DNA of 64,000 nucleotides, from IMG/VR virus record IMGVR_UViG_3300029365_000529, positions 14,196 through 78,195 of that record; one strand, given 5' to 3'. The translations under genes were made by a program, and so were the position numbers. Positions within the stretch are counted from its first letter, which is position 1, and each line of letters begins with the position of its first letter. This document shows positions 1 to 64,000 of the stretch, piece by piece. Source of the stretch: a virus. The notes beneath the pieces were generated by a model. It worked only from the letters and a program-made list of their open reading frames with translations, was not told the DNA's origin and made no database searches.

Positions 1-163
1 TAATAGTAGAGTATAGTATTACAGATACTATTAAAGATTATGCATCATTAAAGAGGTTAAATAATAGTTATGTTTACTGGGATTGGGTTTCTTATGTTGA
101 AAGCGCAAATATAACTCGGTGGCTCTATATTGATGATTTACTGCCAAAGGAAGGAGGTAATCA

Positions 164-325
164 ATGAAAACATTTGTATTTGATATAATGCTCGACGGAA
201 GATTCATCTGCACGTTAAAGTATAAATATTGTGCGCTCTTCCCGATAGATTTTGAAGAACTAAAGAAGTTCATTCTCAGTAAGAAACCTTCTCTGAAAGG
301 AAAGGACTATAGAATTGCGTTTTGA
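164..325 (+). CDS. small hypothetical protein (53 aa)
   Basis: ATG 8 nt after a strong AGGAGG-like site (aaggaaggaggtaatcaATG). Short, no recognisable domain. Confidence 0.3.
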   Translation: MKTFVFDIMLDGRFICTLKYKYCALFPIDFEELKKFILSKKPSLKGKDYRIAF

Positions 326-327
326 TT

Positions 328-492
328 ATGAAAGAGCTTAAAGTTGGAGAAAGAATCACTCTTGAAGCAGTTGAGCAATATGGTTGTAGAGGTTGCTTCT
401 TTGAGGATAATCCAGTATGTATAAAATTTGCATGTTGTGAAGGTGTACGCTCAGATGGAAAATCGGTAATTTTTAAAGAAGTTAAGGAGTAA
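328..492 (+). CDS. small Cys-rich hypothetical protein (54 aa)
   Basis: ORF MKELKVGERITLEAVEQYGCRGCFFEDNPVCIKFACCEG..., tightly packed between neighbouring ORFs. Not in the provided track (<60 aa). Confidence 0.3.
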   Translation: MKELKVGERITLEAVEQYGCRGCFFEDNPVCIKFACCEGVRSDGKSVIFKEVKE

Positions 493-497
493 AGCGT

Positions 498-914
498 ATG
501 GATAAGTTATATATTCCTAGAGATTTGGTATATTTTGGAGGAGAAAAGGCTAAGGTATGGTTCTGTAATCCAAGTGCCGATGATTCTATTTATGTTAGAG
601 TTATAGAAAATGGAGGAGAAAATAGAATATGGAATGCTTCACTTAAAGAGGAAATTAGCCCTATTCCACTCACTCCTGAGGTTCTAGAGAAGAATGGATG
701 GAAAATTGAAGATGTAAACCCTAATGATTTAAGTAATATTGTGAGTAAAGGAATCATGTATAGAGCAATTAAGAACAAAGAAATACTTTTCTTTCAGAAA
801 GGAGCATCAGTTTTTACTTGTCCTTTGAATTGGAGAAAAATAGAAATCAAATATGTTCATGAACTCCAGCACCTTCTCTTCGGTTTAGGACTTAATTCAG
901 AAATGGAGGTGTAG
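498..914 (+). CDS. hypothetical early protein (138 aa)
   Basis: Six-frame ORF preceded by AAGGAG 8 nt upstream (gttaaggagtaaagcgtATG). Confidence 0.5.
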   Translation: MDKLYIPRDLVYFGGEKAKVWFCNPSADDSIYVRVIENGGENRIWNASLKEEISPIPLTPEVLEKNGWKIEDVNPNDLSNIVSKGIMYRAIKNKEILFFQKGASVFTCPLNWRKIEIKYVHELQHLLFGLGLNSEMEV

Positions 915-916
915 GT

Positions 917-1069
917 ATGGCATGTAGAAGTAGTTTAGGTTGTTTTGGATGCAAGTATCTAGAACATTATTACTATAGCACAGGAAATATGGACTGTAAA
1001 CTCAAAGGTCATATAACTTTGGGATTTGGAGATGATATGGGATGTGAAAAGTATGAAAGTAAAGTTTAA
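917..1069 (+). CDS. small Cys-rich hypothetical protein (50 aa)
   Basis: GGAGGTG 5 nt upstream of ATG; MACRSSLGCFGCKY...CKLKGH...GCEKY, possible zinc-binding mini-protein. Confidence 0.3.
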   Translation: MACRSSLGCFGCKYLEHYYYSTGNMDCKLKGHITLGFGDDMGCEKYESKV

Positions 1070-1095
1070 CGCCTTCGGGCATAAATAGTAGTAAT

Positions 1096-1236
1096 ATGGA
1101 TATTGTACCATCTTGTTTTTGCTGTAAGCATATGAAACTAAAAGATAGTTTTTATTGTGATGCTTATAATAAAAAAGTAGAAGAATCAGATTGCCACAAT
1201 GATGATAATCCAAAATTTGAAAGTGTATTTGAATAG
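1096..1236 (+). CDS. small Cys-rich hypothetical protein (46 aa)
   Basis: MDIVPSCFCCKHMKLKDSFYCD...CHNDD; Cys/His-rich, follows the previous mini-ORFs. Confidence 0.25.
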   Translation: MDIVPSCFCCKHMKLKDSFYCDAYNKKVEESDCHNDDNPKFESVFE

Positions 1237-1287
1237 TAACTAACCATCCTCTCCTGTAAAAGGGAGAGGGTAAAAAGAAAGAAGAAT

Positions 1288-1491
1288 ATGATTACAGAAA
1301 AGTTAATAAAAAAGGTGCTACGTAAGTGGTTAAAGAAGAAATTGTATATCAATGCTCCTATTAGCACAAACATAGCACGATTTGAATGGGTCTATAACTC
1401 ACACCTTAAAGAGTGGAGAGATAGAATGTGGGTAATTAAAAACTGCCCAGAAAATAGAGACAAGTGCCTTAATGAGTATCTTTACTCATAG
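1288..1491 (+). CDS. hypothetical protein (67 aa)
   Basis: Six-frame ORF, basic N-terminus. Confidence 0.4.
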   Translation: MITEKLIKKVLRKWLKKKLYINAPISTNIARFEWVYNSHLKEWRDRMWVIKNCPENRDKCLNEYLYS

Positions 1492-1667
1492 CTTTTGTTA
1501 ATCAATTCCACAAGGTCATAGAACTGCATCTTGGTCGTGAAAGTCTCACCATTAGATAACTTGATACAGCTATCACCATCCACCTCAAAGAAAGAGACAA
1601 TGTGGTCTGGGTTAATTGCACGGGTGTATGAATTATCATACGACTTCAAAGTAATTAAATTTTTCAT
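1482..1667 (-). CDS. hypothetical protein (61 aa)
   Basis: Minus-strand ORF convergent with and overlapping the end of 1288-1491. Confidence 0.3.
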   Translation of the reverse strand: MKNLITLKSYDNSYTRAINPDHIVSFFEVDGDSCIKLSNGETFTTKMQFYDLVELINKSYE

Positions 1668-1800
1668 ATAAATGTAATTTTTAAAATTAAGCGGTACAAA
1701 GATAGTAATAATATTCGAGAAGCAAGCAATTCTTTAGGTAATTTTAAAATTAAGCACTTTATTTTATCTGTGCTTGCTTCTCACTTTAAACATATATAAT

Positions 1801-1959
1801 ATGGCAAACAAGAAACAATATAGAAGTATGGATAAGAAAGAGAAATTAATCAATAGTCATATTGATAAGGCTATAGGCTATTCAGATAAGGCTCATTACG
1901 AGTTGCAAACGTTCTTCCATTTGTTGGAACAGATGGGGAACCCCTTATCAAAAATGTAA
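1801..1959 (+). CDS. small hypothetical protein (52 aa)
   Basis: Internal Met of track ORF 1774-1959 (MANKKQYRSMDKKEK...). Its 3' end lies inside the 72-bp direct repeat. Confidence 0.35.
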   Translation: MANKKQYRSMDKKEKLINSHIDKAIGYSDKAHYELQTFFHLLEQMGNPLSKM

Positions 1960-1982
1960 AAATATTAAAAGAATTATAGAGT

Positions 1983-2148
1983 ATGAAGAAGCAAATAATC
2001 TTAGACGAACAAGATATTAACGAATTTCACGAGGATGCAGACCATCTATGTTGGATATACGACAGAATGGTGCTCGGTCATAACGAAAACGAAAAATTCG
2101 ATTATATGCGCCGCTTTTTCAAAATAATCAAAAAGTTAAAGAATTTAT
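1983..2148 (+). CDS. small hypothetical protein (55 aa)
   Basis: MKKQIILDEQDINEFHEDADHLCWIYDRMVLGHNENEKFDYMRRFFKIIKKLKNL; begins right after repeat copy 1. Confidence 0.35.
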
Positions 2149-2152
2149 AGTT

Positions 2153-2518
2153 ATGGATAAATCAAAATTACATTCATCATTACTCTTCCTGATGCTAAAA
2201 CTGGAAGAGGCAAAGAGTAACCCGATGTCTGACAAGAACTTTGTTGCTGCATTGACAGAAGTGCTCAGATATTTCCGTGACAACGGAGAGTTAAAGAAAG
2301 CCTATGAAAGCCAAAAGGATTCTTTGGCAGATATGGCTAATAGCCCTTGGGCGAAACTGGTAATTGGCATACTTACCTCAAAAATGCAAGAAGACAAAGT
2401 TGATGCGGAGTTACCAGACATTGATTCTCTAATAAAGGAGAGTTCTTCTGATGAGTTCATCGAAAAGAAAATCAATGATGTTCTTGGTGATGATGGTGTA
2501 GAACTTAAAGAAGAATAA
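2153..2518 (+). CDS. hypothetical early protein (121 aa)
   Basis: Six-frame ORF, acidic and helical, in a tight operon. Confidence 0.5.
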   Translation: MDKSKLHSSLLFLMLKLEEAKSNPMSDKNFVAALTEVLRYFRDNGELKKAYESQKDSLADMANSPWAKLVIGILTSKMQEDKVDAELPDIDSLIKESSSDEFIEKKINDVLGDDGVELKEE

Positions 2519-2519
2519 T

Positions 2520-2816
2520 ATGATATTCTATAGATTTGGCGAAATACCTAAAAATGAGAAATCATGTATTTGGAAAGGTGAAGAAAAAGTTGGGGAAGAA
2601 TTAGGAGTTTCGGTTTATGAAGCTCATAAAAACATTAATGGGTTATATTCTCCAGTTTTACCTATGCCTACTAATACGAGCGCACTTGATACTTTTCTCC
2701 ATTTAATAAGATATTATAGTGGAAAGAAATATTTAGTAACAGGTGATGTTCTTCCATTTGTTGGAATGGATGGGGAACCCCTTATCAAAAATGTAAAAAT
2801 ATTAAAAGAATTATAG
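2520..2816 (+). CDS. hypothetical early protein (98 aa)
   Basis: Six-frame ORF; its 3' end lies in copy 2 of the 72-bp repeat, in a different reading frame from copy 1. Confidence 0.5.
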   Translation: MIFYRFGEIPKNEKSCIWKGEEKVGEELGVSVYEAHKNINGLYSPVLPMPTNTSALDTFLHLIRYYSGKKYLVTGDVLPFVGMDGEPLIKNVKILKEL

Positions 2817-2819
2817 CTT

Positions 2820-3611
2820 ATGAAAACAGAAGAATATGTAAACGTTATCAGAAATATGCGGACATTCTGTAATTTTGTAGAAGACGTTTACCCCGACCAA
2901 TATAGATTTGTATGTCAGCAGCATGATATTCCAGAGCGTGAAGCGATGGATATGTACGGCTATCTTCGCAAGATAGCTTGCGGACAGTATTGGTGCGTAA
3001 ATGATAAATCAGATGGATATTTCTACACCATGGTAAGCATGGCGCAGGAAGCTCATAAACTGCACGTATTGAATAGCATCATCAAGAACGTACCCACCAA
3101 CAACGGCGAGAAACCAAATATCCTCGCAATCTTTATTAAGAATGGTGAGTATTTTCAGCATGAGTTTGACCTGCAATGGCAGACTACGTTTATCGAAATA
3201 GCCGAAATGATAAAAAACGGCTACAAATTGGTGACTATTGCCCGTCAGGTAGATGATGTTGATGCCAAGGACTATGTAGGCAAGAACGATGGTAAGAAAT
3301 CGAATATCCCTATCTACGATGGCGATGTGATGCTTTGCTATGTCAGTAAGCCGGAATGGTGGAGCTCTGATTGTAAGAGAAGCGGTCTGTATCTATGCAA
3401 GGATGGTGTTTATTATCGTCTCGTCTATACTCCTGGTAAGGGTTACGTAAGGCACGATAAGCCTGATAAGGATGAGGACTTTGAGTTAGATATTGAAAAG
3501 AATGCCTTCAACAGTTACGTGATGACTATGAGTCAGAAATGGTATAAGCTGGGTAATATCCACGCTAGTATCGGATTTTTGATTGAAAAGCAAGAATATA
3601 AAAAAGAATAG
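2820..3611 (+). CDS. hypothetical protein (263 aa), partner of the downstream methyltransferase
   Basis: Long ORF with no recognised motif; stop lies 4 nt before the start of the DPPH methyltransferase gene. Confidence 0.55.
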   Translation: MKTEEYVNVIRNMRTFCNFVEDVYPDQYRFVCQQHDIPEREAMDMYGYLRKIACGQYWCVNDKSDGYFYTMVSMAQEAHKLHVLNSIIKNVPTNNGEKPNILAIFIKNGEYFQHEFDLQWQTTFIEIAEMIKNGYKLVTIARQVDDVDAKDYVGKNDGKKSNIPIYDGDVMLCYVSKPEWWSSDCKRSGLYLCKDGVYYRLVYTPGKGYVRHDKPDKDEDFELDIEKNAFNSYVMTMSQKWYKLGNIHASIGFLIEKQEYKKE

Positions 3612-3614
3612 CGT

Positions 3615-4082
3615 ATGAAACAAAGAATATTAGATATGTGTTGCGGATCTCGTATGTTTTATTTCGATAAGCAGGACCCACAGGTACTTTTTACCGACAT
3701 AAGAGAATATCACGACACATTATGTGATGGACGCAAATTAGACGTACAACCCGATATGATAGCCGATTGCACTAATTTGCCATTCGAAGATGAAACATTC
3801 GATATGGTAGTTTTCGACCCTCCTCATCTGCTAAAGGTAGGACAGAACTCATGGCTATGCAAGAAATATGGTAAGCTGCCCGAAAATTGGCAAGCATTCA
3901 TCAACGATTCTATCCATGAGGGCATGAGAGTACTGAAAACAAACGGAACGCTCATTTTTAAGTGGAACGAGCAGCAGATAAAGGTTAGTGATGTGCTAAA
4001 GGCTATCACCGATTACAAACCTATATTCGGACATCGTACCACCATCAAGAACCAAACTATTTGGATGGCATTCATGAAATAA
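3615..4082 (+). CDS. small SAM-dependent amino-methyltransferase (DPPH motif; N6A/N4C DNA or N2G RNA MTase class)
   Basis: Motif I-like LDMCCGSRMF followed by motif IV FDPPHL (D/N-P-P-Y/F/H family). Only 155 aa with no obvious target-recognition domain. Confidence 0.5.
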   Translation: MKQRILDMCCGSRMFYFDKQDPQVLFTDIREYHDTLCDGRKLDVQPDMIADCTNLPFEDETFDMVVFDPPHLLKVGQNSWLCKKYGKLPENWQAFINDSIHEGMRVLKTNGTLIFKWNEQQIKVSDVLKAITDYKPIFGHRTTIKNQTIWMAFMK

Positions 4083-4092
4083 ATAACCAACA

Positions 4093-4133
4093 ATCCCCAC
4101 CCAGCTATCACAGCCGAGTGGGGATTTCTTTTG
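4093..4133 (+). terminator. rho-independent terminator after the methyltransferase operon
   Basis: 8-bp stem ATCCCCAC/GTGGGGAT with 17-nt loop, followed by TTCTTTTG. Confidence 0.6.
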
Positions 4134-4191
4134 TAATGAAACAATCTACTACCTAATTAACACAACTAATAAACATGAAAAAAAGTAAAAT

Positions 4192-4503
4192 CTATACCAA
4201 TCTATCTACATATTTATCTAAATCTTTTTCGTACCAAACCAGCTCGGTCCATCCTTTCCGCTTTTTACCCTTTGGCAGCCTGCCTTCTTTCACAAGGCGG
4301 TCAAAGGTAGCCCTGGAAACATGAACATAGCCGCATGCCTCAGCCTTGCTGATAGGCTCGTCCTTATTAGCGATGCGGTGCAGAAAATCTAACATGAAAG
4401 CATTTTGCTGTTTGTTAGTTAAGCATCTTCCGCTCTGAATCCGCTCATGAAATTCCATCAGGAGCGAATCAATCATCTGCAGTTCTTCGCTAATCTTCGC
4501 CAT
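4192..4503 (-). CDS. helix-turn-helix DNA-binding protein (HTH_17/excisionase-like)
   Basis: ISKAEACGYVHVSRATFDRLVKEGRLPKG matches the MerR/excisionase-type HTH pattern; 103 aa. Confidence 0.5.
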   Translation of the reverse strand: MAKISEELQMIDSLLMEFHERIQSGRCLTNKQQNAFMLDFLHRIANKDEPISKAEACGYVHVSRATFDRLVKEGRLPKGKKRKGWTELVWYEKDLDKYVDRLV

Positions 4504-4506
4504 AAG

Positions 4507-4947
4507 CTAGCACTTTTTGTTTCTGTACCAGAGAGTGAACCCAATCGCGCAAGCCGCCAGTATAAACAGAAAGGCGATATAGCATCTGCCCAGTGACATC
4601 AGCCTTTGTTCGTTCTTCGTCAGTTGTCGCTCTATAGGATAAGGCACGGAGACTGAATCCGTCTTGATGATCGTGTCCGTCTTCACCTTATATATATTAT
4701 GATACCGGTCCCGGTAAACCACCTTGTTATGGAAAACCGTATCACCTTTCTGAAAAACATACACCGAATCCTTCATGTAGATACTATCCAACTTAGCAAA
4801 AGTATCAGTTCTGCATACGTATTCTGTTCTAACAGAAGGAACCTTGATATACTCCTTCGTCTTGCATCCTGTAAATGCCAATAGGATAATTCCAATCACC
4901 AAGCCGATGCAAGCCCATTTCCAAAACCTTATGTCATACCATTTCAT
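4507..4947 (-). CDS. candidate unimolecular spanin (N-terminal lipoprotein signal plus C-terminal transmembrane helix)
   Basis: Lipobox LLAFTGC near the N-terminus and hydrophobic C-terminus CYIAFLFILAACAIGFTLWY. Lies immediately downstream of the endolysin in the same operon. Confidence 0.4.
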   Translation of the reverse strand: MKWYDIRFWKWACIGLVIGIILLAFTGCKTKEYIKVPSVRTEYVCRTDTFAKLDSIYMKDSVYVFQKGDTVFHNKVVYRDRYHNIYKVKTDTIIKTDSVSVPYPIERQLTKNEQRLMSLGRCYIAFLFILAACAIGFTLWYRNKKC

Positions 4948-4950
4948 AAG

Positions 4951-5394
4951 CTATATCTCTTTGTATTCAACTTTAGCGTCAAAGCAAGGGCACTCCTTGA
5001 TTCTCTCCCAAGGATCCACCACGCCGTTATGGTTCCTGTCGGGCGAAATATCCCTATGCCCCAAGATTTCAGCATCCGGATATTTCTTCTTCAGCTGAGT
5101 GAGCAGAGTGATAAGCGATTTCTTCTGCTCCTCAGTTCTATTGTCTACCGCCTTTCCCTTCTTGTTGATACCGCCAACATAAGCCACATTGATAGCTGTA
5201 GCATTATATCCCTTCACGCCGTTGCTAACCATTTCTACCGGCAGCATCTGGTGAATCCCACCATCAGCAGTAATCACGTAATGATACCCTGGATTATTCC
5301 AGCCTTTGCGCTTAAACTCATCCCAAAGTTCCTTCACACACCATTTCTGAGAAGAGGCAGTGCAATGAACAAAAATTCTTTTAATCAGTCTCAT
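4951..5394 (-). CDS. N-acetylmuramoyl-L-alanine amidase endolysin (Amidase_2/PGRP, T7 lysozyme-like)
   Basis: Conserved Amidase_2 residues readable by eye: FVHCTAS, GYHYVI, KGYN, VGG, GHRD, CPCFD. Confidence 0.9.
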   Translation of the reverse strand: MRLIKRIFVHCTASSQKWCVKELWDEFKRKGWNNPGYHYVITADGGIHQMLPVEMVSNGVKGYNATAINVAYVGGINKKGKAVDNRTEEQKKSLITLLTQLKKKYPDAEILGHRDISPDRNHNGVVDPWERIKECPCFDAKVEYKEI

Positions 5395-5834
5395 TTTTTC
5401 TCCTCCTTTCCCTGCTCCTTCATAATCTCAGCAAAAGCCCTAGCCAAGTCTTCTTTATTTTCTAAGAGTATGCTGAAAGAACGTTCCTGCTTCCGTATCT
5501 CAGCCTTCTGCCAGCTTTTCTCCCTTACGCTTACAAATTCACAGAACACGCAATAGCCTGCCCATATCATAGAGAAGACAGGGAAGGGGAGAACCGTACA
5601 GGCTATCAGGTCTATGCAGACCGTCACCATGAAGGGAGAAAAGTATTTCCTCGCCTTGTCGCAAGTCTTCTTGAATCCTGTACTTGTCGTAGCCAGCCCG
5701 TTCTCTTTCGCTTTCTTGATACCGAAGAACAGGTCCACGCCCATAGAAATGATAAGAGCACCCATGCAGATGACAATAACCAATGCCGATCTGTACAGGT
5801 GCTCTTGTAAAAATGTATGTACTATCTCTGCCAT
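5391..5834 (-). CDS. putative holin (three predicted transmembrane helices)
   Basis: 147 aa with three hydrophobic helices and a charged C-terminus. Its stop overlaps the endolysin start in ATGA. Confidence 0.5.
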   Translation of the reverse strand: MAEIVHTFLQEHLYRSALVIVICMGALIISMGVDLFFGIKKAKENGLATTSTGFKKTCDKARKYFSPFMVTVCIDLIACTVLPFPVFSMIWAGYCVFCEFVSVREKSWQKAEIRKQERSFSILLENKEDLARAFAEIMKEQGKEEKK

Positions 5835-5860
5835 ATACCATTATTTATGATTAATGGCTA

Positions 5861-5903
5861 CAAAGATAAAAGGCTTTTCAATAGCTTTTGCCGTGTTCCA
5901 ACT
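5861..5903 (-). promoter_or_regulatory. late promoter: conserved GGTTGGAACACGGCAAAA motif plus -7 box TATCTTTG upstream of holin
   Basis: Motif at 5887-5903 (minus-strand reading); 17 nt downstream of it is TATCTTTG (TAnnTTTG), about 25 nt before the holin ATG. Confidence 0.5.
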
Positions 5904-6364
5904 TAGCTATTCATATACCACCAGATTTTATCTGTAGGGTGGTTTGTCGATTCGTCACAGAGGAAACTGATAGCCAGTTCCGAAATCCTTTTTCTTGTGG
6001 TATCTTTGTTCTTCGACCATTTGCCCACCACGTCTATATGGTCAGCATACATCTTATTCATCGTTACCGCAAAATCCCAGAAGTTGTAGTCCGGTATGTT
6101 CCAAGATAGCCGGTCATAATCATCCTTCAATTCATCAAACCCGAAGTAAGGAGCATACTTTTTGTGAACATCATCATCAAAATAATAGATGTTGGCGATG
6201 CAGGCTCTGCCCAGTTGCTCGTCAAAGTGATGCTTCCTTTCCATCCAGTAAAGCAGATTTCTCTGCACAATCCTCTCTTCTTCCTCTGTAAACCCGCACT
6301 CATCGTTTCTTAGCATCCCGAAGGCAGATTCTGCTATTCGATAGAGCGATTTTGATAAATCCAT
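5903..6364 (-). CDS. hypothetical protein (153 aa)
   Basis: Six-frame ORF; possible later start; partially overlaps 6300-6632 in another frame. Confidence 0.4.
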   Translation of the reverse strand: MDLSKSLYRIAESAFGMLRNDECGFTEEEERIVQRNLLYWMERKHHFDEQLGRACIANIYYFDDDVHKKYAPYFGFDELKDDYDRLSWNIPDYNFWDFAVTMNKMYADHIDVVGKWSKNKDTTRKRISELAISFLCDESTNHPTDKIWWYMNS

Positions 6365-6632
6365 AAGCGTAAAGCATTAAAGTGAATATGATAAACACAT
6401 GGTGCATCTCCAACTGCTCGGGAGTGATGAGCCAGTGCTGATAATACAATCTGATAGCGTTGATACCGAAAAAATAGAAGAACGGAATGCGGAAAATCCA
6501 GCAGTATCTGAAGAAGAAACTTACCGGTATCATGGTCAGTGGCATATAAATGTATGCCAGTACATAAATCCAGATGATGCAGTTTCCGTTGAAATCGGTA
6601 TCTACAACTGTTGGTCTAGGGATAGTGCCCAT
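6300..6632 (-). CDS. hypothetical membrane protein (110 aa)
   Basis: Very hydrophobic and aromatic-rich ORF; the overlap with the downstream ORF makes the exact boundaries uncertain. Confidence 0.3.
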   Translation of the reverse strand: MGTIPRPTVVDTDFNGNCIIWIYVLAYIYMPLTMIPVSFFFRYCWIFRIPFFYFFGINAIRLYYQHWLITPEQLEMHHVFIIFTLMLYAYGFIKIALSNSRICLRDAKKR

Positions 6633-6932
6633 AGTCCCATACGCCGTACCAGTGACCTAGCATCAATGGAATGGGTGCCCACTTTGCTAGAAGTTCATAG
6701 AACCTCCAAATCTTCCTACTCAATAAGCCTTCCATAACTAAGGCTTTCTCCTCTTCCGAGAGAGGTGTTTCCTGTTTTGTTCTCATTTTGTTATGATTTT
6801 ATGGTTTAATTTTACTTTTTGCTAACTTTTTCTGAGATTTACATCTCATTTTGCTACAAAATTAAACTTTTTCTTTCGTAACACCATGAAAATCTGTCTA
6901 ATATTAAACTTATTTAAATCTTTATGTTCTTA

Positions 6933-6964
6933 TTTGGTCATATTCTAAATAATATGTATATTTG
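6933..6964 (+). promoter_or_regulatory. Bacteroidota sigma-A-type promoter (TTTG-N20-TATATTTG)
   Basis: TTTG at 6933-6936, 20-nt spacer, TATATTTG at 6957-6964; ATG at 6988. Confidence 0.5.
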
Positions 6965-6987
6965 CAGCATCTTAATGCAGCATTTAT

Positions 6988-7443
6988 ATGGCAAGAGCAA
7001 ATTACGAATTGATTGACAGACAGAGGGATGATCTGATGAAGGCGTATCGGGAGATAGCTCCTAATTGCCATTCTCAACAGGAGGCTTGGGAAAAGGTGGT
7101 TCATTCTCCTGCCCCCAGATACTATGTTTCTCCCAAAAGAGCTTGGGATATACTCCGCAGAATGGCAGTCGGCGATTTCTCAAAGGTGGATAGCATGAAG
7201 CCGATTCGGCAGAAGTTATACTATACGCTGTTCAATAGGATGAACGAAATGACGCAGCGAAAGGAATTCGTGGGCAAATCTTTATGGTTTATCTGCCAGT
7301 TCCTTGTTTCTGAGCCTGCACCCGAGTTCTTTATCCAGCCAAGTAATCTCAAATTCATTTTCGCTTACTATAAGAAGTATGGAAAAAATTACAGAGAAAT
7401 GGACCTTCGTAAGAAGAAACTTTCGAACAAAGCTGGTGCTTAG
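6988..7443 (+). CDS. hypothetical protein (151 aa)
   Basis: ORF directly downstream of a consensus promoter. Confidence 0.45.
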   Translation: MARANYELIDRQRDDLMKAYREIAPNCHSQQEAWEKVVHSPAPRYYVSPKRAWDILRRMAVGDFSKVDSMKPIRQKLYYTLFNRMNEMTQRKEFVGKSLWFICQFLVSEPAPEFFIQPSNLKFIFAYYKKYGKNYREMDLRKKKLSNKAGA

Positions 7444-7861
7444 CATAATCTGCCTCATTCTGTGTACTTGGCATGTCGGTTTTTATCCCGGTTGCCCATG
7501 GCAGAATCATATCCTGTATAGCTTCTTCCATGTCAACGGATTTCATCTTGCCGTAAACCTTCTGGTGCTTTGGCAGATAAAGAACGATATGAAACCAGTC
7601 ACTTCTCTGGCTGTTGCCTCTGTCGCTAGTCTGCTGCCCATGTATGTTAGTCAGCCTACAATGGGGCTTTCCGGTTTCCTATTCGCTTCCTTTGGTTTGA
7701 TGTGGGGTAGGACAGGACGATGGAAAGAGGCATTAAAGAAAGCGATGCCGTTCATTCTGTTCACGATGATCCTGAGTAATGTCAACGGACTTCTGCATCT
7801 TTACTGCTTCGTATTAGGCTATATCGTAGCATATTGCGTAAATAATATCAAAAACAGATAA
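7379..7861 (+). CDS. polytopic membrane protein, possibly rhomboid-like
   Basis: Internal Met of track ORF 7304-7861. GLSGFLFASFG (GxSG-like) and a later LHLYCFVLGY (His in a transmembrane helix) echo the rhomboid Ser/His dyad. The start is uncertain because it overlaps the previous ORF. Confidence 0.3.
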   Translation: MEKITEKWTFVRRNFRTKLVLSIICLILCTWHVGFYPGCPWQNHILYSFFHVNGFHLAVNLLVLWQIKNDMKPVTSLAVASVASLLPMYVSQPTMGLSGFLFASFGLMWGRTGRWKEALKKAMPFILFTMILSNVNGLLHLYCFVLGYIVAYCVNNIKNR

Positions 7862-7980
7862 CACACATATAAGAAGAATCATGTTTTTAAAAATGTATTT
7901 CATAACTCATTTTAAAGGCGACCACTCGTGATGAGCAGCCGCCTTTTTCATGTTATTATAAATTAGCGCGTATGAAAGAA

Positions 7981-10638
7981 TTATCTCATTTTGTCTTCTC
8001 GTCTGCTTTGTACCTCTACTATACTTCCAGCAAAGGAATCAGCAGCCTTAAAGTTCTGCAGCGTATACTTGAAAGTAAAGTACTTCCAAGGCTTACCAGC
8101 CAAGCTTGGCAGCTTGCACCAGTGCTTGCAGTCGTTACTTCCGTATATCTCCAGCCCAATCGTACCTTCGTCCGAATCAAACAGATGCTTCACCGCTCTC
8201 AGCGATTTCAACGTCATGCTGCCGCCCAGTTTCAAAGGTCTGGTAGTAAATGACCCGCTATAGCTTTCCGTATCTTCGTTGATGTCTGGCTTTGACGTGA
8301 GTGAATAGACGTTTCCGTTAGTATCTTGTATCAGATTATCCGGATAGTCATTCACTACCGCCTGTGCCTCTATGCCGCTATTCACCATCGAGAAGGTCTT
8401 ATCCACCATATTATATATGTATTGGTATGATTTCCCTTTGCTGAATATTCTCAATATGGAGTCTCTGTAATCGTAGGCGATAAGGCATTCTTTCAGGAAA
8501 TCCAGGAACTTGCCTTCACCGAAGGTTGCAAAGTTTCTCGGCGCTCTTCCCCTCATCTGTTCACTTATGCAGGCTACGCTTCCACCGCTTGCCGCCATCA
8601 GTCCTTTCTTTGAAGCAAAGAACACAAGCCTGTCCGTCGGCACCAGTGGCGAATCCTCATTACATACCTCTCTTGATATTGGATAGGCTCTACTATATAG
8701 TCCTTCTGAGTTAACCGACAAGCCGTAGATACCTTCGTCCGTAAATACCATCAATGGATATTGACCGAACTGACCTTGACTTACCGCCTCCGTGTTGGCA
8801 ATAATTCCGAGTATCTTTCCGGTTCCAACCGTATTATCTCCCGATGCCTCAAATACAAATGGGTTATTGACTACTGAGGTGAAAATCTGAGAGTTCAGAT
8901 CTTCTATTTCATTTTCTATACTAGGTAAGGAAATATTATCTTCCCACCCAATAGTATTATCTGGTAGAGCCATTTTATAAGAACCATTTAATAAAGGGTG
9001 AGGCTGCAACTTACTCTTAATTCCTCTATTATTCTTAACATTATATACAATAACTTCGGTAGCATTTGGGTCAGGGTAGAAAAACCATCCGTTTAGCGTA
9101 CACTTTGGAGCCTTACCTTCTTTAGATTCTACCCAACGTGACATAGAGCCAGATTCGATATGAACATAATATTTATAAGAATCAATATCTTCACCTTTTA
9201 ATGCGCAAAAAGAGCTAAACCCTTCAAACGGACTTCTGTATACTCCGATAGCGTTTAATCTTCCATTGTATGGATACATTTTTTTAAAAACATAATGTGC
9301 CCATCCGTAATAATCATCCTTTTTTAGCTGCTCCTGCGTTTCTAATGTTGATAGAACGCCATCATCTATTTTGAGAGCCGAGCTTATCCCATCTACATCT
9401 TCCGACATCACGTTAAGTTGCGATATTTTATAGAACACAGTATCTTTCTTTAATTCTTCTGCTATTTTATCCTTCTTTTTTAAACTAGGTATGATTCGCA
9501 TACTTGGCTCATCCGTATAACCATCTCTGCTATATTTATGTTCAGTATAATTGTCAGGTCCAACATCATCATTCCATGTCATTCCATAAACCTCATCAAG
9601 GTACCCGAATTTCCAACCTTTTTCTAATTTATAAGGCATTACACCCTTTGTGGCAAAAAAAACGATTTCTTTTACAATATCAACCCAGTCTTCTTTTTGG
9701 GGTATTGATACAGCCGCTGTTAGACTTGATCCATACAAGGTAAAGTAAGCTGTTGTGTTTCCAATATGCGAATGATGGTTTCCTGTAACACATGGGTAAC
9801 AAATCACCGGATTTGAAATCCTGGCATAAGTCCCATCAAAGAGACGTAAGGCATACCTTGCATAAAAAGGAAAGCAGAAAAGATTTTTTTCTTTTGCTTT
9901 ATTTATAATAGATGATACATGACCAACAACAGCATCTTGAAATAAGTTTTCGTTGTTATCATTATCGTTTGTTATAGCATAAGCTTCGTAGTCTTCTTCT
10001 TTGACAGGAGTATTGTCATTTATCGTAACCGTTTGCTCTCCGAAATCACCACTATTCTTTATATATATCAACTTATGTATTTTACATACATTTCCAAAGT
10101 CGTCATAGCTTACTTTAAGTGTTTTGTGATTAACAAAACCTTTATATCTGATAGGTGTATCTGCTTCAATAGGCGTACTTGGTGATAGAGAAAACACCAC
10201 ATTAGGTGTAGGAATCTCTGTACCTAAATCTTTATACTTTCCACCTTTAAATAGCAGATAATGCAAGCCTTCATTTGTTGCAACAGCAAGTGTATTGCCT
10301 ATACTTTTTACGTCATAAACGGTTCCTACATTGAAACTTTTCGTTACTCCATCTGGTGGGCTTACAATATTTCCACTATCATCTTTGGTATACCAGTATA
10401 TATTCGTCGTACCATCATAGGCAATGATATTCTCATAGTCTGCCATCTTGTGAACGTACATTATCTTATAAGGAACGTTGCCAATACTCACCCCTTTCTG
10501 TACCGCCTTCATTTCTCCATCCTTAAAGATAAATCCGTCACTCTCCAGCAGTTCAGAATCATCTGAAAGCAAGTCGCTAGGCACATTCGTCATGCCCTTG
10601 CTAAAACTCAAAGTTTGTCTTTCTAAGTTTCTTTCCAT
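7981..10638 (-). CDS. large virion-associated protein (885 aa), function unknown, possibly tail or receptor-binding
   Basis: Long ORF immediately downstream of the large terminase; beta-rich composition and no catalytic motif recognised. Confidence 0.55.
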   Translation of the reverse strand: MERNLERQTLSFSKGMTNVPSDLLSDDSELLESDGFIFKDGEMKAVQKGVSIGNVPYKIMYVHKMADYENIIAYDGTTNIYWYTKDDSGNIVSPPDGVTKSFNVGTVYDVKSIGNTLAVATNEGLHYLLFKGGKYKDLGTEIPTPNVVFSLSPSTPIEADTPIRYKGFVNHKTLKVSYDDFGNVCKIHKLIYIKNSGDFGEQTVTINDNTPVKEEDYEAYAITNDNDNNENLFQDAVVGHVSSIINKAKEKNLFCFPFYARYALRLFDGTYARISNPVICYPCVTGNHHSHIGNTTAYFTLYGSSLTAAVSIPQKEDWVDIVKEIVFFATKGVMPYKLEKGWKFGYLDEVYGMTWNDDVGPDNYTEHKYSRDGYTDEPSMRIIPSLKKKDKIAEELKKDTVFYKISQLNVMSEDVDGISSALKIDDGVLSTLETQEQLKKDDYYGWAHYVFKKMYPYNGRLNAIGVYRSPFEGFSSFCALKGEDIDSYKYYVHIESGSMSRWVESKEGKAPKCTLNGWFFYPDPNATEVIVYNVKNNRGIKSKLQPHPLLNGSYKMALPDNTIGWEDNISLPSIENEIEDLNSQIFTSVVNNPFVFEASGDNTVGTGKILGIIANTEAVSQGQFGQYPLMVFTDEGIYGLSVNSEGLYSRAYPISREVCNEDSPLVPTDRLVFFASKKGLMAASGGSVACISEQMRGRAPRNFATFGEGKFLDFLKECLIAYDYRDSILRIFSKGKSYQYIYNMVDKTFSMVNSGIEAQAVVNDYPDNLIQDTNGNVYSLTSKPDINEDTESYSGSFTTRPLKLGGSMTLKSLRAVKHLFDSDEGTIGLEIYGSNDCKHWCKLPSLAGKPWKYFTFKYTLQNFKAADSFAGSIVEVQSRREDKMR

Positions 10639-10662
10639 AATAATTCAACATTTAACATTGAC

Positions 10663-12780
10663 TTAAATTTTCGCCGCCGTATGAACACCATCACCACCAC
10701 GGCTTCTTCTTTCCGCTTTCTTCCAGCTAGGTTTCTCCATGTCCGTAAGACTAACAAAGAGACCGATGCCGGTACTCATTACCACATCATCATGGTTTCC
10801 GTTACCCACGATGTTACCCAAGCTGCCATCATCATGTCGCTCATAGATTCGCAACTCATGATACATTTCCTTGTCTGGCTCCTCATACAGATTATCATCA
10901 ATAAACTCTTCCAAGTTATCAATCACCTGTTGCTTCGTCAGCTTGTTGGTTTGGAAACCATACTTCGCCAGTACGTTGTCTTCCACATTCTCCGAACTGC
11001 TTGTTCTCTGATACAGATTATCGTAGTAATCGGCTATCTCCTGTAGAATAGTCAGAAAGTGATCACCCTCCGTGTTGTTGTTCTTCTCTCGGTCGGCAGT
11101 ATTACTCTCTATCACCAGCAGCGCATCATCATAATAATGAGCTAGGGCAGCAGCCATCCATGCCAGTTTATCATGTCTAACATGTCCTCTGTATCTCGCT
11201 ACCACCTTTGGCTTGCCCTTCACCGTAGGAATCATACCGAATCGGTCTATAACGGTCATAACGGTATAGTCCGATGTCGTACTCTTACCGCCAATATCCA
11301 CGCTCACCAAATATCTGTTCTCCACTTGCAGACAGTTTGGCACAGCCCAAATCTTCAGGTCTCCCTCTCCATCGTCTCTCAGCTTCACCTTCGAGTTCGG
11401 AATGGTGTTATCATCCTTCACGCTGATGTTCACTACGATGTCGGCAGTAAACTTAGGGTCTTGCTTATACAAAGCCTGCATGTCGTCTATAGAATAAGGA
11501 TTGAATACCAGTCTACCAGAGTTTCTGAACGCATCTTCCTCATCAATAGGAGCCTCGGTTGCACATGCTGCATGGGTGGTAAACTTGTTTCTGTAGTTTC
11601 TGTACCATTCTATCGCCTCAAAGCAAGCACCCTTCTGCCACATTCGCCAGAAGAACTTTCCTGTCTCACGATAACCCTTCGGACAGGTACTTCGGTCTCT
11701 GTTCTGCAAAAGCCACTTGGCAAATGCTCTTCTGTTCTCTACAGGAGTCATATCCTTTTCGATGAAGAAACAAGGAATAAAGAGGAACGAATAAGCATCA
11801 TTATTCTTTGGGTCCATTGCCAACTGGCACTTGTCGTAGAAGAAACCAGAGTTACCTCTACCGGTACTTTCGAATATCTCCACGTTGTCTTCCAATGGGT
11901 CGATACCACCGGATATAGAAGAAATCACACCCTCAGGATCATGCTCTGGTGTCTTCTTCCAATAGGCTACCTCCGAATAGTGGGCGCAGTGGAAGTTGCT
12001 ACCACGCACAGAATCGAAGTTCTCGAAGGATGCTACCGTCAGCGTACTTCGTCTGATTGCCTTCACACCATCCGTTACTTGAAAATCGTCGGGAGAATTT
12101 TCGTATGGCGAGAACTGAAGTTTTGCGCCCGGATGCCCCACGGTCCACCCCGGCTGCCGCTCCAAAGCTTTTCGGTACATCGCCTTAATCTTCTTGGCGG
12201 TATTCTTCTGTTGGGCAAGCACAATAGCATTCCAACCATCGCGCCTATAGTCCTGAATCCATTTGATGTAAAGCTGTGATAGGGTAGAGCCGCCCCACTG
12301 ACGTGCTTTCAGAATAACCACAAACACCGGTTTATGGGCATTCCGCAGGTCCTCCATAATCTTCAGTAGCTTTCTTTGAGGATAGTTCAGCTTGAAAGAA
12401 ATCATCTTACCGGTCTTCTTATCCTCAATCTTATCGGTCACGTATAGGGCAAACTCGGGGTCTTCCATGAACCTCACTCTACAGATGGCAAAGGTAAGCA
12501 TTTGGAAATGCTGGGCATCATCCTTCTGGTGCACCACATAGTTGATGTAGTCTTTTAGACTGCCCATCTTTCTCAGACCTCTGAACAGAACAGATTTTGC
12601 AGTCTTCTTCGGAACCCACATCTTAGGAATGAAGAAATCGGATAGTTCTATCAGCACACGATGCTCAAAGTTATAGCATCCTTCGCCCGTCATAGGGTCG
12701 TAGGTGCCATAAATCTCATCGTATCGCTTCTGGTTTTCCGCTACGAGATTTTCTATTTCCTGTTCAGTTACTAGAGCCAT
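10663..12780 (-). CDS. terminase large subunit
   Basis: Walker A of the terminase type VVILKARQWGGST (KxRQxGxS/T); C-terminal nuclease-like LVSVDIGG...HDD; 705 aa. Confidence 0.85.
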   Translation of the reverse strand: MALVTEQEIENLVAENQKRYDEIYGTYDPMTGEGCYNFEHRVLIELSDFFIPKMWVPKKTAKSVLFRGLRKMGSLKDYINYVVHQKDDAQHFQMLTFAICRVRFMEDPEFALYVTDKIEDKKTGKMISFKLNYPQRKLLKIMEDLRNAHKPVFVVILKARQWGGSTLSQLYIKWIQDYRRDGWNAIVLAQQKNTAKKIKAMYRKALERQPGWTVGHPGAKLQFSPYENSPDDFQVTDGVKAIRRSTLTVASFENFDSVRGSNFHCAHYSEVAYWKKTPEHDPEGVISSISGGIDPLEDNVEIFESTGRGNSGFFYDKCQLAMDPKNNDAYSFLFIPCFFIEKDMTPVENRRAFAKWLLQNRDRSTCPKGYRETGKFFWRMWQKGACFEAIEWYRNYRNKFTTHAACATEAPIDEEDAFRNSGRLVFNPYSIDDMQALYKQDPKFTADIVVNISVKDDNTIPNSKVKLRDDGEGDLKIWAVPNCLQVENRYLVSVDIGGKSTTSDYTVMTVIDRFGMIPTVKGKPKVVARYRGHVRHDKLAWMAAALAHYYDDALLVIESNTADREKNNNTEGDHFLTILQEIADYYDNLYQRTSSSENVEDNVLAKYGFQTNKLTKQQVIDNLEEFIDDNLYEEPDKEMYHELRIYERHDDGSLGNIVGNGNHDDVVMSTGIGLFVSLTDMEKPSWKKAERRSRGGDGVHTAAKI

Positions 12781-13177
12781 CCGTCAAATCGTTTAGTTCC
12801 TCAAAATCTGCATCCTGTATCTCGGGTGCTTTGCTTATATCCAGCACGTCTGCCTCGTCTTCGTCTTCTACGGTTGTCATACCGAGTGCCATGAGCTGCT
12901 TGAAGTCTGCATCTATTCCGTGGGTAACGCTTACTTCTGTCTGCTTTGGTATCATGTGCTTGGTAAGGTCTTTGTAGATGGTGACGTATGTCTTAGGATC
13001 ACACTCTGCCAGTTGGTTCATACAATCCTCAAACTGCTCTTGGCTCCTTGCCAGCCAGTCTCTAATATATTCCTTTTGGGCACTCTTTCTTGCAGGGAGA
13101 AGTTTCTTCACCTTCTCCTTCTTCTCTTTCTGTATCTCCCTTACAGACTTAAATCCATCCATTTCAAAATCTTCCAT
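12764..13177 (-). CDS. possible terminase small subunit (137 aa)
   Basis: Position only: directly upstream of and overlapping the large terminase start. Charged, with an acidic tail. Confidence 0.3.
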   Translation of the reverse strand: MEDFEMDGFKSVREIQKEKKEKVKKLLPARKSAQKEYIRDWLARSQEQFEDCMNQLAECDPKTYVTIYKDLTKHMIPKQTEVSVTHGIDADFKQLMALGMTTVEDEDEADVLDISKAPEIQDADFEELNDLTDGSSN

Positions 13178-13192
13178 ACGCTCGCTTTTTTA

Positions 13193-13801
13193 TTATCCGA
13201 AGGGTTTCAGAGTATGAATCATGCTGCCCGGCTTGGTTGAGTTGGCGCAGTCTATGATGTCTATCTCCAGTTCGTCCAGTTGGTTCATCTGGTCTATCGT
13301 CAGAGGGTCCTTGCTCGTCAATGTGCGCATAAAGTATTCGTATAGCGCACCGGTCACGATATAGTCGTGTATCAGCTTGACGAGTGCATCATATTTGGTA
13401 TCATCCCAGTAGTCTGGAAATTTCAGCCATATCTCCTTCTCATCCCATTCTCTCAGGGCATTATCTCTAACCCTTCCTTCCGGTTTCATTACATAGGCTG
13501 ACAGATTCGCTTCCACCTTATTAATATACTTGTCAAACCATCGGTAGAAGAGTGGACGTTCCTGATCGTTCTCGCTTGTCGGAATGTCTTCACCTTGCGC
13601 ATCCTTCATGTTCCGTCTTGCTCGTCCTACCATGTTGGTGTTTGAATCTATGTCATACCAGAGCTGAGTGGCATAGATAAAGATGTGTTTATCCCAATAG
13701 CCGTGCCCTGCTCTTCGTGGCTTCGGCAAGAAAGGATTTGGCTCGGGCTTCCATCCTCTCTCTCGGATAAAATGTGTCGGGTGTAATTTATTAAACTCCA
13801 T
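13193..13801 (-). CDS. hypothetical structural-module protein (202 aa)
   Basis: ORF in the portal-terminase operon. Confidence 0.5.
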   Translation of the reverse strand: MEFNKLHPTHFIRERGWKPEPNPFLPKPRRAGHGYWDKHIFIYATQLWYDIDSNTNMVGRARRNMKDAQGEDIPTSENDQERPLFYRWFDKYINKVEANLSAYVMKPEGRVRDNALREWDEKEIWLKFPDYWDDTKYDALVKLIHDYIVTGALYEYFMRTLTSKDPLTIDQMNQLDELEIDIIDCANSTKPGSMIHTLKPFG

Positions 13802-13802
13802 C

Positions 13803-14594
13803 TTATACCTCCTTTGCTACGGTTGCTTCTACTTCCACTTCCAGTTTATCGCTGTGTCTGGAGAATAGAGTGATGGTTGCTACACCTGTATTGATAGGCT
13901 TCAGCCAGAAAGCATGTGGCTCCTGACTTCTGTGTACTTCCAGTATACTAGGGTCACTGCTTCTTGCCTCAATATCATCAATGGTTCCATCGTCAATAGA
14001 GTAGGATAGGGTAACTTCCATATCGTCAATACGTATGGTTACTGCTCCGTCCTCTTCGCTTCCGTCCACCTTGGCGGTCAGATGTTGGGTGTATGGAATA
14101 GTAGGAACTGCCGGACCACTCAGAACGAAACATCTGCGAATATTCTGTTCGTCAAATGTCAATGACTGCAAGTAAGGTTCAGCCTGTTTAAGGTTGGTAG
14201 TTTTTAACCACCACTGGTATATCATATAGTCCTCTACATACTTTGCTACCAATCTTGCCAGAGTGTCAGAGAGTGTTCCGTTGCATCTGCGTGATACGAC
14301 AATAACAAACTCTACTATATCATCATCCTTGTCATTGTAGTATATAACGTTATCGCCTGATGTCTGAGCGTTTGGAGCCAGATAGTCCGCAAGTATAACC
14401 TTTGTTATCTCCAATGCTGATTGAAAATCGTGCGTCAACGTATTTTCGTGCACAGCCTCGTCGCCAGCTGCTTCATTAAAACTCATCTTGATGGCTCTAT
14501 CATCTGTAGCACCATCTATCTTAGCCTTTAGGTAGGTTGCCCTCTTAACCTCGTCAACTACTACCGATTTGATAATTTGAAATTTTAATATCAT
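13803..14594 (-). CDS. protein with C-terminal Ig-like (Big_2-type) domain, possible capsid decoration protein
   Basis: C-terminal SSDPSILEVHRSQ...INTGVATITLFSRHSDKLEVEVEATV resembles the Big_2 consensus. Confidence 0.45.
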   Translation of the reverse strand: MILKFQIIKSVVVDEVKRATYLKAKIDGATDDRAIKMSFNEAAGDEAVHENTLTHDFQSALEITKVILADYLAPNAQTSGDNVIYYNDKDDDIVEFVIVVSRRCNGTLSDTLARLVAKYVEDYMIYQWWLKTTNLKQAEPYLQSLTFDEQNIRRCFVLSGPAVPTIPYTQHLTAKVDGSEEDGAVTIRIDDMEVTLSYSIDDGTIDDIEARSSDPSILEVHRSQEPHAFWLKPINTGVATITLFSRHSDKLEVEVEATVAKEV

Positions 14595-14602
14595 ATCTTT
14601 CC

Positions 14603-15118
14603 TTATTTAATAGTTTCTAACTGTGGGTCACTCTCCATGGATCCTGTCATATCTTTCAGTGTTTTATCTCCAGCCGAAGGAGCCTCTTTGTTAAATACCA
14701 GTTTTATTGCAGATTTCAAAAGCATATCTGCTTCATCCGAATAAACTTTTGCTTGCTCTGTACTGCTCAAAGTTAGCACCATGTAGGCTGTGTACGCCCT
14801 TACATATCCCATAAAGCAACTTTCGAAAGCATCCTTGTGACCTTCGTTCAGTCGAGTCACATTGAAAGTTACTGATGCGGGAAGTGAAGAGTCCAAATAG
14901 CTTTTTACTACTGGTGCCATTTCGCCAGCAAAACTACGAACCGCTGATTCGATGTATTGCCTTATCACTATTTTCTCTACAGATGATAGGGTCGTGCTTC
15001 CAAAAAGAGAAACACCATCCTTGTCTTTCAGTCTCTTTGCGATAACTGAAACCTGCTTCGTCACATCACTTTCGATGGACTCCATGCTGATTGTTATTAA
15101 TTTCGTTTCTTCTGCCAT
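14603..15118 (-). CDS. hypothetical structural-module protein (171 aa)
   Basis: ORF immediately downstream of the portal gene. Confidence 0.5.
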   Translation of the reverse strand: MAEETKLITISMESIESDVTKQVSVIAKRLKDKDGVSLFGSTTLSSVEKIVIRQYIESAVRSFAGEMAPVVKSYLDSSLPASVTFNVTRLNEGHKDAFESCFMGYVRAYTAYMVLTLSSTEQAKVYSDEADMLLKSAIKLVFNKEAPSAGDKTLKDMTGSMESDPQLETIK

Positions 15119-15121
15119 ACC

Positions 15122-17155
15122 TTATGCTGCTCTGTTATATCCTAATACACTCTGTGCCTGTGCTACCGCATTCTGGTCTGCACCCTGCACAATTCCGTTT
15201 TCTACCTGACCGCCACCTTGCTGCTGAGCCATTGCCTGTTGCTGCTGATACATCTGTTCGAGCTGAGCCTGCTGCTCCTGTACGCTGGCAAGCAACTTGT
15301 CTGCAAATGGTGCGTTGAGGTTCTGCAGATACTGGATGATGTTGATACCGCCCATTTCAAGAAGCTTGTCAAGCGTATCGTTCTGCATCGTGTTGAAGGC
15401 TGCTGTAGCTGCTGCATTCTTGATGCTGATCTTGAAGTGAATATCTCTTGCCGAAAGGCGGTCGTACTTGTAAACCGTATTGAAATTCCGGTCGTAAACC
15501 CTTCTTCCGTCTTCGTAGTACTGCTGTATAGTCATGCACTTCTTGGTTGCCAGCTTCTCCGTAAACACGTCCATGTCGGCAAGGATGGTATACAGAGATG
15601 TGGTTGCATTCTGGCTTTCCTGTGCATATCTGGCTGCCGAAGTTCCTGCCGATGGGGTCTTACCCTGCAAAGCTCCGCTCACGTTGGTAACCTCTCGAAT
15701 CAGGTTCAGCTCTATCTGCAAGAGTTCATTCGTACCAATGTTCACGGCATTCGATGTAATAATTTCTGGCTTTGCATTCGGTGTCTTTACCGATGGCTTG
15801 TAGAATATCCATCCGTCATACTCTACCGCCTCTTCCATAAACAGCTCCGGTGTTCTGCCGTTAAGCACATTTGTAGGAATCATCTTGAATCCCTTGAAAC
15901 TGCTTCTGATGGCCATGTCGTTCATAACAATCAGTCGGTTGATGTATCGCTGCTGGTCTATGATATTGGCAAGGAATGGATGAATCTCTCCGTTGATATA
16001 CGGATAGAGCTTCATCGTGAAAGGATGGCTCTTATAATCGTATGGTGTTTCGCCCTGACAGAGGATAGTTCCGTCTGGCGCCATGTAGGTATAATACCAG
16101 TACTTATCTGCAATCTCTTCGCTAGTGATGTACGCTCTGTCTTCTTCCGCTATACCCATTTCGTCATACTGCTGCTTGCGCTTCATATTGTCGTTGCGCA
16201 GCTTCTGTATCATCGCAGTATCATCCAAATCTATGCGGAAGTAAGCACCGGTTCCTGTGGTCGCAATCGGGTCAAAGCATTGCAGTCTTGGCTTGGTTTC
16301 CGTGGTCCACACCTCAATCACTCTAGAGTAATGTCTTCCCTTGTTGGTATGGTCAAAACTGAGATTCTCCAACGCCTTCTCTTCGTTAAACTCATAGCCG
16401 TAGCTGTTATCGTCCGAAGGATAAATATCAAAGATGGCGTTCAGATCTTCTTCTGTAAGCCCATATTCCTGTTTGGCAAACTTCTGATACAAGTCTTCTC
16501 GGCTCACGTCATGCAGAACACCGATAAGACTCACGTCATTGTGTCGTGGGTCGCTGCCGCATTCAAAAAACATGTGGTCGGGTTCCATCGCATCTGTCCA
16601 TGAGTCGGTCATTTCAAGTTCCTTCGCCTCCCAACTCTCTCTGACAAACATCTGACCGCCCATAAGATAGTCCTTAATAGCGTGGTTCAGCACATCTTGC
16701 ATGTACGTTGTCTGCCAGTTGCATTGCATCGTGGCACTCATCATGTCGCTCAGTTGTCGGGAGTCGCTGTCTCTTGCAAAGCAGACTGGTTCCGTTCCCT
16801 GCTTGGCATAAAGACCGGCAATAGATTCCAGTATGCTCACCATGATATTGTTGCTCATAGGTGTCTGGTTGCGCTTCTCCATATAGGTGCGCTCCGTCAT
16901 TTCCTCCCAGTAACCATGATGGTACACTCTGATGGTGTCGCTCCATTGGTCGCCCATACAGTAGCGCATCGTTCTCGCCCTCGTTTCTCGCACACCGCTC
17001 AGGTTATTCCAAGCATTTCTGCATCGGCTGAGTAACTCCTCGTCCTTGCCGTGTTCTTGTCTTCGCTTGCGAGCCTTAACCGAGTCATACTTGTTATGTT
17101 GAGGCATCACTTTGCTAAGTGTCAGTATTCTTGCCTTTACCATTTTTTTATACAT
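15122..17155 (-). CDS. putative portal protein
   Basis: 677 aa, first gene of the operon containing the terminase; Q-rich flexible C-terminus. Assignment rests on size and context rather than a unique motif. Confidence 0.55.
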   Translation of the reverse strand: MYKKMVKARILTLSKVMPQHNKYDSVKARKRRQEHGKDEELLSRCRNAWNNLSGVRETRARTMRYCMGDQWSDTIRVYHHGYWEEMTERTYMEKRNQTPMSNNIMVSILESIAGLYAKQGTEPVCFARDSDSRQLSDMMSATMQCNWQTTYMQDVLNHAIKDYLMGGQMFVRESWEAKELEMTDSWTDAMEPDHMFFECGSDPRHNDVSLIGVLHDVSREDLYQKFAKQEYGLTEEDLNAIFDIYPSDDNSYGYEFNEEKALENLSFDHTNKGRHYSRVIEVWTTETKPRLQCFDPIATTGTGAYFRIDLDDTAMIQKLRNDNMKRKQQYDEMGIAEEDRAYITSEEIADKYWYYTYMAPDGTILCQGETPYDYKSHPFTMKLYPYINGEIHPFLANIIDQQRYINRLIVMNDMAIRSSFKGFKMIPTNVLNGRTPELFMEEAVEYDGWIFYKPSVKTPNAKPEIITSNAVNIGTNELLQIELNLIREVTNVSGALQGKTPSAGTSAARYAQESQNATTSLYTILADMDVFTEKLATKKCMTIQQYYEDGRRVYDRNFNTVYKYDRLSARDIHFKISIKNAAATAAFNTMQNDTLDKLLEMGGINIIQYLQNLNAPFADKLLASVQEQQAQLEQMYQQQQAMAQQQGGGQVENGIVQGADQNAVAQAQSVLGYNRAA

Positions 17156-17170
17156 TATTAATTATAGGCG

Positions 17171-17247
17171 CAAAAATAGGCAAAAACATGGCTTTCTTTG
17201 CCGTGTTCCAACCAACCATCAGGCGCAAGGTTGGAGCACGGCAAAAC
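17171..17247. promoter_or_regulatory. divergent late promoter region with inverted copies of the conserved late motif
   Basis: TTTGCCGTGTTCCAACC at 17197-17213 and its inverted partner GGTTGGAGCACGGCAAAAC at 17229-17247 (one mismatch) form a hairpin-capable inverted repeat. Each copy faces one of the divergent operons; a -7 box TATTTTTG (minus-strand reading) lies at 17171-17178. Confidence 0.5.
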
Positions 17248-17298
17248 TTCTTCAATTTATTTGCATTTTTGCCGAAAAGTTTCAAACAGTATAGAGAT

Positions 17299-18087
17299 AT
17301 GACAAAAGAAGAATTAGCACAGATGAATGAGGAAGGTGGCACACAACAGGCTCCACCTGCTGAGGCTACTGCAGATGAAACGCCTGTAGATGAGCGCCCT
17401 AATCGTACAGCTTTCTCCAAGCGTTTCTCCAATCGTCACTCCGACATCGACTTCGAAGACAAGGAAGCTCGTTATGCGGCAATGAATGATGATGCTGATT
17501 TGCTCGGGCAGTACGAACAGAGCGGTAAGGCATTGTCTAAAGTATTCGATAAGCACAAGTGGCTCGCTGCTCTGGCGATGGATATGGAGAAGAATTCTGA
17601 CGACAATCCTTTTGATGCGATGGCTCGCTTGGGTATTGATGTAAAGACGTTGATTGATGATCCTGAAGGCGGCAAGAAACTCGCTGAGATTCTCGCCAAG
17701 CATAACAAGGACGTGGCTGAACAGAACGAGGCTGCCGAGAAGGTTAATGCCAATATGCGCAAGTCGCTTGAACGCCTGATGGAGCTCTATCCCGATGATG
17801 CGCAGGATATGTGGTCCCAGATTTACGAGATTCACGACAAGGTAGAGAGTGGCGATATTTCAGATGATATTTGGAAGATGCTCCACAATGCCAACAACTA
17901 TGATTCCGACATCACTTCGGCGCGCGACGAGGCTGCTATGCAAGCCCGCAACGAAAAGATTCAGAATAAGGTTCGCTCTTCTAGCACGGAAGGCATTCCT
18001 CCTTCTCTTTCTAGTTCGGGTGCAGGAAACAAACCGGCAAAGAAACAGAAACGTGAAAGTTTCTTTGATGATATTAGAAGTAATTAA
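17299..18087 (+). CDS. putative scaffolding protein
   Basis: Internal Met (MTKEELAQMNEEGG) of track ORF 17119-18087; acidic and helical, directly precedes the putative capsid gene. Confidence 0.4.
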   Translation: MTKEELAQMNEEGGTQQAPPAEATADETPVDERPNRTAFSKRFSNRHSDIDFEDKEARYAAMNDDADLLGQYEQSGKALSKVFDKHKWLAALAMDMEKNSDDNPFDAMARLGIDVKTLIDDPEGGKKLAEILAKHNKDVAEQNEAAEKVNANMRKSLERLMELYPDDAQDMWSQIYEIHDKVESGDISDDIWKMLHNANNYDSDITSARDEAAMQARNEKIQNKVRSSSTEGIPPSLSSSGAGNKPAKKQKRESFFDDIRSN

Positions 18088-18098
18088 TCCATAAATAT

Positions 18099-19808
18099 AT
18101 GTATAAAATGAAGAAAAATTGTTTTAAGAATTTTATGAGCGGTCAGTTCATCATGAAGATGATTCTGATGCTTGTTGCCGTAGTTACAGGTGGTGGTATA
18201 ATGGCTGTAGCAGACCTTGTGGAGCCACAAATTGGTGACGAGGGTGTAAATCCTGCAAGTAAAGAGACTGTTGCCACAAAAGAGCCGGTAGCCCCTAATG
18301 CTAACGACAGGCTTAGCCCTGGTGGAAAAAAAGACGGTCAAGACCTTACAGGCTCTCAGGCTTCTAGTACACAGCTTCGTGAGGGTGGTCTGCTTGACAA
18401 GGAGTGGGATAGTGAGATTGTTAAGTTCTATCCTTTCAAGACACCGCTTCTTTCTATTGTTCGTCGTATGGCAAAAACAGTAAATATTAAGAACTGGTCA
18501 ATCTCGCATCAGCGTGTTGGTGGCGAAACTCTTGATGGACAGACTATTCAGAAAATTGAAACTGCTGACACCATCGAGATTAATTCAACGAACTTCTCTG
18601 GTTCTATTCGCCCATTCTATAAAGGCACTACTGTTTTTGCTTCTGGTGTTCCCGGTTATGCTGCTGGCTCACAGACCAAGACAGAGGGTACACTGATGCT
18701 TTATGTAATTGAGGCTAACGGTAAAAAAGCGGTTATGCAGGCTGTCAACGGAAAGCCGAAGGTTAGTGGAGACTCAAGAGACAATCTTGACAACATGACT
18801 TGCCCGGAAATCCCTGTTGGAACAACGTTCCTTGCTGGTGCATCTGCAGCTTCTGAGTCTCAGCTCACCATTACACCAGAAAACTTCCAGCCACGCGAGA
18901 AAGAAGTGTATGTTCAGAAGAAACTCTTGAACATCGTATTTACAGATGACTACGAGAAGGTAAAGAAGGAGCAGCCTATTACAGTTGCCGACTTAAAGAC
19001 CGATGCTATCATCAAGTATAACCTACGTGCAGAGCGTACTTATTTGCTTGGATGCAAGTCTCGCTTCAAGGCAGAGACCGGCGACGGACAGATTGAAGAT
19101 GTCTATACCTCTGAGGGTATCATCAATCAGCTCACCAACACATACTCCATCGGTGATACTTATACGCTTGGCGATTTGATTGCTATTTCCAAACTCCAGT
19201 TCACGGAATTCTCCGAGAATGATCGTTGTTTTGCCTTCTGTGGTAAGAATGCTATCGAACGTTTGGAGAATATCAAGTTGGAGGGAAGCCATCAGAACGA
19301 CTTCATTAATCACAACGAGTTCGACCTTACCTTCAAGCGATTCAAGGACACCTTTGGCTCTATTGATTTTGTTTGGACTCAGACTCTCGATCTCTTGGGT
19401 ATGTCAGACTTTATGGTTATCTTCGACCCTAAGGCTTCTCGCCGATACGTCAAGATTGGCAAGAAGGAGCAGACCAATGATATGTCTAAGGGAGGTGGCG
19501 AGGTTCGTGACGCTAAGCGTTGGATTCATCAGGAGGCAGATAGTGTGGCACTTCGTGGTTACAACTCAATCTTGGTTGGTCCTGCTGATAAGATTGCTAA
19601 GATTGCCACAGAGTCACTTAATGCCATCATTTCTGCTAAGGAACTTCCTAAGAATCCATCAAAGGGTATGAAGGTTGCGCTCACGCAAGACTACACCTTA
19701 AAGGGTGCTAATTCTCCTACTGATGATGTCAAGTATGAGGCAGGTACAGTTTTATACTACACTGGCACCGCTTGGGCTATCTATGCTGGTCAAGATACAG
19801 CGCAGTAA
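18099..19808 (+). CDS. putative major capsid protein
   Basis: 569 aa ORF after the scaffold-like gene and followed by the strongest terminator in the window. The true start may be an internal Met. Confidence 0.5.
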   Translation: MYKMKKNCFKNFMSGQFIMKMILMLVAVVTGGGIMAVADLVEPQIGDEGVNPASKETVATKEPVAPNANDRLSPGGKKDGQDLTGSQASSTQLREGGLLDKEWDSEIVKFYPFKTPLLSIVRRMAKTVNIKNWSISHQRVGGETLDGQTIQKIETADTIEINSTNFSGSIRPFYKGTTVFASGVPGYAAGSQTKTEGTLMLYVIEANGKKAVMQAVNGKPKVSGDSRDNLDNMTCPEIPVGTTFLAGASAASESQLTITPENFQPREKEVYVQKKLLNIVFTDDYEKVKKEQPITVADLKTDAIIKYNLRAERTYLLGCKSRFKAETGDGQIEDVYTSEGIINQLTNTYSIGDTYTLGDLIAISKLQFTEFSENDRCFAFCGKNAIERLENIKLEGSHQNDFINHNEFDLTFKRFKDTFGSIDFVWTQTLDLLGMSDFMVIFDPKASRRYVKIGKKEQTNDMSKGGGEVRDAKRWIHQEADSVALRGYNSILVGPADKIAKIATESLNAIISAKELPKNPSKGMKVALTQDYTLKGANSPTDDVKYEAGTVLYYTGTAWAIYAGQDTAQ

Positions 19809-19828
19809 ATTATCACTATAAACCATCG

Positions 19829-19866
19829 GTGGGCAGGTGCATCTTGCTCTGCCCACCATTTATAAA
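19829..19866 (+). terminator. rho-independent terminator after the capsid gene
   Basis: Perfect 9-bp stem GGTGGGCAG/CTGCCCACC with 12-nt loop, followed by ATTTATAAAG. Confidence 0.7.
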
Positions 19867-19874
19867 GAATAAAT

Positions 19875-20336
19875 ATGATTAAGACATATAAAGCACGAGT
19901 AAATCAAAATAGCATTAGCTATCTGCTTTCAGGTAAGCAGGGTAATCAGGTTCGCTATCCTTTCGCAAATGGTAATGTAATTATAAACAAATATCCTTCA
20001 CTTACGCTGCGAAACCGATACTGTCAGGAACTTCTAGAGTCTAGCTTGCTTTTTGCCAACAATACTATTGTTCTCGACCATGAGGAAGAGGAGTACCCTG
20101 GTGAAAAGGCTAAACTCGAAGAAGAAAAGAATGCCGCATTAAAGTCTACCGTAGATGAGCCGGCAAAGAAGACTACAAAAAAGTCACAGAAAGAGGAGGT
20201 AGCAGGCATCCGTACAGCGGAAGAAGTTATTAATTACATAAACAACCGTTTTGACAAGGATTGCAGGACTCTTGAAACTGCTATGAAGCATGCAGACAAG
20301 GCTGGTCTTATTTTCCCTGATTACGGCAAGGAGTAA
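19875..20336 (+). CDS. hypothetical structural protein (153 aa)
   Basis: ORF in the capsid-tail operon. Confidence 0.5.
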   Translation: MIKTYKARVNQNSISYLLSGKQGNQVRYPFANGNVIINKYPSLTLRNRYCQELLESSLLFANNTIVLDHEEEEYPGEKAKLEEEKNAALKSTVDEPAKKTTKKSQKEEVAGIRTAEEVINYINNRFDKDCRTLETAMKHADKAGLIFPDYGKE

Positions 20337-20354
20337 TATATATAATAAGGTGAA

Positions 20355-21011
20355 ATGAAGGTAGAAGACATCATAAAGGCAGTTCGTTGGTGCATAGACG
20401 AGGAATCCAACAACTTCTCATCAATCACAGATGAGAAGGACGATTTGTATATGGACAACATCATCAAGGCAAAAATAAACGATGCCCTGCATTGGATTGC
20501 CGTTACCGCATCATCCTCTGCTGCATTGGCTGATTCCAAGAAGATAGGTACTTCTTCTGCCACCCTCCAAGTGCAAGACTACGATACCCTGAGAAGCATC
20601 GGAGTAGTCACGATGGATGCCAATACCGAGGTGATCAATATCTCTCGCATTCGTGGTAATGGCTGGTTTAAGGCAGTTGTGCCTATAGAGGATACCGAGG
20701 ATGAGGCTGTTATGATGTTTGATGATACGGCAAAGGGAACCATCGATCGACCACAGGCGGCTATCATGCGTGAGAATCCTCTGAAAATCCTCTTGCAGCC
20801 CAAGCCTACGGAAGCGGTCATTTCCTATGTAGGTGTTCCGGAGAACGTAAGCACGACCGATTCTACAGATGTAGCTATCCCAGGCCGCTTGAAGAATGCC
20901 TTCATCTACTATCTCGCCTTCTTATTGCTTTCAGCCTACGATGATACCAAGGCTACGCAAATGTACACGATAGCCTTGCAGCAGCTAGGCGTTAGTCAAA
21001 CATCAAAATAA
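20355..21011 (+). CDS. hypothetical structural protein (218 aa), possible head-tail joining
   Basis: ORF between the capsid and tail fibre genes. Confidence 0.45.
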   Translation: MKVEDIIKAVRWCIDEESNNFSSITDEKDDLYMDNIIKAKINDALHWIAVTASSSAALADSKKIGTSSATLQVQDYDTLRSIGVVTMDANTEVINISRIRGNGWFKAVVPIEDTEDEAVMMFDDTAKGTIDRPQAAIMRENPLKILLQPKPTEAVISYVGVPENVSTTDSTDVAIPGRLKNAFIYYLAFLLLSAYDDTKATQMYTIALQQLGVSQTSK

Positions 21012-21018
21012 TGAAATC

Positions 21019-21297
21019 ATGGAGTATGTATCTACGAATTATAGCGAAGAAGAACTGGCATGGGTCTCCCCGGAGATAACCTTGCAGCGTGACATCTACT
21101 TGATGATTAAGCTAAAGCGCCCAGGGAAACTGGTAATCAGACAGGATAGGGGCGATGGCAAGAAGCCTCGGGTTCCCATTCGTGCCCACAAGAACACCTG
21201 CGAGTTCAAGCTTCGCCTTCGGGTGATTCCTGAAACCATAAAGATTCAGATATTCACTTCATCAGAACCAAAAGAAATCAAATATGCCTACATTTAG
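21019..21297 (+). CDS. hypothetical protein (92 aa)
   Basis: Small basic ORF; its end overlaps the tail fibre start. Confidence 0.4.
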   Translation: MEYVSTNYSEEELAWVSPEITLQRDIYLMIKLKRPGKLVIRQDRGDGKKPRVPIRAHKNTCEFKLRLRVIPETIKIQIFTSSEPKEIKYAYI

Positions 21298-24200
21298 AGA
21301 TGATCAAAAATTAGGTTGCAAGGTGCCGATGATGAAAACAGACGACATCAACGACCAAGCCATCACGAAAGACAAGATTCGTGACGGCAATGTTACGACC
21401 GAGAAGCTCGCTGATGGTGCAGTTTCTACGGATAAACTGCCTGATGGAGCAATCAAGACTTCAAAGATAGCGGATGAGAATATCACGACCGAGAAGTTAG
21501 CTGAAGGTGCTGTGGAAACTTCTAAAATCGCCGACCAGAATGTAACCAGTGAAAAAATCGCCAACCAGTCGGTAGATAACTCCAAACTTTCACCAGAGGC
21601 AGTCACCTACGATAAGGTTAAGGATAAGGCTATCATCACAGAGAAGCTCAATGATCGTGCTGTAACCACAGAGAAGGTAGAGGAGAAAGCTATTACAAAC
21701 CCGAAACTTGGCAACCAGTCGGTTGATGGCAGAGTAGTTCGTGAGGCATCCTTGGAGTCCAGGCATTTCGCCAACGAATCTGTAACTACGGAAAAAATCA
21801 AAGACGACTCAGTTACAAATGAAAAGGTTGCAGACGATACGCTTGGCATCGAGAAGTTCGACCCAGAGCTTCGCAAAACCATTCAAGCCGCCACTGGTCT
21901 CCCTGAGGATTTAAGTCAGATGATCCAAGATGTAGATAAGTCTGTCAAGCAACTGAAAGAGAAGGACACAGACCTCCAGTCTCAGATTGACGATAAGCAG
22001 CAGCAAATCACCGCCAACGATGATGATATTTCATTGTTGCAGACTCGCAGTACTCAGATGGAGGAAGCCATCAAGGGCATTTCCGCAAGCGGTGGTGCAA
22101 GCCAAGCCTCAGCAGTAACATACGAGAACACAGAGAGTGGTCTTGATTCTGTAACTGCACAGGGAGCCATTGATGAACTTGCAAGAAAGAAAATCAACAA
22201 GGAAAATATTGCCCAAGAGTTCGGTGATTCAGAGGACAAGGTAGTCTCCCAGTTTGCTCTTCCATTCCGCGAAATTGAATCTCCAGAGTTCCTCAAAGCT
22301 ATAGTGGATTCAGATGATAAGGTTCTGTTTGGTTTCTACAGAGCAACTGGCAAGCCTTATTATCCTCTCAATGAAATGTATCATGTCATTCAGAATGAGG
22401 AATACTTTGCTGCTTGGGTTACTACTGACGATAAAGTAGTACTTGGTCTTAGAAGAGACGGACAAATCATTGGTGAAATCCATGCAGTCAATGCCTTGAA
22501 GAAAGTTATCTCTCAGTTTCAATCAGATTTAGCTTCTTTGCAGGAGAAGGTAGGTACAATAGATACCAACCTCAAAGAACTTCTTGACGTTTTTTCTTTG
22601 CAGGATAACGAGGAATATCTTGCAGTTGAGCAAGATGCAGAAGGCAAGGTATTGTCTGCAACAAATCCTGATGGTTCAAAGATATTTTATATTCCACTGA
22701 TTCCTAAATCTTCAATTAAGTTTGATGATAGGACAATATATGAAGATGAGGTGGAAGATTACAAAGAACTACTGCTTGATTCTGATGACAAAATTCTACG
22801 CTATACAGATGAAAATGGTGTTATACATGAAAATAGAGAAATTGTTTTCAGCTCTGCTAACTTAGGTTCAAATGAATCAGAAAAGGAGTTGGATGTGCCT
22901 CGTTCAATGAATCTTCCTAAGTATGGCTATACAGATATAAAAGAAGAAACTTTTTATTTGACAGCTAATGCAGGATATTCTGATAAGGATGGTATTTTAG
23001 CTATGCTTGTCAATGAAGATACGCAAGCAAATGCTCAAAAAGGATTGACTCCCTATAAATACTTTGTTAAGTCAACGCTTCAAAATACTGATGGTGTATA
23101 TTCTGTGACATCTGAAAGTGTGTCTTTGAATTTCTATGTTCCTTCTGATGTAAAGGAGGTCGGAGGAAAGTCTTATGTAACTTCCTCACTTACAAAGGGT
23201 AGTGATGGCTCGTACACCGTAAATCCAACTTCTATTGAAGTTACAAAAATTGTAGATAAGCCTAATGTAGGAACATGGGAAATCAGTAAAAAGACCAAGC
23301 ATTGGTGTGTAGTTGACATAGACTTTGGCAGCTATCTTAAAGGAACATATAACGTATTGGTATCCTTTCAAGGGGCATCAACCTTATATAACAGACAGAA
23401 GAACTTGAGATATGCTTTTGTTAAATCAGATTATAAAAGCAAGGTGAAATTGAAAATTGGAGAGTTATTGAAAGTGGACAAGTTCAACTTGAAGTCTTAT
23501 TACTCTGATGATACAAAACTGAAAGAGCCAATTATCTTTCGTCTGTATTTACAAGCTAAAGAATTACGTAATTTCAATGAGCAATATCCCTGGAGTGCTT
23601 CATCCATCATTGCAACTGGTGCAACTGGTATCATAAAATCTTTTCCTGTATGCACATCTGTAGGAGGTGAGTTCTATGGTGTTCAGTTCTTTGGCTATAA
23701 GAAAGACAAGGATAACTACATGCTCTCTGGTGATGAAGATGGAATGATTATCAGCGGAGGCGTAGGCTGTAACTGGGCTAAATTTGACTGGAGTACGTGG
23801 GAAGATGAAATGAATGATGACCCAACAGAAAGCAACAGGGTAGCTGTAGAGAAATTCTACCAATTCATTAACGGAAGTGATTTCACTAAGGAAAACGCTC
23901 CTAAGCACATGAATATCAATGACTGGATAGACTATTTCATTTTCATTCAGTTGTTCAGGCTCAGAGATAATGACATTCACAACCTTATTCTCTATAGCGG
24001 AGCAGACAAGAAAATTTTCTCTCCATTCCTTTACGACTTGGATTTATCATTCTTTGTTTACAGCTTTAACTTGGAAGCAAACCCAACAAATACTGTTTGG
24101 CTAAAGCTGAAATCATTGTATTGGGAAGAGATATGTGCAAGATACAAGGAACTCAGAAGTTCCGTTCTGACACAAGGAAACTTCAATATGATAGTCAGTG

Positions 24201-24349
24201 ACCTACAAAGCAGCATTGATTACTCTGACTTTGAAAAAGGAGTTAAGAAATGGGGACAAAGAGATACTAAGGTGACAACTGGATATTTAGAAGAATTATT
24301 CGGTGAGTTACTAAAAACGTTTGATGTATATTTTAATTTAAACAAATAA
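21284..24349 (+). CDS. tail fibre or receptor-binding protein with N-terminal 11-residue tandem repeats
   Basis: About 16 consecutive repeats of the form xxVTTEKLADGAV (ITKDKIRDGNV, TTEKLADGAVS, TDKLPDGAIKT and so on), then a coiled-coil segment and a large C-terminal domain; 1021 aa. Confidence 0.7.
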   Translation: MPTFRDDQKLGCKVPMMKTDDINDQAITKDKIRDGNVTTEKLADGAVSTDKLPDGAIKTSKIADENITTEKLAEGAVETSKIADQNVTSEKIANQSVDNSKLSPEAVTYDKVKDKAIITEKLNDRAVTTEKVEEKAITNPKLGNQSVDGRVVREASLESRHFANESVTTEKIKDDSVTNEKVADDTLGIEKFDPELRKTIQAATGLPEDLSQMIQDVDKSVKQLKEKDTDLQSQIDDKQQQITANDDDISLLQTRSTQMEEAIKGISASGGASQASAVTYENTESGLDSVTAQGAIDELARKKINKENIAQEFGDSEDKVVSQFALPFREIESPEFLKAIVDSDDKVLFGFYRATGKPYYPLNEMYHVIQNEEYFAAWVTTDDKVVLGLRRDGQIIGEIHAVNALKKVISQFQSDLASLQEKVGTIDTNLKELLDVFSLQDNEEYLAVEQDAEGKVLSATNPDGSKIFYIPLIPKSSIKFDDRTIYEDEVEDYKELLLDSDDKILRYTDENGVIHENREIVFSSANLGSNESEKELDVPRSMNLPKYGYTDIKEETFYLTANAGYSDKDGILAMLVNEDTQANAQKGLTPYKYFVKSTLQNTDGVYSVTSESVSLNFYVPSDVKEVGGKSYVTSSLTKGSDGSYTVNPTSIEVTKIVDKPNVGTWEISKKTKHWCVVDIDFGSYLKGTYNVLVSFQGASTLYNRQKNLRYAFVKSDYKSKVKLKIGELLKVDKFNLKSYYSDDTKLKEPIIFRLYLQAKELRNFNEQYPWSASSIIATGATGIIKSFPVCTSVGGEFYGVQFFGYKKDKDNYMLSGDEDGMIISGGVGCNWAKFDWSTWEDEMNDDPTESNRVAVEKFYQFINGSDFTKENAPKHMNINDWIDYFIFIQLFRLRDNDIHNLILYSGADKKIFSPFLYDLDLSFFVYSFNLEANPTNTVWLKLKSLYWEEICARYKELRSSVLTQGNFNMIVSDLQSSIDYSDFEKGVKKWGQRDTKVTTGYLEELFGELLKTFDVYFNLNK
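21340..21890 (+). repeat. 33-bp periodic tandem repeat inside the tail fibre gene
   Basis: Encodes the 11-aa repeats above; the repeat units are divergent at nucleotide level. Confidence 0.6.
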
Positions 24350-24351
24350 TT

Positions 24352-25290
24352 ATGGGAAAGTGTTTTATAACAAAAATGAAGGGCAGTGTTAGTGGTGCTG
24401 ACTTGCCTGTTCTTGGAAAGATTAGAATTAAGTTGTTGGACAAAACTAATGACTACCATTCTAATAGTCAAGGCTATATTCAAGTAAAAAACTCCAATAT
24501 TGAATGGGCTGGTGAAGAGAAACCAGTTTCTAACGAAACTGGTTCTTATACGATTTATTTCAAACAGCCAAAGAGTGGTATTGTATATTGCTCTGATAAA
24601 AATAATGTTAGCGACATCAAAACAACTTGGATGTATGCCGCAGATGTCAAGTTTGAGGACTTGAATAAATATTGCGGAAACTTAACATCTCTGTCATTAT
24701 CTAACTCTGGACAGACTGGAGATTTAAGTGAGATTGCTGATTTGAAACTGATAAATTTGTCTTTATCACATAGTAAAGTTACTGGTGACATTACTTCATT
24801 GCCAAACAGATACTTGTTGACTATGCTGGATATTTCTAACAATAAAACAATTTCTGTTAATACGCAATACTTATCTATCTGTACTGGTCTTACAAATCTT
24901 AATCTGGATGATAGTATGGCTACAGGTGATATAGCGAACTTATCTACGCTCACAAACCTAGAGATTCTTATTGTGAGAAATACGTCTGTTAGTGGTGACT
25001 TGTCTTCTCTTGCAGGTCTTTCTAAGTTTTATTACTTTACAAACTGGAATCTGAAAAACACTTGGAGCAGTCAGGACTTACGACCATCAAGTAGCAAAAT
25101 TATCTCTGGAGAATTCAGATTTGCAACAGCGACTGATACAGATAATTTCTTGATAAACATGGCTAAGTGTCAGGCAGCAGATAGAAAACAAATCTATTTT
25201 CAGCAATCCCATCGCACAAGTGCATCTGATGCAGCAGTTTCCACCTTGCAAGGAAAGGGATATACTTTATCGCAATTAATTACTGATTAA
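24352..25290 (+). CDS. leucine-rich-repeat protein, possible tail-associated adhesin
   Basis: Successive LxxLxLxxxxxTGDIxxL units: LTSLSLSNSGQTGDLSEIADL, KLINLSLSHSKVTGDITSL, LTNLNLDDSMATGDIANLSTL, LEILIVRNTSVSGDLSSLAGL. Confidence 0.6.
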   Translation: MGKCFITKMKGSVSGADLPVLGKIRIKLLDKTNDYHSNSQGYIQVKNSNIEWAGEEKPVSNETGSYTIYFKQPKSGIVYCSDKNNVSDIKTTWMYAADVKFEDLNKYCGNLTSLSLSNSGQTGDLSEIADLKLINLSLSHSKVTGDITSLPNRYLLTMLDISNNKTISVNTQYLSICTGLTNLNLDDSMATGDIANLSTLTNLEILIVRNTSVSGDLSSLAGLSKFYYFTNWNLKNTWSSQDLRPSSSKIISGEFRFATATDTDNFLINMAKCQAADRKQIYFQQSHRTSASDAAVSTLQGKGYTLSQLITD

Positions 25291-25305
25291 TAATATTTCT
25301 AGGAT

Positions 25306-25509
25306 ATGGAATTGAGAAAATTAACAAAACCATTCAAGGTAGTTCACGAAGGCAAGAACATTATTCTTCCTTTGACAGAGCAGGGTGACAATGCCGAGGT
25401 ATACCCATCGGCGAATGCCACCGCAGTAGAGTTTGACACATACACAGAAGCAAAGGATTACGTAGATGAGCATAACTTGGTGTATGAGGAGCCAAAGTAT
25501 GGGGAGTAA
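25306..25509 (+). CDS. small hypothetical protein (67 aa)
   Basis: Last ORF of the + operon before the convergent terminator. Confidence 0.4.
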   Translation: MELRKLTKPFKVVHEGKNIILPLTEQGDNAEVYPSANATAVEFDTYTEAKDYVDEHNLVYEEPKYGE

Positions 25510-25521
25510 ACCATAAAGATA

Positions 25522-25553
25522 AAGGGTGAGTCGAAAGATTCACCCTTTTCTTA
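25522..25553. terminator. bidirectional terminator between convergent operons
   Basis: 8-bp stem AAGGGTGA/TCACCCTT with 10-nt loop, A-run upstream and T-run downstream. Confidence 0.6.
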
Positions 25554-25920
25554 TGCAGCAAGCCTGCACCAATCCACCAAGCAAATAGCAAGCCTCCTCT
25601 CCATACATATTTATCAAGAACTGCTCGGAAATATGCTGAACCACATGCAGCATTTCGTGGCTGAGGCTGTTCATGTATTCTGCCTTTGAAGTAGTCCACC
25701 CAATCACAACTACAGTTTTTCTTATATCAACATTAGAATAGGTTATCCCTTTGTTGGCTTCACCTTCGAGCACGAGATTACAGGCATCTTCGAGAGGAAT
25801 GCCGCTGCATCCCAAATCCCGAAGATGCCTTCTTACCTTCATGGCATCCTTTGAGTGAACATCGTACATTATGTGTACGGTCCAGTCATACCTTTCCAAG
25901 TAAATCTCCTGCTCAGTCAT
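25540..25920 (-). CDS. small putative zincin-like metallopeptidase (HExxH)
   Basis: SLSHEMLHVVQH (HExxHxxxH) in a 126-aa protein; the family could not be assigned by eye. Confidence 0.4.
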   Translation of the reverse strand: MTEQEIYLERYDWTVHIMYDVHSKDAMKVRRHLRDLGCSGIPLEDACNLVLEGEANKGITYSNVDIRKTVVVIGWTTSKAEYMNSLSHEMLHVVQHISEQFLINMYGEEACYLLGGLVQACCIRKG

Positions 25921-25923
25921 ATT

Positions 25924-26337
25924 TTACAAAATCTCTTCCCAAGGAATGCCCACACCATTGAAAGATGTGTCTGCATAGAATCGGTTGAAGATGAAACCGT
26001 CCTGCTGATCCTCATCATCCACGTAGTCTTTGATGAACTGAGCCATCTGTTTCTCCTCTGTGATAGACGAGCCGTAGAAATCTGCCAGACACATGTGTGC
26101 GATGTAAACTGCATCGTAGCCCACATTATTCTCCAGCACGATATTGTTCTTCTTCAAGATGTCCTCAATATCATCCTTGCTCATCATGCGGATAGGCTTA
26201 CCATTCTTCCGCATCTGCTTCACTACCCACTCACACATCTTCTTATTGAAGTGCCAACCGTTGTAGCGAAGGTAAGCCCTCATCTCTTCCGGCTGATAAT
26301 CGTAGGCGTTCAAAGATTGTCTGTATTTTCTTTCCAT
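25924..26337 (-). CDS. hypothetical protein (137 aa)
   Basis: Six-frame ORF in a minus-strand operon. Confidence 0.5.
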   Translation of the reverse strand: MERKYRQSLNAYDYQPEEMRAYLRYNGWHFNKKMCEWVVKQMRKNGKPIRMMSKDDIEDILKKNNIVLENNVGYDAVYIAHMCLADFYGSSITEEKQMAQFIKDYVDDEDQQDGFIFNRFYADTSFNGVGIPWEEIL

Positions 26338-26401
26338 AATCTTTCTGATATTAAAAAGGGTTTGGTAACGAAATCAGTTTCACTACCAAACCCCAAGTTA
26401 G

Positions 26402-26677
26402 TTAATACTCGTCGCCGTAGCTTCGATAATCACGTTCTCCACGTTCTCTGTCGTCACGTTGGCGCATGTCGTCGTACTCTTCATGCTCTCGCATACCTCT
26501 TCTGCCTCCACGACCTCTGTAATCGGGCATGCGGTTGCGCTCGCCGTATCGGTCACGTCTGCCTTCACGCTTCATTTCGCCTAGGCAGTTCATCGCCTTA
26601 TCCAAGTAACACAAGCCCTTCTCCACGTTCTCATACAAGCCATCAAACTTGTCTTCTGTAATCTCAACCATTATCAT
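26402..26677 (-). CDS. small protein with Arg/Asp/Glu/Gly-rich low-complexity tail
   Basis: C-terminal RDRYGERNRMPDYRGRGGRRGMREHEEYDDMRQRDDRERGERDYRSYGDEY, RGG/RD-repeat-like. Confidence 0.45.
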   Translation of the reverse strand: MIMVEITEDKFDGLYENVEKGLCYLDKAMNCLGEMKREGRRDRYGERNRMPDYRGRGGRRGMREHEEYDDMRQRDDRERGERDYRSYGDEY

Positions 26678-26711
26678 AATTCTAAGATTTTTAAAGTGAA
26701 TAGATAGGAGA

Positions 26712-27212
26712 TTACTTGGTTATCGCCTGTTGGAGCAATCCCATCATCTTGTCGAGCTTGCCCTCCATGCCAGAAACCTTGCCTTCCAGCTTGCTGATCT
26801 TCTCAGTCTGTTCCCTCTCCTTGGCTATCTGGGGGTTGAGTTGCAATAGCATTCCCTCACAAGAATCAACGACTTTCTTGTGGTAATCTACGCTCTCCAG
26901 TATCGCCTTGGATTGTCTCAGCATCGTATCGACCTCTGCACTCATGGCTTCCTTGTTGTCGCTCACCACAAGGTTCTTGTCGTTGGCTATCTGTCCGTTG
27001 GCAGGTAGCTGCTTGAAATCCACCTCCTCGTCGTTCAGTTTCACCTTCACATCAACCACAGTTTCCATAGGCTGAGGCGTGAAGCCATTATTGAAGGTAG
27101 GGTATTTCGTCTGAGGGTTGCTGACCGAAACAACCTGACCAATCTGCAAGTTCGGGTTTTCGCCCTTATCTAGGACATAGAATAAAGAATTTGTTCTTAA
27201 ACCTTGAAACAT
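26712..27212 (-). CDS. hypothetical protein with C-terminal coiled coil (166 aa)
   Basis: Six-frame ORF. Confidence 0.5.
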   Translation of the reverse strand: MFQGLRTNSLFYVLDKGENPNLQIGQVVSVSNPQTKYPTFNNGFTPQPMETVVDVKVKLNDEEVDFKQLPANGQIANDKNLVVSDNKEAMSAEVDTMLRQSKAILESVDYHKKVVDSCEGMLLQLNPQIAKEREQTEKISKLEGKVSGMEGKLDKMMGLLQQAITK

Positions 27213-27242
27213 AATGTAATCTCCTATTATCTATTCTGTTTG

Positions 27243-27587
27243 TTAAACAATACCCGTCATCAGCTGAAGGGTGTTAGTGTCTCTCTCAAACCAGAGCTGA
27301 ACAACTCCAGTTCCCGGCACGTCTGCAACCGTTAATGCCTCACCATTGAATTTGGTTACGGCTTGGGTTACGCCGTTGGTCTCGAAAAGGATAGGCAGCG
27401 TACCAGTCGTTCCAGTCGGAATAGCCTGACGCAGATTTACGAAGATCGTTCCTCTGTAGCTGGCATTCACGAAGGCGTGGTTTTTAAAGGTGAACACCAC
27501 ATCGGCAGTATTCACCTTCACGCCTGTAGAAGCGATAGCCGCCGAACCGTTACGATTCACCCATGTATAAGGTCTTAACCATAACAT
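27243..27587 (-). CDS. hypothetical protein (114 aa)
   Basis: Six-frame ORF, beta-rich. Confidence 0.5.
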   Translation of the reverse strand: MLWLRPYTWVNRNGSAAIASTGVKVNTADVVFTFKNHAFVNASYRGTIFVNLRQAIPTGTTGTLPILFETNGVTQAVTKFNGEALTVADVPGTGVVQLWFERDTNTLQLMTGIV

Positions 27588-27602
27588 AGCAGCCTCCTTT
27601 CT

Positions 27603-28553
27603 TTAACCCCAGAATCCTGCATTGTTGGCAGCATTCAAACCATACAAACCTGCCTGATAAGCCACGCAGTTAGGAACCGCAGTAAATGGGCTGTAAGGAG
27701 TGGTTACTGTCTCTGGCAGCTTACACTTGATACCAGCCACCTCGCTCTGCAGACCTGCAAGCACAGCATTGATAGGTGCTACAGCTTGACCAACAATCTG
27801 AGAAGTCATGGCAGAAGACTTGAAGGTACTGTTCTCCTCACGAAGAGAATCAATCTTGTTCTGCATTTCGCGCATCTCAGCCTGCTTCTGACCGTCAACG
27901 ATGGTCTGAGTGCTTTCCTTGATAGCGTTGTGCAAGTCACACGTCTGTCTCTGAGTCTCGTAAGCTACGTTAGAGAAGCCACGCTCCTGACCTACAGCCA
28001 CGTTGTTGATAGCATTCTGTAAGGTACCAGTCTGCTGGCAGATAGCCAGACGGTTCTCGCAGCAGCAGTTTGCAATCTGCTGAGCAATCTGCATGTTACC
28101 CTGCTGCAAAGCATTGATGGTCTGCATGCCACTCATACCTACCTGATTACCTACACTCTGAACCTGAGAAGTCAAAGCAGAAATGGCATTCTGAATCTGA
28201 CCTTCGGTACAGTTGAGCTGAGTAGCCAAATTGCTGAGCGCATTACGATTACCACCGATGGCATCCATCAAGAGGGCACGGCCATTGTCGTTGTTAATCT
28301 CGTTAGCAAGACCGCCACGACCGTTATTGCCGAAGCCACCCCAGCCATTGCCGCCCCAACCCATAAGGAAGAAGAGGAAGATAACCCACATGAACCAACC
28401 ACCTTCACCGCCGAAGCCATTGTTGCCCTTCATAGCGAGAAGCACATTTGGATCTACACCCTGCTTCTGGAGCAGAGGAGCAAGAAGTCCAAGCATTCCG
28501 TTTGAACCTCCGTTTTGGTTTTCACCAAAGATGTATGTCTTAGATTCTGACAT
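27603..28553 (-). CDS. Gly/Asn/Gln-rich protein with one transmembrane segment (316 aa)
   Basis: GGWFMWVIFLFFLMGWGGNGWGGFGNNGRGG, then a Q/N-rich helical region with a CCC triplet. Confidence 0.5.
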   Translation of the reverse strand: MSESKTYIFGENQNGGSNGMLGLLAPLLQKQGVDPNVLLAMKGNNGFGGEGGWFMWVIFLFFLMGWGGNGWGGFGNNGRGGLANEINNDNGRALLMDAIGGNRNALSNLATQLNCTEGQIQNAISALTSQVQSVGNQVGMSGMQTINALQQGNMQIAQQIANCCCENRLAICQQTGTLQNAINNVAVGQERGFSNVAYETQRQTCDLHNAIKESTQTIVDGQKQAEMREMQNKIDSLREENSTFKSSAMTSQIVGQAVAPINAVLAGLQSEVAGIKCKLPETVTTPYSPFTAVPNCVAYQAGLYGLNAANNAGFWG

Positions 28554-28668
28554 AATGAAATAGTTTATTCGTTTCGTTCACTATTGAACTTGGTGCAAAG
28601 TTACGAAGAAGATGAGGCTCTGCCTAACTATGCTCAAAATAAAATTTTCGCCATTCAAGCCTCTGTTC

Positions 28669-28687
28669 CTCAGCATTTTATGCTGAG
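28669..28687. promoter_or_regulatory. perfect palindrome CTCAGCAT-TTT-ATGCTGAG in a divergent intergenic region (operator candidate)
   Basis: 8-bp arms with a 3-nt spacer, about 115 nt upstream of the minus-strand gene start at 28553 and about 120 nt upstream of the + gene at 28808. Confidence 0.4.
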
Positions 28688-28767
28688 TCACCTCCTGCTC
28701 ATTTATTTAGCAATAATCTAAACTGTAAAGAAAACTGCCAGCAACCGATACAACCTATCAATATTTT

Positions 28768-28775
28768 CTGTACTT
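28768..28775 (+). promoter_or_regulatory. -7 promoter box TACTTTTG
   Basis: TAnnTTTG 33 nt upstream of the ATG at 28808; no clean -33 TTTG. Confidence 0.35.
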
Positions 28776-28807
28776 TTGCAGAAAATAACGCTTAACTATT
28801 TTGGATT

Positions 28808-29275
28808 ATGAAGAAATTTTTATTGATGCTGATAGCTGTATTCACTTTGTGCGCTTGCAGTAGTGATAGCTATGATGATGTAAAAAATGAAATCATCTAT
28901 GACGGTAATACTCATCAAATAAATAATGTGGAGATGGATAAAAGCCGTATTTGGTTCTATACCAGCGATGGCTATTGGTTCACTCTCGATAGCGAGAAAA
29001 TCACTGTAGGTAAGAAAATATATCTTATTGCCGATGAGCACTTAGATTCTTCTTTCTCCAAATTCCATGAGCCAGATAGCTACGCAGATATAGTTCATTC
29101 TTGGTGTAACAATGAAGACTATAATAACAAAAGAATAACTAGCGATTCTTATGTCTTGGTCAAGGGAAACAATGATGATAACAGATATTATATAGAGGTA
29201 TTCTTGGATGATGGCGTAAAGTATATTAGAGCCACATATTATGGTACGCCAAAATTAGGTTATATGGGGGATTAA
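28808..29275 (+). CDS. lipoprotein (155 aa)
   Basis: Signal peptide with lipobox FTLCACSSD. Confidence 0.6.
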   Translation: MKKFLLMLIAVFTLCACSSDSYDDVKNEIIYDGNTHQINNVEMDKSRIWFYTSDGYWFTLDSEKITVGKKIYLIADEHLDSSFSKFHEPDSYADIVHSWCNNEDYNNKRITSDSYVLVKGNNDDNRYYIEVFLDDGVKYIRATYYGTPKLGYMGD

Positions 29276-29278
29276 AAT

Positions 29279-29533
29279 ATGGCATATCCTAGAAATCCAA
29301 AACTTGAACAGATAATAATATTCTGTTTTTTAGTTATGTGTTTATTTTCTTTCTGTCCAGCAGGTGAAAACCGATACGTATATATTTGCACAGGTCCAAC
29401 TGCCTATGCTTACCACAAGACGAACAACTGTAAAGGACTGCGCCGATGCACTGGTGAGATAAAGAAGATAAGTATAGAACAAGCGAAGAAAGAAAATCGA
29501 AAGGCTTGTAAGTTATGTTTTAAAAAGAGGTAG
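29279..29533 (+). CDS. small membrane-anchored Cys-rich protein (84 aa)
   Basis: N-terminal hydrophobic helix, then CTGPTAYAYHKTNNCKGLRRCTGE...CKLCF. Confidence 0.45.
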   Translation: MAYPRNPKLEQIIIFCFLVMCLFSFCPAGENRYVYICTGPTAYAYHKTNNCKGLRRCTGEIKKISIEQAKKENRKACKLCFKKR

Positions 29534-29534
29534 T

Positions 29535-29807
29535 ATGAAATATCTAACATTATTGATTTGTATTATATTTATTTCATGTGGACCATCAAAACAAGAACTC
29601 CAAGATGAAATAGAATGTAAGAATGACACAATAGAAAATTTGAAAAGAATAATTAGTAATCAAGGGGATTACATAGAAGAACTTCAAGAAAAACTAGATG
29701 AAATTAAATCTCGTGCAAGCGATATTCAATCATCAATAGATGACGATTATATTGATGATGCTTATGATGCAGCATCTGATATAGAATCTGAAGCTGAGTA
29801 TGATTAA
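29535..29807 (+). CDS. lipoprotein with coiled-coil and acidic tail (90 aa)
   Basis: Lipobox IFISCGPS; C-terminal DDDYIDDAYDAASDIESEAEYD. Confidence 0.5.
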   Translation: MKYLTLLICIIFISCGPSKQELQDEIECKNDTIENLKRIISNQGDYIEELQEKLDEIKSRASDIQSSIDDDYIDDAYDAASDIESEAEYD

Positions 29808-29810
29808 AAA

Positions 29811-29850
29811 GAAAGGAGTGAGCCTTGCGCCCACTCCTTTATTTATTTAT
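29811..29850. terminator. bidirectional terminator shared by the lipoprotein operon and the giant gene
   Basis: Stem GGAGTGAGC/GCCCACTCC (one mismatch) with loop CTTGC, A-run upstream and TTTATTTATTTAT downstream. Confidence 0.6.
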
Positions 29851-32800
29851 TCCAATCTATCCAGTTCATCCACCGCATCCATCATAATCCTGTCAATATT
29901 CTGGTTAGCGAAGTTGATGCTCTCGGTATCTGAAGATTTATCTCTGAGTTTCTTCCATCGCTTCATCTGCTTCTCTGCCAGCTCGATTACTCTCACCTTG
30001 GCAGCCTCCTTGGAGTTTTGGAAGTGATAATACTCCCCGATATTCGTGATTCTCTTGTCAATCGGAACGTTCTTCGATTTCAGGCGGTCCACGTTGGCCA
30101 TGGTCTTTTCCATTTCGTCCTTGTAGTTATACCACTTGCTCTTGGTTCTCTGCAAGCTACTCTGCTCACTAGGCGTATAAAGAAGAGAGCGAAGGAAAGG
30201 AATATCCTTGGTTTCCGTGTCGCTTCCATGCTTGATAACACCGATAGCTCGCTCTGTAAAGGTAGCAGCGCCACCACCTATGCCACCGATGTAATGATTC
30301 AGCATACTAGGGTTCGTTACCATATCCAGGAAACTGTTGCCCAGCATATCCTCATTACCCTTGGCTACATCGTTGGTCTGGGCATTCACCCATTTATTCA
30401 CAGCCAGATAACCGTCAGGCACACCCTTGTAGGCTCTTTGCCAAGCAGGGGAATTTTCATTCCAGTCACCACGTCTTTCAATCGGCGCACCCTTCCAGTC
30501 GGTGTTTAACTCCCATTCCACGAAAGGAGATAGGGCAGAAGGAGAGATAGCCTTGATCGTCTCATTCAATGGCTCCTTGCCAGCCGAAGAGTTACCGAGA
30601 TAGTCCATCACCGGCACAAGCTGCGACATACAGCCCACGGCATCCAAGGCAGGATTCTTCTGTCCGCTTACGTTTGGCGAGAAGGTCAATCCAGCCGCCA
30701 AGTCACCCAAACCATAGAAGGCTCTCAACTCAATGGCAAGCGGAATAGTAACAAACTGACCGCCACCCTTGTAGATGCAGAGATTGTTTCTTCTCACGTA
30801 GTCAGGCAACTCGCCGTATGGGTCCTTCACGCCCTTTCTATCCTTCTCATCCTCACTCGCAATCAGCACATTGTTTCCAAGTGCAGCCAGAGCACCTAGG
30901 GCAAAAGGAATGGCAAGCATATTGATAGAAGTACCCACAGGATGATTCTTCAAGTTCTTCACAAGAAGATTTGTACTTTGAATACCGGCATTAAAGAACA
31001 TAGAACAATGTCTCAGATAGCTAGCCGTAAATCCGTAAGCCCATCTTGCAGCCGCCTTGCCGCCAGTCATTTCTCCGTTCTTGAAACTCTTGATGGCATC
31101 ACCGCTTCCATGGCGGTTGAAGTTGGTAGATACCTCCTTTGCATCATAGACCGAACGGATGATAGAACGGTTACTGTCTCGGCTCGCACAATAGGTAGCG
31201 AATCGGGCGATATTCTCAGCCACCTCGTTGATGTTCGCCAGATTTCCGAAGAAGAAGTCACGAAGGGCAGCGCCGCCCTTGTCAATCTTGCTTCTTTCGC
31301 TCTTCACATCTTTCTTGTACTCCTTGGTCCAGTCCTGCATGTTCTTGATCTGAACCCAACCGGTTTCGCCGCCGTTCTCCATGAACTCCTTGAAATATCG
31401 TTGAACCTTGTCAGAAGTATCAAGTGTTCCGTTACGATACTTGGCAAACAAGCCCAAGCCAGTAGTTCCGCTCAAATCCTTGAAGCTGATATTCGATGCA
31501 CCCTTATACAAGCCCAACTGCGCATAGTACTTCGTCCAGAGCGCACCATATCTTGCACCCTCCTTAGAAGTAACGTTGCTCGATGCAAACTCCGCATCAC
31601 GCATGATGTTTCGCATCACGAACTCAGGGTTATAAGATGTACACAACTGCGCCATCATTCTTGATATAGAACTCAATGGTTTCATGATTCCCTTGGCGCC
31701 CGAGTTCTCCAGCAATCCATTCAGAGCTTGCGCCGCTCTAGGATTTCCGTTGATAATAAAGGTATGGGTCCTTCCGGCAATCTTCACATCTACGATATGC
31801 TGCGATTTATTCTCCGCTCTTTGGAACTTATAGCCGATTCTTCCTCTTCGATACACCTTTGTCGCCAACCCCTTTGATTCCAAATCCTTCATTTCCATAT
31901 TGAAGTCTGCTACTATCTGATTTATTTCATCAGCCGTAGCGTCCTCGGGAATGTCTGGGTAACGCTCCACGGTGGTATGAGTGATAGGGTCATCGGCGTA
32001 CCAAACCCTAGTCTCCGTCACAAGATTATTGTTCGAGTTGTTTCTTACGAATCTTGCAAATGCCTGACGGATAGCGTTCATACCGCCATTCTTGATAGCT
32101 CTGTTACCCATCGCACCAATCTGCGCCAGTACGTTTGTTTCACTCAGATACTTGTGTCCTCTCGCTCTCATAATCGTGCTTCCGATGTAGCTCTTCGGGT
32201 CGCCCTGCTCAGTAATGTAGCCATAAGTATCTTCTGCAGTAGCCTCATCATACTTTCTCAAAGGCACATACCAGTTGAACATATCAGATACATGACCGTA
32301 AAGCTCTCTACTGATAAGACCATTCTTATAGTCAGTATCAATAGAATACTGGGTGGCAGCCTTCACCTTATCCCAATAGTCCTTAACAGACCCCTTCTTG
32401 ATACTCTCCATCTTTGCTTCTGAATCCATCACGCTAGCGATAGCCTCAGCATCATCGTAAGGATCAGAAGACTTAGCCACTTCCTGTATAGCGTGAATAC
32501 CCGAATAGTCATGTTCGCCAGCATCAAACTTATTGTCACTATCCACGTAGGTACGGATGAAATCGTCCATGCGCTCATAATAAGTCTTCAGGTCGATGTC
32601 TCCACGCTCCAATTTCTCGTCAAGGGTAGCTTTCTCGTTGTTCCAATCGAACTCCACAGTATCAGCTAGCTTCTTTGTCTTCTCGTTCATGCGCATATAC
32701 TTCAAGGCATCACGCACATACAAGATACGGTTTCGCTCCAAGCCGTGCTTGGTAATCATGTAGAGATTGAAGTTTCTGATCTTCTCATCATCCTTCTTGC

Positions 32801-35800
32801 CATCGAAAGCATCCAGTACGCCGGCCATGGCCTTATCAAGAGGCTTCATCACGTTGCGCTCAAATATCTGAGCCGCATCACTCATCGCACCCTGCATGGT
32901 GTTCTGCAGTATATAAGGATTCTCAGAAGAAGCAATATCTTCAATCTTCTTGTCAGGCACAATCGCATTCATCAACTTCTTCAACGAAAGCATATTGTCC
33001 ATATAGCTCTCGGTGAACATATAGCCATGTTCATCAAGCGAGCGGTGGTATCTGTCAAGTGCCGTGCCGGCAGATGGGGTAGTGCGGAAGTGAATCTCAC
33101 CATCTGTAGCCTCATTCCACTCAGCCTTGGTAAGATTATCCATACTTCTAACCTTAGCGTCATTTCCGTAGAACATACCATCATGAGCCACGACAGCAGG
33201 CATACGCTCATGGTCGAGACGGTATTTCACCGCCTCGACTCTCATTTTCCAATAAGGATCATTTGGATTCTTCTGCAAGTTCTTGCTCAACCAGAGCAGA
33301 TACTTCACATCTTTAGTATTAGGAGCAATACGATAACCGATTTCGTGAAGGAAATCAGATACCTTATTTTTGATACCATTCCAGAAGCCCGGTTCACCCT
33401 TGCCATCTTCGGCGAGTCGGGCGATACCTTCCTCAATGGCATCATAGATATTCAGAGGATTGAACTTTCTCTCCTCATCCACCAGCTTCTTTAAAGCCGC
33501 ATTCTCAGGCTTATCCAAGTCATACCATACTTCACGAAGGAACTTATCGAATCGTTCATCACCAAACAACTCTCTCATTCCCTTGTGTCCAACTACCTCA
33601 TGCCAGATAGTCTTCTCGGCAGTATATCTGTCGTGGATATTAGGCATATAAAGATGCACCTCGCCAGTCTTTTCATCATACCAGCCGGTAATCTTTCTGC
33701 CATCCTCAATAGCAGCCTTAGCTGCCTTGTTGGTGATTTCATCAACTGATGAAACCATCTTCACCTTGCCACCAGTCTTCTGAGCCACATTTTCGATATG
33801 GCTCTCAACCGATGAAGCAGGGTAGTTGCTTTCTCCATTATCCGTGCGGAATTTAGTGCCTCCGTCCTTGCCCCATTCCTTGTAGGCATCCTTTGTCATT
33901 TTTACGTTGACGAACTTAGCCTGAGGGAACTCCTGTTCCAGTTCAGCCATCTGCTTCAAGAACTTCTCCTTTGTTTCAGGGTTCTGTCTGCCTTGCTCTA
34001 CGGTAGTGATAGGCACACCAAGTTTTACAAGCTCTCTCAACTGGCTAGGGGTAACTACGTTCCAAGGGATAGCCAATCCGGTTCCTCTCAGTTGGTCGGC
34101 GATTTTCTCAGCAACCTCCTCGTCAGGCAATATTCTTACTGCCTTTCTCCATCTAGAGAGCATCACGCTTCTCTGTCTGTCCTTTGGCAGAAGGCTGTTT
34201 ACTGTTCCAGAAGTCCAAGGCACCAAGCCCACAGAGTTCTTTGCGCCCTCGGCGTGATAGCCGCTAGTCTTCTCGCTCTCAGGAATCTCCCATTCAACAA
34301 CCTTGATGTTGCCTCTAGCGTAAGCACCAGAGAACTGGTCGTTCATCACCGAAGTGGAAGTGTGCATGTAAGGGTTATAAGCCGCTGGCACTGGTCCTTC
34401 ACCTGCCCCAGGGTTCTTGTCGGTCTTTACAAGTTGGAACTTACCGTTCTTCACAAGGTCAGGTCGCTCGTCTGCGCCCATCCAAGCACCAATCTCGGTA
34501 GCATCGGTACGCTTTCCGTCAATGATAGCAGCCATAGGGGAGTACAACTTTCCATCCACCTCCTGCATTCCGCTATACATTCTGAAAGTCTTCTCCTTGT
34601 TGAGGCGGTCCAGCTCGTCCTTATCTGTGACCTTATAGGAGAATCCGTCCTGTTCAATCTCATTCATGGAAATATCATCAATGGTTTCATTGAAATCATC
34701 CATGATGTCATTGATAGCCTTATCCATCTTATCCTTCTCAGAAACCTCAAAGAGTTTCTTCCAAGCATCCTTCAAACGTTGCAGGATAGAACGGTCGCCC
34801 TTTCTTGCAAACTCATGTGCTGCATTCACAACTTTATCCCAGATAGACAAGTCCATCGCCTTTCTCTGTCTAGAATCTGCCATCTGAGCAGTCAACTCGT
34901 AAGCATCAGTCAGACCGTAAGGCTCTTCTTTGAAACGTTCCTTATCGCCCTTTACTCTGTCATAGATTTCGAGGATAGTCTTTACGCCCTCTATCTGCTT
35001 AGGAGTCAGCATGCCCTCAGCCTTGCCTTTCTTAACGAGATTGATAGCACCCATTGTTGCCTCATGAATCATTTCATGCAGCATGATGGTAGGGGCAGCA
35101 TAGTCTGGAGCTTTGGTCTTCGTTATACCATCAATGTATAAATCAATGTTTCTGCGAGTGTCCGCTTCTCCCGCCCTCTTGTTTGGATCCTCTGGGCTTA
35201 CTTTGATTCTTACGCCGAGGCGCTTACTTATATTGAGTGCTTTTTCGAAGAGTTCAGCCTTTTCTTTATCTCTATTTGTTTCTTTAAAAATTCGTTCAAC
35301 GTCTCCAAGTGTGAACGTTCCTCCTGGCTGCAATCCCCAAGTCTCTCTGAGATTCTTTGCTCTAGCGTCTCTATAGGCAAGTTCTCTGTCAGCGACGGCG
35401 AGAATGGTCTTATAATATTGCAGTAGATAAGAGCCTTTATTTCCCTTACCGTCATTCTTACCACCAAGATGTCCTCCGGTATGCTGTCCTGATAACTTTT
35501 CAACTTTTCGTTCATAATCATTCTTGTAATATTCAATAACGCTTCTACCAAGATCAGAAAACTCATCCAGAGCAGATTCAAGATTATCAGCAAACAAAGA
35601 TTTATCTCTGTCTTCTGTATGCTCTTCGATGTCCTTAATGGTAGAATCAAACTTCTTTTCAATCTGCGAAGATACATTTTTATCTACATCTTCCGGAATG
35701 ATTCTACTATTCTTAACATCTTTTGTATCTGTTTTAGAATACTGCAAGCCTCGGTCCTCACGGAAGTGGGTGCGTTCATCCTCAGAAGTATTGCGCTCCT

Positions 35801-38800
35801 CCTGTACCTTTACGCCCATCTTAGACAGGCGGTCCAGTACAGGCTTCAACTGATCAGGCTTAAACTCAGCAAGCATATTGTTGCCTCTTGTTTCGAAGTT
35901 ATTGCCATTAACCAGTTTCAGCAAATTTTCATCCATGAAGTACTTGCCGCCCTTCGCCTTGCTCTTCGGCACACGAAGCTCGTAGAAGTTGCCACGATTG
36001 TTGTCTATGCGCTTCACCTTCACTTCACCATCTGATGAAGTAACCTCGTCAATACCACCATGCCATGATGAAAGCTCAAACTTATCTACCACGCTGTTGA
36101 TAGGCGCATCCGTAGTCAAGCCCTTAGGGTCGAATCTATCTGGCATCAAGATACCAGTCTTCACCTCGCCAGTATCTGTAGTATATTTCACCAGCTGACC
36201 GCCCAAGCCCTGATCCTTGCTGTCAACCAAAGCCTGCATCAGATTACCAGTTACAATATAGCCATTCTTGCGGCTCTCATTGCTAGTCAGTCTATCCCAG
36301 TTATCAAAGTTTTGGTTCAATACTCTGAGATGGCTGTCTCCCATACCGGCAGCCTGCTTAGTCATGTTGTCGATGGCACTGATAACATCAGCCTTGTTGT
36401 CACCTGCGCCCACCTTACCCGCGATAGGGAATGTAATCTTTCTTCTGCCATCCAAGGTAGCGAAGGAAACCGAAGAGGCGTTAGGCGAGTAGTTATCAGT
36501 AATCTTGATGTCAATAAGTCTACCATAACTGTTACCGAATCCGCTCAACTCGTTAGGATTGTTCATATCCGTAGGCAGAACGAAAGTCTGGTTTGTATCG
36601 AAGGTATCAAGCACACGCTCAAACATTTCAGCCTTGGCTTTCAGGTTCTTCACCACATCGTTCAGCTTATCTTTCTCCTGCTTGTAGATGTTGTCATACT
36701 GATAGCCAGCCATCTTCTCGATCTGCTCATCGCTCATGCCCGAATCCTTCTGACCCTTCTTGCCATCCTTGATATACTTCTCCTTAGCCTTGGTTGCAGC
36801 CTTCACGGCACGCTCCTCATACTTCTGAGTCTCGTCCGCAATCTTCTGGTCGAAGTACTCCTTCACGGCAGCCTTCTTATCGGTCTTGTATTCATCCCAA
36901 GTCTTGCCGCCAGTCAAACCATCCTGCGAAGCCTTCACCTCAGAAGCCTTCATTGGCTTCTTCAAGATGGCCATGTTCACCTTTTCTATATAGGTGTTGT
37001 CTGCAAAGGCGTTATCGCCGCCCGGCTCTGCACCCTGTTTCCAAACTTCCTTGTGGAGAGTCTTAGCCTTCAAAGGCAACTCAGTAATCTCAAGGTCATT
37101 CTCACCCATTTCGTTGAGTCGCTGAATCTCGTTGGCATAAAGCTCGCCAATCTCCTGCAACATCTTCTCCTGCTCAGAAACTCTCAGCAGAGCCATACGC
37201 CCAAGCAACTTGCTTGCATCGGCACCAGCTTCACCTTCACCAACACCGCCACCGCTAGCAACAAGAGTTTGGGGGTCGATTCTAGACAAATCATCGCCAT
37301 TACTCTTTTCCCATCCGAATGGATCAGCCATGCGTGCATAAAGGTCAAGATGCTCTGCCATATACTCACGAACTACCTTATCACCATATTTATTGGTAAT
37401 ATCGGCAACTTCCATTTCGTTGAACTTACTCTTCTGAGAAGAAGTAGTGTTGGCATCAAGTGACTTCAACTTAGCCTTAAACATCATCAGCAGTCGCTGC
37501 TCGGCAGGGATAAGGGAAACCACATATTCGTATGCACCTCTAGCCACCTGACCGGTTCGGTCGATTCGTCCACGCATCTGAACTTCATCGTTTACGTCAA
37601 GTTGCTGCTGCGCCACGATCATCACACGCTTCTTCTGGTCCTTATACTTGCTCGAAGCATGAAGGGAAATACCGGTTGCTGCACTCTTGTTGAGAATAAG
37701 CGCATCAATCTTACCATCGTTAAAGTCGCGCGCGAGTTTCTTCTTGTCTGTATCTGCACGCTTTACCTTGGTAACAGTTCCGTTGTCGTTATAAACAAAC
37801 TCGGTCTGTCTACCGGTCAGCTCGCCAACCTTATAGCCAGCCTTCTGCAGCTCGTTCTTGATTACATCAATAGGAGAGAGGGAAAGACCGGTACTTGTCT
37901 GCTCAATCTTCTTTTCCAGTTCGTGATAAGCATCAACTGCCTCATCGCCCAAATCCGAAAGCTTGATGTAACCGCTTTCGCTATTATCCTTTGCATCCTT
38001 CTGGGTATAGCGAAGTGTACCTTCAAGACCCTTCTTCAAAGATGTACCCAAGTCTGGTGCGTCCATTTCCTCGCCAAGCGCAAGGTTGCCAGTCTGCGAT
38101 TCGTTGGTATTGTTCAACGCAATCACAGGCTTCATGCCCTGCTTCAAATAGTCGATGGCACGTTCTGCAGCAGACTTTGCTTTTAGGGAAAGAAGAACCT
38201 GCTGAACGGCATTGAATGCCTTGCTGGCAAATGGCTGATTTTTGATACCCAGGGCAGCCGTTCCCTTCTTGATTCCCATGGTAGACTGAATGGCAGCCAA
38301 CTCGTCATTACGCTCATCCACGTAACTTGAAACATATTTCTTTTGGAAATTGATAATATCATTAAACAATCCGATGATGCTATCATACTGTTCTCGCTGC
38401 TCCTGCACTCGCTCTGGATCATCAATAGCCTTCCAGTCGATGGTTACGCCAGTCATATCTCGCTCACGGCGAATCATCTGACCGCATTGCGTCAAGGTCT
38501 GGCTCATAATCTCCTGCAAGGTTGCACCACCACGCTTCACCGCATCAATCAAATCGGATGATTTCATACCGCCCTCGTTCATGGCAGTACGCAAAGCGTA
38601 GATAGGCATGTTGTCTGGTCTCTTGGCAAAGGTAGCCGAGAAGAAGGTAACATTCTTTGCCTTCTGAATAATGTGTTGGAAATAGTTGCCCTGTCCGCTA
38701 TTGCCACCAGCCGTGTGGCTTTCGTCAAGGATAAGATAGGCGTTACCCATCAGTTTTTCAATAGCATCACGTCTTTTCTGTCCGCTCAGAGCAGCAGCAC

Positions 38801-41800
38801 CGAAAGATTTACCCTTCGCAAGCTTTCTCTCCTTGCGGTTGCCATCCTCGTCAAACTCATACACACCATTGCTTACTTGGCTGTAAGTAGTCAATACATA
38901 GTCATATTCGTCTGGCAGCTTTCCATTCTTTTCGATGTAATCAAGCACTCGCTTCACCTCGCTCTTCGATGGCAAAGCAAATACTACTTTTCCGTCTGAG
39001 TCGGTAATGGCAGCTTCCTTGGCGCTACCGAATACAAATGGTCTTAGGTCTGGGCTGCCAATATCCACCAAGTCACGGTAAACATCGCTCAGCAATCCTG
39101 CTGTCTTGGTGAAATATACAGGAACCTGACCCTGCTTCTTGGCGTATCTGATAAGTGAAGCAGCCTGTCTTCCCTTACCGATACCTGTCATATCTCCAAT
39201 GATGAAGGCATTGCCCTTCTTTGCCTGCTGCAAGGCAAGGGCTACAGAGTCAACCTGCTCTGCAGCAAGATGAGAATACAAATCATCCTTATCATTATAG
39301 CCCAGCTCGTCAACAAGGAACTGGTCGGCATCGCCCAACTTTTCAAGATTCTTGTTTACTGCCTCCTGCTGATCGGCAGGCATCACGGCTTTCAGAGTGA
39401 ATGGATTTCCACTCTTAGGTGTATAGGTAACTTTCTCGGTGCTTAATCCACGTACGGATTTGTCCACCCGCTGTAATTGTCCCCGTGGTCCGCTTCCGCT
39501 CCCGGCGTTGGAAGGCTCATCAGTACTTGGCTGAGCGTCATTCCGTCCAGCTCCTCCTGATCCATTTCCTCGCTGCTCATTGGTTCCAGTGGTTGGTTCT
39601 TTGCTTGGAGAAGGCTCTGTCCCTGTTCCGTCTGCTCTACTATCTCCATTAGGAAGTCCTCCATCTTGTCTTGGCTCGGTTCCTCGTTGATTTTCCAAGT
39701 CATCATGGGTTCCTGATACGGAAGTGGAGTCAAATAGGTCAGACTCTCGCTCACCATCTGGTTTGCTTCCTCCTCGTTCTCCTGCTCGTACTCTCTCTTT
39801 AGGAGTACCAGCAGCGCCTTGTTTATCAAGTTCTGGTTGAGCACTTCTTGTTTCTCCTCCGATGGAAGAATCCATCCGTTCACCTCGTAGTATATCATCT
39901 TCAATTCGTTTATAAAGTTCGTCATAATCTTTCACGGTCTCTGCTCTAGCCTTATCCTTTACTGGTGGAAAGGCATTTTCATTCAAGCGTCTTCCGTTTA
40001 TTAATATAATACGTGTAGGGTAGCTGGTTCCCTGCTTTGCATAGAGACTGCCATCCACATTAATCACGTCCTCCACATTATAGTGGCTATAGAGATAACC
40101 AAGGAAAGCCTTATCTTTCGGATTCAGACTTCCGTTCTTGGCGTATTCCGTCTTGCCGCCGACGATAATGGCTGCACGGCCATCGTCTTTCATGCTCTCC
40201 AAGGCATTGATAGCCATCTGTCCTTCCAAAGAAGAAATCTTATAGCCGTCATACTCCTTAGGGGTAGCACTACCGAATGGTGGGTTTGTTACCACCACGT
40301 CAACGTCCTTGTCTGCAAAAGGCTGAGTTCCGTCCTGACTGGTCACGTTCTTGAAGCCCTGTCTTCTCAGGTTCGCCAATCGCTGGGCATCAATATCGTT
40401 CACATGCACCTTATCCATTGGCAAGCCGATGGTAAGCATACCGTTGCCGGCACTAGGCTCCAGAGTACTCTCAATCACCTTGCCGTTACCCTTCACATAC
40501 ATATCCGCAAGGAAAGCGTAAGGGGCAGGGGTAGAGTACTGCTGCTTCATCACTCGCTCAGAATCACGCTGGTTGAGGCTAGGCTGATTCTCATAGAGTG
40601 TCTTGATGCGTTCAAACTTCACGGCATCGTTGGTTGATTCAGAAGAAGCGATACCTCTTGCTCGCTTAACAATAGCAGTCTCAGCAAGCTCCTGCAAGTC
40701 CGTGTCCTTAATATCCTTCAAGCCAACTCTTTCAGCGATTTGTCTCAGTTCAACTATTCCGTTAAACTTATGCTTGAAACCCAACTTTATGTTCACGGTA
40801 TCAATAAACTTCTTCTCAGCCATCTTTCTCTCCTCGGCAGTCTTTGAGTCACCCACCAGATTCTCCTGATGCTTAGGCGAAGTTTTCTCGTAGAAGTCAG
40901 CCCAATCCTTCAAACTCATGCGCTGCTCACCATCGCGATAGCGGATATTCATCATCTGCTCATAGATAGCATCCACGTCTTCCTTCTTAAAGAGCTTGGC
41001 AGCAGGAGCAAACTCCTTGCGCATTTCCTTCACCACGTCTTCAAGATTGTGCATACCTCTCTTGATTCTCAGATAAGCATTTTCGGCCATGGCGCTCACC
41101 AGCTTAGGCAATACTTCCAACTGTCTAGAGTTAAGACCAATAAACGAAGCGGATATTTCGTCCTTACCGGCATTCTTGAGCATATCCCAAAGGTCATTAA
41201 CCTTCTTGTTGGAAGCTGCTACTGCTGCATCGTCAGCCTTCTGCTGAGGCTTCTTCTCTGTCTCAGCCTTAGTTTTCTTCTCCTTACCAAAAGCTTCTGC
41301 TGCATTCTTGATTCCTTCCATAGGGTCAGCAGATGGTTCCGTTTTAGGAGTCTCAACCTTTGGTTCAGTCTTCTGTCCTCTGGTCTTGGCAAAGATACTT
41401 TCATAGATAGCACGATGCAAATCATCTGTCACCTCACCGTTCAGATAATCAAGAGCCATATCCTTGGATAAATCATCCACGTCAGCCTTCATGATCTCCT
41501 CCTCAGTCAGAGGATGCTCCTTCTTGAATTCCTTGGCAGCCGCCGCAATCGGGTCAAAAGTAGGGTCTGGCTTCTCTTCCTTAGGAAGGAGTGGGAGAGG
41601 TTTTTCTTTTACCTTACCGTCAACATATTCGACAACCTCATTCAGGTCGCCAAACTTCTTGCCATCATACTCATAGTATGAGCCGGTATATTCTCCCTTA
41701 TCGTTTGGCTCATCAACCTTGATAACCTCCTTGTCGCCATCAATAAGAATCTTCTGCCTTGTGATAGGACCGTTCTCAGATGGAGTTTCGGTTTCCTCGT

Positions 41801-44800
41801 CAGTAACCTTAATACGACTTTCAAGTTCTTTGTTTACTAAGTCGTCTGGTTCTTCTACTCTTGGTCGTTCTGGTTCTGTTCCTGCTTCTGCTGGTTCATT
41901 TCCTCCTGATGCTTCTTGTTGAGGTTCTTCATTGCCTGAAACATCATTGCCTCCTTCAATTTCTGAATGTCCTGTTCCATAATCTTGCCATTTTTTAAAG
42001 TTCAAATACTCATTAATTAACTCTTCCTTGGTAGGAGCTGCCTCAAACATATTGCCCTCGCCAGTATTTCTAGCCTTAGCGATGCGGTTGTATTCGTCAA
42101 GCAAATCTCTGAAATCAGAAACCTTGCCCTCCAAGGCTAAAGCCATCATCTGAGAGATAGAAGAGTAACGCTTAGCCGCATCCTCACCGAACATGTCTGG
42201 TGTTCTCAGCAGCGTATCAACCTTATTGCCACCCTGTCTTGCCTCATAGAGCAACTGTATAGCCTGATCAATCTCATCACGAAGAGAGAACTCACCCAGC
42301 TTCATGTTGTCCATTACCGAGCGGATAGCGTTGATAGCCTTATTCTTCACCGTAGAGTCGATGCCCAACATTCTGATAGTCTCTGGCTTGAAGATTGAAC
42401 CCAACAGAAGGTTCTTCACATACTCCCTGCCTTGTGCAGAAAGCCGTTCAGGACTATCCATCATCTGTGCCACCTCGTTCTGTCCGATGATGCCTTTATC
42501 TACTAACGTCTTCACCAAGTCATTTATTGCCTTGGAATTGTTAAAGAAAGCATCAAGAGAGCCATTTCCCTCAATCTCTGCAACAATCGCACCTACTTCG
42601 TCAGAAGTCAAGGTCTTAGCCTTGGCAACCGCCTGTTCGGTATTGCTCTGTGTCTTCTTCTCGTTTCTGTTGAATTTGGAGAAGGTAGCCGTATCGTATG
42701 GCAGTCTCTCATCCGTCACCAATACAAGACGTGGATGCTCGATTCCACTCTGCTCAATCTGCTCTCTGGTAAAGCCGAAGTTCTCGGCATTCTCCAAAAG
42801 GTCGTTGATGTATTCTGCGTCTGTGCCTTCCTTTGCAGCCTTCTGTCCTGCCATGGTTCTACCGTTACCATCATAAACGATACCCTCGTCAGATACCACT
42901 GGCACCTGCTCGATAGCCATACCGTTATACTTCCTAGCAATCTGGTCCGTATTCTGCTGAGCCGCCTTGTCGTGCTCATAGTCACGGTCATTCACGGTTC
43001 TGCCCTCAGCATCGGTAGGGAATCCCTCAGATTTCTTATAGCCATTGTTCACATCGTGAGAAGGAGTAAGACTTTCTGCCGGCACAATCTCATAGTGTCC
43101 CTTAATCTTTGTCTCTCCGTCAGGCAGCATTCTTGTACGCTTGTTACCCACCAGTCTTGGTGCATTCACAAACTTCTGTGCAGCCACGCTACCAGCTTCA
43201 TGTGCGCCCTCAGTCTGTTCTGTATTACCCACAGTCTCCGCAACCTTCTTGGCAGTCATAGCCTTCTTGATATTCTGAGCGTGGTCCAGCTGCTTCTTGG
43301 CAGCTTCAATAGTCTGATTCTTCAAAGTCTCCTGCTCCATGATGTCGTTAGGTTCGGCGGTATAGTCCACCTTCATCTTCTCGGCATCCTTCAAAGCCTT
43401 CTCTGCTTTCTGAATCTGTCCGTCCACTACCTTCTCGGCATTATCCCCGAAATCCTCAGTAAGAATCTCCGCACTCTGCTCAGGAGTCATTTTCTCATAG
43501 TCAGGCGTAGGTCTTCCCTTGCTGTCCGTAGCCATAGGAACATCTGAACCATCGGCAAACTTACGGGTAGGCTGAGGCTGCTCTTGTGGTACAAATTTCT
43601 CGGTTTTGGTATTATTTTCGCCCGATGCGGTATTATTTTCGCCCGATGCGGTATTATTTTCCTCATTTGTGGTATTATCTTGTGGTGCTTCCTGCTCCTT
43701 TGGCTGAGGCTTGGCAGCATCCTGCATAGCTTGCTCCTGTGCTGCCTGATTGTATGGCTCAGAGTTCTTCATCTGTAATCTCTGACGATATTCTGCAGCA
43801 AACTGGTCGATAGGCTGATTCTGAAACAGAGTAACCTCATCTGCCTTCACATAAACCATTTCCCTGGTATTAGGGTCGAAGCAGACAAGCATATCGCCGC
43901 TACCTTCCTTGGCTCTACCTGTAGTCTGGTCAAAGGCAACATCACCCGAACCAACAAGAAGTGTTCTTCCGTTGCTGTCTTGCACGTACAAAGCTTGCTC
44001 GCCATTCATCGGCTGGCCATTCAATGTTCCGTGATAGCTCCAATCAGAAATAAAGCTCTTCACATTTTCCTCTATGACATCAGCAGTAGCTTCCTGCATA
44101 CCCTGCACTCTAGCGTTCGCATTAATATATTGGGCAAGTGGGGTCAACTCTTCTTGGGTCAATCCATTCTGAATGAGTGCATCGTAAATCTGTGCCGGTG
44201 TCAAGCCCTGCTGGTGCAATTTCTCAAATGTTTGCTTGAACACATCGTTGCTATCCATTGCTTCATCAACCGCCTGTTCTGCATTCCGAAGGTTGCGCAA
44301 CTCATCAACTACCACGCCGCTATCCGGGTTGTCCGTTCCCAGACTATGCTCCTCGGCAACCGTCTTGCCTTGGCTGGCAGACTGGTCTGCGTGTGGTCTC
44401 CAGCTAGGAAAAAGCTCATCTTCGAGTGCTCTCTTCACATGATAGAAGATTCTGTTCTCCTCATCGGTACGCTTCATTGGGTCCTTGCGCATGATTTTGT
44501 CAATATCAATAACAATGCTTCCTTCTTTACCAAGAATTTCTTTGATAGAAGCCATGAAGTTATTAGTATAGCCTCTGCTTTCTGATCTGAGGTAGCCAAG
44601 CAAACCGTTTTTGTCCGCATACTTCTCCCAGTCAAGATAGAGCGCACTCTTCTGGTTGCGCAACTCATTAATCAGTCGGGCATTATTCGGGTCTGTAATA
44701 TCCTTATTCTCGTCATATCCGTTTTCTTTAAGAAATCTAAACGCTAGATTAGTGACAGTTCCATCATCATCTAAGAACTGCATATCCTTCATTCTTGCAT

Positions 44801-47150
44801 AGCCCATCAGCGACATCATATCGTCATTATCACGATAAAGCTTCTGCTTGTAAAGAATAGCTCTGCGCTCATCGGCATTCTTATAAGAGGTACGTGTAAG
44901 CAGTGTTCCGTTCTTGGTGTATTCCAGAATCTGCTTGTTTTTCACGTCGTTCACGCTTCGGTAGCTTTTGCCTCTTGTCGTGTTAAACAGTCCCATGGCC
45001 GCATTCACCTTCTCTTTGGTGCTCTGAGAAACGTCTGGGTCGTTCATAAAATCCGTGTAAGCAGTCTTATACTTCGGGTCTCTTGGGGCTGTCTTCGATG
45101 CACGGTCCATCTTTGTAAAGGCATCCATCAGATTCTTGCCCGATGCAGAAGAAATCAGCTCGTTCTTCTCATCAGGAGTCAGACGAATATCCACGGCGAT
45201 AGGGGAACCGTTGTCATTCTTGCCAATCACGAAATTACCACCGCTGTTATGGGTAAGATGATGCAGGATATTGCCCATCTTCACGAAGTTGCTAGGTTCG
45301 CCAGCCTTGAAAGCACCCACCATCACCACGTCTTCCAGCCAAGTGCCGAAGGAAATATCCTTGTCGCCAGTCACGTTGTCGGCAACCATCATGGTTCCAG
45401 CCTCAACACCGAGACCTGCGGCAGTAGCACCAAACTTCTGTGCGCCATGAAGCAATCGCTCTCCAGTGCTCTTTTCCATGCCGGTGATTCCGAACTTGGA
45501 AACCCAAGGAGACATCACCGCACCAGATACACCGAACATAGCACCAGTTACAGCACCGTGTTCTGCACCTTTCAGACCAGCCTCACCGATAGCCTGCAAA
45601 GAAGTATCATCGCCAGTAGAAGCCTGATTCAAAGCAGCACTCGCACCCGAATATCCTGCAAGATTCAGCGAACTTGTAGCCGTTCTAGTGCCCAATCCCG
45701 ACATGATCTTCTGTGCCGTTGTCATATTGGCAACCTTGAAAGCCATCTGCTGTGCTGTAAGTCTCTGTGCTGCCTTCATCACGCCAGCCTTCACCAGTCC
45801 GTTTGTCAGAACTCGGGTTCCTGCATTCACGGCAGCACTCGCACCTGCACCGATTACGGCAAGCGGACCAGAATCTGCAGCCATGTTTACGGCAGTAGAT
45901 GCGAATCTCGTACCGATGCCCGAGCGATAGGTTTCATCCTTGTGACCGGCCACCTTCTGAATCTCTGCATCACCGTCTGCGATAGCGATACCTTCCTGCA
46001 ATCTCTGTCTGGTATCTCTAGACATCACAGATGGAGCCACCACCATACCGATAATAGAGTTGCTGAGGTTCTTGGCAATGTAATCAAGCGCACCATGAGG
46101 CATGATTTCCTCCTGATTTCGCATCGTCAGAGCCTTCTGAGCATAGTTCATAATCTCTGGAGTAACGTATTTGTCCACGTATTCCTCCATACTCATGTTC
46201 AGCTTCTCTGCGCTCTCAGCAATATGGCGCTGCATACCCTTCTGCGAATAAATCTCATTGATTTTGCTGCTGAGATTGTTCATCAGAACGTTCTGACGGT
46301 TCACCTGTTCCTGCGTCTGAGCATCACGGAAAGCCTGTTCCTTTACCGACTGAGGCGCATAGATGCCGCCCATCTTGTCAAGGTTCTGCTGATACTGCTG
46401 ACGTGTTAATTCCTGCGCCTCATTTATGGAAGAATCAACCAGACTGAGAAGATCATTACCCAAAATACCTTCGGTCTGTCCGTCATTTCTTACGAACTTG
46501 TTGCCATCAACCTCATACTGGGCAAGATTCCTTGCATCGTCCTCTCTCTGCTGCTTACCTCTAGCCCTGCGAGCTTCAGGAGTAGAAAGCTGCTGCATCG
46601 TCTCGTTGAAGTTCTTGGCAGTAGGGGTTATTCTGCTTCTGCTGATAGGGGTTGCTCTCTGCTGTTCCTGACGTGCAGACTGCTCTTGTGCTCTTTGCAT
46701 GCGCGCGCGCATGTTGCTAGCCTGAGCCTGCTGCATCGGGTTCATCTGGTCGTTGCGCATGTGCATCAACTGCCAGTTCTTCATATAGTCTGTACCAGAA
46801 GCAGTAGCCGTACTAGGCTGCTGAGGTCTCCGAGGCTGCTGCCTCTGCTGCTTATACTGAGCTGCCACCTTCTGTGCCCTCTGCGAAGTAGTCATTGGCT
46901 TCTGCTGCGCTACCGGCTTCTGCTGAGGCTTCGGATTTACAGCATGGAGTCCAAGCCGCTGCGCAAACTCCTCATAGGAATTACTGGAAACAGCACCATC
47001 AGCATGAAGCGCATCATAGAGCTGCTTTCTGTTATGATAGCCCTGCTTGCCAGGCGCATACACGAACTTTCTGAAATGTTCTCTAGTTCCCGATACTGCG
47101 CCATCTGCTTTCAAGGCGTTATAAAGTTGGTCAAATTTATCTCCAGCCAT
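29847..47150 (-). CDS. giant polyvalent virion protein (5,767 aa): ParB-like + N6A methyltransferase + SNF2-family helicase + two HExxH zincin modules + hydrophobic segments
   Basis: Uninterrupted 17.3-kb ORF. Motifs confirmed by reverse-translating the + strand: DGNGR (ParB-like, about 42870), LEPSAGNG...VVTNPPFGSA (MTase motifs I and IV, NPPF at 40275-40286), GIGKGRQ (Walker A, about 39170), LILDESH (38715-38726), FFSATF (motif III), QMRGRIDRTGQ (motif VI, about 37570), IMLHEMIHEA (35062-35079), TIWHEVVGHKG (33584-33601). Confidence 0.85.
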   Translation of the reverse strand: MAGDKFDQLYNALKADGAVSGTREHFRKFVYAPGKQGYHNRKQLYDALHADGAVSSNSYEEFAQRLGLHAVNPKPQQKPVAQQKPMTTSQRAQKVAAQYKQQRQQPRRPQQPSTATASGTDYMKNWQLMHMRNDQMNPMQQAQASNMRARMQRAQEQSARQEQQRATPISRSRITPTAKNFNETMQQLSTPEARRARGKQQREDDARNLAQYEVDGNKFVRNDGQTEGILGNDLLSLVDSSINEAQELTRQQYQQNLDKMGGIYAPQSVKEQAFRDAQTQEQVNRQNVLMNNLSSKINEIYSQKGMQRHIAESAEKLNMSMEEYVDKYVTPEIMNYAQKALTMRNQEEIMPHGALDYIAKNLSNSIIGMVVAPSVMSRDTRQRLQEGIAIADGDAEIQKVAGHKDETYRSGIGTRFASTAVNMAADSGPLAVIGAGASAAVNAGTRVLTNGLVKAGVMKAAQRLTAQQMAFKVANMTTAQKIMSGLGTRTATSSLNLAGYSGASAALNQASTGDDTSLQAIGEAGLKGAEHGAVTGAMFGVSGAVMSPWVSKFGITGMEKSTGERLLHGAQKFGATAAGLGVEAGTMMVADNVTGDKDISFGTWLEDVVMVGAFKAGEPSNFVKMGNILHHLTHNSGGNFVIGKNDNGSPIAVDIRLTPDEKNELISSASGKNLMDAFTKMDRASKTAPRDPKYKTAYTDFMNDPDVSQSTKEKVNAAMGLFNTTRGKSYRSVNDVKNKQILEYTKNGTLLTRTSYKNADERRAILYKQKLYRDNDDMMSLMGYARMKDMQFLDDDGTVTNLAFRFLKENGYDENKDITDPNNARLINELRNQKSALYLDWEKYADKNGLLGYLRSESRGYTNNFMASIKEILGKEGSIVIDIDKIMRKDPMKRTDEENRIFYHVKRALEDELFPSWRPHADQSASQGKTVAEEHSLGTDNPDSGVVVDELRNLRNAEQAVDEAMDSNDVFKQTFEKLHQQGLTPAQIYDALIQNGLTQEELTPLAQYINANARVQGMQEATADVIEENVKSFISDWSYHGTLNGQPMNGEQALYVQDSNGRTLLVGSGDVAFDQTTGRAKEGSGDMLVCFDPNTREMVYVKADEVTLFQNQPIDQFAAEYRQRLQMKNSEPYNQAAQEQAMQDAAKPQPKEQEAPQDNTTNEENNTASGENNTASGENNTKTEKFVPQEQPQPTRKFADGSDVPMATDSKGRPTPDYEKMTPEQSAEILTEDFGDNAEKVVDGQIQKAEKALKDAEKMKVDYTAEPNDIMEQETLKNQTIEAAKKQLDHAQNIKKAMTAKKVAETVGNTEQTEGAHEAGSVAAQKFVNAPRLVGNKRTRMLPDGETKIKGHYEIVPAESLTPSHDVNNGYKKSEGFPTDAEGRTVNDRDYEHDKAAQQNTDQIARKYNGMAIEQVPVVSDEGIVYDGNGRTMAGQKAAKEGTDAEYINDLLENAENFGFTREQIEQSGIEHPRLVLVTDERLPYDTATFSKFNRNEKKTQSNTEQAVAKAKTLTSDEVGAIVAEIEGNGSLDAFFNNSKAINDLVKTLVDKGIIGQNEVAQMMDSPERLSAQGREYVKNLLLGSIFKPETIRMLGIDSTVKNKAINAIRSVMDNMKLGEFSLRDEIDQAIQLLYEARQGGNKVDTLLRTPDMFGEDAAKRYSSISQMMALALEGKVSDFRDLLDEYNRIAKARNTGEGNMFEAAPTKEELINEYLNFKKWQDYGTGHSEIEGGNDVSGNEEPQQEASGGNEPAEAGTEPERPRVEEPDDLVNKELESRIKVTDEETETPSENGPITRQKILIDGDKEVIKVDEPNDKGEYTGSYYEYDGKKFGDLNEVVEYVDGKVKEKPLPLLPKEEKPDPTFDPIAAAAKEFKKEHPLTEEEIMKADVDDLSKDMALDYLNGEVTDDLHRAIYESIFAKTRGQKTEPKVETPKTEPSADPMEGIKNAAEAFGKEKKTKAETEKKPQQKADDAAVAASNKKVNDLWDMLKNAGKDEISASFIGLNSRQLEVLPKLVSAMAENAYLRIKRGMHNLEDVVKEMRKEFAPAAKLFKKEDVDAIYEQMMNIRYRDGEQRMSLKDWADFYEKTSPKHQENLVGDSKTAEERKMAEKKFIDTVNIKLGFKHKFNGIVELRQIAERVGLKDIKDTDLQELAETAIVKRARGIASSESTNDAVKFERIKTLYENQPSLNQRDSERVMKQQYSTPAPYAFLADMYVKGNGKVIESTLEPSAGNGMLTIGLPMDKVHVNDIDAQRLANLRRQGFKNVTSQDGTQPFADKDVDVVVTNPPFGSATPKEYDGYKISSLEGQMAINALESMKDDGRAAIIVGGKTEYAKNGSLNPKDKAFLGYLYSHYNVEDVINVDGSLYAKQGTSYPTRIILINGRRLNENAFPPVKDKARAETVKDYDELYKRIEDDILRGERMDSSIGGETRSAQPELDKQGAAGTPKERVRAGERGGSKPDGERESDLFDSTSVSGTHDDLENQRGTEPRQDGGLPNGDSRADGTGTEPSPSKEPTTGTNEQRGNGSGGAGRNDAQPSTDEPSNAGSGSGPRGQLQRVDKSVRGLSTEKVTYTPKSGNPFTLKAVMPADQQEAVNKNLEKLGDADQFLVDELGYNDKDDLYSHLAAEQVDSVALALQQAKKGNAFIIGDMTGIGKGRQAASLIRYAKKQGQVPVYFTKTAGLLSDVYRDLVDIGSPDLRPFVFGSAKEAAITDSDGKVVFALPSKSEVKRVLDYIEKNGKLPDEYDYVLTTYSQVSNGVYEFDEDGNRKERKLAKGKSFGAAALSGQKRRDAIEKLMGNAYLILDESHTAGGNSGQGNYFQHIIQKAKNVTFFSATFAKRPDNMPIYALRTAMNEGGMKSSDLIDAVKRGGATLQEIMSQTLTQCGQMIRRERDMTGVTIDWKAIDDPERVQEQREQYDSIIGLFNDIINFQKKYVSSYVDERNDELAAIQSTMGIKKGTAALGIKNQPFASKAFNAVQQVLLSLKAKSAAERAIDYLKQGMKPVIALNNTNESQTGNLALGEEMDAPDLGTSLKKGLEGTLRYTQKDAKDNSESGYIKLSDLGDEAVDAYHELEKKIEQTSTGLSLSPIDVIKNELQKAGYKVGELTGRQTEFVYNDNGTVTKVKRADTDKKKLARDFNDGKIDALILNKSAATGISLHASSKYKDQKKRVMIVAQQQLDVNDEVQMRGRIDRTGQVARGAYEYVVSLIPAEQRLLMMFKAKLKSLDANTTSSQKSKFNEMEVADITNKYGDKVVREYMAEHLDLYARMADPFGWEKSNGDDLSRIDPQTLVASGGGVGEGEAGADASKLLGRMALLRVSEQEKMLQEIGELYANEIQRLNEMGENDLEITELPLKAKTLHKEVWKQGAEPGGDNAFADNTYIEKVNMAILKKPMKASEVKASQDGLTGGKTWDEYKTDKKAAVKEYFDQKIADETQKYEERAVKAATKAKEKYIKDGKKGQKDSGMSDEQIEKMAGYQYDNIYKQEKDKLNDVVKNLKAKAEMFERVLDTFDTNQTFVLPTDMNNPNELSGFGNSYGRLIDIKITDNYSPNASSVSFATLDGRRKITFPIAGKVGAGDNKADVISAIDNMTKQAAGMGDSHLRVLNQNFDNWDRLTSNESRKNGYIVTGNLMQALVDSKDQGLGGQLVKYTTDTGEVKTGILMPDRFDPKGLTTDAPINSVVDKFELSSWHGGIDEVTSSDGEVKVKRIDNNRGNFYELRVPKSKAKGGKYFMDENLLKLVNGNNFETRGNNMLAEFKPDQLKPVLDRLSKMGVKVQEERNTSEDERTHFREDRGLQYSKTDTKDVKNSRIIPEDVDKNVSSQIEKKFDSTIKDIEEHTEDRDKSLFADNLESALDEFSDLGRSVIEYYKNDYERKVEKLSGQHTGGHLGGKNDGKGNKGSYLLQYYKTILAVADRELAYRDARAKNLRETWGLQPGGTFTLGDVERIFKETNRDKEKAELFEKALNISKRLGVRIKVSPEDPNKRAGEADTRRNIDLYIDGITKTKAPDYAAPTIMLHEMIHEATMGAINLVKKGKAEGMLTPKQIEGVKTILEIYDRVKGDKERFKEEPYGLTDAYELTAQMADSRQRKAMDLSIWDKVVNAAHEFARKGDRSILQRLKDAWKKLFEVSEKDKMDKAINDIMDDFNETIDDISMNEIEQDGFSYKVTDKDELDRLNKEKTFRMYSGMQEVDGKLYSPMAAIIDGKRTDATEIGAWMGADERPDLVKNGKFQLVKTDKNPGAGEGPVPAAYNPYMHTSTSVMNDQFSGAYARGNIKVVEWEIPESEKTSGYHAEGAKNSVGLVPWTSGTVNSLLPKDRQRSVMLSRWRKAVRILPDEEVAEKIADQLRGTGLAIPWNVVTPSQLRELVKLGVPITTVEQGRQNPETKEKFLKQMAELEQEFPQAKFVNVKMTKDAYKEWGKDGGTKFRTDNGESNYPASSVESHIENVAQKTGGKVKMVSSVDEITNKAAKAAIEDGRKITGWYDEKTGEVHLYMPNIHDRYTAEKTIWHEVVGHKGMRELFGDERFDKFLREVWYDLDKPENAALKKLVDEERKFNPLNIYDAIEEGIARLAEDGKGEPGFWNGIKNKVSDFLHEIGYRIAPNTKDVKYLLWLSKNLQKNPNDPYWKMRVEAVKYRLDHERMPAVVAHDGMFYGNDAKVRSMDNLTKAEWNEATDGEIHFRTTPSAGTALDRYHRSLDEHGYMFTESYMDNMLSLKKLMNAIVPDKKIEDIASSENPYILQNTMQGAMSDAAQIFERNVMKPLDKAMAGVLDAFDGKKDDEKIRNFNLYMITKHGLERNRILYVRDALKYMRMNEKTKKLADTVEFDWNNEKATLDEKLERGDIDLKTYYERMDDFIRTYVDSDNKFDAGEHDYSGIHAIQEVAKSSDPYDDAEAIASVMDSEAKMESIKKGSVKDYWDKVKAATQYSIDTDYKNGLISRELYGHVSDMFNWYVPLRKYDEATAEDTYGYITEQGDPKSYIGSTIMRARGHKYLSETNVLAQIGAMGNRAIKNGGMNAIRQAFARFVRNNSNNNLVTETRVWYADDPITHTTVERYPDIPEDATADEINQIVADFNMEMKDLESKGLATKVYRRGRIGYKFQRAENKSQHIVDVKIAGRTHTFIINGNPRAAQALNGLLENSGAKGIMKPLSSISRMMAQLCTSYNPEFVMRNIMRDAEFASSNVTSKEGARYGALWTKYYAQLGLYKGASNISFKDLSGTTGLGLFAKYRNGTLDTSDKVQRYFKEFMENGGETGWVQIKNMQDWTKEYKKDVKSERSKIDKGGAALRDFFFGNLANINEVAENIARFATYCASRDSNRSIIRSVYDAKEVSTNFNRHGSGDAIKSFKNGEMTGGKAAARWAYGFTASYLRHCSMFFNAGIQSTNLLVKNLKNHPVGTSINMLAIPFALGALAALGNNVLIASEDEKDRKGVKDPYGELPDYVRRNNLCIYKGGGQFVTIPLAIELRAFYGLGDLAAGLTFSPNVSGQKNPALDAVGCMSQLVPVMDYLGNSSAGKEPLNETIKAISPSALSPFVEWELNTDWKGAPIERRGDWNENSPAWQRAYKGVPDGYLAVNKWVNAQTNDVAKGNEDMLGNSFLDMVTNPSMLNHYIGGIGGGAATFTERAIGVIKHGSDTETKDIPFLRSLLYTPSEQSSLQRTKSKWYNYKDEMEKTMANVDRLKSKNVPIDKRITNIGEYYHFQNSKEAAKVRVIELAEKQMKRWKKLRDKSSDTESINFANQNIDRIMMDAVDELDRLE
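43600..43680 (-). repeat. 21-bp tandem repeat (3-4 copies) inside the giant gene
   Basis: + strand GGTATTATTTTCGCCCGATGC twice, then two degenerate copies; encodes NNTASGE-NNTASGE-NNTKTE. Confidence 0.7.
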
Positions 47151-47167
47151 ATATTATATATTAATGT

Positions 47168-48577
47168 TTATAAACCAAGTTTCTTTGTATTCTTATATCC
47201 GTTCTTCGACTTGCCGGCAGATTTAGCTGCTCTCTTTCTGGCTTCTTCCCTCTGTCTTCGCAGCGCTCCTGCTCTCTGTGCAACAGAAGAACCGCTTTGT
47301 CTGTTGGTGGTTCTTGTAGTAGAGCCATCCCTGTTGAACACTTCCTTGCTGCTTGAAGTAGATGAATTGCCAGAAGTATTACCATTGTAGTAAGCTTCAT
47401 TTGCTTCATACATGGTCTTGTTGGATGCGTAATGTGGTTTTCCTTCTGCATCCCAAGTTACGTATTTGGCAGAAGAGCCTCCACCGCCGCCTGATCGTCC
47501 ACGTCCGCTTCCTTTATGGGTAGCATTATACTGTGAAATGCTCAATCTTCTGTTGGTCTGCTCGTCCTTCGCCTTATCACGCTGCTGCTTATATTCGAAG
47601 TCTCGCTGGTCCTTCTGCTGCTTATACTGTGCTGCTGCAGCATCCTTGCCCTGACGATAGTCGAACTTATCCCTGGCAAGCTGATTATTCTGGTTCCTCA
47701 TGCCAAGAAGCAGTTCCCTGTAGGCATTCTGTGCATTGGCAGCACGTTCCTTCAAGCTGAGATTAGCCTGCTTGTAAGCCGCATCTGCATCAAGTGCAGC
47801 TTCCTTCTGTCTCTCAGCCTTGCGGTTCTGATAGACCTGTTCCATCATGGCAGTAGGGTCATTGAACTGCTGCAAAGGAGCGCCCTTGGAAGTATTCACG
47901 ATATTTCCCATGTGACGGATGGCATCGGCAAAGGCAGCGATATTCTCACGGTTGGTAGTGATTCGGCGGTCATACTCTTCAGGAGTCTCACCCTCACGCA
48001 TTCCCGGTCTGCTCTTCGGCATAATCTTGCCGAGCCAACTGAAAAAGCCGCCATCCCTCTGCTTTGGGTCTGCCTCAAACTCAGGAACCTGCTGTTCCTG
48101 TGGCATCTGAAAGCCGCTCAGAGCAGTAGAAAGCGTATCATAGCGAGGTGTTCCGTCAGCATTCCAACCGGTAGAAGGCTGTGGCATTCCTTCAAAATTG
48201 CTCTGAGGCTGAGGGGTATTCTCTGCTGCATCGCCCATGTAAGGAGTCTGTACTGGTCCCAAGGCAGGGTTAGCATTACCGTTGCCCTGCGGAACGAACT
48301 CTTCCTGCTTAGGCATCTGGGTGAAGTCTGTAATAGGTGCTGCGCCAGTCTGAACAGGCTGAGCCTCAAACTTACCGGTAGCACCGCCCCCATTGCCGAA
48401 GAAGTTAACGCCAGCACCGCCATTTACCCCCGCGGACCCTCCGTTACCTCCATTCATCACCTGATCATAATCGGGATATTTCGCCCTCATCAGGTCATGT
48501 ACAGCCTCAGGATAGCCGCCGATAGTTACCGGCTTCTTCCTAGGCTGCTGCGTATTCTGATTATTGTTTACTACCAT
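47168..48577 (-). CDS. low-complexity Gln/Gly/Asn-rich protein with central coiled coil (469 aa), probable internal virion/ejection protein
   Basis: ORF immediately upstream of the giant gene in the same operon; GG-rich N- and C-termini. Confidence 0.55.
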   Translation of the reverse strand: MVVNNNQNTQQPRKKPVTIGGYPEAVHDLMRAKYPDYDQVMNGGNGGSAGVNGGAGVNFFGNGGGATGKFEAQPVQTGAAPITDFTQMPKQEEFVPQGNGNANPALGPVQTPYMGDAAENTPQPQSNFEGMPQPSTGWNADGTPRYDTLSTALSGFQMPQEQQVPEFEADPKQRDGGFFSWLGKIMPKSRPGMREGETPEEYDRRITTNRENIAAFADAIRHMGNIVNTSKGAPLQQFNDPTAMMEQVYQNRKAERQKEAALDADAAYKQANLSLKERAANAQNAYRELLLGMRNQNNQLARDKFDYRQGKDAAAAQYKQQKDQRDFEYKQQRDKAKDEQTNRRLSISQYNATHKGSGRGRSGGGGGSSAKYVTWDAEGKPHYASNKTMYEANEAYYNGNTSGNSSTSSSKEVFNRDGSTTRTTNRQSGSSVAQRAGALRRQREEARKRAAKSAGKSKNGYKNTKKLGL

Positions 48578-49629
48578 AAGTGTTGTATATTCTTAAATAA
48601 GTCTCTAACATCCTCACCATATAGCCTAACCGTAACCTTTAAGCTTGGAGAAACATCTTTCTGGTTTGTAACTTCTCCATGAGAATTATCATCTTTGAAA
48701 GGGGAAAGTTTCTTCTCCTCTTCCTCTATAAAATCATACAGCTGAGGGTTGAATCTGTAGCCATTCGCCCAACGGCGATATTCTTCGAATTCTTTTGAGG
48801 AGACTTTTCCTTCATAGACTATAACATTTGCCAGCTTCCGGATCATCTTCTCAGCAGCAATACCATATTCGCAATACTCCTTAGAACCTTTACGAACGAT
48901 TTCAACAAGCTTGGACTTCTCCTCCAACTCCTTCTTGGTAGCCGCCAGTTCATTACCTAAGTCGGCAATCACCTCGTCCTTCTCTGCAATCACCTTCTCT
49001 TTGTAAGCGAGAGCACTCTCGGCACTCTTCAAAGCCTGAGCATCAATCTCGTCAACAACCTTGTCTGCAAGCTTCTTCTTCAACTTCTCATTCTCCCCAA
49101 CATACTTAAGACCTAACTCGGCAAGATTCTTCTCACGAATCTTTGTAAGGCGAAGTTCCTCGTTTTTATCACATAACTCCTGTGATAAATCCAGATTCTC
49201 GCCGAACATCTTAATCTTTCCTCTTAGGTGTCTAGAACTTTCCTTTCTAAACTCCTCAATCTTCAAGTTCTTCTTATGGATAATCTTGTTGAGTCGGGAA
49301 ATCTTTTTAGTGAGATGCTTAATCTTCTTTCCCTGCTCATCCAACAAGGCATCGTTGAACTGGGAGGCTGCTTCTTCAAGGGCAGGAGAACCAGACGTAG
49401 GTGCATTGCTATGCTCTTCAAGCTGCTCCTTCAAACGAGCCTTGCGAGCGTTAAAGTCACACACTTCCATCATGATCATATAACCGGCAGAACAAACAAT
49501 CTGCATAGCTTCACAAATCTCAGGACTCTCTAATTCAATAAAGCATTCGCTAACATCGCAAGGCTTACCAGGACCTTCAAGCTTAAAACCTTCTTTCATC
49601 AACATATCCTTTGCTTCTTCTAATGTCAT
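48571..49629 (-). CDS. coiled-coil protein (352 aa)
   Basis: Long heptad-like Lys/Glu/Leu-rich segments; same operon. Confidence 0.55.
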   Translation of the reverse strand: MTLEEAKDMLMKEGFKLEGPGKPCDVSECFIELESPEICEAMQIVCSAGYMIMMEVCDFNARKARLKEQLEEHSNAPTSGSPALEEAASQFNDALLDEQGKKIKHLTKKISRLNKIIHKKNLKIEEFRKESSRHLRGKIKMFGENLDLSQELCDKNEELRLTKIREKNLAELGLKYVGENEKLKKKLADKVVDEIDAQALKSAESALAYKEKVIAEKDEVIADLGNELAATKKELEEKSKLVEIVRKGSKEYCEYGIAAEKMIRKLANVIVYEGKVSSKEFEEYRRWANGYRFNPQLYDFIEEEEKKLSPFKDDNSHGEVTNQKDVSPSLKVTVRLYGEDVRDLFKNIQHLW

Positions 49630-49632
49630 AAT

Positions 49633-49917
49633 CTATCCAATTAAAATAATGATTAATAAACCAGCAAATGCGCCTAACACATCTGCTACAATATCCTTGT
49701 TGTCAAACAAGCCGTATGTGTTATAGTCGTATGCCTCCTTCAATATGCCGGCAATAATTGCTATCATGCAAGCTGATACAGCCGAAGCCGTAATACCCAG
49801 ACCGAGCAGGTTCATATTCAAAAGAGCAACAACCATCGTGATCAGGCAGCAAGTCTCAAAGTGCAATACTTTGTCCTCGCCACCAATTCGCTTTATAAAT
49901 CTCTGAAATCTATTCAT
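49633..49917 (-). CDS. small integral membrane protein (94 aa)
   Basis: Three hydrophobic helices and a KEAYDYNTYGLFDNKDIVADVLGAF motif. Confidence 0.45.
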   Translation of the reverse strand: MNRFQRFIKRIGGEDKVLHFETCCLITMVVALLNMNLLGLGITASAVSACMIAIIAGILKEAYDYNTYGLFDNKDIVADVLGAFAGLLIIILIG

Positions 49918-49934
49918 ACTATTTTGTTTTAATA

Positions 49935-50159
49935 TTAATCTTTCTTGAACATTTCTTTTGAGAATTGTACTAATTCCTCGAATGTAAATGTAGTGTTATC
50001 AACTTCATCGTCATGAGCCATATTCCATGTTCCCTTCTTTAGTTTCGGGAGAGTCTTTATAAAAGGCTTTCTGTTTGTGTAAGCACCAGCTAAACCTTTT
50101 GGTCTATGATGCCTTTCGTATTCTTTTCTACCACACAGAATAATCTTTGTTCTATTCAT
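49935..50159 (-). CDS. hypothetical protein (74 aa)
   Basis: Basic small ORF. Confidence 0.4.
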   Translation of the reverse strand: MNRTKIILCGRKEYERHHRPKGLAGAYTNRKPFIKTLPKLKKGTWNMAHDDEVDNTTFTFEELVQFSKEMFKKD

Positions 50160-50381
50160 AATCTGTAATATTTAATATTGTTAACACTTCCCGAAAATTC
50201 AGGGGTGGGGAAAATCGGAAAACCGAAATCCAGAAAAAGGGGGTGGGGGGAGGCAGAATTTCTTTATTTGTATTATTCTACTATAATTTGCAACGGTGGT
50301 CGAAGGGGGTGGGGGTCTTGGGGTTGCCTGTTGTGCCTCGTCCACCTTGCCTGTCGCTCATCCACTCCACCTTTTAGCTGC

Positions 50382-51149
50382 CTACCCAAGTCTCGACAAG
50401 CCAACTGCCTTCTTCAAGCGGTATTGGTTCTTCTCCTCGGGAGACATCATGCTCTCAGCCAAGTGGTCGCTTGCAGCAGAACGAGCGGTCTCATTCATGG
50501 TGTGTGATACATTTGTGTTATCAATTGGCTTTTCATTTGAGCCTAAAGCGTTGGCTTTCACCGCTTTAGCACCATCGAGTTCTGACCCCAATTGGTTCAC
50601 ACCGAAATTGAACATCGCATTTGACGCATTTTGAGCCGCATCGCTAGTGGCTTGCGCCTTCTGCTGCTCGATTTGCTGACGTTCTCTAGACAACTGCTGA
50701 GTGTTTTGAAGGTGAGCGTCCTCCACATGCTGCTTGCGAGCCGTGTCCTGTGCCGCTACGTTGGCTATCGTGTCGCCCATAGCCTTATTAGCACTCTCCT
50801 TCGCCATTGCCACGCTTGCAGCAGTTCCACCGCCAACAGCAGCAGCGCCATCAGCCTTGCGGACATACTCGTCCTGTACTTCCTTCGCCCTTCTCATGAG
50901 GTTTTGACCCGCTTTCGTGTCAAGGTAGTCCGTGTTGTAGTTCTTGTCGTACCAAGCCTTCTCAGCGTTCGTTCTGTACGTGTTCTCCGCTTGTGCCCTT
51001 CTAGCTGCCTTCTTAGCCTTGTTAGCACCGAAGAGAGAGGAGCCAACGCCAAGCGCCAAGGATGCAGCACCTAAGACCCATTCTTTCTTATCCCCGAGAA
51101 CAGGGCAAGAGGTCAAATGCTTTGGGATTTTTGATAATATTTCCGTCAT
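50382..51149 (-). CDS. hypothetical protein with N-terminal transmembrane helix (255 aa from an internal start)
   Basis: Track ORF 50382-51311, trimmed to Met MTEILSKIPK because the conserved late-promoter motif and -7 box lie inside the longer N-terminal extension. Confidence 0.45.
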   Translation of the reverse strand: MTEILSKIPKHLTSCPVLGDKKEWVLGAASLALGVGSSLFGANKAKKAARRAQAENTYRTNAEKAWYDKNYNTDYLDTKAGQNLMRRAKEVQDEYVRKADGAAAVGGGTAASVAMAKESANKAMGDTIANVAAQDTARKQHVEDAHLQNTQQLSRERQQIEQQKAQATSDAAQNASNAMFNFGVNQLGSELDGAKAVKANALGSNEKPIDNTNVSHTMNETARSAASDHLAESMMSPEEKNQYRLKKAVGLSRLG

Positions 51150-51175
51150 AATTGCAATTATTTGATGTTTCGAGG

Positions 51176-51218
51176 GCAAATATATAATATTTGAAGGTTC
51201 GTTTTGCCGTGTTCCAAC
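51176..51218 (-). promoter_or_regulatory. late promoter: conserved motif plus -7 box TATATTTG upstream of the ejection-module operon
   Basis: TTTTGCCGTGTTCCAACC at 51201-51218; 17 nt downstream on the minus strand is TATATTTG (51176-51183), about 30 nt before the ATG at 51149. Confidence 0.5.
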
Positions 51219-51329
51219 CTCGGTCGAAATCGCCCCAAATCCCACCAATTTCTTTCTCGGGGCGCAACTCACCCCTTTTCCTTCTCCCTCTTCGCCCTCT
51301 AAAAGACCCATTTTGTAAACATACGTGAT

Positions 51330-51850
51330 TATTGTAAAGAAAAGACAAGTGGTTAATTATAAGCAAGTTAGTTTCAATCACTCCCGAGGAAGAATAAAAG
51401 CAAATTGTAAAGAAAGTTCTTATTTCATAAAAGAAGATTCTTTGCAAACAAAAAAGGGTTTTGCATTAATAGGTACGCACGCACGCAAGAAGTTCGTTAG
51501 CAAACTTTAACTAGCCGTATTTAGCCTTCTTGAATGTTTTTCACCCTAAATCAAGATAAAGTCGCTCATTTCTTGCGATTTTTGCGATTTTCGGGCAGTT
51601 GGTCGGGATTTCTCCCAAATTCGCAAGTTTTGAGCCGTTTAAGAGCCATTTGCAAGCAGATTAGAGCCGATTTTGTGGGTTTTTCGTAGATTTCATGGTT
51701 TTGTGCAAGATAATGCGCTCATCTAGGATTAAGGCTTTTAGAAGATGATTTAGGCGGTTTTGATTTTCCTAGTTGGAAAAATATTTTTTCCTAGTTAGGG
51801 AAATTGTTTTCTTTAGTAGTGTGGTTTCCTGTACTCTCTCTTCTCTTGTG
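51330..51850. other. 520-bp non-coding region with short iterated motifs (candidate ori, pac or regulatory hub)
   Basis: GCGATTTT x2 at 51575-51591; AGCCGTTT / AGCCATTT / AGCCGATTTT series; TTTTCCTAGTT x2 at 51764-51774 and 51786-51796. No ORF longer than 60 aa. Confidence 0.35.
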
Positions 51851-51887
51851 TGTTCTCCTTATGGGTGAGAGTGAAGAATCCTCGGTG

Positions 51888-51935
51888 GAGATAAGGGGGC
51901 AGCGCCCCCACGGGCGCAAGCGCCCTCCCCATGCC
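51888..51935. repeat. GC-rich twin-hairpin element, copy 1
   Basis: GAGATAAGGGGGCAGCGCCCCCACGGGCGCAAGCGCCCTCCCCATGCC; hairpins GGGGGC-AGC-GCCCCC and GGGCGC-AA-GCGCCC. Lies just after the end of the repressor operon. Confidence 0.6.
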
Positions 51936-51952
51936 CTGTGGGGCTGACGCCC

Positions 51953-52159
51953 TCACCACAAGCCTTGCAGCCACTTGCCGAAGGTGTATACCGAATACAG
52001 GTAGCACACCACGATGAGCAGTTGCAAGAGCCACTCAGCATACTTCACGGATGATTTCTTATGTTCCTCCACCTTCCCGAATACATTAAAGAGATAGGCT
52101 ATACAAACGAGTGAGACTGCACCGAAGGCGAGCCACATGATAATTTGGACTATAATCAT
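51953..52159 (-). CDS. small two-helix membrane protein (68 aa) co-transcribed with the repressor
   Basis: Overlaps the repressor stop in ATGA; two hydrophobic helices; possible superinfection-exclusion-type protein. Confidence 0.4.
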   Translation of the reverse strand: MIIVQIIMWLAFGAVSLVCIAYLFNVFGKVEEHKKSSVKYAEWLLQLLIVVCYLYSVYTFGKWLQGLW

Positions 52160-52455
52160 TTCGCTATAATCCTTAACTCATCAACTTGCTTGAAGAACTC
52201 CTCCAATGTATCGGCAGTATAGTGGATGCCCTTATAGCGGATAAAGCTAGCAAAACCTTCTTTGCTATCCTCCTCGAAGAGTTCAGACACCTTGCAGCCG
52301 ATTATCTCTGCCATTTGTTCAAGCCTATCAATACCAAACTTTTTGCGAGCTAACATTTGGCTAAGTGATATAGGCTCAATGCCCATACCTTTAGCCAAAT
52401 CTTTTTGCTGCATCCCATGTGCTTTTAAGCACTCTTTTATTCTCAATTGTACCAT
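52156..52455 (-). CDS. XRE-family helix-turn-helix transcriptional repressor (CI/Cro-like)
   Basis: LKAHGMQQKDLAKGMGIEPISLSQMLARKK is a typical XRE HTH; divergent from the early + operon. Confidence 0.65.
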   Translation of the reverse strand: MVQLRIKECLKAHGMQQKDLAKGMGIEPISLSQMLARKKFGIDRLEQMAEIIGCKVSELFEEDSKEGFASFIRYKGIHYTADTLEEFFKQVDELRIIAK

Positions 52456-52614
52456 AATTCTATTTTTTGTGGCAAAGATAATAAAAATATAGCATATAAC
52501 AATAACTATTACTTATTTTAACGCACAAATATAGTACAAAAACCATCTTGAAGCGCAAAGTTATGTTTAAATGCTATACTTTTGTGTAAAATATCGTTAA
52601 TAAACATAATAAAA

Positions 52615-52656
52615 TTTGGAGAGTATAGCATAAATACTTATCTTTGCACTCGAAAT
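52615..52656 (+). promoter_or_regulatory. early promoter PE1 (TTTG-N20-TATCTTTGCACTCGAAA)
   Basis: TTTG at 52615-52618, 20-nt spacer, TATCTTTG at 52639-52646. A near-identical copy is found at 63133-63183. Confidence 0.55.
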
Positions 52657-52939
52657 CAAGTTAGTTTGATTTTAGAGGAACGATGGCACGTTTAGAACTT
52701 CACGTTTAACTACCTCTATAAAAGTACAGATTAGTCGGGAAAGTCAGAGAGATAGAACTCTTCAAACATCAACGGAAAATGCGACCGAGTTAGTTGCCAC
52801 TCTAAAAAGCAACAAGACAAAGAAGTCTCAAACACTCATCACGCAAGATGTAAAAACGCTAGTCGTGTTAGACTAGAGAAACATCGAAACACGTCAACCC
52901 ACGGACGTTAAACGAAGGGAGTTAGGTCACATGTAACTT

Positions 52940-53179
52940 GTGAACGTTGGGCGCAAACGTACACCTGCACTTTGTATGTATAACATTTTAACAACAACGA
53001 CAATGGAAACAACAAAGATGTGTTTATTAGAATTGACTAAGGCTGATGCTATGGTATTAGTCAACGTAATTAGAAGAACTGCAAACGAGAATCCATTTCA
53101 TTGGAAGGAAAGCAGCGTTGAGAAGACAAGAGACCTGTACGATAACGTAATCGCTCAGTTGTACGACTATAAATATTAA
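52940..53179 (+). CDS. hypothetical early protein (start may be the internal Met at 53003)
   Basis: First ORF after the roughly 280-nt leader. Confidence 0.4.
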   Translation: MNVGRKRTPALCMYNILTTTTMETTKMCLLELTKADAMVLVNVIRRTANENPFHWKESSVEKTRDLYDNVIAQLYDYKY

Positions 53180-53184
53180 AGACT

Positions 53185-53580
53185 ATGGCAAAGTTAGCAG
53201 ATTATATCGCTTGTAGCCTAATTTATCACAAGGGCAACAAGTTCGAAATCGATGAAGAAAGAACCATAATGCCTTGCATATACGAGGATAGTGACGAATA
53301 TATCAAAGAGTATTGGGGAGACAACGAGTTTATCGGGAAGTTTCCTGTAACGTACAAAGGAAAGGAAGTACAAGTTCTTGTGTTCAAAGACTATGAAGAG
53401 TACTTTGGAGTATTCAAAGACGAAGAAAACAAGGGCATGAAGACGTATATCGTAGTACAGGAATTCTCAGAACCCGAGAAAGAGCCAAAGATTATCGCTC
53501 AATTCAATGAAAGGTGGCAAGCAGAACATTACGCTTGTCATCATGAAGGGAGACTTTGGGTGTATGAAATGAGTAAGTAA
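53185..53580 (+). CDS. hypothetical early protein (131 aa)
   Basis: Six-frame ORF; followed directly by GC-rich element copy 2. Confidence 0.5.
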   Translation: MAKLADYIACSLIYHKGNKFEIDEERTIMPCIYEDSDEYIKEYWGDNEFIGKFPVTYKGKEVQVLVFKDYEEYFGVFKDEENKGMKTYIVVQEFSEPEKEPKIIAQFNERWQAEHYACHHEGRLWVYEMSK

Positions 53581-53589
53581 CAATGTGGG

Positions 53590-53637
53590 GAGATAAGGGG
53601 GCAGCGCCCCCACGGGGCGTACGCCCCTCCCCACGCC
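53590..53637. repeat. GC-rich twin-hairpin element, copy 2
   Basis: GAGATAAGGGGGCAGCGCCCCCACGGGGCGTACGCCCCTCCCCACGCC; the second hairpin is GGGGCG-TA-CGCCCC, stem sequence changed but still self-complementary relative to copy 1. Confidence 0.6.
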
Positions 53638-53847
53638 TAACGGACAAAAGATTATAATATATGGCAGTAGCAAAGAAGATAGAGTTGACGGCTAATCAAT
53701 TGTGGGTGCTTAAGTATATCCTGCATGAGGTTGCCAGTAGTGAGGAAGGTGCTAACGGCATCTACCTCACTCCAAAGGAAAGAGTTTCACTCGGACAGAT
53801 AAGAAGTAAATTGTAAAGGTATGTTGAACCATTTAAAATTTTAGAGT

Positions 53848-54081
53848 ATGAAAGTATTTCTTTTTTATCGTACAGATAATTGGAACTCCCATGATAGCAA
53901 GGATTTGGTATATATCGGGACAAACAAAGAGGCTAGTATCAAAAAACTAATGAAGTTGGAGAGCGAGCCAATCACTGAGGAACAGGCTGAGGACATCCAA
54001 AGAATGAACCAAAGCCAATGCAATAACGTGGGATATGAATGGGTAGTTGAGGTTTGGACTCCTAACCATTTGGTAGAGTAA
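53848..54081 (+). CDS. hypothetical early protein (77 aa)
   Basis: Six-frame ORF. Confidence 0.45.
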   Translation: MKVFLFYRTDNWNSHDSKDLVYIGTNKEASIKKLMKLESEPITEEQAEDIQRMNQSQCNNVGYEWVVEVWTPNHLVE

Positions 54082-54265
54082 CTTTAATCTTTAAGCAGAT
54101 AGGAGATTGATATTTATGGAAAAGGAAGTTCATGTTATACTGAAGGGCGACTGCTATTCTATGAATACATATTGCAGCACCCTCAAAGAGTTTTTGGAAA
54201 TGAGACACCTCAAGAGAAGTGACGTTTCCGATTGGTGGAAAGAATAATTATTAAAGTTAAGAGTT

Positions 54266-54523
54266 ATGGCAAATAATATCGTAGAGTTCAGTATAGTTAG
54301 AATACCCGCTGAAGGAGGAGTAAAAGTTGAACCGATTTCCTGTAAGATATGCACTGATAATCGTGTGAAGGAAATCAAGAAACAGATGAAGAAGTTAGGC
54401 TACAAGTACAAAGGACGTGACAGGGATATGTACGACAACATTTTCACGAAGTATATAAAGCTAAGCGAAATCCTTCCCGAGGAAAAAGTATTCTATAAGT
54501 ATCAAATAACAAGATTAAAATAA
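54266..54523 (+). CDS. hypothetical early protein (85 aa)
   Basis: Six-frame ORF. Confidence 0.45.
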   Translation: MANNIVEFSIVRIPAEGGVKVEPISCKICTDNRVKEIKKQMKKLGYKYKGRDRDMYDNIFTKYIKLSEILPEEKVFYKYQITRLK

Positions 54524-54529
54524 ACGAAT

Positions 54530-54697
54530 ATGGAAAAGACAATAACACTTACAGGCGGTGAAATATATAATATTACATCAGCTATTAACGATAGAATAAT
54601 CCTTCTAGAGGAATGTATTTCAAGCCACGATGATACTCCTATAACGCACAAGCGATTGAAGGAGTTTAAAGAGATTAAAGCAAAGTTGAACAATTAA
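54530..54697 (+). CDS. small protein (55 aa), paralog A of a tandem pair
   Basis: MEKTITLTGGEIYNITSAINDRII...; same N-terminus and 5' nucleotide sequence as the next gene. Not in the track (<60 aa). Confidence 0.4.
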   Translation: MEKTITLTGGEIYNITSAINDRIILLEECISSHDDTPITHKRLKEFKEIKAKLNN

Positions 54698-54709
54698 AAC
54701 GATAAGAAA

Positions 54710-54892
54710 ATGGAGAAGACAATAACACTTACAAGCGATGAGATTTCAAGCATCACTCTCGCTATATACGACAAGGTAATGAACCTTTCACAAGCAGCTC
54801 TTATTTGTGGTGCGGAACTCACACCGAATGCACAACAGAGAATCGAGAACTTAAAGGCAATCGCCCTTAAATTAAATGGTATAGAATCTTAA
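54710..54892 (+). CDS. small protein (60 aa), paralog B of a tandem pair
   Basis: MEKTITLTSDEISSITLAIYDKVMN... Confidence 0.45.
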   Translation: MEKTITLTSDEISSITLAIYDKVMNLSQAALICGAELTPNAQQRIENLKAIALKLNGIES

Positions 54893-54909
54893 AGATAGGA
54901 GATAAGAAT

Positions 54910-55155
54910 ATGAGAAAGAACAAAACTTACGAGCAGCAGAAGAAGTTCTATGATAAGAACAACGACTATGAGAGTCTAGGGGCATTATTCTTCGAATGGC
55001 TTACTAGCGGTTATATGACTGCAAAGCAGATGCAAGATGTGTACAGAGAAGGAACAAAGGAATGCAAGGAGTACATCTTTGAAGACTTGTTTCACCTTGT
55101 AGGACACAAAACCTTCTATCAGTTCGTTAGAATCTTCAACTTTGGCAAGAAGTAA
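54910..55155 (+). CDS. hypothetical early protein (81 aa)
   Basis: Preceded by TAGGAGA 8 nt upstream. Confidence 0.45.
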   Translation: MRKNKTYEQQKKFYDKNNDYESLGALFFEWLTSGYMTAKQMQDVYREGTKECKEYIFEDLFHLVGHKTFYQFVRIFNFGKK

Positions 55156-55239
55156 CATGGAGCGGTCAGCGAATAGAGGAGCACATCACGTTCAAGCCGT
55201 GAGACCGCACAAGTTAAATCAATTAATAAATAAACAGAA

Positions 55240-55434
55240 ATGAAAAAGAATATTTGTTTATCTTGCAGATTTGCATTCAGAAATGGCAAATGCAATCGAC
55301 TTGTAGTATCTAGTATGGGTATGAATGACCGACTTGGCAGTTACTATAAGAAAGACAATAAATGCCCTTATCATGAGGAAGGAAACGATTGTAGAAACAG
55401 AGATTATGAGCCTATTAATTTTTATAATTCATAA
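55240..55434 (+). CDS. small Cys-rich protein (64 aa)
   Basis: CLSCRF...GKCNRL...CPYHEEGNDC, putative zinc-binding. Confidence 0.4.
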   Translation: MKKNICLSCRFAFRNGKCNRLVVSSMGMNDRLGSYYKKDNKCPYHEEGNDCRNRDYEPINFYNS

Positions 55435-55457
55435 CAATTAAAAGAAAGGAAATTGAT

Positions 55458-55688
55458 ATGAAAGTACATCACATTGCACATTACGAGTATGGCAGCAGAC
55501 CGCACTCGGAAATGAGAGAAAAGGAGTTTCCTACACGTTGGGAGGCTGAGAAGTTTTGTGAGGAGTGGAGAAAAGAGCATTGGTATTTTGGCGGTGCAGC
55601 ATGGGCAGAAAGCATAACAGAGCCGAGACCTATAACCGCTAACAATGTTCTCGCAGCCGCAGTAATCAAAAAGATTTTAAGATATTAA
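55458..55688 (+). CDS. hypothetical early protein (76 aa)
   Basis: AAAGGAAA before the ATG. Confidence 0.45.
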   Translation: MKVHHIAHYEYGSRPHSEMREKEFPTRWEAEKFCEEWRKEHWYFGGAAWAESITEPRPITANNVLAAAVIKKILRY

Positions 55689-55792
55689 GGAGGGTTAAGT
55701 TATGGACATCACAATTTATGTATTAATCTTCTTAGTTGGCAGTCTTACAGGCTACAGACTGAGAGCAGCAAAAGACATGGAGGACGAGTAAT

Positions 55793-56095
55793 ATGAACAT
55801 TATTAGAGTAACAAAGACATCACGCAACAGGGTTGACGTAGTCTTTACAGGCGACAAGTATCTGTTCCTCAATCCCGATAACGGACTGATAGCTTTGGCA
55901 CAGAGACACGAATTTGGTTCGGGGTTGTTTCATGTATTGCTTACGGAGCAGATAAGCAAGAAGATGATAGAAGAGACCATAAAGAACAATGAGCCATCAA
56001 GCATTATTGCTTTAGGTTTTGAATATAATAACGAGGACAATAAACCTCAGCATACTTTACCATTTATCGTGAAAGTTGAACTAGACAAGAGATAA
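55793..56095 (+). CDS. hypothetical early protein (100 aa)
   Basis: Six-frame ORF. Confidence 0.45.
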   Translation: MNIIRVTKTSRNRVDVVFTGDKYLFLNPDNGLIALAQRHEFGSGLFHVLLTEQISKKMIEETIKNNEPSSIIALGFEYNNEDNKPQHTLPFIVKVELDKR

Positions 56096-56119
56096 ACAAG
56101 AAATTAAATCAATAAAGAT

Positions 56120-56443
56120 ATGAAAAAGAGAATTAAGATAGCTTTGGTAGCGGCAACGATAGTTGCCCTACCTCTTATGGGAGCCGGAATGCAGCAGAGC
56201 AAGAGCGAGGAGAAATCTTTGCTTGTAGACTTCATCGAGTATTGCAAGACATGTGAGAACCTTAGGCAAGTTGATCCTAACAAGGACTACACCCAAGCAA
56301 CACTCCATGAGCTGAAGAATGCAGCACGTTTCTATGAGGGACAGGAGAACTTTGCCGACTGCACAGATTATCAGCAGCAAGCAAAGATAGACGAGATTAT
56401 CGGCAGAACTTATGCCGCTAGAATGATTAACAATAACAAGTAA
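56120..56443 (+). CDS. secreted small protein (107 aa) with signal peptide
   Basis: MKKRIKIALVAATIVALPLMGAGMQ N-terminus. Confidence 0.45.
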   Translation: MKKRIKIALVAATIVALPLMGAGMQQSKSEEKSLLVDFIEYCKTCENLRQVDPNKDYTQATLHELKNAARFYEGQENFADCTDYQQQAKIDEIIGRTYAARMINNNK

Positions 56444-56471
56444 CAAATTTAAATTATAGGAGACAAGAATT

Positions 56472-56978
56472 ATGAATACAAACAATGCAATTTTTATTTT
56501 CGGTCACTTGGTAGGCGTTGAGGTAGAGAATATCCAAGACGTGGTGAAGGCACAGGAAATAGGATTTTACCTTTCAGACGAGCAAGGCAATGGTTATGAT
56601 TACACCATCATGAGAGAAGACGAAGAGGGAAACGAGGTGGAATGTGAGCCAACAGAGCAAGAAATCTTTGAACGTGTTTCAACTGCACTAGCAGACGGAG
56701 AAAAGGTGTACGCCTGTATGACATTATCGCCTGATTGGGACGTACAGAGATACGCAAATACGCATCTTAAAACCAACTTCTATGTTGGTCAGCAGGTTTT
56801 CCTATTGCGTGATAACAAGATAGCTGAGAAGACGATTTCTCGCATCGTTCTTGAGAAGAGAGAAGACAAAGACAAGGAGTGTTGCAAACTTTTATTAGAA
56901 TATGATAATGCATACACCAAGAGCACAGACGTCTTTGCCACCAAGGAAGAACTTGTAGAGAGTCTGTTGAAGGAGTAA
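56472..56978 (+). CDS. hypothetical early protein (168 aa)
   Basis: TAGGAGA before the ATG; acidic. Confidence 0.5.
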   Translation: MNTNNAIFIFGHLVGVEVENIQDVVKAQEIGFYLSDEQGNGYDYTIMREDEEGNEVECEPTEQEIFERVSTALADGEKVYACMTLSPDWDVQRYANTHLKTNFYVGQQVFLLRDNKIAEKTISRIVLEKREDKDKECCKLLLEYDNAYTKSTDVFATKEELVESLLKE

Positions 56979-57023
56979 GTTTAACCCGAGGGAGAGAAAT
57001 CTCCCTCATAAAACATTTCGAGT

Positions 57024-57266
57024 ATGACTAATTCAGTTGTTAAAAATCTGTTGGCTAAAAAGGATTGGAGCAGTATCATTTTCCGCTTTCCTACATCAAG
57101 CTATACTCTGTTCAATAGCGACAGATACGAGATAGATAGTTTCTGTATATATATCCATGACGATACGTCCAGAGAGTACGAGGAAACGAAAGTCTTAGAC
57201 ATAGCAAGTCTGATTTCTATGGAGATTAATAAGAAGAGTTTTGAGGATATTGTAGAGGAGATGTAA
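57024..57266 (+). CDS. hypothetical protein (80 aa)
   Basis: Six-frame ORF. Confidence 0.4.
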   Translation: MTNSVVKNLLAKKDWSSIIFRFPTSSYTLFNSDRYEIDSFCIYIHDDTSREYEETKVLDIASLISMEINKKSFEDIVEEM

Positions 57267-57270
57267 GCAA

Positions 57271-57453
57271 ATGACGATAATCATAAAATTTTTCAAGGGA
57301 GCCATCTACGTTGACAAGTTCGGACGGAGATACAGGGCACGTACAACGTTCATCATCAAGCAGACCTCATTTACTGAGAGGTTCTTTCTGCCGAACGGAA
57401 TGCAAGTAGACAAGAGCACTTGTCTTGAGAAGATAAACGAGAAGAGAAAATAG
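57271..57453 (+). CDS. hypothetical protein (60 aa)
   Basis: Six-frame ORF, basic. Confidence 0.35.
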   Translation: MTIIIKFFKGAIYVDKFGRRYRARTTFIIKQTSFTERFFLPNGMQVDKSTCLEKINEKRK

Positions 57454-57558
57454 TTGTTGTTGTTATATATAGGGCGAATGCGGTATTCAAGCCGCTACAG
57501 ATGGTTGCAACGTACCATCCGCCCACTAGTATTAATTTTTAAAAGAAAGGATTTGATT

Positions 57559-57732
57559 ATGAAAAGGTATGAAGTTGAAATCGTAGAGAAAATCACCTAC
57601 AAGGTACCGCTAGACGCAGCATCATCCGAAGACGCAGAGAATGCCGCAAGACGTTTGTACGATTTGGGTTGTTTGGTGAATGGCGAGTTGGAAAGTGTTA
57701 CGTTTGATGTAGAAGAGAAGGAGGGCGAGTAA
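57559..57732 (+). CDS. small hypothetical protein (57 aa)
   Basis: Internal Met MKRYEVEIV of track ORF 57454-57732, preceded by AAAGGA. Confidence 0.35.
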   Translation: MKRYEVEIVEKITYKVPLDAASSEDAENAARRLYDLGCLVNGELESVTFDVEEKEGE

Positions 57733-57733
57733 C

Positions 57734-58006
57734 ATGAAGAAACAGAAAGTATTTGTGTTGATTAAGCACGGAGCAGACAACCAAGACTATTCGGGCGTTA
57801 ATATTATTGGGGTATATCGTACCAAGACCGCAGCCAAGGAGCAGATGGCAGAAGAGGAGAATAATATCCTAGACTTCTACAAGGAGGAATATCCCGATAA
57901 CTATGAAGTGTCTGAAGACAAGGACGAATCATCATGGAGTTGTTCTTGCAAGGATAGTACTATGTTTGATGAGTTGTTAATAACAGAAAGTGAATTAGAA
58001 TCATGA
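57734..58006 (+). CDS. hypothetical protein (90 aa)
   Basis: Translationally coupled to its neighbours (stop/start overlap). Confidence 0.45.
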   Translation: MKKQKVFVLIKHGADNQDYSGVNIIGVYRTKTAAKEQMAEEENNILDFYKEEYPDNYEVSEDKDESSWSCSCKDSTMFDELLITESELES

Positions 58007-58377
58007 TAAAGAAATTTCTATTCAACGAGTTCGGCGTATGCACGAATCCTGACAAGACTGAAATCGGCAGCGGAATCCCCCATATCGAAATATCCACAGC
58101 TTATGTTAGAGGAAAGTGGACGTATGGTGTGATGTACATGCTAGCAGATAGAGGAGGGGCGTTTGGAACTAACCTCAGCAACACGAATTGGTTCAAGACA
58201 CAGGAAGATGCCATAGAGCATGCTTTGAATTGGGCAAAACATTGGCTTAACGTACAGATAGAGCAAGAGCGCAACCGGAATAGTTCTGTTTGTAAGAGCG
58301 CAGCTAAGATACTGAAGGAGATAGAAAATCTACTCCCGAAGAAGAGATATGTACAACTAGAATTATTTGAGTTTTAA
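58003..58377 (+). CDS. hypothetical protein (124 aa)
   Basis: Start overlaps the upstream stop in ATGA. Confidence 0.45.
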   Translation: MIKKFLFNEFGVCTNPDKTEIGSGIPHIEISTAYVRGKWTYGVMYMLADRGGAFGTNLSNTNWFKTQEDAIEHALNWAKHWLNVQIEQERNRNSSVCKSAAKILKEIENLLPKKRYVQLELFEF

Positions 58378-58654
58378 GAATATGAATAAGCAAGAATTTA
58401 TCTTCGTCTTCCCTCAGTCGGGGGAGACAATAACAAAGAAAATGAATCCTTTGGCGGTGAAGGATGCAGCCGTGAAGTATCTGAAAATGCAGAACGAGGT
58501 AAGAGGAGACATCTGTATCATCAAGAACGCCCATGAAGATGTTGTGGCCATGGCCTACGTGAGCGAAATGATGAAGGTTTCCTTCTTCACCGAGGATGAA
58601 AGTGTGAACGACATCAAACCGATAGGAGTAATCGAGGAAGGAGGGGAAAAATGA
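58367..58654 (+). CDS. hypothetical protein (95 aa)
   Basis: Overlapping start; six-frame ORF. Confidence 0.45.
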   Translation: MSFKNMNKQEFIFVFPQSGETITKKMNPLAVKDAAVKYLKMQNEVRGDICIIKNAHEDVVAMAYVSEMMKVSFFTEDESVNDIKPIGVIEEGGEK

Positions 58655-58878
58655 AATTACGACAGGCGAAGAAGATACTTTGTAGAAAGAAAAACTATTT
58701 TTGGAGACCCCGAATCATGGCTTATGCTTATGGCTTTGGTGAAGACCACAGAATCACAAAGGCTATCTGTAGGGTTCGAGCCTATCAGAAGAAAGGAGGT
58801 AAGCTATGAGTAAACAGGAATGGTTCGTGCTCTTTATCTTCTTATTCACGATACTGATGGCAATATTAGGTTGAGGAT

Positions 58879-59295
58879 ATGGAAAAGGCAAGAATCATAA
58901 TCTACGATGATTGGGCGATACTCGATGAGACAGAGACCTTCTTCAAGGATAAATCCTATCTTATTGGCATCGCCAAATCTACCCTTCAGCAGACGCCCGA
59001 TGCGGTAATTGCTGAAGTTTGGGTAAATGACCGGCTGAAAATGAAGTTCCGCATCAATAGCAAGGGCAAGGTTCAGCAATGCAAGGTCAGTCAGCATCCA
59101 GGGTGGGGTGGTTGCAGAGAGCGAGCCGGAACACCGAGCAAGGGGGCAGCTGCCCTCATCCATAGGGTTGTGACGCATGTAAACGAAGATATGTTTGAGT
59201 TTTGCGAATCCCTCGGTCGCAACAAAGCCGAATGGATCAGACAGGCTATAGCCGAGAAACGAGAACGTGAAGACAAGGAAAAAGCAGGGCACTAG
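58879..59295 (+). CDS. hypothetical protein with possible C-terminal ribbon-helix-helix
   Basis: VTHVNEDMFEFCESLGRNKAEWIRQAIAEK resembles the beta-strand plus two helices of a CopG/RHH fold. Confidence 0.35.
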   Translation: MEKARIIIYDDWAILDETETFFKDKSYLIGIAKSTLQQTPDAVIAEVWVNDRLKMKFRINSKGKVQQCKVSQHPGWGGCRERAGTPSKGAAALIHRVVTHVNEDMFEFCESLGRNKAEWIRQAIAEKREREDKEKAGH

Positions 59296-59308
59296 GCTCT
59301 GCTTTTTC
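59283..59308. terminator. bidirectional terminator between convergent early (+) and minus-strand blocks
   Basis: Stem AGCAGGGC/GCTCTGCT (one G-U wobble) with loop ACTAG, A-run upstream and TTTTT downstream. Confidence 0.55.
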
Positions 59309-59310
59309 TG

Positions 59311-59583
59311 TTACCATGTTATCATTCGGTCGTACTGACAATGCCACATATAAGCAAGGTGTCTCTTATATTCTTTAATGGCAGCTAAACGTGCCCTTGC
59401 TTTCCATTTAGTACGCCTTCCTACTATTACATACTCAACACTCTCTTCGTATACGAATTTATAGTCACGGATATATATTCTTACTTTAGTCGGATTTACG
59501 TATCTTTCTACGCCATACTTCGCAGCCTTCTTTAGCTTTCGGGGAATGCGAACCTTAAAACCTCTAAAGAATCTTCTTTTCAT
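59311..59583 (-). CDS. basic hypothetical protein (90 aa)
   Basis: Six-frame ORF. Confidence 0.4.
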   Translation of the reverse strand: MKRRFFRGFKVRIPRKLKKAAKYGVERYVNPTKVRIYIRDYKFVYEESVEYVIVGRRTKWKARARLAAIKEYKRHLAYMWHCQYDRMITW

Positions 59584-59809
59584 GCTTACCTCGCTTTCTT
59601 CTTGATTTCATTCGGATAGGAAAGTGATTTTGTATTCGCCCATCCATATTCACAAAGCAGTAGTATATCCATTTAGTGCTATAATCACCAAGAAAAGACT
59701 TCAACGAATACCTGATTATCTTAGCCTTGCGCCTAAACCTGTAACCTTGACTTTCCCAATACGGACGAGCCTTCTTCATTTGCTTCTTAGCTTTTCTAAT
59801 ACTAGTCAT
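59564..59809 (-). CDS. basic hypothetical protein (81 aa)
   Basis: Six-frame ORF. Confidence 0.4.
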   Translation of the reverse strand: MTSIRKAKKQMKKARPYWESQGYRFRRKAKIIRYSLKSFLGDYSTKWIYYCFVNMDGRIQNHFPIRMKSRRKRGKHEKKIL

Positions 59810-60209
59810 ACACTACTCCTTTCTGTTCTTCAAAATAGAATACGATAGGCTTATTGAAAGAAGGAGTAAGCAGACCATAAGCGATACTCATACTTACTTG
59901 GAACTTTGCAGCACCTCTAAGCAAGCCTTCAGCCTGTTCTCTTATAGATTCACGGAATTGTTCGATATTCATATCCCGCTTTCTAAAGTTACAGGCTCGG
60001 CAAGAAGGCATGTAATTATCCATACTATCCTCACCATGAGAAACGACATACTTACCTTCCTTATCACTCCAACGAGAGTAACCGCCACGATTCTTTGGAA
60101 CGAAATGGTCTACTTGCATATCTTCGAACTTTATTTCTTTTCCGCAGTATGCGCAATGATGGCCGTACTTCTCCCAAACCTTGATTCTGTCTTCCTTTTT
60201 CATACGCAA
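59802..60209 (-). CDS. HNH endonuclease
   Basis: HHCAYCGKEI...VDHFVPKNRGG...NYMPSCRACNFRK contains the C-x2-C...H-x...N...C-x2-C HNH signature. Confidence 0.75.
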   Translation of the reverse strand: MRMKKEDRIKVWEKYGHHCAYCGKEIKFEDMQVDHFVPKNRGGYSRWSDKEGKYVVSHGEDSMDNYMPSCRACNFRKRDMNIEQFRESIREQAEGLLRGAAKFQVSMSIAYGLLTPSFNKPIVFYFEEQKGVVYD

Positions 60210-60332
60210 TAGTTTTACTAAACAAACCTTCTGCCTTTCAGAATCACCACTCTTTTATGGCGCTCTGCTGCATCATGCAATTTCTGAAGAAGTTCTTCCT
60301 GTGCCCAACGCAGTTTGGCATCATTCAAATAC

Positions 60333-60824
60333 TTATCCATTACCTTTATCAACCTTCCCATCTTCTTTATGATTTTCTTTCTTACCTCTGTATTTCTTTT
60401 GAAATTCGTTGAGCATATCGAAGAACGCACATGGGTTATTTGCAGCGGTTTTGGCGATAGACTTTTCCTTAGGTAACTTACGTGTATCATATTGTCCGCG
60501 TTTGTGTAAGACCTCCCTAAGCGCATAGAATAGCGCAGCAAAAATCTCACCTTCTGCCATGTTTTCGTCTCTATTCCATTCTGCACGAATATTGACTTTC
60601 AGCGTATTCTCTAACGTCCCATCATCTTTGAGGTGAATGATATGTTCAAACGGACGATAGTTGCCTATCGAAATTTCCAATGCACTCGGAGCAATATCCC
60701 TAGAAAAATAGGTAGCAACATCAAGAACAATATCCGTATCAGCAGGAACTCTGCTTAGAATATCAACGAACTCGCCAGCCTTACCTAGGATAGGTCTATG
60801 CGGATAACCTTCTGTATATTTCAT
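60333..60824 (-). CDS. hypothetical protein (163 aa)
   Basis: Six-frame ORF. Confidence 0.45.
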   Translation of the reverse strand: MKYTEGYPHRPILGKAGEFVDILSRVPADTDIVLDVATYFSRDIAPSALEISIGNYRPFEHIIHLKDDGTLENTLKVNIRAEWNRDENMAEGEIFAALFYALREVLHKRGQYDTRKLPKEKSIAKTAANNPCAFFDMLNEFQKKYRGKKENHKEDGKVDKGNG

Positions 60825-61090
60825 GCTTTTTTCTTGTTGATTTTAGCGATGCGTTCATTGTAAGCATCATAGTCTTGTTTACTAATCTCAATAACGCTCT
60901 GGACGATTACTGTTCCACTAACCATATCATACTTGAATTTCTCTTCCGTACTAGTGATGATGTTCATGAGAGGATAGAACTTAATATCCTTTTCTTCCCC
61001 TTTAACGCTACACGTAACCGCACTAACGCTAATCTTGTCATCCTTGCGCATGAAGGAGGCTACTGCATAATAATATCTTTCAACTTCCAT
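60821..61090 (-). CDS. hypothetical protein (89 aa)
   Basis: Six-frame ORF, coupled start. Confidence 0.4.
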   Translation of the reverse strand: MEVERYYYAVASFMRKDDKISVSAVTCSVKGEEKDIKFYPLMNIITSTEEKFKYDMVSGTVIVQSVIEISKQDYDAYNERIAKINKKKA

Positions 61091-61093
61091 AAG

Positions 61094-61324
61094 CTATAAT
61101 TTTTTACGAAACAACGGATTAACTCTTTTTCTGAACTCAACAAGCGTACATGGATATTTCGCTTTTAACTTGTGATAATGCCTGTAGCGGTGTATCTTCC
61201 AAAAAGAATTTACGAAGTCCTTACATTTCTTGAAGGTGTAACAACAAGTACAATCCTTACACCTACCTGTCGAATGCGTCCAGCAGTATGCAAAAATGAG
61301 ACGCTCTTTTATAAAACTTCCCAT
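61094..61324 (-). CDS. small Cys-rich protein (76 aa)
   Basis: CWTHSTGRCKDCTCCYTFKKC cluster. Confidence 0.4.
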   Translation of the reverse strand: MGSFIKERLIFAYCWTHSTGRCKDCTCCYTFKKCKDFVNSFWKIHRYRHYHKLKAKYPCTLVEFRKRVNPLFRKKL

Positions 61325-61328
61325 AATC

Positions 61329-61580
61329 CTACAACTTTTCTAATTCTTCCTGTAAGTCATTAATTCTCTTCTCGATGTTGGCGACAACCATCGCTCTCAG
61401 TCCTTTGATAACATCATTATCGAGAATGTAACCTATGTTAAGAATACGTCCGTGATCGCACCTTTCTTCAAGATTAACTCTTAAATCCACAGAAGGGAAA
61501 TTTGCAAACTGCAAAAGTTCTCTTTCACTATCAAGTACTTTCTTCAACTCAATAGCTTTCGTTAAATCTTCTTCTTTCAT
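61329..61580 (-). CDS. hypothetical protein (83 aa)
   Basis: Six-frame ORF with helical C-terminus. Confidence 0.4.
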   Translation of the reverse strand: MKEEDLTKAIELKKVLDSERELLQFANFPSVDLRVNLEERCDHGRILNIGYILDNDVIKGLRAMVVANIEKRINDLQEELEKL

Positions 61581-61622
61581 ACGCTATAAATAAAAGCCCC
61601 ATCCGAAGAGAGGGCAATTAGT

Positions 61623-62411
61623 TTATTTAACCATCATCATTTGTGGAACATTACCATATACAGGCAACTTACCATCCCACTTCTCAATCCACATCTTCTG
61701 CAAGATTGCCGGAGTAAGCGATGCAGTCTTCAACTCATTCGCCTCTCGCTCAGCTTTTGCTTGCACAAGCATCTTCTCAGCCTCAGCCTTCTTTACTGCA
61801 ACCTCATTGAGTGCACGCTGAGCCTCCTGAATAGCCTTGTTTTTCTGATTGACCGCCTCAACTATCGAACTTGGATATTTCAAGCCAGAAGTAAGCTGTT
61901 CCAAATGGAAATGCTCATTGGCGAGAGCCTTGCTGAATTGAGCCTCAATAGCTTTTTCCACCAAATCACGATTGCTGACGATTTGGTCGGTTGTGTATTT
62001 GTTCAGCTGAATGCGGAAGGCATCTTTCACGTAGTTGAACAAAGTACCATTCACAATGTCCTTCAACTCCTTGCGGTACTTCTTGAATACCTTTGGCGCA
62101 TTACCATCCACCATTTTGAGAGAGACCGTAGGATCCACGGTGAATTCTGAGCCATCCTTGGCATTGATGGTGAATGCCGGATAGTCAATAGTCTGCACAT
62201 AGGTAGGGTACTCATACACCTCCTCTGTGAAAGGATTGTACCACACACGACCGGTAACAAGACTTACATCATCTACGCCTTTGTCGGAACCATAGAGGTT
62301 TACCAAGATTCCCTCAGAGCCAGCATCCACACGCTCGCTACAGGAAGTAGTTGAAAACAACGCTGCACCAAGCAGCATAAACAAACACAATTGATTAATC
62401 TTTCTTTTCAT
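61623..62411 (-). CDS. SPFH/band-7 (prohibitin-like) domain lipoprotein
   Basis: Lipobox LFSTTSC; C-terminal AIQEAQRALNEVAVKKAEAEKMLVQAKAEREANELK coiled coil typical of SPFH proteins. Confidence 0.5.
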   Translation of the reverse strand: MKRKINQLCLFMLLGAALFSTTSCSERVDAGSEGILVNLYGSDKGVDDVSLVTGRVWYNPFTEEVYEYPTYVQTIDYPAFTINAKDGSEFTVDPTVSLKMVDGNAPKVFKKYRKELKDIVNGTLFNYVKDAFRIQLNKYTTDQIVSNRDLVEKAIEAQFSKALANEHFHLEQLTSGLKYPSSIVEAVNQKNKAIQEAQRALNEVAVKKAEAEKMLVQAKAEREANELKTASLTPAILQKMWIEKWDGKLPVYGNVPQMMMVK

Positions 62412-62486
62412 TGTCTTTTTTATTTTTGAACGTTAAACAATTTGTCGCGATGGAGAACAATATCCATAGGACAAAGCCTAGCACTC

Positions 62487-62603
62487 CTACAAGGTTAAGA
62501 TGGTGTCTGCCTTGCTAACTGCCCTAAGACTTAGGCTGAGAATCATAAGCGTTGAGAGCAGCCAAGCTGCAAACAACATCACTTTCCATTTAATCTTCTT
62601 CAT
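62487..62603 (-). CDS. small hydrophobic peptide (about 38 aa) upstream of the SPFH gene
   Basis: MKKIKWKVMLFAAWLLSTLMILSLSLRAVSKADTILTL; coordinates approximate to within 1 nt; not in the provided track. Confidence 0.25.
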   Translation of the reverse strand: MKKIKWKVMLFAAWLLSTLMILSLSLRAVSKADTILTL

Positions 62604-63132
62604 AATCTATAATTTTTAGTTCGACTTTCATTTAAGGGTACACCCCAACCTTTTCCGCACACCACTAGGGGGCGAGGATTGACCGACTTGAAATTTGGTT
62701 TTATATAATTATATATTTACCTACTCAAAGAGTACCAAATATCAAAAGTCTTACCTAGATATAGAAAAGCCATTCCGCAAGCCTTCTTCGTCCCAGTGTA
62801 TTACCTTTCGGTCGTGCGTTGCCTGTTGAGGTTGGTTGCTCAGAGCAGGACTGAAGGGATATATCTATCTAAGTTAGGGTCGTTTTATATATCGGCAGGT
62901 AAACCGAAGAGGACGATACTGATGAAACCTCGTATGTCTTGCCAAAAACTCGGGGAAAATAAAAATCCCCAAGTCGTGTGACGCCGACCTAGGGATTTCG
63001 TGATTTATATTGAACCTATTGAATACAGGTAGAATATCGAAGTCTTATATCAATCGTCACATTGACGAGTGCAAAAGTAAGAAAAGTATTTGAAACCGCC
63101 AAATTTCAACTTTTGCAAAATATAGTTAAAAA

Positions 63133-63183
63133 GTAATTAAAAATTTGTGTTATAAAAATGTTATCACTATCTTTGCACCCGAA
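63133..63183 (+). promoter_or_regulatory. early promoter PE2, near-identical core to PE1
   Basis: TTTG at 63133-63136, 20-nt spacer, TATCTTTGCACCCGAAA; shares -33, -7 and 9 downstream nt with the promoter at 52615-52656. Confidence 0.5.
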
Positions 63184-63189
63184 AGATAA

Positions 63190-63393
63190 GTGGCTGATAT
63201 AGACAGCTTTGTGAGAAATTGGTTGTGCCCCCAACGGAATCACAAAATAAGCAAAATAAAACTTATTTGTACAAAATTAGCATGGGAGAACAATGGTAGT
63301 AAGTTACTTATTTATAGGTACTTACCTCTGTTGTTCTATTTTGTTTTTAAATATATTTTACAGTTTACCCTCTTTTATGTACTCTTTTCGTAA
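63190..63393 (+). CDS. small hypothetical hydrophobic protein (67 aa)
   Basis: ORF directly downstream of PE2. Confidence 0.35.
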   Translation: MADIDSFVRNWLCPQRNHKISKIKLICTKLAWENNGSKLLIYRYLPLLFYFVFKYILQFTLFYVLFS

Positions 63394-63505
63394 ATAGCTG
63401 TTAATCAATATGTTATGAGTTTGGTGTATTGAGAAATCATCCATGTGTGTTACAAATGTGTTATCAAAAAGCGCTAATGTGTTACCAGAATAGAGAAGTT
63501 GAAAT

Positions 63506-63540
63506 CCTTAATGACCTTAATGACCATGGCCTTAATGACC
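63506..63540. repeat. three direct copies of CCTTAATGACC
   Basis: 63506-63516, 63515-63525 and 63530-63540; in the gap between convergent genes. Confidence 0.5.
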
Positions 63541-63559
63541 GGAAAACGGCCCTAAACAT

Positions 63560-64000
63560 TTATTTGTTTTTCTGATGAAATTCCTTCCTTGTCTTAGCCA
63601 TTGCTTCTGTAGCCCTATCGTGGGTCTCTATCAGCAGTGGACTCTTGTGATATTGCACGATTTTGACTCCGACTGAGTTGTGCCTTTTCTTTACCTCGAT
63701 GCATTGAATGATCAAGTCCGGATTGGCTGATTTAGCCGTTGGAGTCTTGTCAAAGTTCTGAATATAGGCAGCGTTGGTCAGGAAGAGAATGTCGGAACCT
63801 TCCGGTATTTCCTGCATTACTTTCACCATGAGGGTTAGTATCATGCGGAATTCCGTGGTGTGTAGGTCGCTGATTACATCACGGCTGATGATATTGCCGT
63901 TATGCTCAATCACAACGGCAGCACCACCAGCTCGCTCTTTATGGCCATAATCACATGAGCCACCTATCCAAACGTAATATGTAGATGTATCTTGTGTCAT
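63560..64000 (-). CDS. RNase H-like domain protein (RNase HI/RVT_3 fold), possibly catalytically altered
   Basis: YVWIGGSCDYG (DG motif), TEFRMILTLM (Glu), HKSPLLIETHDRATEAMAK (His...Asp). The second Asp position reads LTNAAY instead of TDS. The start codon sits exactly at the window edge. Confidence 0.5.
   Translation of the reverse strand: MTQDTSTYYVWIGGSCDYGHKERAGGAAVVIEHNGNIISRDVISDLHTTEFRMILTLMVKVMQEIPEGSDILFLTNAAYIQNFDKTPTAKSANPDLIIQCIEVKKRHNSVGVKIVQYHKSPLLIETHDRATEAMAKTRKEFHQKNK

Follow-up and report, generated by a model that had tools for sequence, protein, structure and literature searches.

A short direct repeat in the early region of an uncultured gut phage as a probable by-product of mosaic recombination that leaves a three-gene block deletable

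The window analysed here, a stretch of 64,000 nucleotides from a virus record, comes from a podovirus-like phage that has a P22-type portal and a polyvalent protein of 5,767 aa, and the contigs are those of human-gut-type metagenomes. The region of interest is occupied by open reading frames on the plus strand. The first of these, gpA' (1801–1959), is a truncated ORF of chimeric make-up and encodes 52 aa when read from the ATG at 1801 or 43 aa from the ATG at 1828. It is followed by gpB (1983–2150, 55 aa), gpC (2153–2518, 121 aa), gpD (2520–2816, 98 aa) and gpE (2820–3611, 263 aa). From gpA' through gpE, no match to Pfam or PHROG was obtained, and a megablast comparison of window positions 1–9000 with 50,697 phage records returned just one 2% match. 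The exact gpB protein is found between a full gpD and gpC in L071–L080. The 121-aa form of gpC is absent from protein records, where the gene is called from an internal start, and it was the 108-aa version that was matched. gpD is a conserved phage protein with 46 related loci in IMG/VR, some of them on contigs of 100–550 kb, at amino-acid identities of 61–98%, and the gpD alignment contains 44 invariant columns. A paralogue of gpD was sought elsewhere in the window and none was found.

Two segments of this region form a near-perfect direct repeat of 69 nt on the plus strand. Copy 1 spans positions 1911–1979 and copy 2 positions 2748–2816, with a start-to-start offset of 837 bp (279 × 3). The copies differ at two neighbouring positions, which read CA in copy 1 (1930–1931) and TG in copy 2 (2767–2768), and the longest perfect block within the repeat is 48 nt. 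The sequence-only reading in which the repeat was first described had the near-perfect identity and the two mismatches right, but its 72 bp at 1907–1978 and 2746–2817 need correcting: the sequence that it quoted is 69 nt long and its positions are 2–4 nt off. The distance of 840 bp given there was likewise inexact. The similarity extends beyond the stop codon to give a 77-nt repeat (1911–1987 and 2748–2824), which takes in the stop–start spacer and the ATGAA of the next gene and admits two further mismatches in the 3-nt spacer. The extension of copy 1 (1980–1987, plus strand) consists of the spacer AGT and the ATGAA of gpB; its counterpart at 2817–2824 consists of CTT and the ATGAA of gpE. In both copies the ATG starts 3 nt past the TAG, at 1983 for gpB and at 2820 for gpE, in keeping with the earlier observation that each copy runs into the ATGAA of the next ORF. 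A search allowing three mismatches located no copies but these two in the 64-kb window, and no copy of the repeat occurred in 100 dinucleotide-preserving shuffles of it.

The two copies are translated in different frames, as had been proposed. Copy 1 is read in the ORF 1801/1828–1959, which ends in TFFHLLEQMGNPLSKM before its stop codon, and copy 2 makes up the C-terminus of the ORF 2520–2816, that is gpD, which ends in DVLPFVGMDGEPLIKNVKILKEL before its stop codon. The repeat had also been said to bracket three small genes. gpB and gpC do lie inside the interval, but gpD holds copy 2 as its own 3′ end, so that the description is a loose one. The inverted repeat TTCCA...TGGAA that had been picked out is present, but it amounts to a trivial 5-bp stem.

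Comparison with related loci points to gpD as the source gene of the repeat. Because the relatives carry a single copy of this tail, at the end of gpD, copy 2 is native coding sequence, the 3′ terminus of the intact gene, and its TG marker lies in the codon for Met84. Copy 1, taken together with the next 8 nt, is identical at 77 of 77 positions to the gpD end and gpB start of L003/L004, L071–L075 and L077–L080, in all of which a complete gpD stands upstream of gpB. A tblastn search with gpD aligns residues 72–98 alone at copy 1, at positions 1896–1976. From these alignments copy 1 is the leftover of a second gpD: an orphan 3′ end that, in the gpD frame, comprises the last 22 codons and the stop. 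It is joined in another frame to a gpA that has been cut short, and the 52-aa ORF is chimeric. gpA' is composed of the N-terminal part of gpA and 15 residues that the gpD tail encodes when its frame is shifted. Native gpA has a length of 101 aa in L007 and of 110–119 aa in L076. Copy 1 corresponds to the final 69 nt of gpD, which is present intact elsewhere, and an unrearranged state with a definable breakpoint is seen in L076. The identical 52-aa product of gpA' is encoded on nine contigs.

The two-base marker allows the copies to be assigned to lineages. Population-wide, the CA allele goes with gpB downstream and the TG allele with gpE downstream, so that codon 84 of gpD is Thr (ACA) in the gpB-flanked lineage and Met (ATG) in the gpE-flanked lineage. 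The TG allele and the gpE flank are common to most of the gpD–gpE loci fetched (L051–L054, L056–L059, L061–L065 and L070). The mismatches between the copies are lineage alleles, not new mutations. This distribution bears on the suggestion that gpD–gpB–gpC was duplicated in tandem within one genome, after which the first gpD decayed and the second gpB–gpC pair was replaced. A spacing divisible by 3 would suit such a history, as would the placement of both gpD-derived copies near the same clade, at 97–100% identity to L003/L004. The marker alleles are tied to different right-hand neighbours, CA to gpB and TG to gpE, and this argues against an intragenomic duplication. Moreover, the two parts of gpC come cleanly from two sampled lineages, and no genome with two full copies of gpD occurs among 81 loci. 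We consider a tandem duplication very unlikely.

The left-hand edge of copy 1 can be placed to the base. Window positions 1806–1909 are 97–98% identical to the 5′ part of gpA in L007 and L076, and the match ends at 1909. L076 has the undeleted gene order, which runs from a 67-aa gene and a 61-aa gene, the latter on the minus strand, through gpA, three small genes, gpD and gpB to gpC, and between the two halves of the junction (1909 / 1911) it has 1116 bp that the window is without. The junction (1909–1911, plus strand) reads GCAAA-C-GTTCTT, with gpA up to 1909, a C at 1910 that matches neither sampled parent, and the gpD tail from 1911. Microhomology at the junction is at most 1 nt. The loss of the 1116 bp was an illegitimate deletion. 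We also considered a programmed frameshift joining gpA' to the tail in the gpD frame and rejected it: a regular-expression scan found no slippery heptamer of the form X XXY YYZ in 1828–1959, and the deletion junction accounts for the frames. Hendrix and colleagues are said to have put forward a model of illegitimate recombination in which gene remnants and partial duplicates are left at mosaic junctions. The present junction, which lies without microhomology inside two genes and results in the chimeric ORF gpA' and an orphan fragment, shows no substantive difference from that model and is of textbook type, with both parental states sampled.

A second junction lies within gpC. The loci L073, L075, L077 and L079, which have the order gpD–gpB–gpC, show no mismatches to the window over 1911–2194 and then about 20 in gpC. 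The locus L058, with the order gpC–gpD–gpE, departs from the window at positions up to 2174 and matches it throughout from 2175 to 2830 at least; over 2148–4200 it is 99.8% identical to the window. The gpC genes of the two lineages are about 96% identical. Because the mismatch maps of the two sets of loci switch there, the window is a recombinant in which a crossover at 2175–2194 (plus strand), in the 5′ end of gpC, joins the gpD–gpB–gpC lineage to the gpC–gpD–gpE lineage.

Sequence comparison shows the following history. One parental lineage carried gpA, three small genes, gpD with Thr84 (ACA), gpB and gpC. An illegitimate deletion of 1116 bp joined gpA at codon 37, out of frame, to the final 23 codons of this gpD, so that the orphan tail came to lie immediately before gpB. 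A homologous crossover in gpC with a lineage carrying gpC, gpD with Met84 (ATG), gpE and a methyltransferase gene placed an intact gpD downstream. The deletion and the crossover, in either order, gave direct repeats of 69–77 nt set 837 bp apart. We regard as probably correct this account as a whole, in which the repeat is no dedicated element but the scar of a gpD tail that mosaic recombination between phages left as a by-product.

Looking up the exact 52-aa gpA' product together with gpE in public assemblies brought to light three contigs from other samples, L050 (ERR12454801), L060 (ERR14842126) and L055 (SRR34978422), in which gpE starts 24 nt after gpA' and exactly the 837-bp gpB–gpC–gpD block is missing. 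Excision variants, for which the sequence-only reading had advised a search, are therefore found in nature. The gpA junction and the gpE flank are present in all three; between them stands the CA marker in L050 and L060 and the TG marker in L055. When set against a synthetic precise deletion of the window, L050 differs at 7 bases and L060 at 2. For L055, identity to the window is 100% across 1453 nt on the right-hand side of the tail, and on the left the differences consist of two marker and two flank positions only. As these hybrids show, the point of exchange or resolution varies, falling on both sides of the marker. A scan of JGI metagenomes for the 30-mer spanning the gpA::tail junction gave no match. 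The repeat would make gpB–gpC–gpD, of which gpB is the first gene, a facultative, deletable cassette. The proposal of a recombination cassette boundary is upheld inasmuch as variants without exactly the 837 bp exist, but the boundary would work through general homologous recombination at a repeat made by chance.

The repeat or its deletion variants might be assembly artefacts, and the sequence-only reading had named a duplication of this kind as what would overturn it. The three deletion contigs were all assembled in a single pipeline with k = 31, and the 31-mers of L050 and L060 are all present in the window, so that by k-mers a mis-traversed de Bruijn graph is possible for those two. A 75.6-kb ENA scaffold (L051/L062) runs across the whole two-copy region; it matches the window at 100% identity and could represent the same genome, and the two-copy form may rest on few independent samples. 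Against this, two bases set the copies apart, and each has flanks of its own that make biological sense. The chimeric gpC needs reads across a 20-nt interval of identity, which is shorter than any assembler k-mer, and the gpC product of the two-copy scaffold is found on three contigs of 50–200 kb. The k = 31 contig L049 ends at window position 1961, exactly where the k-mers common to both copies begin. L050, with its 7 SNPs relative to the window, and L060 represent other strains, and L055 is not a graph chimera because it has 11 junction-spanning 31-mers that the window does not contain. An artefactual origin is extremely unlikely.

Excision and insertion are formally symmetric, and by our inference the count of events is equal both ways. 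The deletion-type arrangement, gpA'::tail–gpE, could thus be the older, and a circular or concatemeric gpD–gpB–gpC could have entered it by a single Campbell-type crossover at the orphan tail, creating the repeats. Such an origin gains something from L052, which has gpA and gpD(TG)–gpE in one genome, where a single deletion could yield the L055 type, and from the gene orders D–B–C, C–D and B–C–D, which are circular permutations of one ring. The gpA fragment of the window is, however, 98.4% identical to that of L076, a member of the D–B–C lineage, and only 93% identical to that of L052. Moreover, the gpC crossover at 2175–2194 yields a second gpD without a circle, and the circular junction was not seen. 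We judge the insertion unlikely and retain the deletion of the block from a two-copy parent as the preferred reading.

Under that preferred reading, the variants would arise when the two copies pair, either in homologous recombination or in single-strand annealing, an exchange that the phage's own RecT-family annealing protein or the host RecA would probably promote. Annealing along all 69 nt would produce a heteroduplex over the two-base marker, which would explain both the CA and the TG recombinants. The 64-kb window itself contains no RecT gene. One (PF03837) is situated on L049, a contig that shares 1961 nt with the window at 100% identity, and lies about 3.4 kb upstream of window position 1. 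Rad52-like phage recombinases, two RecT proteins among them, are efficient on short and diverged homologies, and the minimal efficient pairing segment is 31–34 bp for RecA and 23–27 bp for Red-beta (PMC3945230). The 48-nt perfect block is longer than both. The comparison shows the repeat, where it came from and that the recombinants exist, whereas we infer the direction of the event, deletion rather than insertion, and likewise the enzyme; for RecT, it is the presence of the gene together with the role of the family in other phages that suggests its involvement. One might speculate that the orphan tail has been kept for the native translation-start context that it gives gpB.

These features recall phage mosaicism that arises where short conserved stretches undergo relaxed homologous recombination, driven by Rad52-like annealing proteins including Red-beta, RecT and Erf (De Paepe et al. 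2014, PMC3945230). As there, the crossover falls in a gene, gpC, that is about 96% identical between co-circulating lineages, exchange takes place in 48–69 nt of homology, a RecT-family gene is present in the phage, and new gene combinations appear in a variable early region. The present case differs in that it comes from uncultured metagenome contigs, with the role of RecT deduced. The loss of the block itself has a separate precedent. Spontaneous deletions between short direct repeats are known from the classical deletion mutants of T7, T4 and lambda. In cyanophage S-PM2d, a block of accessory ORFan genes is lost (PMC4503421). Here too a dispensable accessory block is lost between repeats and the variants coexist in nature; they differ in coming from metagenomes of separate samples, with no laboratory selection, and in that the origin of the repeat is traceable.

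It had been argued from the different reading frames that the repeat is conserved at the DNA or RNA level and not at the protein level. This is not borne out, since copy 2 is coding sequence of a conserved protein and its codons show no excess of synonymous conservation. In a set of 41 unique gpD genes, identity at synonymous sites comes to 0.747 for the final 23 codons and 0.776 for the remainder; among 76 sliding windows the tail takes 50th place. Only at the amino-acid level is the tail slightly more alike (0.85 against 0.77). An additional nucleotide-level constraint on the tail in the gpD genes was discarded on the strength of this synonymous-site test. The orphan copy is identical in all six contigs that have it and is too young for a constraint test of its own, and the tail throughout the gpD family is without excess synonymous conservation. 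We conclude that the two copies are alike through recent common descent and not through a selected DNA or RNA signal.

More specific signals were also sought. RNA folds of both copies, with and without flanks, have z-scores of −0.3 to −1.0, and their minimum-energy structures are unlike each other. No match of the repeat to Rfam was obtained, even at E = 1. A structured cis-regulatory RNA was discarded on these grounds, and the structure prediction that the sequence-only reading had called for speaks against the RNA regulatory element that it had entertained, there being no significant fold in either copy. A scan for promoters of the sigma-70 type, a model that does not reach Bacteroidota-type promoters, found none inside 1911–1987 or 2748–2824, and the repeat contains no intrinsic terminator-like site. 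Neither the cassette nor the called genes within about 5 kb, in about 30 related loci, encode a recombinase or homing endonuclease (integrase, resolvase, HNH/GIY-YIG/LAGLIDADG). A site-specific recombination site of the att or attC-like kind, or a homing target, as had also been raised, was rejected, there being no cognate enzyme nearby and no fixed position of exchange.

Selection might nevertheless hold the 69-mer twice as a functional cis element, be it an RNA, a promoter or terminator, a translation-initiation signal or a recombinase or homing target. In both copies the A-rich end of the tail lies directly upstream of the next start codon and could double as translation-start context, and the motif AAAGAA..stop..ATG[AG]A recurs at four boundaries between 1968 and 3620, where 0.49 occurrences are expected in the whole window. 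To this may be added the reach of the promoter scan. The synonymous sites of the 41 genes, the weak and dissimilar folds, the blank searches against Rfam and for promoters and terminators, the absence of a nearby recombinase or endonuclease domain and the variable exchange point all weigh on the other side. Moreover, there are two copies only, and the second is accounted for by a mapped deletion. A selected cis element is highly improbable.

The system that the locus most resembles in outline is that of the PeSL cassettes of T4-type phages, which are associated with modular shuffling and mini-circles (Arbiol et al. 2010, PMC2839356; Comeau et al. 2014, PMC4122927). PeSLs are intergenic motifs of about 100 bp that comprise a promoter and a stem-loop, and recombination between them leads to the loss or gain of ORFan genes and may yield mini-circles (PMC2839356). 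Both systems have direct repeats of about 70–100 bp around small ORFan genes in a hyperplastic early region, and in both the repeat spans the upstream stop and the next start. The presence/absence variants with one hybrid repeat that are expected of PeSLs are here represented by L050, L055 and L060. In contrast, PeSLs are intergenic and multi-copy and consist of a sigma-70 promoter and a terminator stem-loop, whereas both copies of the repeat described here, two in 64 kb, are coding and carry neither a stable stem-loop nor a promoter signal of the sigma-70 type (Bacteroidota-type promoters not being covered), and one of the pair is the scar of a mapped deletion.

The surroundings of the tail vary among relatives, a point that the sequence-only reading had proposed to check. 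Among the 81 loci, the gpD tail stands upstream of at least seven unrelated genes, namely gpB, gpE, a YopX-family gene, a methyltransferase gene and three others, in addition to which the 837-bp block is facultative. Because the same tail precedes so many unrelated genes, the end of gpD is a mosaic boundary that recurs. A bolder reading is that the gpD tail and the A-rich stop–start boundaries act as a portable recombination site in these gut phages, a coding analogue of the T4 PeSLs, with a gpB–gpC–gpD mini-circle bearing a hybrid tail that re-inserts at any gpD tail of co-infecting relatives. If true, it would explain the at least seven downstream genes and the orders D–B–C, C–D and B–C–D; we think it quite unlikely.

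Overall, we conclude that the repeat is a scar and a cassette boundary used by general homologous recombination, and neither a conserved DNA or RNA element nor a site-specific target. It is better filed under generic phage mosaicism, combining an illegitimate junction with relaxed homologous recombination, together with direct-repeat deletion. No new mechanism comes to light; the locus is a well-resolved case of a known kind. For annotators, the 52-aa ORF should be taken as a chimera, and for assemblers, contigs built with k = 31 break, or may mis-join, at the repeat. The case lets the rebuilding of a phage accessory region be followed at single-base resolution, with natural samples of both parental states and of the products derived from them. 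As a worked example of mosaicism, an illegitimate deletion and a homologous crossover made a short direct repeat, which then rendered a three-gene block facultative, and gpB, gpC and gpD are thereby indicated to be dispensable accessory genes.

The plus-strand gene gpE (2820-3611) lies between two degenerate copies of a direct repeat roughly 34 nt long, located at window positions 2799-2843 and 3590-3635, which spans the stop-start boundary together with the initial codons and has the consensus AAAAGAAT(TAT)AGC(T/G)TATGAAA(A)CA(G)AAGAATAT. In the related phage locus L067 (2260-2345), the methyltransferase gene lies directly after gpD and gpE is precisely missing. The presence or absence of gpE is a second cassette-type polymorphism, adjoining that of the gpB-gpC-gpD block.

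A shorter motif, AAAGAA..stop..N1-3..ATG[AG]A, is common to four successive gene boundaries on the plus strand, at 1968, 2138, 2805 and 3603. Across the whole window and both strands it occurs at five sites, where block shuffles lead us to expect 0.49. The motif may stem from A-rich sequence around translation starts, which would also supply microhomology when genes are shuffled. At the left edge of the truncated gpA gene, the 22 nt at 1806-1827, immediately 5′ of the gpA start codon (ATG, 1828), show homology to another gene, one that lies upstream in the relative L007, and match its 3′ end (…KQETI*). The gpA fragment thus has a further mosaic junction at its left edge, which falls just within the end of the neighbouring gene.

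In one relative, L063, a transposase gene encoding 401 residues (6096-7732; PF00872, Transposase_mut) is situated where the methyltransferase gene ends (3′), and the methyltransferase is shortened from 155 to 134 residues. This transposase gene looks like an insertion sequence within the phage genome.

Elsewhere in the window, a single minus-strand ORF with a product of 5767 residues (29847-47150) occupies 27% of the sequence, and this protein has Pfam matches to a ddrB-like ParB domain, a methyltransferase, ResIII/AAA_34 with the Strawberry-notch helicase C-terminal domain, and LPD38, a set typical of the polyvalent proteins of phages and plasmids. A plus-strand ORF for a protein of 1021 residues (21284-24349) encodes a C-terminal CotH kinase-family domain (PF08757).

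Among the genes of the variable early region near gpD in relatives are Pfam matches to Tad2-like (PF11195) and Sequestin (PF21825) proteins, found in L066 (7353-7595), L079 (977-1465), L067 (650-889), L071 (3051-3290), L074 (3247-3474) and L075 (2841-3068). Both are anti-defence families, and the variable early region may therefore form an island of anti-defence or accessory genes, a class to which gpB, gpC and gpD could also belong.

Follow-up and report, generated by a model that had tools for sequence, protein, structure and literature searches.

The stretch of viral DNA analyzed here (64,000 nucleotides, hereafter the window) carries on its minus strand a compact gene cluster that is very probably the late lysis operon of a Bacteroides-infecting tailed phage of about 75 kb, with a 146-aa protein in the role of a unimolecular spanin (u-spanin). 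The portal protein of the phage is 31-35% identical to the portals of Bacteroides phages BS-TP4, BKO1-TP3 and BF1-TP2, a similarity that places the phage outside the crAss-like group.

Three consecutive ORFs of 147, 147 and 146 aa, encoding a putative holin, an amidase and the spanin candidate, fill positions 4507-5834 and are followed on the same strand by a gene for a predicted helix-turn-helix (HTH) protein (Table 1). The compact lysis cassette described in an earlier note on this DNA was thus confirmed. The note did not give the strand as minus, and it had the three genes overlapping by ATGA, which is correct for the holin/amidase junction (5394-5391), where the amidase ATG lies over the holin stop codon, and for no other. 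The amidase and spanin genes are instead separated by a spacer of 3 nt, as are the spanin and HTH genes, and both of these junctions have the same conserved in-frame sequence, TAGCTTATG, which reads TAG-CTT-ATG (stop, 3 nt, start). Recoding of the in-frame TAG codons at these junctions was considered and not adopted, because no tRNA was found in the window, the standard code leaves an ORF of 5,767 aa uninterrupted, and 17 of the 75 putative genes end in TAG.

Table 1. Features of the predicted lysis operon, in window coordinates
Feature	Position	Strand	Basis or remarks
Possible Bacteroides-type -7 promoter element, TATCTTTG (TAnnTTTG)	5861..5868	-	27 nt 5' of holin ATG; consensus match only
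Holin-like membrane protein, 147 aa	5391..5834	-	Topology, position, homology to BS-TP3 gp14
Endolysin, N-acetylmuramoyl-L-alanine amidase, T7-lysozyme type, 147 aa	4951..5394	-	Amidase_2 and T7 lysozyme matches
Candidate unimolecular spanin, 146 aa	4507..4947	-	3 nt after amidase stop (TAGCTTATG)
Predicted lipoprotein signal peptide (residues 1-27) and Cys28 codon (4866-4864)	4864..4947	-	Lipobox F-T-G-C
Predicted C-terminal transmembrane helix (residues ~121-141), then basic tail RNKKC	4525..4587	-	Hydropathy, AlphaFold2
HTH_17/excisionase-type DNA-binding protein, 103 aa	4192..4503	-	Last gene of unit; 3 nt after spanin stop (TAGCTTATG)
Terminator-like hairpin	4092..4126	-	16-bp stem, 8 G-C pairs; between HTH gene and convergent methyltransferase gene

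The -7 motif TAnnTTTG occurs 73 times in the window, compared with 48.9 +/- 7.3 expected occurrences, and the full Bacteroides promoter pattern (TTTG-N19-TAnnTTTG) was not matched, the -7 element being present alone; TATCTTTG is a weak candidate for the promoter element of the cassette. Transcription of the unit probably ends at the hairpin beyond the HTH gene. Between the holin, amidase, spanin and HTH genes, we found no terminator-like sites except a weak 6-bp match within the amidase gene.

The first gene product has three transmembrane segments predicted by Kyte-Doolittle hydropathy (residues ~15-37, 64-82 and 85-103), a basic cytoplasmic loop (38-63) and a C-terminal tail rich in charged residues. 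With gp14 of phage BS-TP3, annotated as a holin family protein, it shares 53% identity. This topology and homology are consistent with the earlier assignment of the protein as a holin. Its PHROG matches are phrog_20732 (7e-39, function unknown) and phrog_199 ('holin', E 0.008). In Pfam, no holin family reached the threshold with the window protein, and BS-TP3 gp14 scores 16.8 bits against Phage_holin_4_1, for which the cut-off is 22.2.

The second gene product matches Pfam Amidase_2 (PF01510; 2.1e-15, 57.7 bits, cut-off 26), the amidase family phrog_822 (4e-47) and T7 lysozyme (1LBA/1ARO; E 2e-19), in agreement with its earlier description as a T7-lysozyme-type amidase, and it lacks a signal or SAR sequence. 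It resembles T7 lysozyme (gp3.5; 1LBA) in fold, size and the aligned zinc-ligand positions of the VHC and GH(R/H) motifs; His10 and His112 of the window protein fall on T7 ligand positions. C135 (KECPCF) lies outside the aligned stretch and was matched to KACPSF of T7 by eye only. The window amidase differs from T7 lysozyme in carrying about 10 extra residues ahead of the C-terminal CPCF motif, and the likeness does not imply that it inhibits RNA polymerase.

The third protein is the spanin candidate. We assigned its lipoprotein signal by a pattern rule and its transmembrane helix by hydropathy. The lipobox is LAFTGC, with Cys28 as the predicted lipidated residue and Lys29 at position +2; the n-region contains K2 and R7. 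These features match the PS51257-type (PROSITE) lipoprotein rule, which we take to require a Cys within residues 15-35 and a Lys or Arg among the first seven residues. The C-terminal helix has a Kyte-Doolittle maximum of 2.22, and the basic tail that follows is consistent with a cytoplasmic C-terminus. Both signals had been claimed for this protein in the earlier note, and both were recovered here. In an AlphaFold2 model built from an alignment of 149 sequences (mean pLDDT 77), helices are formed by residues 6-26 and 111-143, the latter at pLDDT 90-94, and a confident beta-hairpin is formed by strands 58-67 and 70-79 (residues 58-79, pLDDT 83-92). Residues 29-110 contain no helix or coiled coil in this model, and outside the hairpin they are extended, with pLDDT of 58-68. 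An earlier model from 34 close sequences (pLDDT 57) was too poor for use.

No other ORF of the window combines a lipobox signal with a C-terminal transmembrane segment. We also considered an embedded outer-membrane spanin subunit (o-spanin), and this alternative was rejected: in any frame, no lipoprotein ORF lies inside or adjoins 4507-4947, the lone internal match being the C-terminal transmembrane segment itself. The residue at +2 is not Asp, in line with sorting to the outer membrane by the E. coli rule. This rule derives from E. coli, and lipoprotein sorting in Bacteroidota differs; outer-membrane localization of the spanin candidate is assumed here.

The protein belongs to a large family. 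There are 286 close homologues, and both the lipobox and the C-terminal transmembrane segment are kept in 109 of the 110 that are full-length. A profile search (E <= 1e-3) retrieved 2,634 clusters at 50% identity, with both features present in 130 of the best 148 representatives and most of the others being truncated sequences; the 90%-identity cluster of the window protein has 1,438 member sequences. In both sets it is the hydrophobicity of the C-terminal segment, and not its sequence, that is conserved. Among the 149 sequences, no column other than Cys28 is invariant, and Cys28 is likewise invariant in the alignments A1, A2 and A5. A lipobox is detectable in 144 of the 148 representatives, with G, S, A or T at -1, never Asp at +2, and Lys or Arg at +2 in 102 of the 144.

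These data bear on a reading in which the N-terminal segment is an uncleaved signal anchor, so that the protein would be a holin- or pinholin-like inner-membrane protein with two transmembrane segments and a periplasmic loop. The hydrophobic stretch 12-27 has sufficient length for a membrane-spanning segment. We nevertheless consider this reading scarcely credible in view of the lipobox conserved in nearly all representatives, the match of the window protein to the lipoprotein rule, and the separate holin with three transmembrane segments already present in the cassette; moreover, class II holins have short loops and not a conserved periplasmic domain of 90 residues.

Between the two anchors, family members share a hexad pattern of Asp-Ser/Thr motifs (DTxxxxDSxxxxDS...GDT...TDTxxxxDS), and distant members have a VPYPVEKxLSKWE motif before the transmembrane segment. 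Pfam, PHROGs and NCBIfam lack this family. The window protein gave nothing usable against Pfam, PHROGs and NCBIfam (best match phrog_6360, E 0.01), 48 diverse members of the family matched no PHROG, and none of the spanin models of PHROGs, Pfam and NCBIfam is similar to the family. A profile search of PDB sequences gave nothing at E <= 10. Foldseek searches of BFVD returned no known spanin and a few uncharacterized gut-virus proteins that appear to be members of the same family. Those members that we examined are annotated as 'hypothetical protein' or not annotated. This is a new and so far unnamed sequence family, probably of a known kind, the u-spanins.

Genomic context further supports the u-spanin assignment. 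In 80 of 80 related viral loci, the holin, endolysin, spanin candidate and HTH genes occur in the same order. The endolysin is of the Amidase_2 type in 72 of these loci and of the Glyco_hydro_19 (GH19) type in 8, never both; thus, amidase and GH19 enzymes have been exchanged among close relatives with the flanking holin and spanin genes unchanged. We also collected distant Bacteroidales loci with sub-alignments A1 and A3, and 71 of them have an ORF upstream of the family gene. The ORF directly upstream encodes a peptidoglycan hydrolase in at least 38 of the 71 (43 if DUF5675 is included), with no fewer than 8 unrelated Pfam families represented: Amidase_2 (9 loci), Phage_lysozyme (8), Peptidase_M15_3 (7), Amidase_3 (6), DUF5675, the L,D-carboxypeptidase type of crAss phages (5), GH19 (3), GH108 (2), Glucosaminidase (2) and Peptidase_M15_2 (1). 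In the other 28 to 33 loci, depending on the treatment of DUF5675, no hydrolase domain is recognizable in the upstream ORF. This ORF overlaps the family gene by 4 nt in 27 of the 71 loci and is itself preceded by an ORF for a small membrane protein in 45 of 67. Genes downstream are not conserved, so the family gene is the last of the cassette. The family occurs beside cell-wall-degrading enzymes in Bacteroidales phages and prophages, some crAss-like phages among them. Its carriers include prophages in Segatella copri HDE04 and Bacteroides sp. KFT8. Sequence analysis and comparison directly show both topology signals, the conservation of these signals and the recurrent tight linkage to holin and endolysin genes, and the earlier u-spanin reading of the 146-aa protein, which invoked the topology, is strengthened by the recurrence of the family directly downstream of many unrelated endolysin types. 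The accompanying statement that this topology is rare does not apply to the host group in question, as u-spanins have been reported to be the sole spanin type in Bacteroidetes phages (PMC12596118).

Two other functions could be envisaged for this protein. It might be a lipoprotein that serves in superinfection exclusion or modifies the host envelope and is merely linked to the lysis genes; exclusion is a role of phage lipoproteins like Cor and Llp, and the window holds three further lipoprotein-like ORFs, all located elsewhere. We regard this as very unlikely, because dozens of unrelated cassettes couple the gene to the endolysin gene through an overlap of 4 nt or a spacer of 3 nt, in the order holin-endolysin-X, and because an exclusion lipoprotein does not need a C-terminal inner-membrane anchor. 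Somewhat less improbable, though still unlikely, is a non-fusogenic membrane protein associated with lysis, i.e., an antiholin, a regulator of lysis timing or an envelope-tethered regulator of the endolysin. The 146-aa protein has no homology to any proven spanin, and in the crAss-like phage cr116_1 the family gene precedes, rather than follows, a holin-like gene ('lysis regulatory protein/holin'). However, proteins that regulate holin timing usually reside in the inner membrane and have no lipobox, and here the lipobox Cys is the invariant residue. A membrane anchor at each end, with about 90 residues between them, is the geometry that defines spanins, and no alternative spanin candidate was found close to the cassette.

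The HTH protein encoded by the last gene matches HTH_17 (PF12728) with E 4e-5 and 24.2 bits, below the Pfam cut-off of 27, and several of its close homologues carry PF12728 in a precomputed table. The same-strand HTH gene recorded earlier immediately downstream of the cassette is present as described. It had also been called an unusual neighbor for a lysis cassette, a view that its retention in all 80 relatives contradicts, as does a homologue that follows the lysis genes of two crAss-like phages from the Steigviridae. Nearly all homologues in annotated phages are from Crassvirales, and cr116_1 gp020, labeled 'terminase small subunit / excisionase', is 37% identical to the window protein (2e-20). 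By homology, the protein belongs with the crAss-type 'small terminase/excisionase-like' genes and appears to be a co-transcribed DNA-binding late protein and not a lysis factor. Whether such proteins are small terminase subunits or AlpA/excisionase-like transcriptional regulators of late or lysis genes is finely balanced, and we hold the regulator reading a shade below even. It is favored by the best PHROG match (phrog_25900 'transcriptional regulator', 6e-6), the match to TIGR01764 'excise' (3e-4, 21.2 bits, cut-off 28.8), the JGI label 'AlpA' of homologues, the location of the HTH at the C-terminal end (residues 50-100), and a length that is short for a small terminase subunit (TerS). Against it are the label 'terminase small subunit' on homologues in five Crassvirales species and weak matches to TerS families (phrog_57 at 0.0017 and phrog_4102 at 0.0074). 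The labels cited for either role are assignments at the level of annotation. The candidate large terminase subunit (TerL) of the phage has 705 aa.

If the 146-aa protein is a u-spanin, lysis would proceed as follows. The holin, with its three transmembrane segments, would accumulate in the inner membrane and form holes, through which the signal-less zinc amidase of T7-lysozyme fold would enter the periplasm and cut the MurNAc-L-Ala bonds of peptidoglycan. After export, the spanin candidate would receive its lipid at Cys28 and be processed by signal peptidase II. Its lipid end would lodge in the outer membrane, on the inner leaflet, and its C-terminal helix would remain in the inner membrane, leaving the RNKKC tail on the cytoplasmic side. 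Its strand-prone periplasmic segment of about 90 residues would pass through the murein mesh and so connect both membranes. After removal of the murein, this segment would collapse or oligomerize, pulling the membranes together and destroying the outer membrane. Lipidation, outer-membrane sorting and membrane fusion are inferred here by analogy with gp11 of phage T1.

A broader interpretation, which we put forward tentatively and consider possible but not the likelier case, is that the family serves Bacteroidales phages in general as the means of disrupting the outer membrane, across a range that extends from temperate prophages to certain crAss-like phages, and has an origin independent of the proteobacterial u-spanins. 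The family may act through its own periplasmic module, composed of the hexad Asp-Ser/Thr strand motifs, the central beta-hairpin and the VPYPVE...KWE juxtamembrane motif, and this module could zip between molecules after murein removal. In addition, a conserved ORF for a rhomboid-like intramembrane protease (7379-7861) is located 1.5 kb from the cassette. A profile of 8 homologues of this ORF matched only GlpG, and weakly; a PDB search with the single sequence gave noise only. It is speculative that this protease acts on one of the membrane anchors of the cassette and thereby gates lysis.

Spanins are routinely overlooked in annotation. A named profile for this family would make the final lysis step annotatable in thousands of gut Bacteroidales phages and prophages, abundant ones included, and the family offers a concrete gene for studying the breach of the outer membrane in Bacteroidota, which sort lipoproteins differently from E. 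coli. The family also marks cassette boundaries for endolysin engineering and mining, since hydrolase modules are exchanged while the holin and spanin on either side stay fixed.

In cr116_1 (Steigviridae, crAss-like), gp015 is a member of the spanin-candidate family, about 36% identical to the window protein, with a lipobox (LSAC) and a transmembrane segment at its C-terminus. It adjoins a holin-like gene and an endolysin gene of the L,D-carboxypeptidase (DUF5675) type, with an HTH homologue (37-43% identity) about 0.4 kb downstream in both cr116_1 and cr111_1. The order in cr116_1 differs, being spanin, holin, endolysin, and its spanin CDS is annotated as 'hypothetical protein' with a start that removes the signal peptide. 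In BS-TP3 (gp14-gp15-gp16; PQ571276), a homologous holin is followed by an endolysin and then by a protein with a lipobox and a C-terminal transmembrane segment; this protein, gp16 (177 aa, lipobox LFGSC), is annotated as 'hypothetical'. The BS-TP3 cassette differs in that gp16 has, by eye, no evident similarity to the window protein, the endolysin is of the Peptidase_M15_3 type, and no HTH gene follows gp16.

The Rz/Rz1 proteins of phage lambda presumably do the same job, linking the inner and outer membranes and destroying the outer membrane after murein degradation, and they too are encoded at the end of their cassette. The window system differs in using one polypeptide, with no embedded or adjacent o-spanin ORF and no predicted coiled-coil helices in the periplasm.

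T1 gp11, the prototype u-spanin (Kongari et al. 2018, PMC6139136), has 133 aa, compared with 146 aa here. The sequence families of that study were defined by 40% identity over 40% of the length. Homology between gp11 and the window protein is not detectable: hhalign with the A5 profile gave a probability of 4% over 16 columns, all within the signal and lipobox. The window family has its own conserved motifs, its host phylum is Bacteroidota, and T1 uses a pinholin and a SAR endolysin, in contrast to the cytoplasmic endolysin and three-segment holin found here. The window protein further differs from gp11 in having one periplasmic Cys, C45, which is not conserved in the family (periplasmic Cys is absent in 80 of 118 distant representatives, with at least one in 38); the lack of such residues in all 58 catalogued u-spanins (PMC6139136) is an empirical regularity and not a defining property. 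The periplasmic segment of gp11 is predicted to be mainly beta-sheet (PMC6139136), and that of the window protein is modeled with a beta-hairpin and no helix. In both phages, the order of genes is holin, endolysin and u-spanin (a candidate in the window), with the spanin gene last in the cassette, and in both proteins a periplasmic segment of about 80-90 residues lies between the two anchors.

The earlier note is largely correct on the lysis cassette, and its reading of the third gene as a unimolecular spanin (u-spanin) is supported by topology, conservation and genomic context. The N-terminus of the encoded 146-aa protein, MKWYDIRFWKWACIGLVIGIILLAFTGC, conforms to the PS51257-type lipoprotein rule of PROSITE, with Cys28 within range and K/R near the N-terminus, and the C-terminus is formed by a hydrophobic helix (residues ~121-141) followed by RNKKC. 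The lipobox and C-terminal transmembrane domain (TMD) described in the note are therefore both present by pattern rule and hydrophobicity, and of the 1,984 start/ORF combinations across the 64-kb window, this protein alone has both. A two-component spanin could be excluded, because no small lipoprotein ORF lies within or next to this gene. Elsewhere in the window, three ORFs carry lipoprotein signals without a C-terminal TMD (see table) and may encode host-surface or exclusion lipoproteins; in the first of these, the acidic stretch after the Cys resembles a Bacteroidota surface-export signal.

The protein belongs to a large family. A word-indexed search returned 286 homologues, all in metagenomic or "Bacteriophage sp." records, and both signals were kept in 109 of 110 full-length sequences. 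A profile search covering 1.84 billion cluster representatives identified 2,634 clusters at E <= 1e-3 (659 at <= 1e-10); of the 148 best representatives, 130 kept lipobox and TMD, most exceptions being truncated or frameshifted. The lipobox Cys is the sole invariant column in a 149-sequence alignment. Where a lipobox is detectable (144 representatives), residue -1 is G, S, A or T, and residue +2 is mostly K, R, T or S and never Asp. In the C-terminal helix, hydrophobicity is kept while the sequence varies; distant members carry VPYPVEKxLSKWE immediately before it. The periplasmic part contains Asp-Ser/Thr pairs six residues apart (D48, D54, D60, then D69, D91, D97). AlphaFold2 performed poorly with 34 close sequences (pLDDT 57) and better with 149 diverse sequences (pLDDT 77). 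The latter model predicts helices at 6-26 and 111-143 and a confident beta-hairpin at 58-79, with extended chain elsewhere (pLDDT 58-68) and no helix or coiled coil in the periplasmic part. Foldseek searches against viral models matched a handful of uncharacterised proteins of gut viruses, with no known spanin among them, and the family profile had no match in the PDB.

Context is the strongest argument for the spanin reading. In 80 related IMG/VR loci (phage genomes of ~75 kb), holin, endolysin, spanin candidate and helix-turn-helix (HTH) genes always occur in the same order. The amidase serves as endolysin in 72 loci and a Glyco_hydro_19 enzyme in the other 8, with no locus having both; in the latter variant the flanking holin and HTH proteins are 87% and 74% identical. 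An exchange of enzymes inside an otherwise constant arrangement is characteristic of lysis cassettes. In addition, species-representative genomes were scanned using a sub-alignment, which yielded 188 family loci, nearly all in Bacteroidales (Bacteroides, Phocaeicola, Prevotella/Segatella, Parabacteroides, Paraprevotella, Barnesiella, Paludibacter and Muribaculaceae), 80 of which were kept for analysis of upstream ORFs. A same-strand ORF ended at the family gene or shortly before it in 71 of these 80, with an overlap of exactly 4 nt in 27 of the 71. A Pfam scan assigned these 71 upstream ORFs to Amidase_2 (9), Phage_lysozyme (8), Peptidase_M15_3 (7), Amidase_3 (6), DUF5675 (5; the domain found in the "L,D-carboxypeptidase" endolysin of crAss phages), Glyco_hydro_19 (3), Glyco_hydro_108 (2), Glucosaminidase (2) and Peptidase_M15_2 (1). 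In 45 of 67 loci, the product of the ORF preceding the hydrolase was a small membrane protein, and the ORFs compared 3' of the family gene had nothing in common. Thus, the family gene is last in its cassette, and it closes a holin, hydrolase, X arrangement across at least 8 unrelated hydrolase families.

Of the other two members of the cassette, the amidase matches Amidase_2 above the Pfam gathering score (2e-15), phrog_822 "amidase" in PHROGs (4e-47) and T7 lysozyme (1LBA, 2e-19), and in the T7 lysozyme alignment the histidine ligand positions correspond. It contains no signal or SAR segment and so depends on a holin that forms holes. In the first protein, hydrophobic segments occur at ~15-37, 64-82 and 85-103, along with a strongly basic loop and a tail that is charged; this protein shares 53% identity with BS-TP3 gp14 (a Bacteroides phage), annotated "holin family protein". 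No curated holin model matched it at threshold, so its designation as a putative holin rests on topology, position and this one annotated homologue.

Features of the window and of two related phage genomes (window coordinates unless a record is named)
Feature	Coordinates	Strand	Remarks
DNA methyltransferase	3615-4082	+	phrog_954, 6e-73; converges on lysis unit
Hairpin, 16-bp	4126-4092		after HTH gene, facing methyltransferase gene
HTH ORF, 103 aa	4503-4192	-	ORF call
Spanin candidate ORF, 146 aa	4947-4507	-	ORF call
Amidase ORF, 147 aa	5394-4951	-	ORF call
Holin-like ORF, 147 aa	5834-5391	-	ORF call
Junction nonamer TAGCTTATG	4945-4953 and 4501-4509	-	identical at both sites
DUF7841 protein	5903-6364	-	2.5e-8; 5' of holin
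Multi-TMD ORF, 110 aa	6300-6632	-	overlaps DUF7841 gene
Rhomboid-like protein, 160 aa	7379-7861	+	~1.5 kb upstream of cassette, opposite strand
Lipoprotein-signal ORF	28808-29275	+	…FTLCAC-SSDSYDD
Lipoprotein-signal ORF	29535-29807	+	…IFISC-GPSK
Single uninterrupted ORF, 5,767 aa	29847-47150	-	far exceeds all other window genes in size
Lipoprotein-signal ORF	61623-62411	-	…FSTTSC-SERVD
BS-TP3 gp16 (PQ571276.1)	3799-4332	-	annotated "hypothetical protein"
cr116_1 gp015 (NC_055882.1)	2507-2851 annotated; 2468-2851 full ORF	+	annotated "hypothetical protein"; annotated start inside signal peptide

The ATGA overlaps proposed for the cassette hold for holin/amidase only. At amidase/spanin and spanin/HTH, a TAG stop is followed by CTT and an ATG start in the same reading frame, without overlap, so that amidase, spanin and HTH genes form one frame divided by TAG stops alone. 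The motif TAGC[T/G/C]TATG is kept in the 72 amidase-type loci and at nearly all 80 spanin/HTH junctions of the relatives, and could be a signal for termination-reinitiation coupling. All three genes stop at TAG, TAA being the stop of 50 of 75 putative window genes, and a tRNA search of the window found none; a read-through fusion across the in-frame junctions is not supported. No terminator-like sites were found between the four genes, except a weak 6-bp match within the amidase gene. A Bacteroides-type -7 element, TATCTTTG, identified by consensus match alone, lies 27 nt 5' of the holin start. The convergent methyltransferase gene is present in only 44 of the 80 relatives and is thus a variable accessory gene. 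The DUF7841 and 110-aa ORFs immediately 5' of the holin gene are kept in 79-80 of 80 relatives; their products may be further components of the membrane or of lysis timing.

The HTH gene had been considered an unusual neighbour, a view that does not stand: it is typical of the lineage, as it follows the spanin in 80 of 80 relatives and has lysis-region homologues in Crassvirales, ~0.4 kb 3' of the lysis genes in cr116_1 and cr111_1. Its product matches HTH_17 (4e-5, 24.2 bits versus a cut-off of 27), TIGR01764 "excise" (3e-4) and, weakly, PHROG regulators, excisionases and small terminases. Homologues in annotated phages are almost all from Crassvirales (cr111_1, cr116_1, IAS virus, cr3_1, cr128_1, cr106_1, cr112_1 and cr271_1; 37-43% identity), five of which label the protein "terminase small subunit". 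The protein may be a small terminase or a late regulator. In distant prophage loci, the family gene is not followed by this HTH gene.

Other window genes encode a portal (phrog_156), a terminase-like protein, tail fibres and the 5,767-aa ORF. The portal is 31-35% identical to those of cultured Bacteroides phages BS-TP4, BKO1-TP3 and BF1-TP2 and is not crAss-like. The 160-aa membrane protein, encoded in 80 of 80 related loci, resembles a minimal rhomboid intramembrane serine protease: it matches Pfam Rhomboid (E 4e-4, 21 bits versus a cut-off of 22.6), all 8 homologues compared carry FHLAVN (HxxxN-like), GLSG and, further on, NVNGxLH unchanged, and its profile matched only GlpG chains in the PDB (16 of 16, best E 0.017). 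A literature search found no paper on phage-encoded rhomboids.

Taken together, the cassette is an ordinary three-step lysis set for a Gram-negative host, and we consider it likely that the 146-aa protein is the outer-membrane-disruption factor; its lipidation, sorting and fusion we infer by analogy. It shares its architecture, and approximately its size, with the prototype, T1 gp11 (133 aa, lipobox LSGC at Cys22, C-terminal TMD), which is last in a holin, endolysin, spanin cassette. Profile comparison of the family with T1 gp11 gave 4% probability, with the alignment confined to the lipobox region. PHROGs had no matches to 48 family members at E <= 1e-3, Pfam and NCBIfam contain no model for the family, and its members, as retrieved, are named "hypothetical protein" throughout. 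BS-TP3 gp16 (177 aa, lipobox LFGSC and C-terminal TMD) occupies the same position after the endolysin and has no evident similarity to the window protein in a by-eye comparison; it is probably an analogous u-spanin of another sequence family. In contrast, cr116_1 gp015, which adjoins a holin-like gene and an endolysin, is a true family member and a spanin missed by annotation: read from the upstream ATG, it is a lipoprotein with N-terminus MKRLVFVILTILMLSAC and a C-terminal TMD.

Kongari et al. (PMC6139136) defined u-spanins by the topology of lipoprotein signal plus C-terminal TMD; their catalogue comprises 58 proteins in 13 families, of which many have a single member, and gives Bacteroides phage B124-14 as lacking a spanin. 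None of the 58 has a periplasmic Cys, whereas the window protein has one, C45, which is unconserved across the family. A 2025 survey reported that Bacteroidetes phages employ unimolecular spanins only (PMC12596118), and the paper on BV01 refers to a holin-lysin-spanin operon in a Bacteroides prophage (PMC8354205), so this kind of protein is expected in phages of these hosts. The present family itself, very large as it is, and its reach into Crassvirales appear to be unrecorded; by its sequences, we regard it as a new, large family of a known class.

Follow-up and report, generated by a model that had tools for sequence, protein, structure and literature searches.

Four promoters in the DNA of an uncultured gut phage of the Prevotella/Bacteroides type share a 15-nt core sequence, TTGGARCACGGCAAA, that stands at a fixed distance upstream of the -7 box, where the usual -33 motif is missing, and together they head ~40 kb of lysis, portal/terminase, scaffold/capsid/tail and internal-protein genes. 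The DNA in question, hereafter the window, is 64 kb of a ~75.5-kb phage genome, with ~10.8 kb lying outside it. This sequence is a real and strongly supported cis-regulatory element, and we think it probable that the phage has a class of late promoters of its own, with the element as their upstream half, where it replaces the -33 motif and is read by a phage factor that has evolved along with it. The four promoters are called late on the strength of the genes that follow them. To our knowledge, nothing is known of how late genes are switched in gut Bacteroidota phages. A literature search found no paper describing such an element and nothing relevant on crAss sigma factors or on DUF7841, the family of one of the two candidate factors considered below.

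The element had originally been predicted at four places, and all four proved genuine. Copy 1 (5885-5903, - strand; AGTTGGAACACGGCAAAAG, core running from 5901 to 5887) lies upstream of the gene for a holin-like protein and begins within the stop codon of the DUF7841 gene. Copy 2 (17195-17213, -; GGTTGGAACACGGCAAAGA, core 17211 to 17197) belongs to the portal operon promoter and copy 3 (17229-17247, +; GGTTGGAGCACGGCAAAAC, core 17231-17245) to the divergent scaffold/capsid operon promoter, whereas copy 4 (51201-51219, -; GGTTGGAACACGGCAAAAC, core 51217 to 51203) belongs to the promoter of the operon for internal proteins and a giant polyvalent protein. The core is exact at all four sites, its 4 occurrences in 64 kb comparing with a chance expectation of none. 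When the whole window was searched with the 19-mer of the original prediction at up to three mismatches, 4 matches were returned, against 0 in 100 dinucleotide-preserving shuffles. The four copies depart from that 19-mer at 2, 2, 1 and 0 positions, respectively, so the claim of one mismatch at most was too strict. Just one other match to the core (up to three mismatches) exists, at 23268 inside the tail-fiber gene, and it is within chance (3 expected). Every copy is intergenic and on the coding strand, and none falls within coding sequence; the motif is therefore not equally frequent in coding regions, the outcome that had been named as counting against it. Its placement on the coding strand ahead of the first start codon also stood, the 19-mer ending 39-51 nt short of the first ATG, which is at 5834 for the holin, 17299 for the scaffold, 51149 for the internal protein and 17155 or, more likely, 17143 for the portal.

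The relation of the element to the -7 box is equally regular. On the - strand, copies 1, 2 and 4 are followed by TATCTTTG at 5861-5868 (with the holin-like ATG at 5834), TATTTTTG at 17171-17178 and TATATTTG at 51177-51184 (ATG at 51149), all exact matches to TAnnTTTG. Copy 3 is followed on the + strand by a -7-like box, CATTTTTG, at 17264-17271, whose single deviation from that consensus, a C at position 1, was found unchanged in all lineages examined. The distance from core to box is 18 nt at 4/4 sites (16 nt counted from the end of the 19-mer). The original prediction, which assigned boxes at 17-18 nt to three of the copies, was thus right about those boxes and understated the pattern, since all four copies have a box and all at exactly 18 nt from the core. 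Within the window, the relaxed pattern CAAA-N18-[TC]AnnTTTG occurs solely at the same 4 sites, and blind in-register clustering of the regions upstream of all 111 boxes placed the 4 late sites in its top cluster. Outside the element, the four promoter regions have no sequence in common. The TTTG looked for 19-21 nt upstream of the box is absent at 4/4 sites, with GCAA, GGCA or CGGC there instead, and is present at that distance at the promoters at 6957, 52533, 52639, 63079 and 63168, which precede small early-looking genes, bearing out the proposal that the element takes the place of the -33 TTTG. The late -7 boxes themselves are indistinguishable from those of the host-type promoters of the window. 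The element is asymmetric, the only self-complementary part being the TTG...CAA at its ends, and an Rfam scan of the whole window at gathering score gave 0 matches.

Some of the host-type promoters have a feature of their own: those at 52577, 52639 and 63168 (+) all carry AAATATAGT/AAATATCGT ~50 nt upstream of the box, a sequence that could define a further class of promoters or serve the Cro/CI-like protein encoded at 52156-52455 as its operator. A stretch of 1148 nt at 62412-63559 contains no ORF of at least 45 aa and matched nothing in Rfam, and the divergent canonical promoters at 63079 (-) and 63168 (+) flank it.

The gene content of the four operons is as follows. Operon 1 (4192-5834, -), headed by copy 1, contains the lysis genes: on the - strand, it encodes the holin-like protein (147 aa with 2-3 transmembrane, hydrophobic segments; 5391-5834), an amidase (4951-5394), a spanin-like lipoprotein (4507-4947) and an excisionase-type HTH protein of 103 aa (4192-4503), and a strong hairpin terminator at 4092-4126 marks its end. 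Operon 2 (7981-17155, -), headed by copy 2, starts with the portal gene (15122-17155) followed by genes for four small proteins, and includes those for the large terminase (10663-12780) and an 885-aa structural protein. Operon 3 (17299-25509, +), headed by copy 3, encodes scaffold-like (17299-18087) and capsid-like (18099-19808) proteins, the remainder being given over to small proteins, a 1021-aa tail fiber and a 312-aa protein. Operon 4 (29847-51149, -), headed by copy 4, encodes a 255-aa protein with a weak match to T7 gp14, several small and medium proteins and, as its last gene, a polyvalent protein of 5767 aa in one ORF (29847-47150). This giant protein contains ddrB-ParB, methyltransferase, SNF2/Strawberry-notch helicase and LPD38 domains, and it is 40% identical over 1705 residues to gp3 (5391 aa) of the Bacteroides phage BS-TP4.

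Close relatives of the phage were picked by protein identity alone, and 149 promoter sequences were compared. The variable columns amount to 25 of 27 in the upstream flank, 12 of 18 in the spacer, 4 of 15 in the element and 1 of 8 in the box. With far fewer variable columns than their surroundings, the element and the box are thus under selection, and the DNA between and around them is not. IMG/VR holds ~190 related genomes, the complete ones being near 75 kb, and the 18-nt spacing is invariant in all the relatives examined among them. In relatives with 81-89% identical portals, the layout between the divergent portal and scaffold operons is preserved, with a pair of inverted copies that both stand 18 nt from their box, and the element differs by lineage, with both portal/scaffold copies altered identically. 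The same holds in 11 more distant genomes tabulated by contig, where every available copy in a genome is of the same lineage version. A motif search across related phage genomes, which had been put forward as a check on the prediction, therefore finds a constant layout and spacing in which the element comes in lineage versions.

These versions fall into several classes. Class A reads TTGGARCACGGCAAA, class B (A/C)CGGAAACACGG(C/A)AA, class C TTGGAAYACCGCAAA and class D TGGAAACACGG(C/A)A(A/G)A; further lineage versions (ATCGTGGTATCGACAAA, ATCGTGYTATGGGYAAA, GTTAAATAACMGAA and more) occur as co-varying pairs at the portal/scaffold promoters. The class B site reads as a tandem repeat, CACGGAAA CACGGCAAA, and the site as a whole looks bipartite, with a proximal half of approximately (G/C)(G/C)CAAA that changes little between lineages and a lineage-variable distal half (TTGGAAC, CGGAAAC, CGTGGTAT, GTTAAATA and others). 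Because the same substitution is found at four unlinked sites that have no other sequence in common, we take the element to be co-evolving with one trans-acting reader. Two relatives, L191 and L199, differ in their element versions (class B and class C, respectively) although their portals are 95.5% identical; this, along with the lack of a host regulon described below, makes it unlikely that the reader is a host factor.

Among GenBank phages, no near-identical DNA was found, and the closest cultured relatives reach only 31-35% portal identity. With the cultured temperate Bacteroides phages BS-TP4, BKO1-TP3 and BF1-TP2, the phage has in common the portal, terminase, capsid, giant protein and a few other proteins, at 25-40% identity. 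In BS-TP4, which possesses an integrase and a repressor, the portal, scaffold and lysis promoters have a motif of their own in common, GTAAAWAGWTAAACAT, placed analogously at ~20 nt upstream of the -7 box. The DUF7841-bearing Bacteroides phage C3_41T2LP offers a two-promoter hint of the same kind, with TTTTTCGATAA 27-28 nt from the boxes of its divergent capsid/terminase promoters. No shared motif was seen upstream of the lysis genes of Parabacteroides phage PD691P6, nor was an obvious one seen in the stretches of BF1-TP2 that were read. C3_41T2LP also possesses three canonical -33/-7 promoters (62011, 68855 and 71625, +) with a palindromic spacer, TTGGAACTTTCCAA, that looks like an operator and starts, by coincidence, with the TTGGAAC of the class A element.

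When 185,579 species genomes were scanned, the element together with the box turned up in contigs from this phage assigned to Segatella copri/Prevotella bins, and this metagenomic binning suggests Segatella/Prevotella as the host. The scan produced 5 further isolated and unrelated matches, a number near chance expectation, and no host regulon with the element was found in these genomes. A site on a Prevotella sp. MAG contig (JAJWLX010000018.1, L475; 6843-6883) has an exact class A element followed after 18 nt by TATTTTTG; it is upstream of a 73-aa ORF in surroundings unlike this phage, and is either a chance match, ~1-2 of which are expected in the collection, or part of another element using the same factor.

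Other observations concern the extent and borders of the phage genome. Window positions 1-4100 are highly mosaic, relatives with 99% identical portals having only short blocks in common there, and a block at 1933-1956 and 2770-2793 (ctataattcttttaatatttttaCATTTTTG, - strand) is repeated at two gene junctions. No integrase was seen within the window. Many IMG/VR contigs end exactly at the start of its last gene (63560-64000). In a close relative, one side of the missing ~10.8 kb is a recombination/replication region, and the off-window region encodes a Rha/KilAC regulator and several uncharacterized proteins. In one relative (L374, 1-6463), the neighboring DNA carries genes for a Kup potassium transporter and for a PgaB/C-like polysaccharide synthase, an arrangement that is either a prophage junction or a chimeric assembly.

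The mechanism that we favor starts from the -7 box. Since the late boxes are indistinguishable from the host-type ones, they are most simply read by host sigma A, and the -7 box of each late promoter would accordingly be engaged by the Bacteroidota sigma-A RNA polymerase. In place of the -33 TTTG, these promoters would present an asymmetric site of 15-19 bp that ends 18 nt from the box and that, judging from the usual position of the box, would span roughly -49 to -31 from the start site, thus covering the place where region 4 should meet the -33 motif and extending upstream of it, in rigid phase with the box. Binding to this site would be the task of a sequence-specific phage protein made earlier in infection from ordinary host-type promoters. 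The bound factor would then recruit or retarget RNA polymerase so that the lysis, packaging, head/tail and internal-protein operons are turned on together. The transcription starts, their timing, the identity of the binding protein and activation rather than repression are all things that we infer from the DNA. The suggestion that the element serves a phage-specific late activator or an alternative sigma factor finds support in the gene content of the operons, the concerted change of the copies, their low polymorphism and the missing host regulon, and its reader could be either an activator or a sigma-like factor.

What protein might this reader be? Nearly all ORFs of the window, along with those of the ~10 kb off-window region taken from a close relative, were scanned against Pfam, PHROGs and NCBIfam (for Pfam, ~85 window ORFs and 10 off-window ORFs, a few structural ORFs being scanned with PHROGs only). 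No member of the sigma-70, RNA polymerase, MotA, AsiA, Mor/C, Ogr or Q families turned up in these scans. We therefore turn to the proteins whose divergence follows the element. In a comparison of four well-sampled classes, which are not independent events, just two proteins both partition cleanly by element class and mirror the similarity of the versions, in which A is close to C and B is close to D: the DUF7841 protein and a protein we call p151. Within a class, each is at least 0.93 identical, and between classes the identities are at most 0.88 and at most 0.75, respectively. For the spanin and the rhomboid protein there is partitioning by class as well, though their relatedness follows another pattern, and the holin, portal, capsid, scaffold and internal protein do not partition. 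Two other DNA-binding proteins were considered as readers and rejected. The recognition helix of the excisionase-type HTH protein (4192-4503) is identical in classes A, B and C, and its divergence within a class (0.75) exceeds that between classes (0.91-0.92); the Cro/CI-like HTH protein (52156-52455) does not partition by class.

The DUF7841 protein (5903-6364, -; 153 aa, acidic) is the candidate whose stop codon abuts the lysis-promoter element. Its predicted fold resembles sigma region 2, but the match is modest, and phage head-tail adaptor proteins are about equally similar. Neither a DNA-binding domain nor a region-4-like HTH is evident in it, and searches against Sigma70_r2/r4 profiles and against Pfam and PDB sequences gave no match even at E = 10. 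A second DUF7841 paralog (25924-26337, -; 137 aa) has a homolog in the crAss-like phage cr130_1 that is annotated 'RNA polymerase sigma factor'; homologs in crAss-like phages carry the sigma-factor annotation in RefSeq, and a BFVD neighbor is annotated 'sigma factor/ubiquitin-like'. The family is widespread in crAss-like and other gut Bacteroidota phages, and in PD691P6 (L487, 16416-17054) a homolog lies directly upstream of the holin and endolysin genes. None was detected in BS-TP4, though that phage has a p151 homolog.

The other candidate, p151 (6988-7443, +; 151 aa, basic), has two predicted HTH-like repeats in a structure predicted with high confidence (pLDDT 91). For neither candidate was a sequence-level link to solved structures or Pfam families found. 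The p151 gene is divergent from the DUF7841 gene and ~600 nt from it, and its promoter is of the canonical form TTTG-N19-TATATTTG, with the box at 6957-6964. No other small non-structural protein of the phage has a BS-TP4 homolog. Its homologs always adjoin the large terminase, so p151 may be a small terminase; in that event, its co-segregation with the element may merely reflect linkage to DUF7841. The small terminase could also be the product of a 137-aa gene that overlaps the beginning of the terminase gene. Directly after p151, at 7379-7861 (+), the phage encodes a rhomboid-like membrane protease, and the p151-rhomboid pair is kept beside the large terminase in BS-TP4 (gp9-gp8) and BF1-TP2 (gp58-gp59). 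Because the DUF7841 and p151 genes are neighbors, co-segregation cannot separate the two, and the proteins may act together. From sequence comparison, then, the specificity determinant most likely lies in the divergent two-gene module of DUF7841 (5903-6364) and p151 (6988-7443) beside the lysis promoter, but the Rha/KilAC regulator or other proteins encoded off the window could be the factor instead.

The main alternative to an activator that works with host sigma A is a phage sigma-like factor that replaces it, namely one or both DUF7841 paralogs, perhaps with a DNA-binding partner such as p151. The element would then be a -35-like determinant and the TAnnTTTG box a -10-like one, and the fixed 18-nt gap between them is indeed the usual -35 to -10 distance. 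The sigma-factor annotations of the cr130_1 homolog and the BFVD neighbor speak for this alternative, as does the position of the DUF7841 gene, which ends exactly at the lysis-promoter element and whose PD691P6 homolog is likewise just upstream of holin/endolysin; DUF7841 sequence types, moreover, follow the element versions. Several points argue the other way. From a factor that brings its own region 2 one would anticipate a distinct box as well, whereas the late boxes are the same as the host-type ones, and the 15-19 conserved bases far exceed the contacts of region 4. DUF7841, for its part, has no evident region-4-like HTH and no sequence similarity to sigma families, the fold match that it does show is modest and common to phage adaptor proteins, and BS-TP4 has the analogous architecture with no DUF7841 detected. 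On balance, we regard replacement of sigma A as a possible but rather doubtful explanation. We are similarly tentative about a more specific proposal, that DUF7841 is a minimal sigma-like or sigma-appropriating protein that forms, with p151, a two-part, fast-evolving module redirecting the Bacteroidota polymerase to bipartite late promoters.

That the element is instead a repressor operator strikes us as improbable. A phage protein bound at -33 would in this case keep the promoters for morphogenesis and lysis silent, be it in the prophage or during early infection, and would come off later. Co-variation and co-segregation would fit any sequence-specific DNA-binding protein of the phage, the family has temperate members (BS-TP4, with its integrase and repressor), and one relative is joined to bacterial genes. 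A promoter with no -33 motif, however, should have little activity by itself and would require assistance, not silencing. The geometry is also that of an activator site, upstream of the polymerase contact zone, abutting it and in rigid phase, whereas operators usually cover the -10 or the start site and are dyad-symmetric; this element is asymmetric and always directed toward the gene. Less probable still is a host protein, such as a Prevotella/Bacteroides regulator or an ECF sigma factor, that binds the element so that the phage borrows the signal of a host regulon. GGAAC, which commonly forms the -35 core of ECF sigma promoters, is indeed present in classes A and C, and one unrelated Prevotella contig (L475) has the element and box, but no conserved -10-like element follows GGAAC after 16-17 nt, GGAAC is missing entirely in other lineages, versions differ between phages with ~95% identical structural proteins and the genome scan came back with no host regulon. 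Finally, it is hardly credible that the element is a packaging, replication or recombination site or an RNA/terminator structure: copies 2 and 3 do form an inverted repeat 15 nt apart and p151 could be a DNA-recognizing small terminase, but copies 1 and 4 are single, which leaves no general hairpin, every copy faces a gene and keeps its 18-nt distance from a -7 box, T-runs are absent, the window has no Rfam match, and four dispersed, oriented sites at operon heads are unlike packaging sites or origins.

If a phage factor does act at the element together with the host polymerase, a familiar kind of phage late-promoter control would be at work in a phage group for which such control has not been described. 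The system offers a precisely defined cis element with rigid geometry, natural specificity variants (classes A-D and more) and a two-gene candidate module. The variants amount to ready-made swap experiments that make the question of the factor testable, and the cultured relative BS-TP4, which grows on Bacteroides salyersiae, has an analogous architecture. The element could also be put to use as an orthogonal, phage-inducible promoter set for Bacteroides/Prevotella engineering. We know of no described mechanism of middle and late transcription for crAss-like and other gut Bacteroidota phages. Should DUF7841 be the polymerase-retargeting part, the result would reach the crAss-like phages, and given how widespread the family is in these and other gut Bacteroidota phages, the same principle could explain how they take over the host polymerase.

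Several known promoter types can be set aside by comparison. ECF sigma promoters combine a GGAAC-type -35 with a 16-17 nt spacer and a conserved, CGTC-like -10; here, only classes A and C have GGAAC, no conserved sequence follows it at 16-17 nt and the box comes 26 nt after it. In a sigma-54 promoter (TGGCAC-N5-TTGC, with 10 nt between GG and GC), the second part would be TTGC, but here TGGAAC is followed by ACGGC and then AAA. Antitermination of the lambda Q type relies on one late promoter, in which the Q-binding element sits between -35 and -10; here there are four promoters, the element is upstream of -33 and the Pfam scans gave no Q family match. A promoter for a T7-like RNA polymerase, whose conserved block would run through the start site, does not fit either, as neither the window nor the off-window region of the close relative showed an RNA polymerase domain, and the conserved block here ends ~30 nt before the expected start and is then followed by a host-type -7 box. 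With the canonical sigma-A promoters of Bacteroidota (-33 TTTG, and -7 TAnnTTTG about 5-8 nt ahead of the start site), the late promoters share the -7 box and not the -33, which is absent at 4/4.

On the features compared, the four promoters do not belong to any of the systems that they most resemble in their proposed logic, namely the MotA/AsiA middle promoters of T4, the C-dependent promoters of Mu and the class II sites of PhoB or MarA. Were DUF7841 indeed a small, divergent protein resembling sigma region 2 and working with a partner, T4 gp55/gp33 and SigO-RsoA of B. subtilis would be precedents, unlike in that T4 late promoters have a special -10 only and no upstream element. The pho boxes of PhoB and the class II sites of MarA/SoxS are likewise asymmetric or tandem, abut or replace the -35 in strict phase with the -10 and are read by a two-HTH monomer or by head-to-tail winged helices, and the class B element is itself tandem. 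Those sites serve host regulons, however, the half-site period here is ~8 bp and no PhoB or AraC family domain was found. The T4 middle promoters, controlled by sigma appropriation, keep a host -10-type element and replace the -35 with an asymmetric phage box at a fixed distance, as here; a phage protein reads the box while host sigma stays on the polymerase, and many promoters are switched together, a likeness that we propose for the present system. They differ in that the element here is 15-19 bp rather than 9 bp and reaches further upstream, the promoter grammar is that of Bacteroidota (-33/-7), the temporal class is late rather than middle and the Pfam-scanned ORFs contain no MotA or AsiA family match. 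As for Mu, C and Mor bind as dimers to dyad-symmetric sites, unlike the asymmetric or tandem element described here. In other respects the correspondence is close, for the Mu late (C) and middle (Mor) promoters have no -35 and place the activator site over about -30 to -55, the late ones (Plys, PI, PP and Pmom) are four in number and serve lysis, head, tail and one more operon, and the lysis operon is directly preceded by the activator gene, as it is by the DUF7841 gene in this phage.

Follow-up and report, generated by a model that had tools for sequence, protein, structure and literature searches.

I found that a single gene of 17,304 nucleotides encodes a 5,767-residue protein which is very probably a polyvalent protein of the phage type, as defined by Iyer et al. 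2017 (PMC5512222). Its enzymes lie between two long ends which, as judged from sequence comparison, are kept by its relatives while the enzymes between them are exchanged. The gene lies at 29847..47150 on the minus strand of the window, that is, the whole 64,000-nucleotide stretch of the IMG/VR virus record IMGVR_UViG_3300029365_000529 (positions 14,196 to 78,195 of that record). All coordinates below refer to this window, and the giant gene, its parts, and the genes upstream of it are all on the minus strand. The predicted mass of the protein is 643.5 kDa and its predicted pI is 5.7, both computed from the sequence. The polyvalent or DarB-like kind, the giant size, and the domain order are already known, and the present protein adds another case.

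The original prediction, which was made from the letters of the sequence, had regarded this ORF as a real gene, and it was confirmed that the ORF is one real gene and no assembly artefact. It starts with an ATG codon, has one stop codon at its end, and is not interrupted. Given the local base composition, 5,767 codons in a row would be free of stops with a probability of about 1e-149. Might the frame be an artefact of assembly or sequencing, or might it be a functionally split gene from which several separate proteins are made? One relative (L009) has two frameshifts which divide the gene into three consecutive ORFs. Both breaks are close to module boundaries, one at residue ~1297 (an ATGA overlap of stop and start codons, due to a 1-nucleotide difference) and the other at residues ~4173-4190. 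These frameshifts may represent true split genes, decay, or assembly error. Another relative (L003) at first appeared to have a two-gene split, but the break is a run of N (a scaffold gap). Apparent separate genes starting at residue 4191 in many relatives are truncations at contig ends, as in P0003. On the other hand, the frame is open across all the 13.2 kb examined in an independently assembled contig (L010) of a Segatella copri MAG, which is 96.8% identical over residues 1358-5767, and it is open for 4,381 residues in a second MAG (L011). The two independent assemblies are thus open over ~4,400 residues. Fragments with at least 85% identity span the whole protein except for residues 2123-2311, which are bridged by L010; residues 1-2122 are covered by N-terminal fragments of 86-95% identity. 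Full-length relatives of 5,334-6,017 residues also exist, and the interruption or artefactual fusion which the original prediction had named as a refutation was not borne out. Internal duplication within the protein was looked for by self-BLAST and was not detected. In a nucleotide search against the GenBank phages and the PLSDB plasmids, the gene had no match.

Is such a size exceptional? Residues 4697-5767 were used as the query of a HMMER scan that exhaustively covered 1.84 billion cluster representatives (50% identity clusters). The C-terminal module was found in 3,961 clusters at E <= 1e-3, and 962 of them reached E <= 1e-30. In nearly all of the best 150 representatives, the match lies at the extreme C-terminus. 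Among the best 149 of the 3,961, 55 representatives have at least 5,000 residues, 15 have at least 5,767 residues, and the longest has 6,927 residues. Thus, the ORF size is typical of the family's upper range and unexceptional, and giants of this size appear to be common in the family, while among phage-type polyvalent proteins in general the protein is near the top of the size range. The nearest cultured relatives at the protein level belong to three temperate Bacteroides phages, which were deposited in 2025. The BS-TP4 gp3 protein (5,391 residues) is annotated as 'hypothetical', the BKO1-TP3 gp55 protein (5,553 residues) as 'DarB-like antirestriction', and the BF1-TP2 gp68 homologue has 3,633 residues. 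The first two ORFs come from complete genomes of cultured phages. Together with the open frames in the MAGs and the many representatives of at least 5,000 residues, they make an artefact or a split gene extremely improbable. Post-translational cutting of the product into pieces is possible, but it is already a part of the preferred explanation of one large polyvalent protein.

Pfam was run on 1,000-residue tiles of the protein, and the curated cut-offs were applied. The motif DGNGR (residue 1427), which had been read as ParB-like, falls inside a ddrB-like ParB domain (residues 1347-1473; 42732..43112; PF18763, E 1.2e-10, 42 bits against a cut-off of 27.6 bits). The motif NPPF (residue 2289) is preceded by LEPSAGNG, the AdoMet motif I, ~57 residues toward the N-terminus. 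The Pfam models MTS, N6_Mtase, and UPF0020 all fall on this NPPF region, each below its gathering threshold, and the PHROG DNA methyltransferase families match it at about 2e-4. Since the Pfam methyltransferase matches were sub-threshold, a profile named A3 was built from residues 2130-2450 and 11 homologues. In its alignment, the E, P, G, and G residues and NPPFG are invariant. Against the PDB, the A3 profile matched the M protein (HsdM) of EcoR124II with an E value of 3.7e-10 over 220 positions, followed by the M proteins of StySJI and EcoKI. Thus, the earlier reading of the NPPF segment as an N6-adenine methyltransferase holds, and residues ~2200-2420 (39891..40553) are assigned to a gamma-class N6-adenine DNA methyltransferase of the HsdM/EcoKI type.

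The segment around DESH (residue 2809) had been taken for an SNF2/DExH helicase. Pfam placed AAA_34 at residues 2627-2923 (E 3.1e-15, 56.3 bits against a cut-off of 27 bits) and Helicase_C_4 at residues 3106-3356 (E 1.5e-25, 91 bits against a cut-off of 30.5 bits). Each corresponds to one half of the SF2 ATPases of the Strawberry-notch type (hereafter Sno), and the Walker A/B motifs and motifs III and VI are present as GIGKG (residue 2656), DESH, SAT (residue 2838), and QMRGRIDR (residue 3191) matching QxxGRxxR. The whole ATPase spans residues 2627-3356 (37083..39272). The canonical SNF2 model (SNF2-rel_dom) gave E 0.011 and 15.3 bits, below its cut-off of 24.9 bits, and the Strawberry-notch type is favoured. 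Thus, the SF2 part of the earlier reading was right, while the SNF2 part has to be replaced. Since the profiles place the NPPF and DESH segments in methyltransferase and helicase families, the original prediction survived the trial that it had set for itself. The methyltransferase precedes the ATPase, and a disordered linker of ~170 residues lies between them. A C-terminal extension (residues 3357-3785; 35796..37082) moves with the two enzymes and is kept in stand-alone bacterial proteins of this type. Residues 2129-3785 constitute a methyltransferase-Sno unit that also stands alone in bacteria, for example in an Adhaeribacter protein (P0163). NCBIfam gave nothing meaningful for any tile of the protein, and single-sequence searches with the giant protein against the PDB sequences had no match.

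It is known that the ddrB-ParB and LPD38 domains are restricted to phage-type polyvalent proteins, in which a methyltransferase-helicase dyad occurs with P1 DarB as the archetype; rarer Strawberry-notch variants were mentioned, and transfer of the proteins with the DNA was predicted (PMC5512222). The present protein combines unrelated effectors (ddrB-ParB, the N6-adenine methyltransferase, the Sno-type ATPase, and LPD38) with these signature domains in a phage that has a portal and a terminase. The description as a multi-enzyme polyvalent protein was thus borne out by profiles for ddrB-ParB, the methyltransferase, the ATPase, and LPD38. In contrast, the size and the domain order are not as unexplored as the original prediction had supposed. 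BS-TP4 gp3 has the same order of ParB, methyltransferase, Sno helicase, and LPD38, and its identity is 39.5% against residues 2129-3785 and 28.6% in the C-terminal part, although it has an extra inorganic pyrophosphatase (InPase) and no detectable similarity to the N-terminal conserved segment or to the modules X1 and X2 described below. BKO1-TP3 gp55, which is of similar size and already carries a DarB-like annotation, differs in having no methyltransferase-Sno match. The paper on the isolates BS-TP4 and BKO1-TP3 (PMC12694917) does not discuss the giant proteins. Bcep22-type virion proteins of 4,500-4,600 residues have been discussed in the literature (PMC9144972).

The N-terminus of the protein begins with a Q-rich low-complexity leader defined by its composition (residues 1-288; 46287..47150). 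The start codon is conserved, as shown by relatives whose alignment begins at residue 1. The leader is followed by a conserved segment (residues 289-1163; 43662..46286) that is shared with two relatives, P0027 and P0201, and has no match in Pfam, PHROG, or NCBIfam. It includes a Gly/Ala-rich hydrophobic stretch (residues ~400-620; 45291-45953; 33% G+A), and such segments had been foreseen. The internal tandem repeat which had been noticed is also real, although tiny. It consists of 2.6 copies of a 21-nucleotide unit encoding NNTASGE (43608..43661; 100% matches by TRF) and lies in the linker at the boundary between the conserved N-terminal segment and the enzymes. At the other end, residues 4697-5767 (29850..33062) form a conserved and mainly helical segment, which is matched by phrog_14770 (5e-115). 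It contains LPD38 (residues 5443-5652; 30195-30824; PF18857, E 5.8e-24, 85.6 bits against a cut-off of 27 bits) and one strong TM-like helix predicted from the sequence (residues 5412-5430; 30861-30917). The structural model of this C-terminal segment has a pLDDT of 75.7 and a pTM of 0.67. No structural relative was found for the conserved ends, and the C-terminal segment has no relative in the PDB.

The distribution of these parts suggests that the conserved ends constitute a chassis for exchangeable cargo. Sequence comparison shows the N-terminal ~1,160 residues and the C-terminal ~1,300 residues retained in relatives while the enzymes between them are exchanged. P0027 (2,435 residues) aligns to residues 289-1163 and 4372-5764 only, and the middle is absent. 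In P0201, the N-terminal part is joined to a PBECR2 nuclease. The C-terminal part is found with other cargo, namely a kinase in P0055, LPD3 in P0026, and a combination of PBECR2, InPase, and ART in P0064; C5-methylases are also among the cargo joined to it in relatives. Outside the Bacteroides phages, the C-terminal module occurs in Vibrio phages, 933W-type Stx phages, and Ralstonia and Burkholderia Bcep22-like phages. Among the 110 representatives with at least 3,000 residues, a conserved HExxxH domain was detectable in 99, the N-terminal conserved segment in 29 (always at residues ~270-1190), the leader in 23, ParB in 32, the methyltransferase in 19, Sno in 21, X1 in 12, and X2 in 35, and these counts are lower bounds because of the sensitivity of single-sequence searches. 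In P0207 and P0212, whose C-terminal parts are 81% and 65% identical, the methyltransferase-Sno pair has been swapped for a different pair in the order of helicase and methyltransferase, and one of the two proteins carries an additional kinase. The retention of a methyltransferase and translocase pair by non-orthologous replacement argues that selection maintains the activity.

Three modules lie between the methyltransferase-Sno unit and the C-terminal segment. Module X1 (residues 3786-4140; 34731..35795), delineated by homologue comparison, is helical and has a pLDDT of about 80-95 in the AlphaFold model. It carries HEMIH at residue 4025, and HEM[IL]H is kept among its homologues. X1 is a possible zincin; SprT-like Pfam matches were weak and found in 3 of 23 members (E >= 0.006). 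Module X2 (residues 4141-4440; 33831..34730) is an alpha/beta domain with a confident fold (pLDDT 85-97). Copies of X2 with 50-86% identity are present in many proteins of different build, so that X2 is widely shuffled among polyvalent proteins. The third module (residues 4441-4696; 33063..33830) is the conserved HExxxH domain with HEVVGH at residue 4516, in which HE[VAI]V[AG]H is conserved, and it is possibly a mini-zincin. Zincin-like metallopeptidases (MPTase) are the most frequent domains of phage-type polyvalent proteins, and the original prediction had listed two HExxH zincin motifs. All the motifs in its list are present except for the second HExxH; there is one strict HExxH (HEMIH) and one HExxxH (HEVVGH), and profile searches placed neither module in a peptidase family. 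The Pfam models MPTase-PolyVal and MuF_C had no match in the giant protein, and a peptidoglycan hydrolase domain was not found in it. Profiles A1 and A2 found nothing among the PDB sequences. X1 and X2 had no PDB match in profile searches or with Foldseek (nothing at E <= 1e-3 for the X1/X2 model), and X2 had no Pfam match. X1, X2, and the N-terminal ~1,160 residues lie outside every Pfam LPD family. At the level of Pfam and PDB searches, the conserved ends, X1, and X2 are without characterised relatives.

The giant gene is the last of a minus-strand run which starts near 51.3 kb. It was predicted to close this operon, and the arrangement agrees; the upstream genes occupy 47168-51311, and a terminator-like hairpin with a 12-bp stem (6 GC pairs) and a T-run (29812..29840) lies 7 nucleotides past the stop codon. 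The gene directly upstream (47168..48577) encodes a 469-residue low-complexity protein which is a syntenic partner of the giant gene in relatives; it is 49% identical to a 481-residue protein encoded upstream of P0027 and 25% identical (E 5e-5) to BF1-TP2 gp69. Farther upstream are genes for a 352-residue coiled-coil protein (48571..49629), which has a weak match to a 135-residue protein of the relative L004 (E 9e-4), and for a 94-residue small membrane protein (49633..49917; phrog_26616, E 8e-8), which is 42% identical to the syntenic 85-residue protein of L004. The first gene of the cassette (50382..51311) was called as encoding a 309-residue membrane protein rich in Q and A, and its true start is probably internal. 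Its product is 60% identical to a 239-residue L004 protein, 44% to BS-TP4 gp1, and 32% to BF1-TP2 gp70. In a pig-gut relative, the homologue is preceded by genes syntenic with these four; in the Bacteroides phages, the synteny is partial.

Elsewhere in the window, PHROG and domain searches found a terminase (10663-12780) and, at 21284-24349, a tail fibre that contains a CotH domain, and a P22-like portal was found at 15122-17155 (P22_portal, E 1.8e-22). Among 50,697 GenBank phage records, BS-TP4, BKO1-TP3, and BF1-TP2 are the only ones with portal relatives (31-35% identity). Rfam found no family in the whole window, and ARAGORN found no tRNA in it. The phage is best regarded as a podovirus-like phage of the gut, with a portal of the P22 type. 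In NCBI assemblies and MAGs, close relatives carry the label Prevotella/Segatella copri, although binning alone is no proof. The host is most likely Segatella/Prevotella copri, and this, together with the Bacteroides phages as the cultured kin, agrees with the Bacteroidota phage that had been proposed.

It is likely that the giant protein is packaged in the virion and ejected, to judge from its homologues in two studied phages. In purified virions of JC1, the 4,515-residue gp69 had the second-highest score of all proteins and was represented by 51 unique peptides (PMC9144972). The gp69 gene is likewise giant and takes up ~22% of the genome. It is the last gene of the virion morphogenesis module and follows a gene for a virion protein of ~500 residues. 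The 469-residue protein described above occupies the place of the virion-associated JC1 gp68, and the likeness is by position only. Another Bcep22-like phage, Burkholderia phage DC1, matches residues ~4936-5349 of the giant protein with ~23% identity over ~410 residues. The DC1 protein differs in that it is annotated with a lytic transglycosylase domain, which was not found in the giant protein, and the Bcep22-like podoviruses have hosts in Proteobacteria, another phylum than that of the host here. The 2,811-residue gp47 of phi24B (LPD5, LPD1, LPD38, and MuF-C) is abundant in virions while its cryo-EM density is absent, and a function as an ejection protein was proposed for it (bioRxiv 10.64898/2026.04.10.717836). 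The 933W-type phages match residues ~5126-5583 with ~25% identity, and phi24B gp47 and 933W L0134 (about 2,800 residues) share the LPD38-containing C-terminal module of the giant protein. In contrast to the giant protein, gp47 is half the size, has MuF-C, and has no ParB, methyltransferase, or helicase cargo. Since JC1 gp69 and phi24B gp47 are in virions, packaging and ejection of the giant protein are well supported by homology, which for these relatives amounts to just 22-25% identity in a portion of the C-terminal region.

Alternatively, the protein might stay unpackaged and be made after infection as an intracellular factory for replication and anti-defence, in which the methyltransferase and helicase would form a self-protection enzyme with functions resembling DNA partition. 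The stand-alone methyltransferase-Sno proteins of bacterial chromosomes and mobile elements, such as that of Adhaeribacter, occur without a virion context, and the giant gene is ~12 kb away from the portal block. This distance contrasts with BS-TP4 and BKO1-TP3, where the gene of the homologue directly precedes the portal gene. Moreover, LPD38 and ddrB-ParB are markers of phage-type polyvalent proteins tied to packaging contexts, two phages bearing a homologue have it in their virions, and an enzyme made after entry would be too late to shield the incoming DNA. An unpackaged protein is thus improbable.

How might a packaged protein of this size reach the host cell? In the N4 virion RNA polymerase gp50 (3,500 residues), a membrane/ejection domain at the N-terminus is followed by a central enzyme and a large C-terminal domain. 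Its operon of three ejection genes also encodes the small membrane-active ejection proteins gp51 and gp52, and a beads-on-a-string model was presented for the passage of gp50 (PMC13434306). It is a mechanistic analogue of a chassis with cargo, although its cargo is an RNA polymerase and not a DNA-modifying enzyme. No sequence or fold similarity was found between the giant protein and the T7, N4, and P22-type ejection proteins (gp14-16, gp50-52, and gp7/20/16). Since the conserved ends have no structural relative, a role of these ends in packaging and ejection is suggested by analogy only. The giant protein would be synthesized late, and a few copies would be encapsidated. At infection, it may be threaded through the portal and the tail like beads on a string, ahead of the DNA or with it. 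The Gly/Ala-rich N-terminal part and the C-terminal part with the TM-like helix would serve packaging, passage, and anchoring in the envelope, and the small proteins encoded upstream may act together with these ends, as in N4 gp50/51/52.

The functional model for the cargo is P1 DarB (2,255 residues), in which an N6A methyltransferase is likewise fused to an SF2 helicase-like ATPase. DarB is located inside the head, and it protects the DNA that enters the cell from type I restriction, acting in cis. It differs from the giant protein in having no LPD38 chassis and in being incorporated via the DarA/Hdf/DdrA/DdrB pathway, and the ATPase of the giant protein is of the Strawberry-notch type. A tblastn search with residues 1301-3400 against the 50,697 phage records found 7 records, with no P1 or P7 among them, and thus no BLAST-level similarity to DarB. 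By this model, the cargo would act in cis on the entering phage DNA. The ATPase would track along the DNA, while the methyltransferase would modify or shield adenine sites, as proposed for DarB, and would blunt type I restriction. The ParB-like domain may provide binding of DNA and/or NTP. The His-Glu modules may cleave the polyprotein into working units, or they may target host molecules.

The odds are about even that the cargo is chiefly of benefit in evading restriction. The protein might instead be mainly a structural component of an ejectosome. In that case, the ends and the helical modules would build the trans-envelope conduit needed by a short-tailed phage, and the enzymes would be passengers with an accessory and minor role in restriction evasion. 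The C-terminal module, with its 3,961 clusters, is the universal part of the family, and some relatives are nearly enzyme-free; P0027 consists of the N and C parts with LPD38 only. A conduit role was proposed for gp47 by the phi24B authors. The TM-like helix and the Gly/Ala-rich segment are in line with such a role, as are the small membrane and coiled-coil proteins encoded upstream, which recall the N4 and T7 ejection operons. However, the methyltransferase and helicase pair is retained in close relatives even when it is replaced by a non-orthologous one, which indicates that the cargo is selected. A mainly structural role has a probability somewhat short of one half, and it is compatible with, and not exclusive of, the preferred explanation of an ejected protein that carries protective enzymes.

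I also propose, at a probability somewhat below one half, that the N-terminal ~1,160 and the C-terminal ~1,300 residues may form a hitherto uncharacterised chassis for protein delivery, shared by a large group of podovirus-like phages, and that cargo of up to ~3-4 thousand residues may be exchanged by recombination at junction modules such as X2. If this is true, X2 and the N-terminal chassis would each represent a new domain family, and the phages would possess a new type of ejectosome and a natural programmable means of injecting large arbitrary proteins into Bacteroidota and Proteobacteria. In a prevalent lineage of Bacteroidota phages of the human gut, such proteins fill about one quarter of the genome, a fact which implies that the delivery of DNA-protecting enzymes at entry is under strong selection. 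The enzymes between the conserved packaging/ejection ends may offer handles for restriction-evasion experiments in Prevotella/Segatella and Bacteroides, and they suggest a route to engineered phages that bring chosen protein cargo into gut bacteria. For annotation, an LPD38-containing C-terminus allows large gut-virome ORFs listed as 'hypothetical' to be recognised. Since assemblies of metagenomes tend to break in the shared X2 sequence, many database entries are fragments of giants.

A discrete module, designated X2, lies at positions 33831-34730 on the minus strand and corresponds to residues 4141-4440 of the 5,767-residue giant polyvalent protein. According to the AlphaFold model, X2 is an alpha/beta domain whose fold is confidently predicted. 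It carries the motifs AAYNPYxHTS, NDQF, and VExExPxSExTSGY, and no relative of the module was found in Pfam or the PDB. Dozens of polyvalent proteins of differing build contain X2, with 50-86% identity. It was also found that X2 is a frequent end point of the metagenome contigs of relatives. Since these contigs often end inside the module, the truncated database proteins "start" at residue 4191.

In L009, a contig of a relative (Logan SRR3067129), the giant gene was called as three ORFs. The first break (L009:1200-1290) results from a one-nucleotide difference that changes KKAMTAKK into KKL followed by a stop codon, which overlaps with an ATG codon (ATGA), while the second (L009:9900-10080) is a frameshift within X2. 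Module boundaries lie close to both breaks. The three-ORF state could reflect a genuine fission or fusion of genes, decay of the locus, or an assembly error.

Upstream of the operon ending in the giant gene, a stretch of about 1.6 kb (51500-53100) has no ORF of 100 or more codons and a lower GC content (about 0.39). It separates this minus-strand operon from the plus-strand genes starting at 53185 and probably serves as a divergent regulatory region.

The gene immediately downstream of that for the terminase lies on the minus strand (7981-10638) and encodes an 885-residue protein matching phrog_32516, a family of unknown function (E = 1.4e-72). In the related locus L004, an ORF of similar size (884 residues) adjoins the probable terminase gene. 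A small plus-strand ORF of 155 residues (3615-4082) has weak methyltransferase matches (Methyltransf_11, E = 5.6e-5; N6_N4_Mtase, E = 6e-4, partial). This ORF may represent another DNA methyltransferase in its own right, or part of such an enzyme. The minus strand also encodes a DUF7841 protein (5903-6364; Pfam E = 2.5e-8), with at least two such genes on the source contig and on related loci, and a 262-residue SPFH/Band 7 family protein (61623-62411; Pfam E = 4e-22). A tail-fibre-like protein of 1,021 residues is encoded on the plus strand (21284-24349), its N-terminal part matching tail-fibre PHROGs. Its C-terminus has a CotH kinase-like domain (Pfam E = 2.8e-11), which is unusual in a phage fibre.
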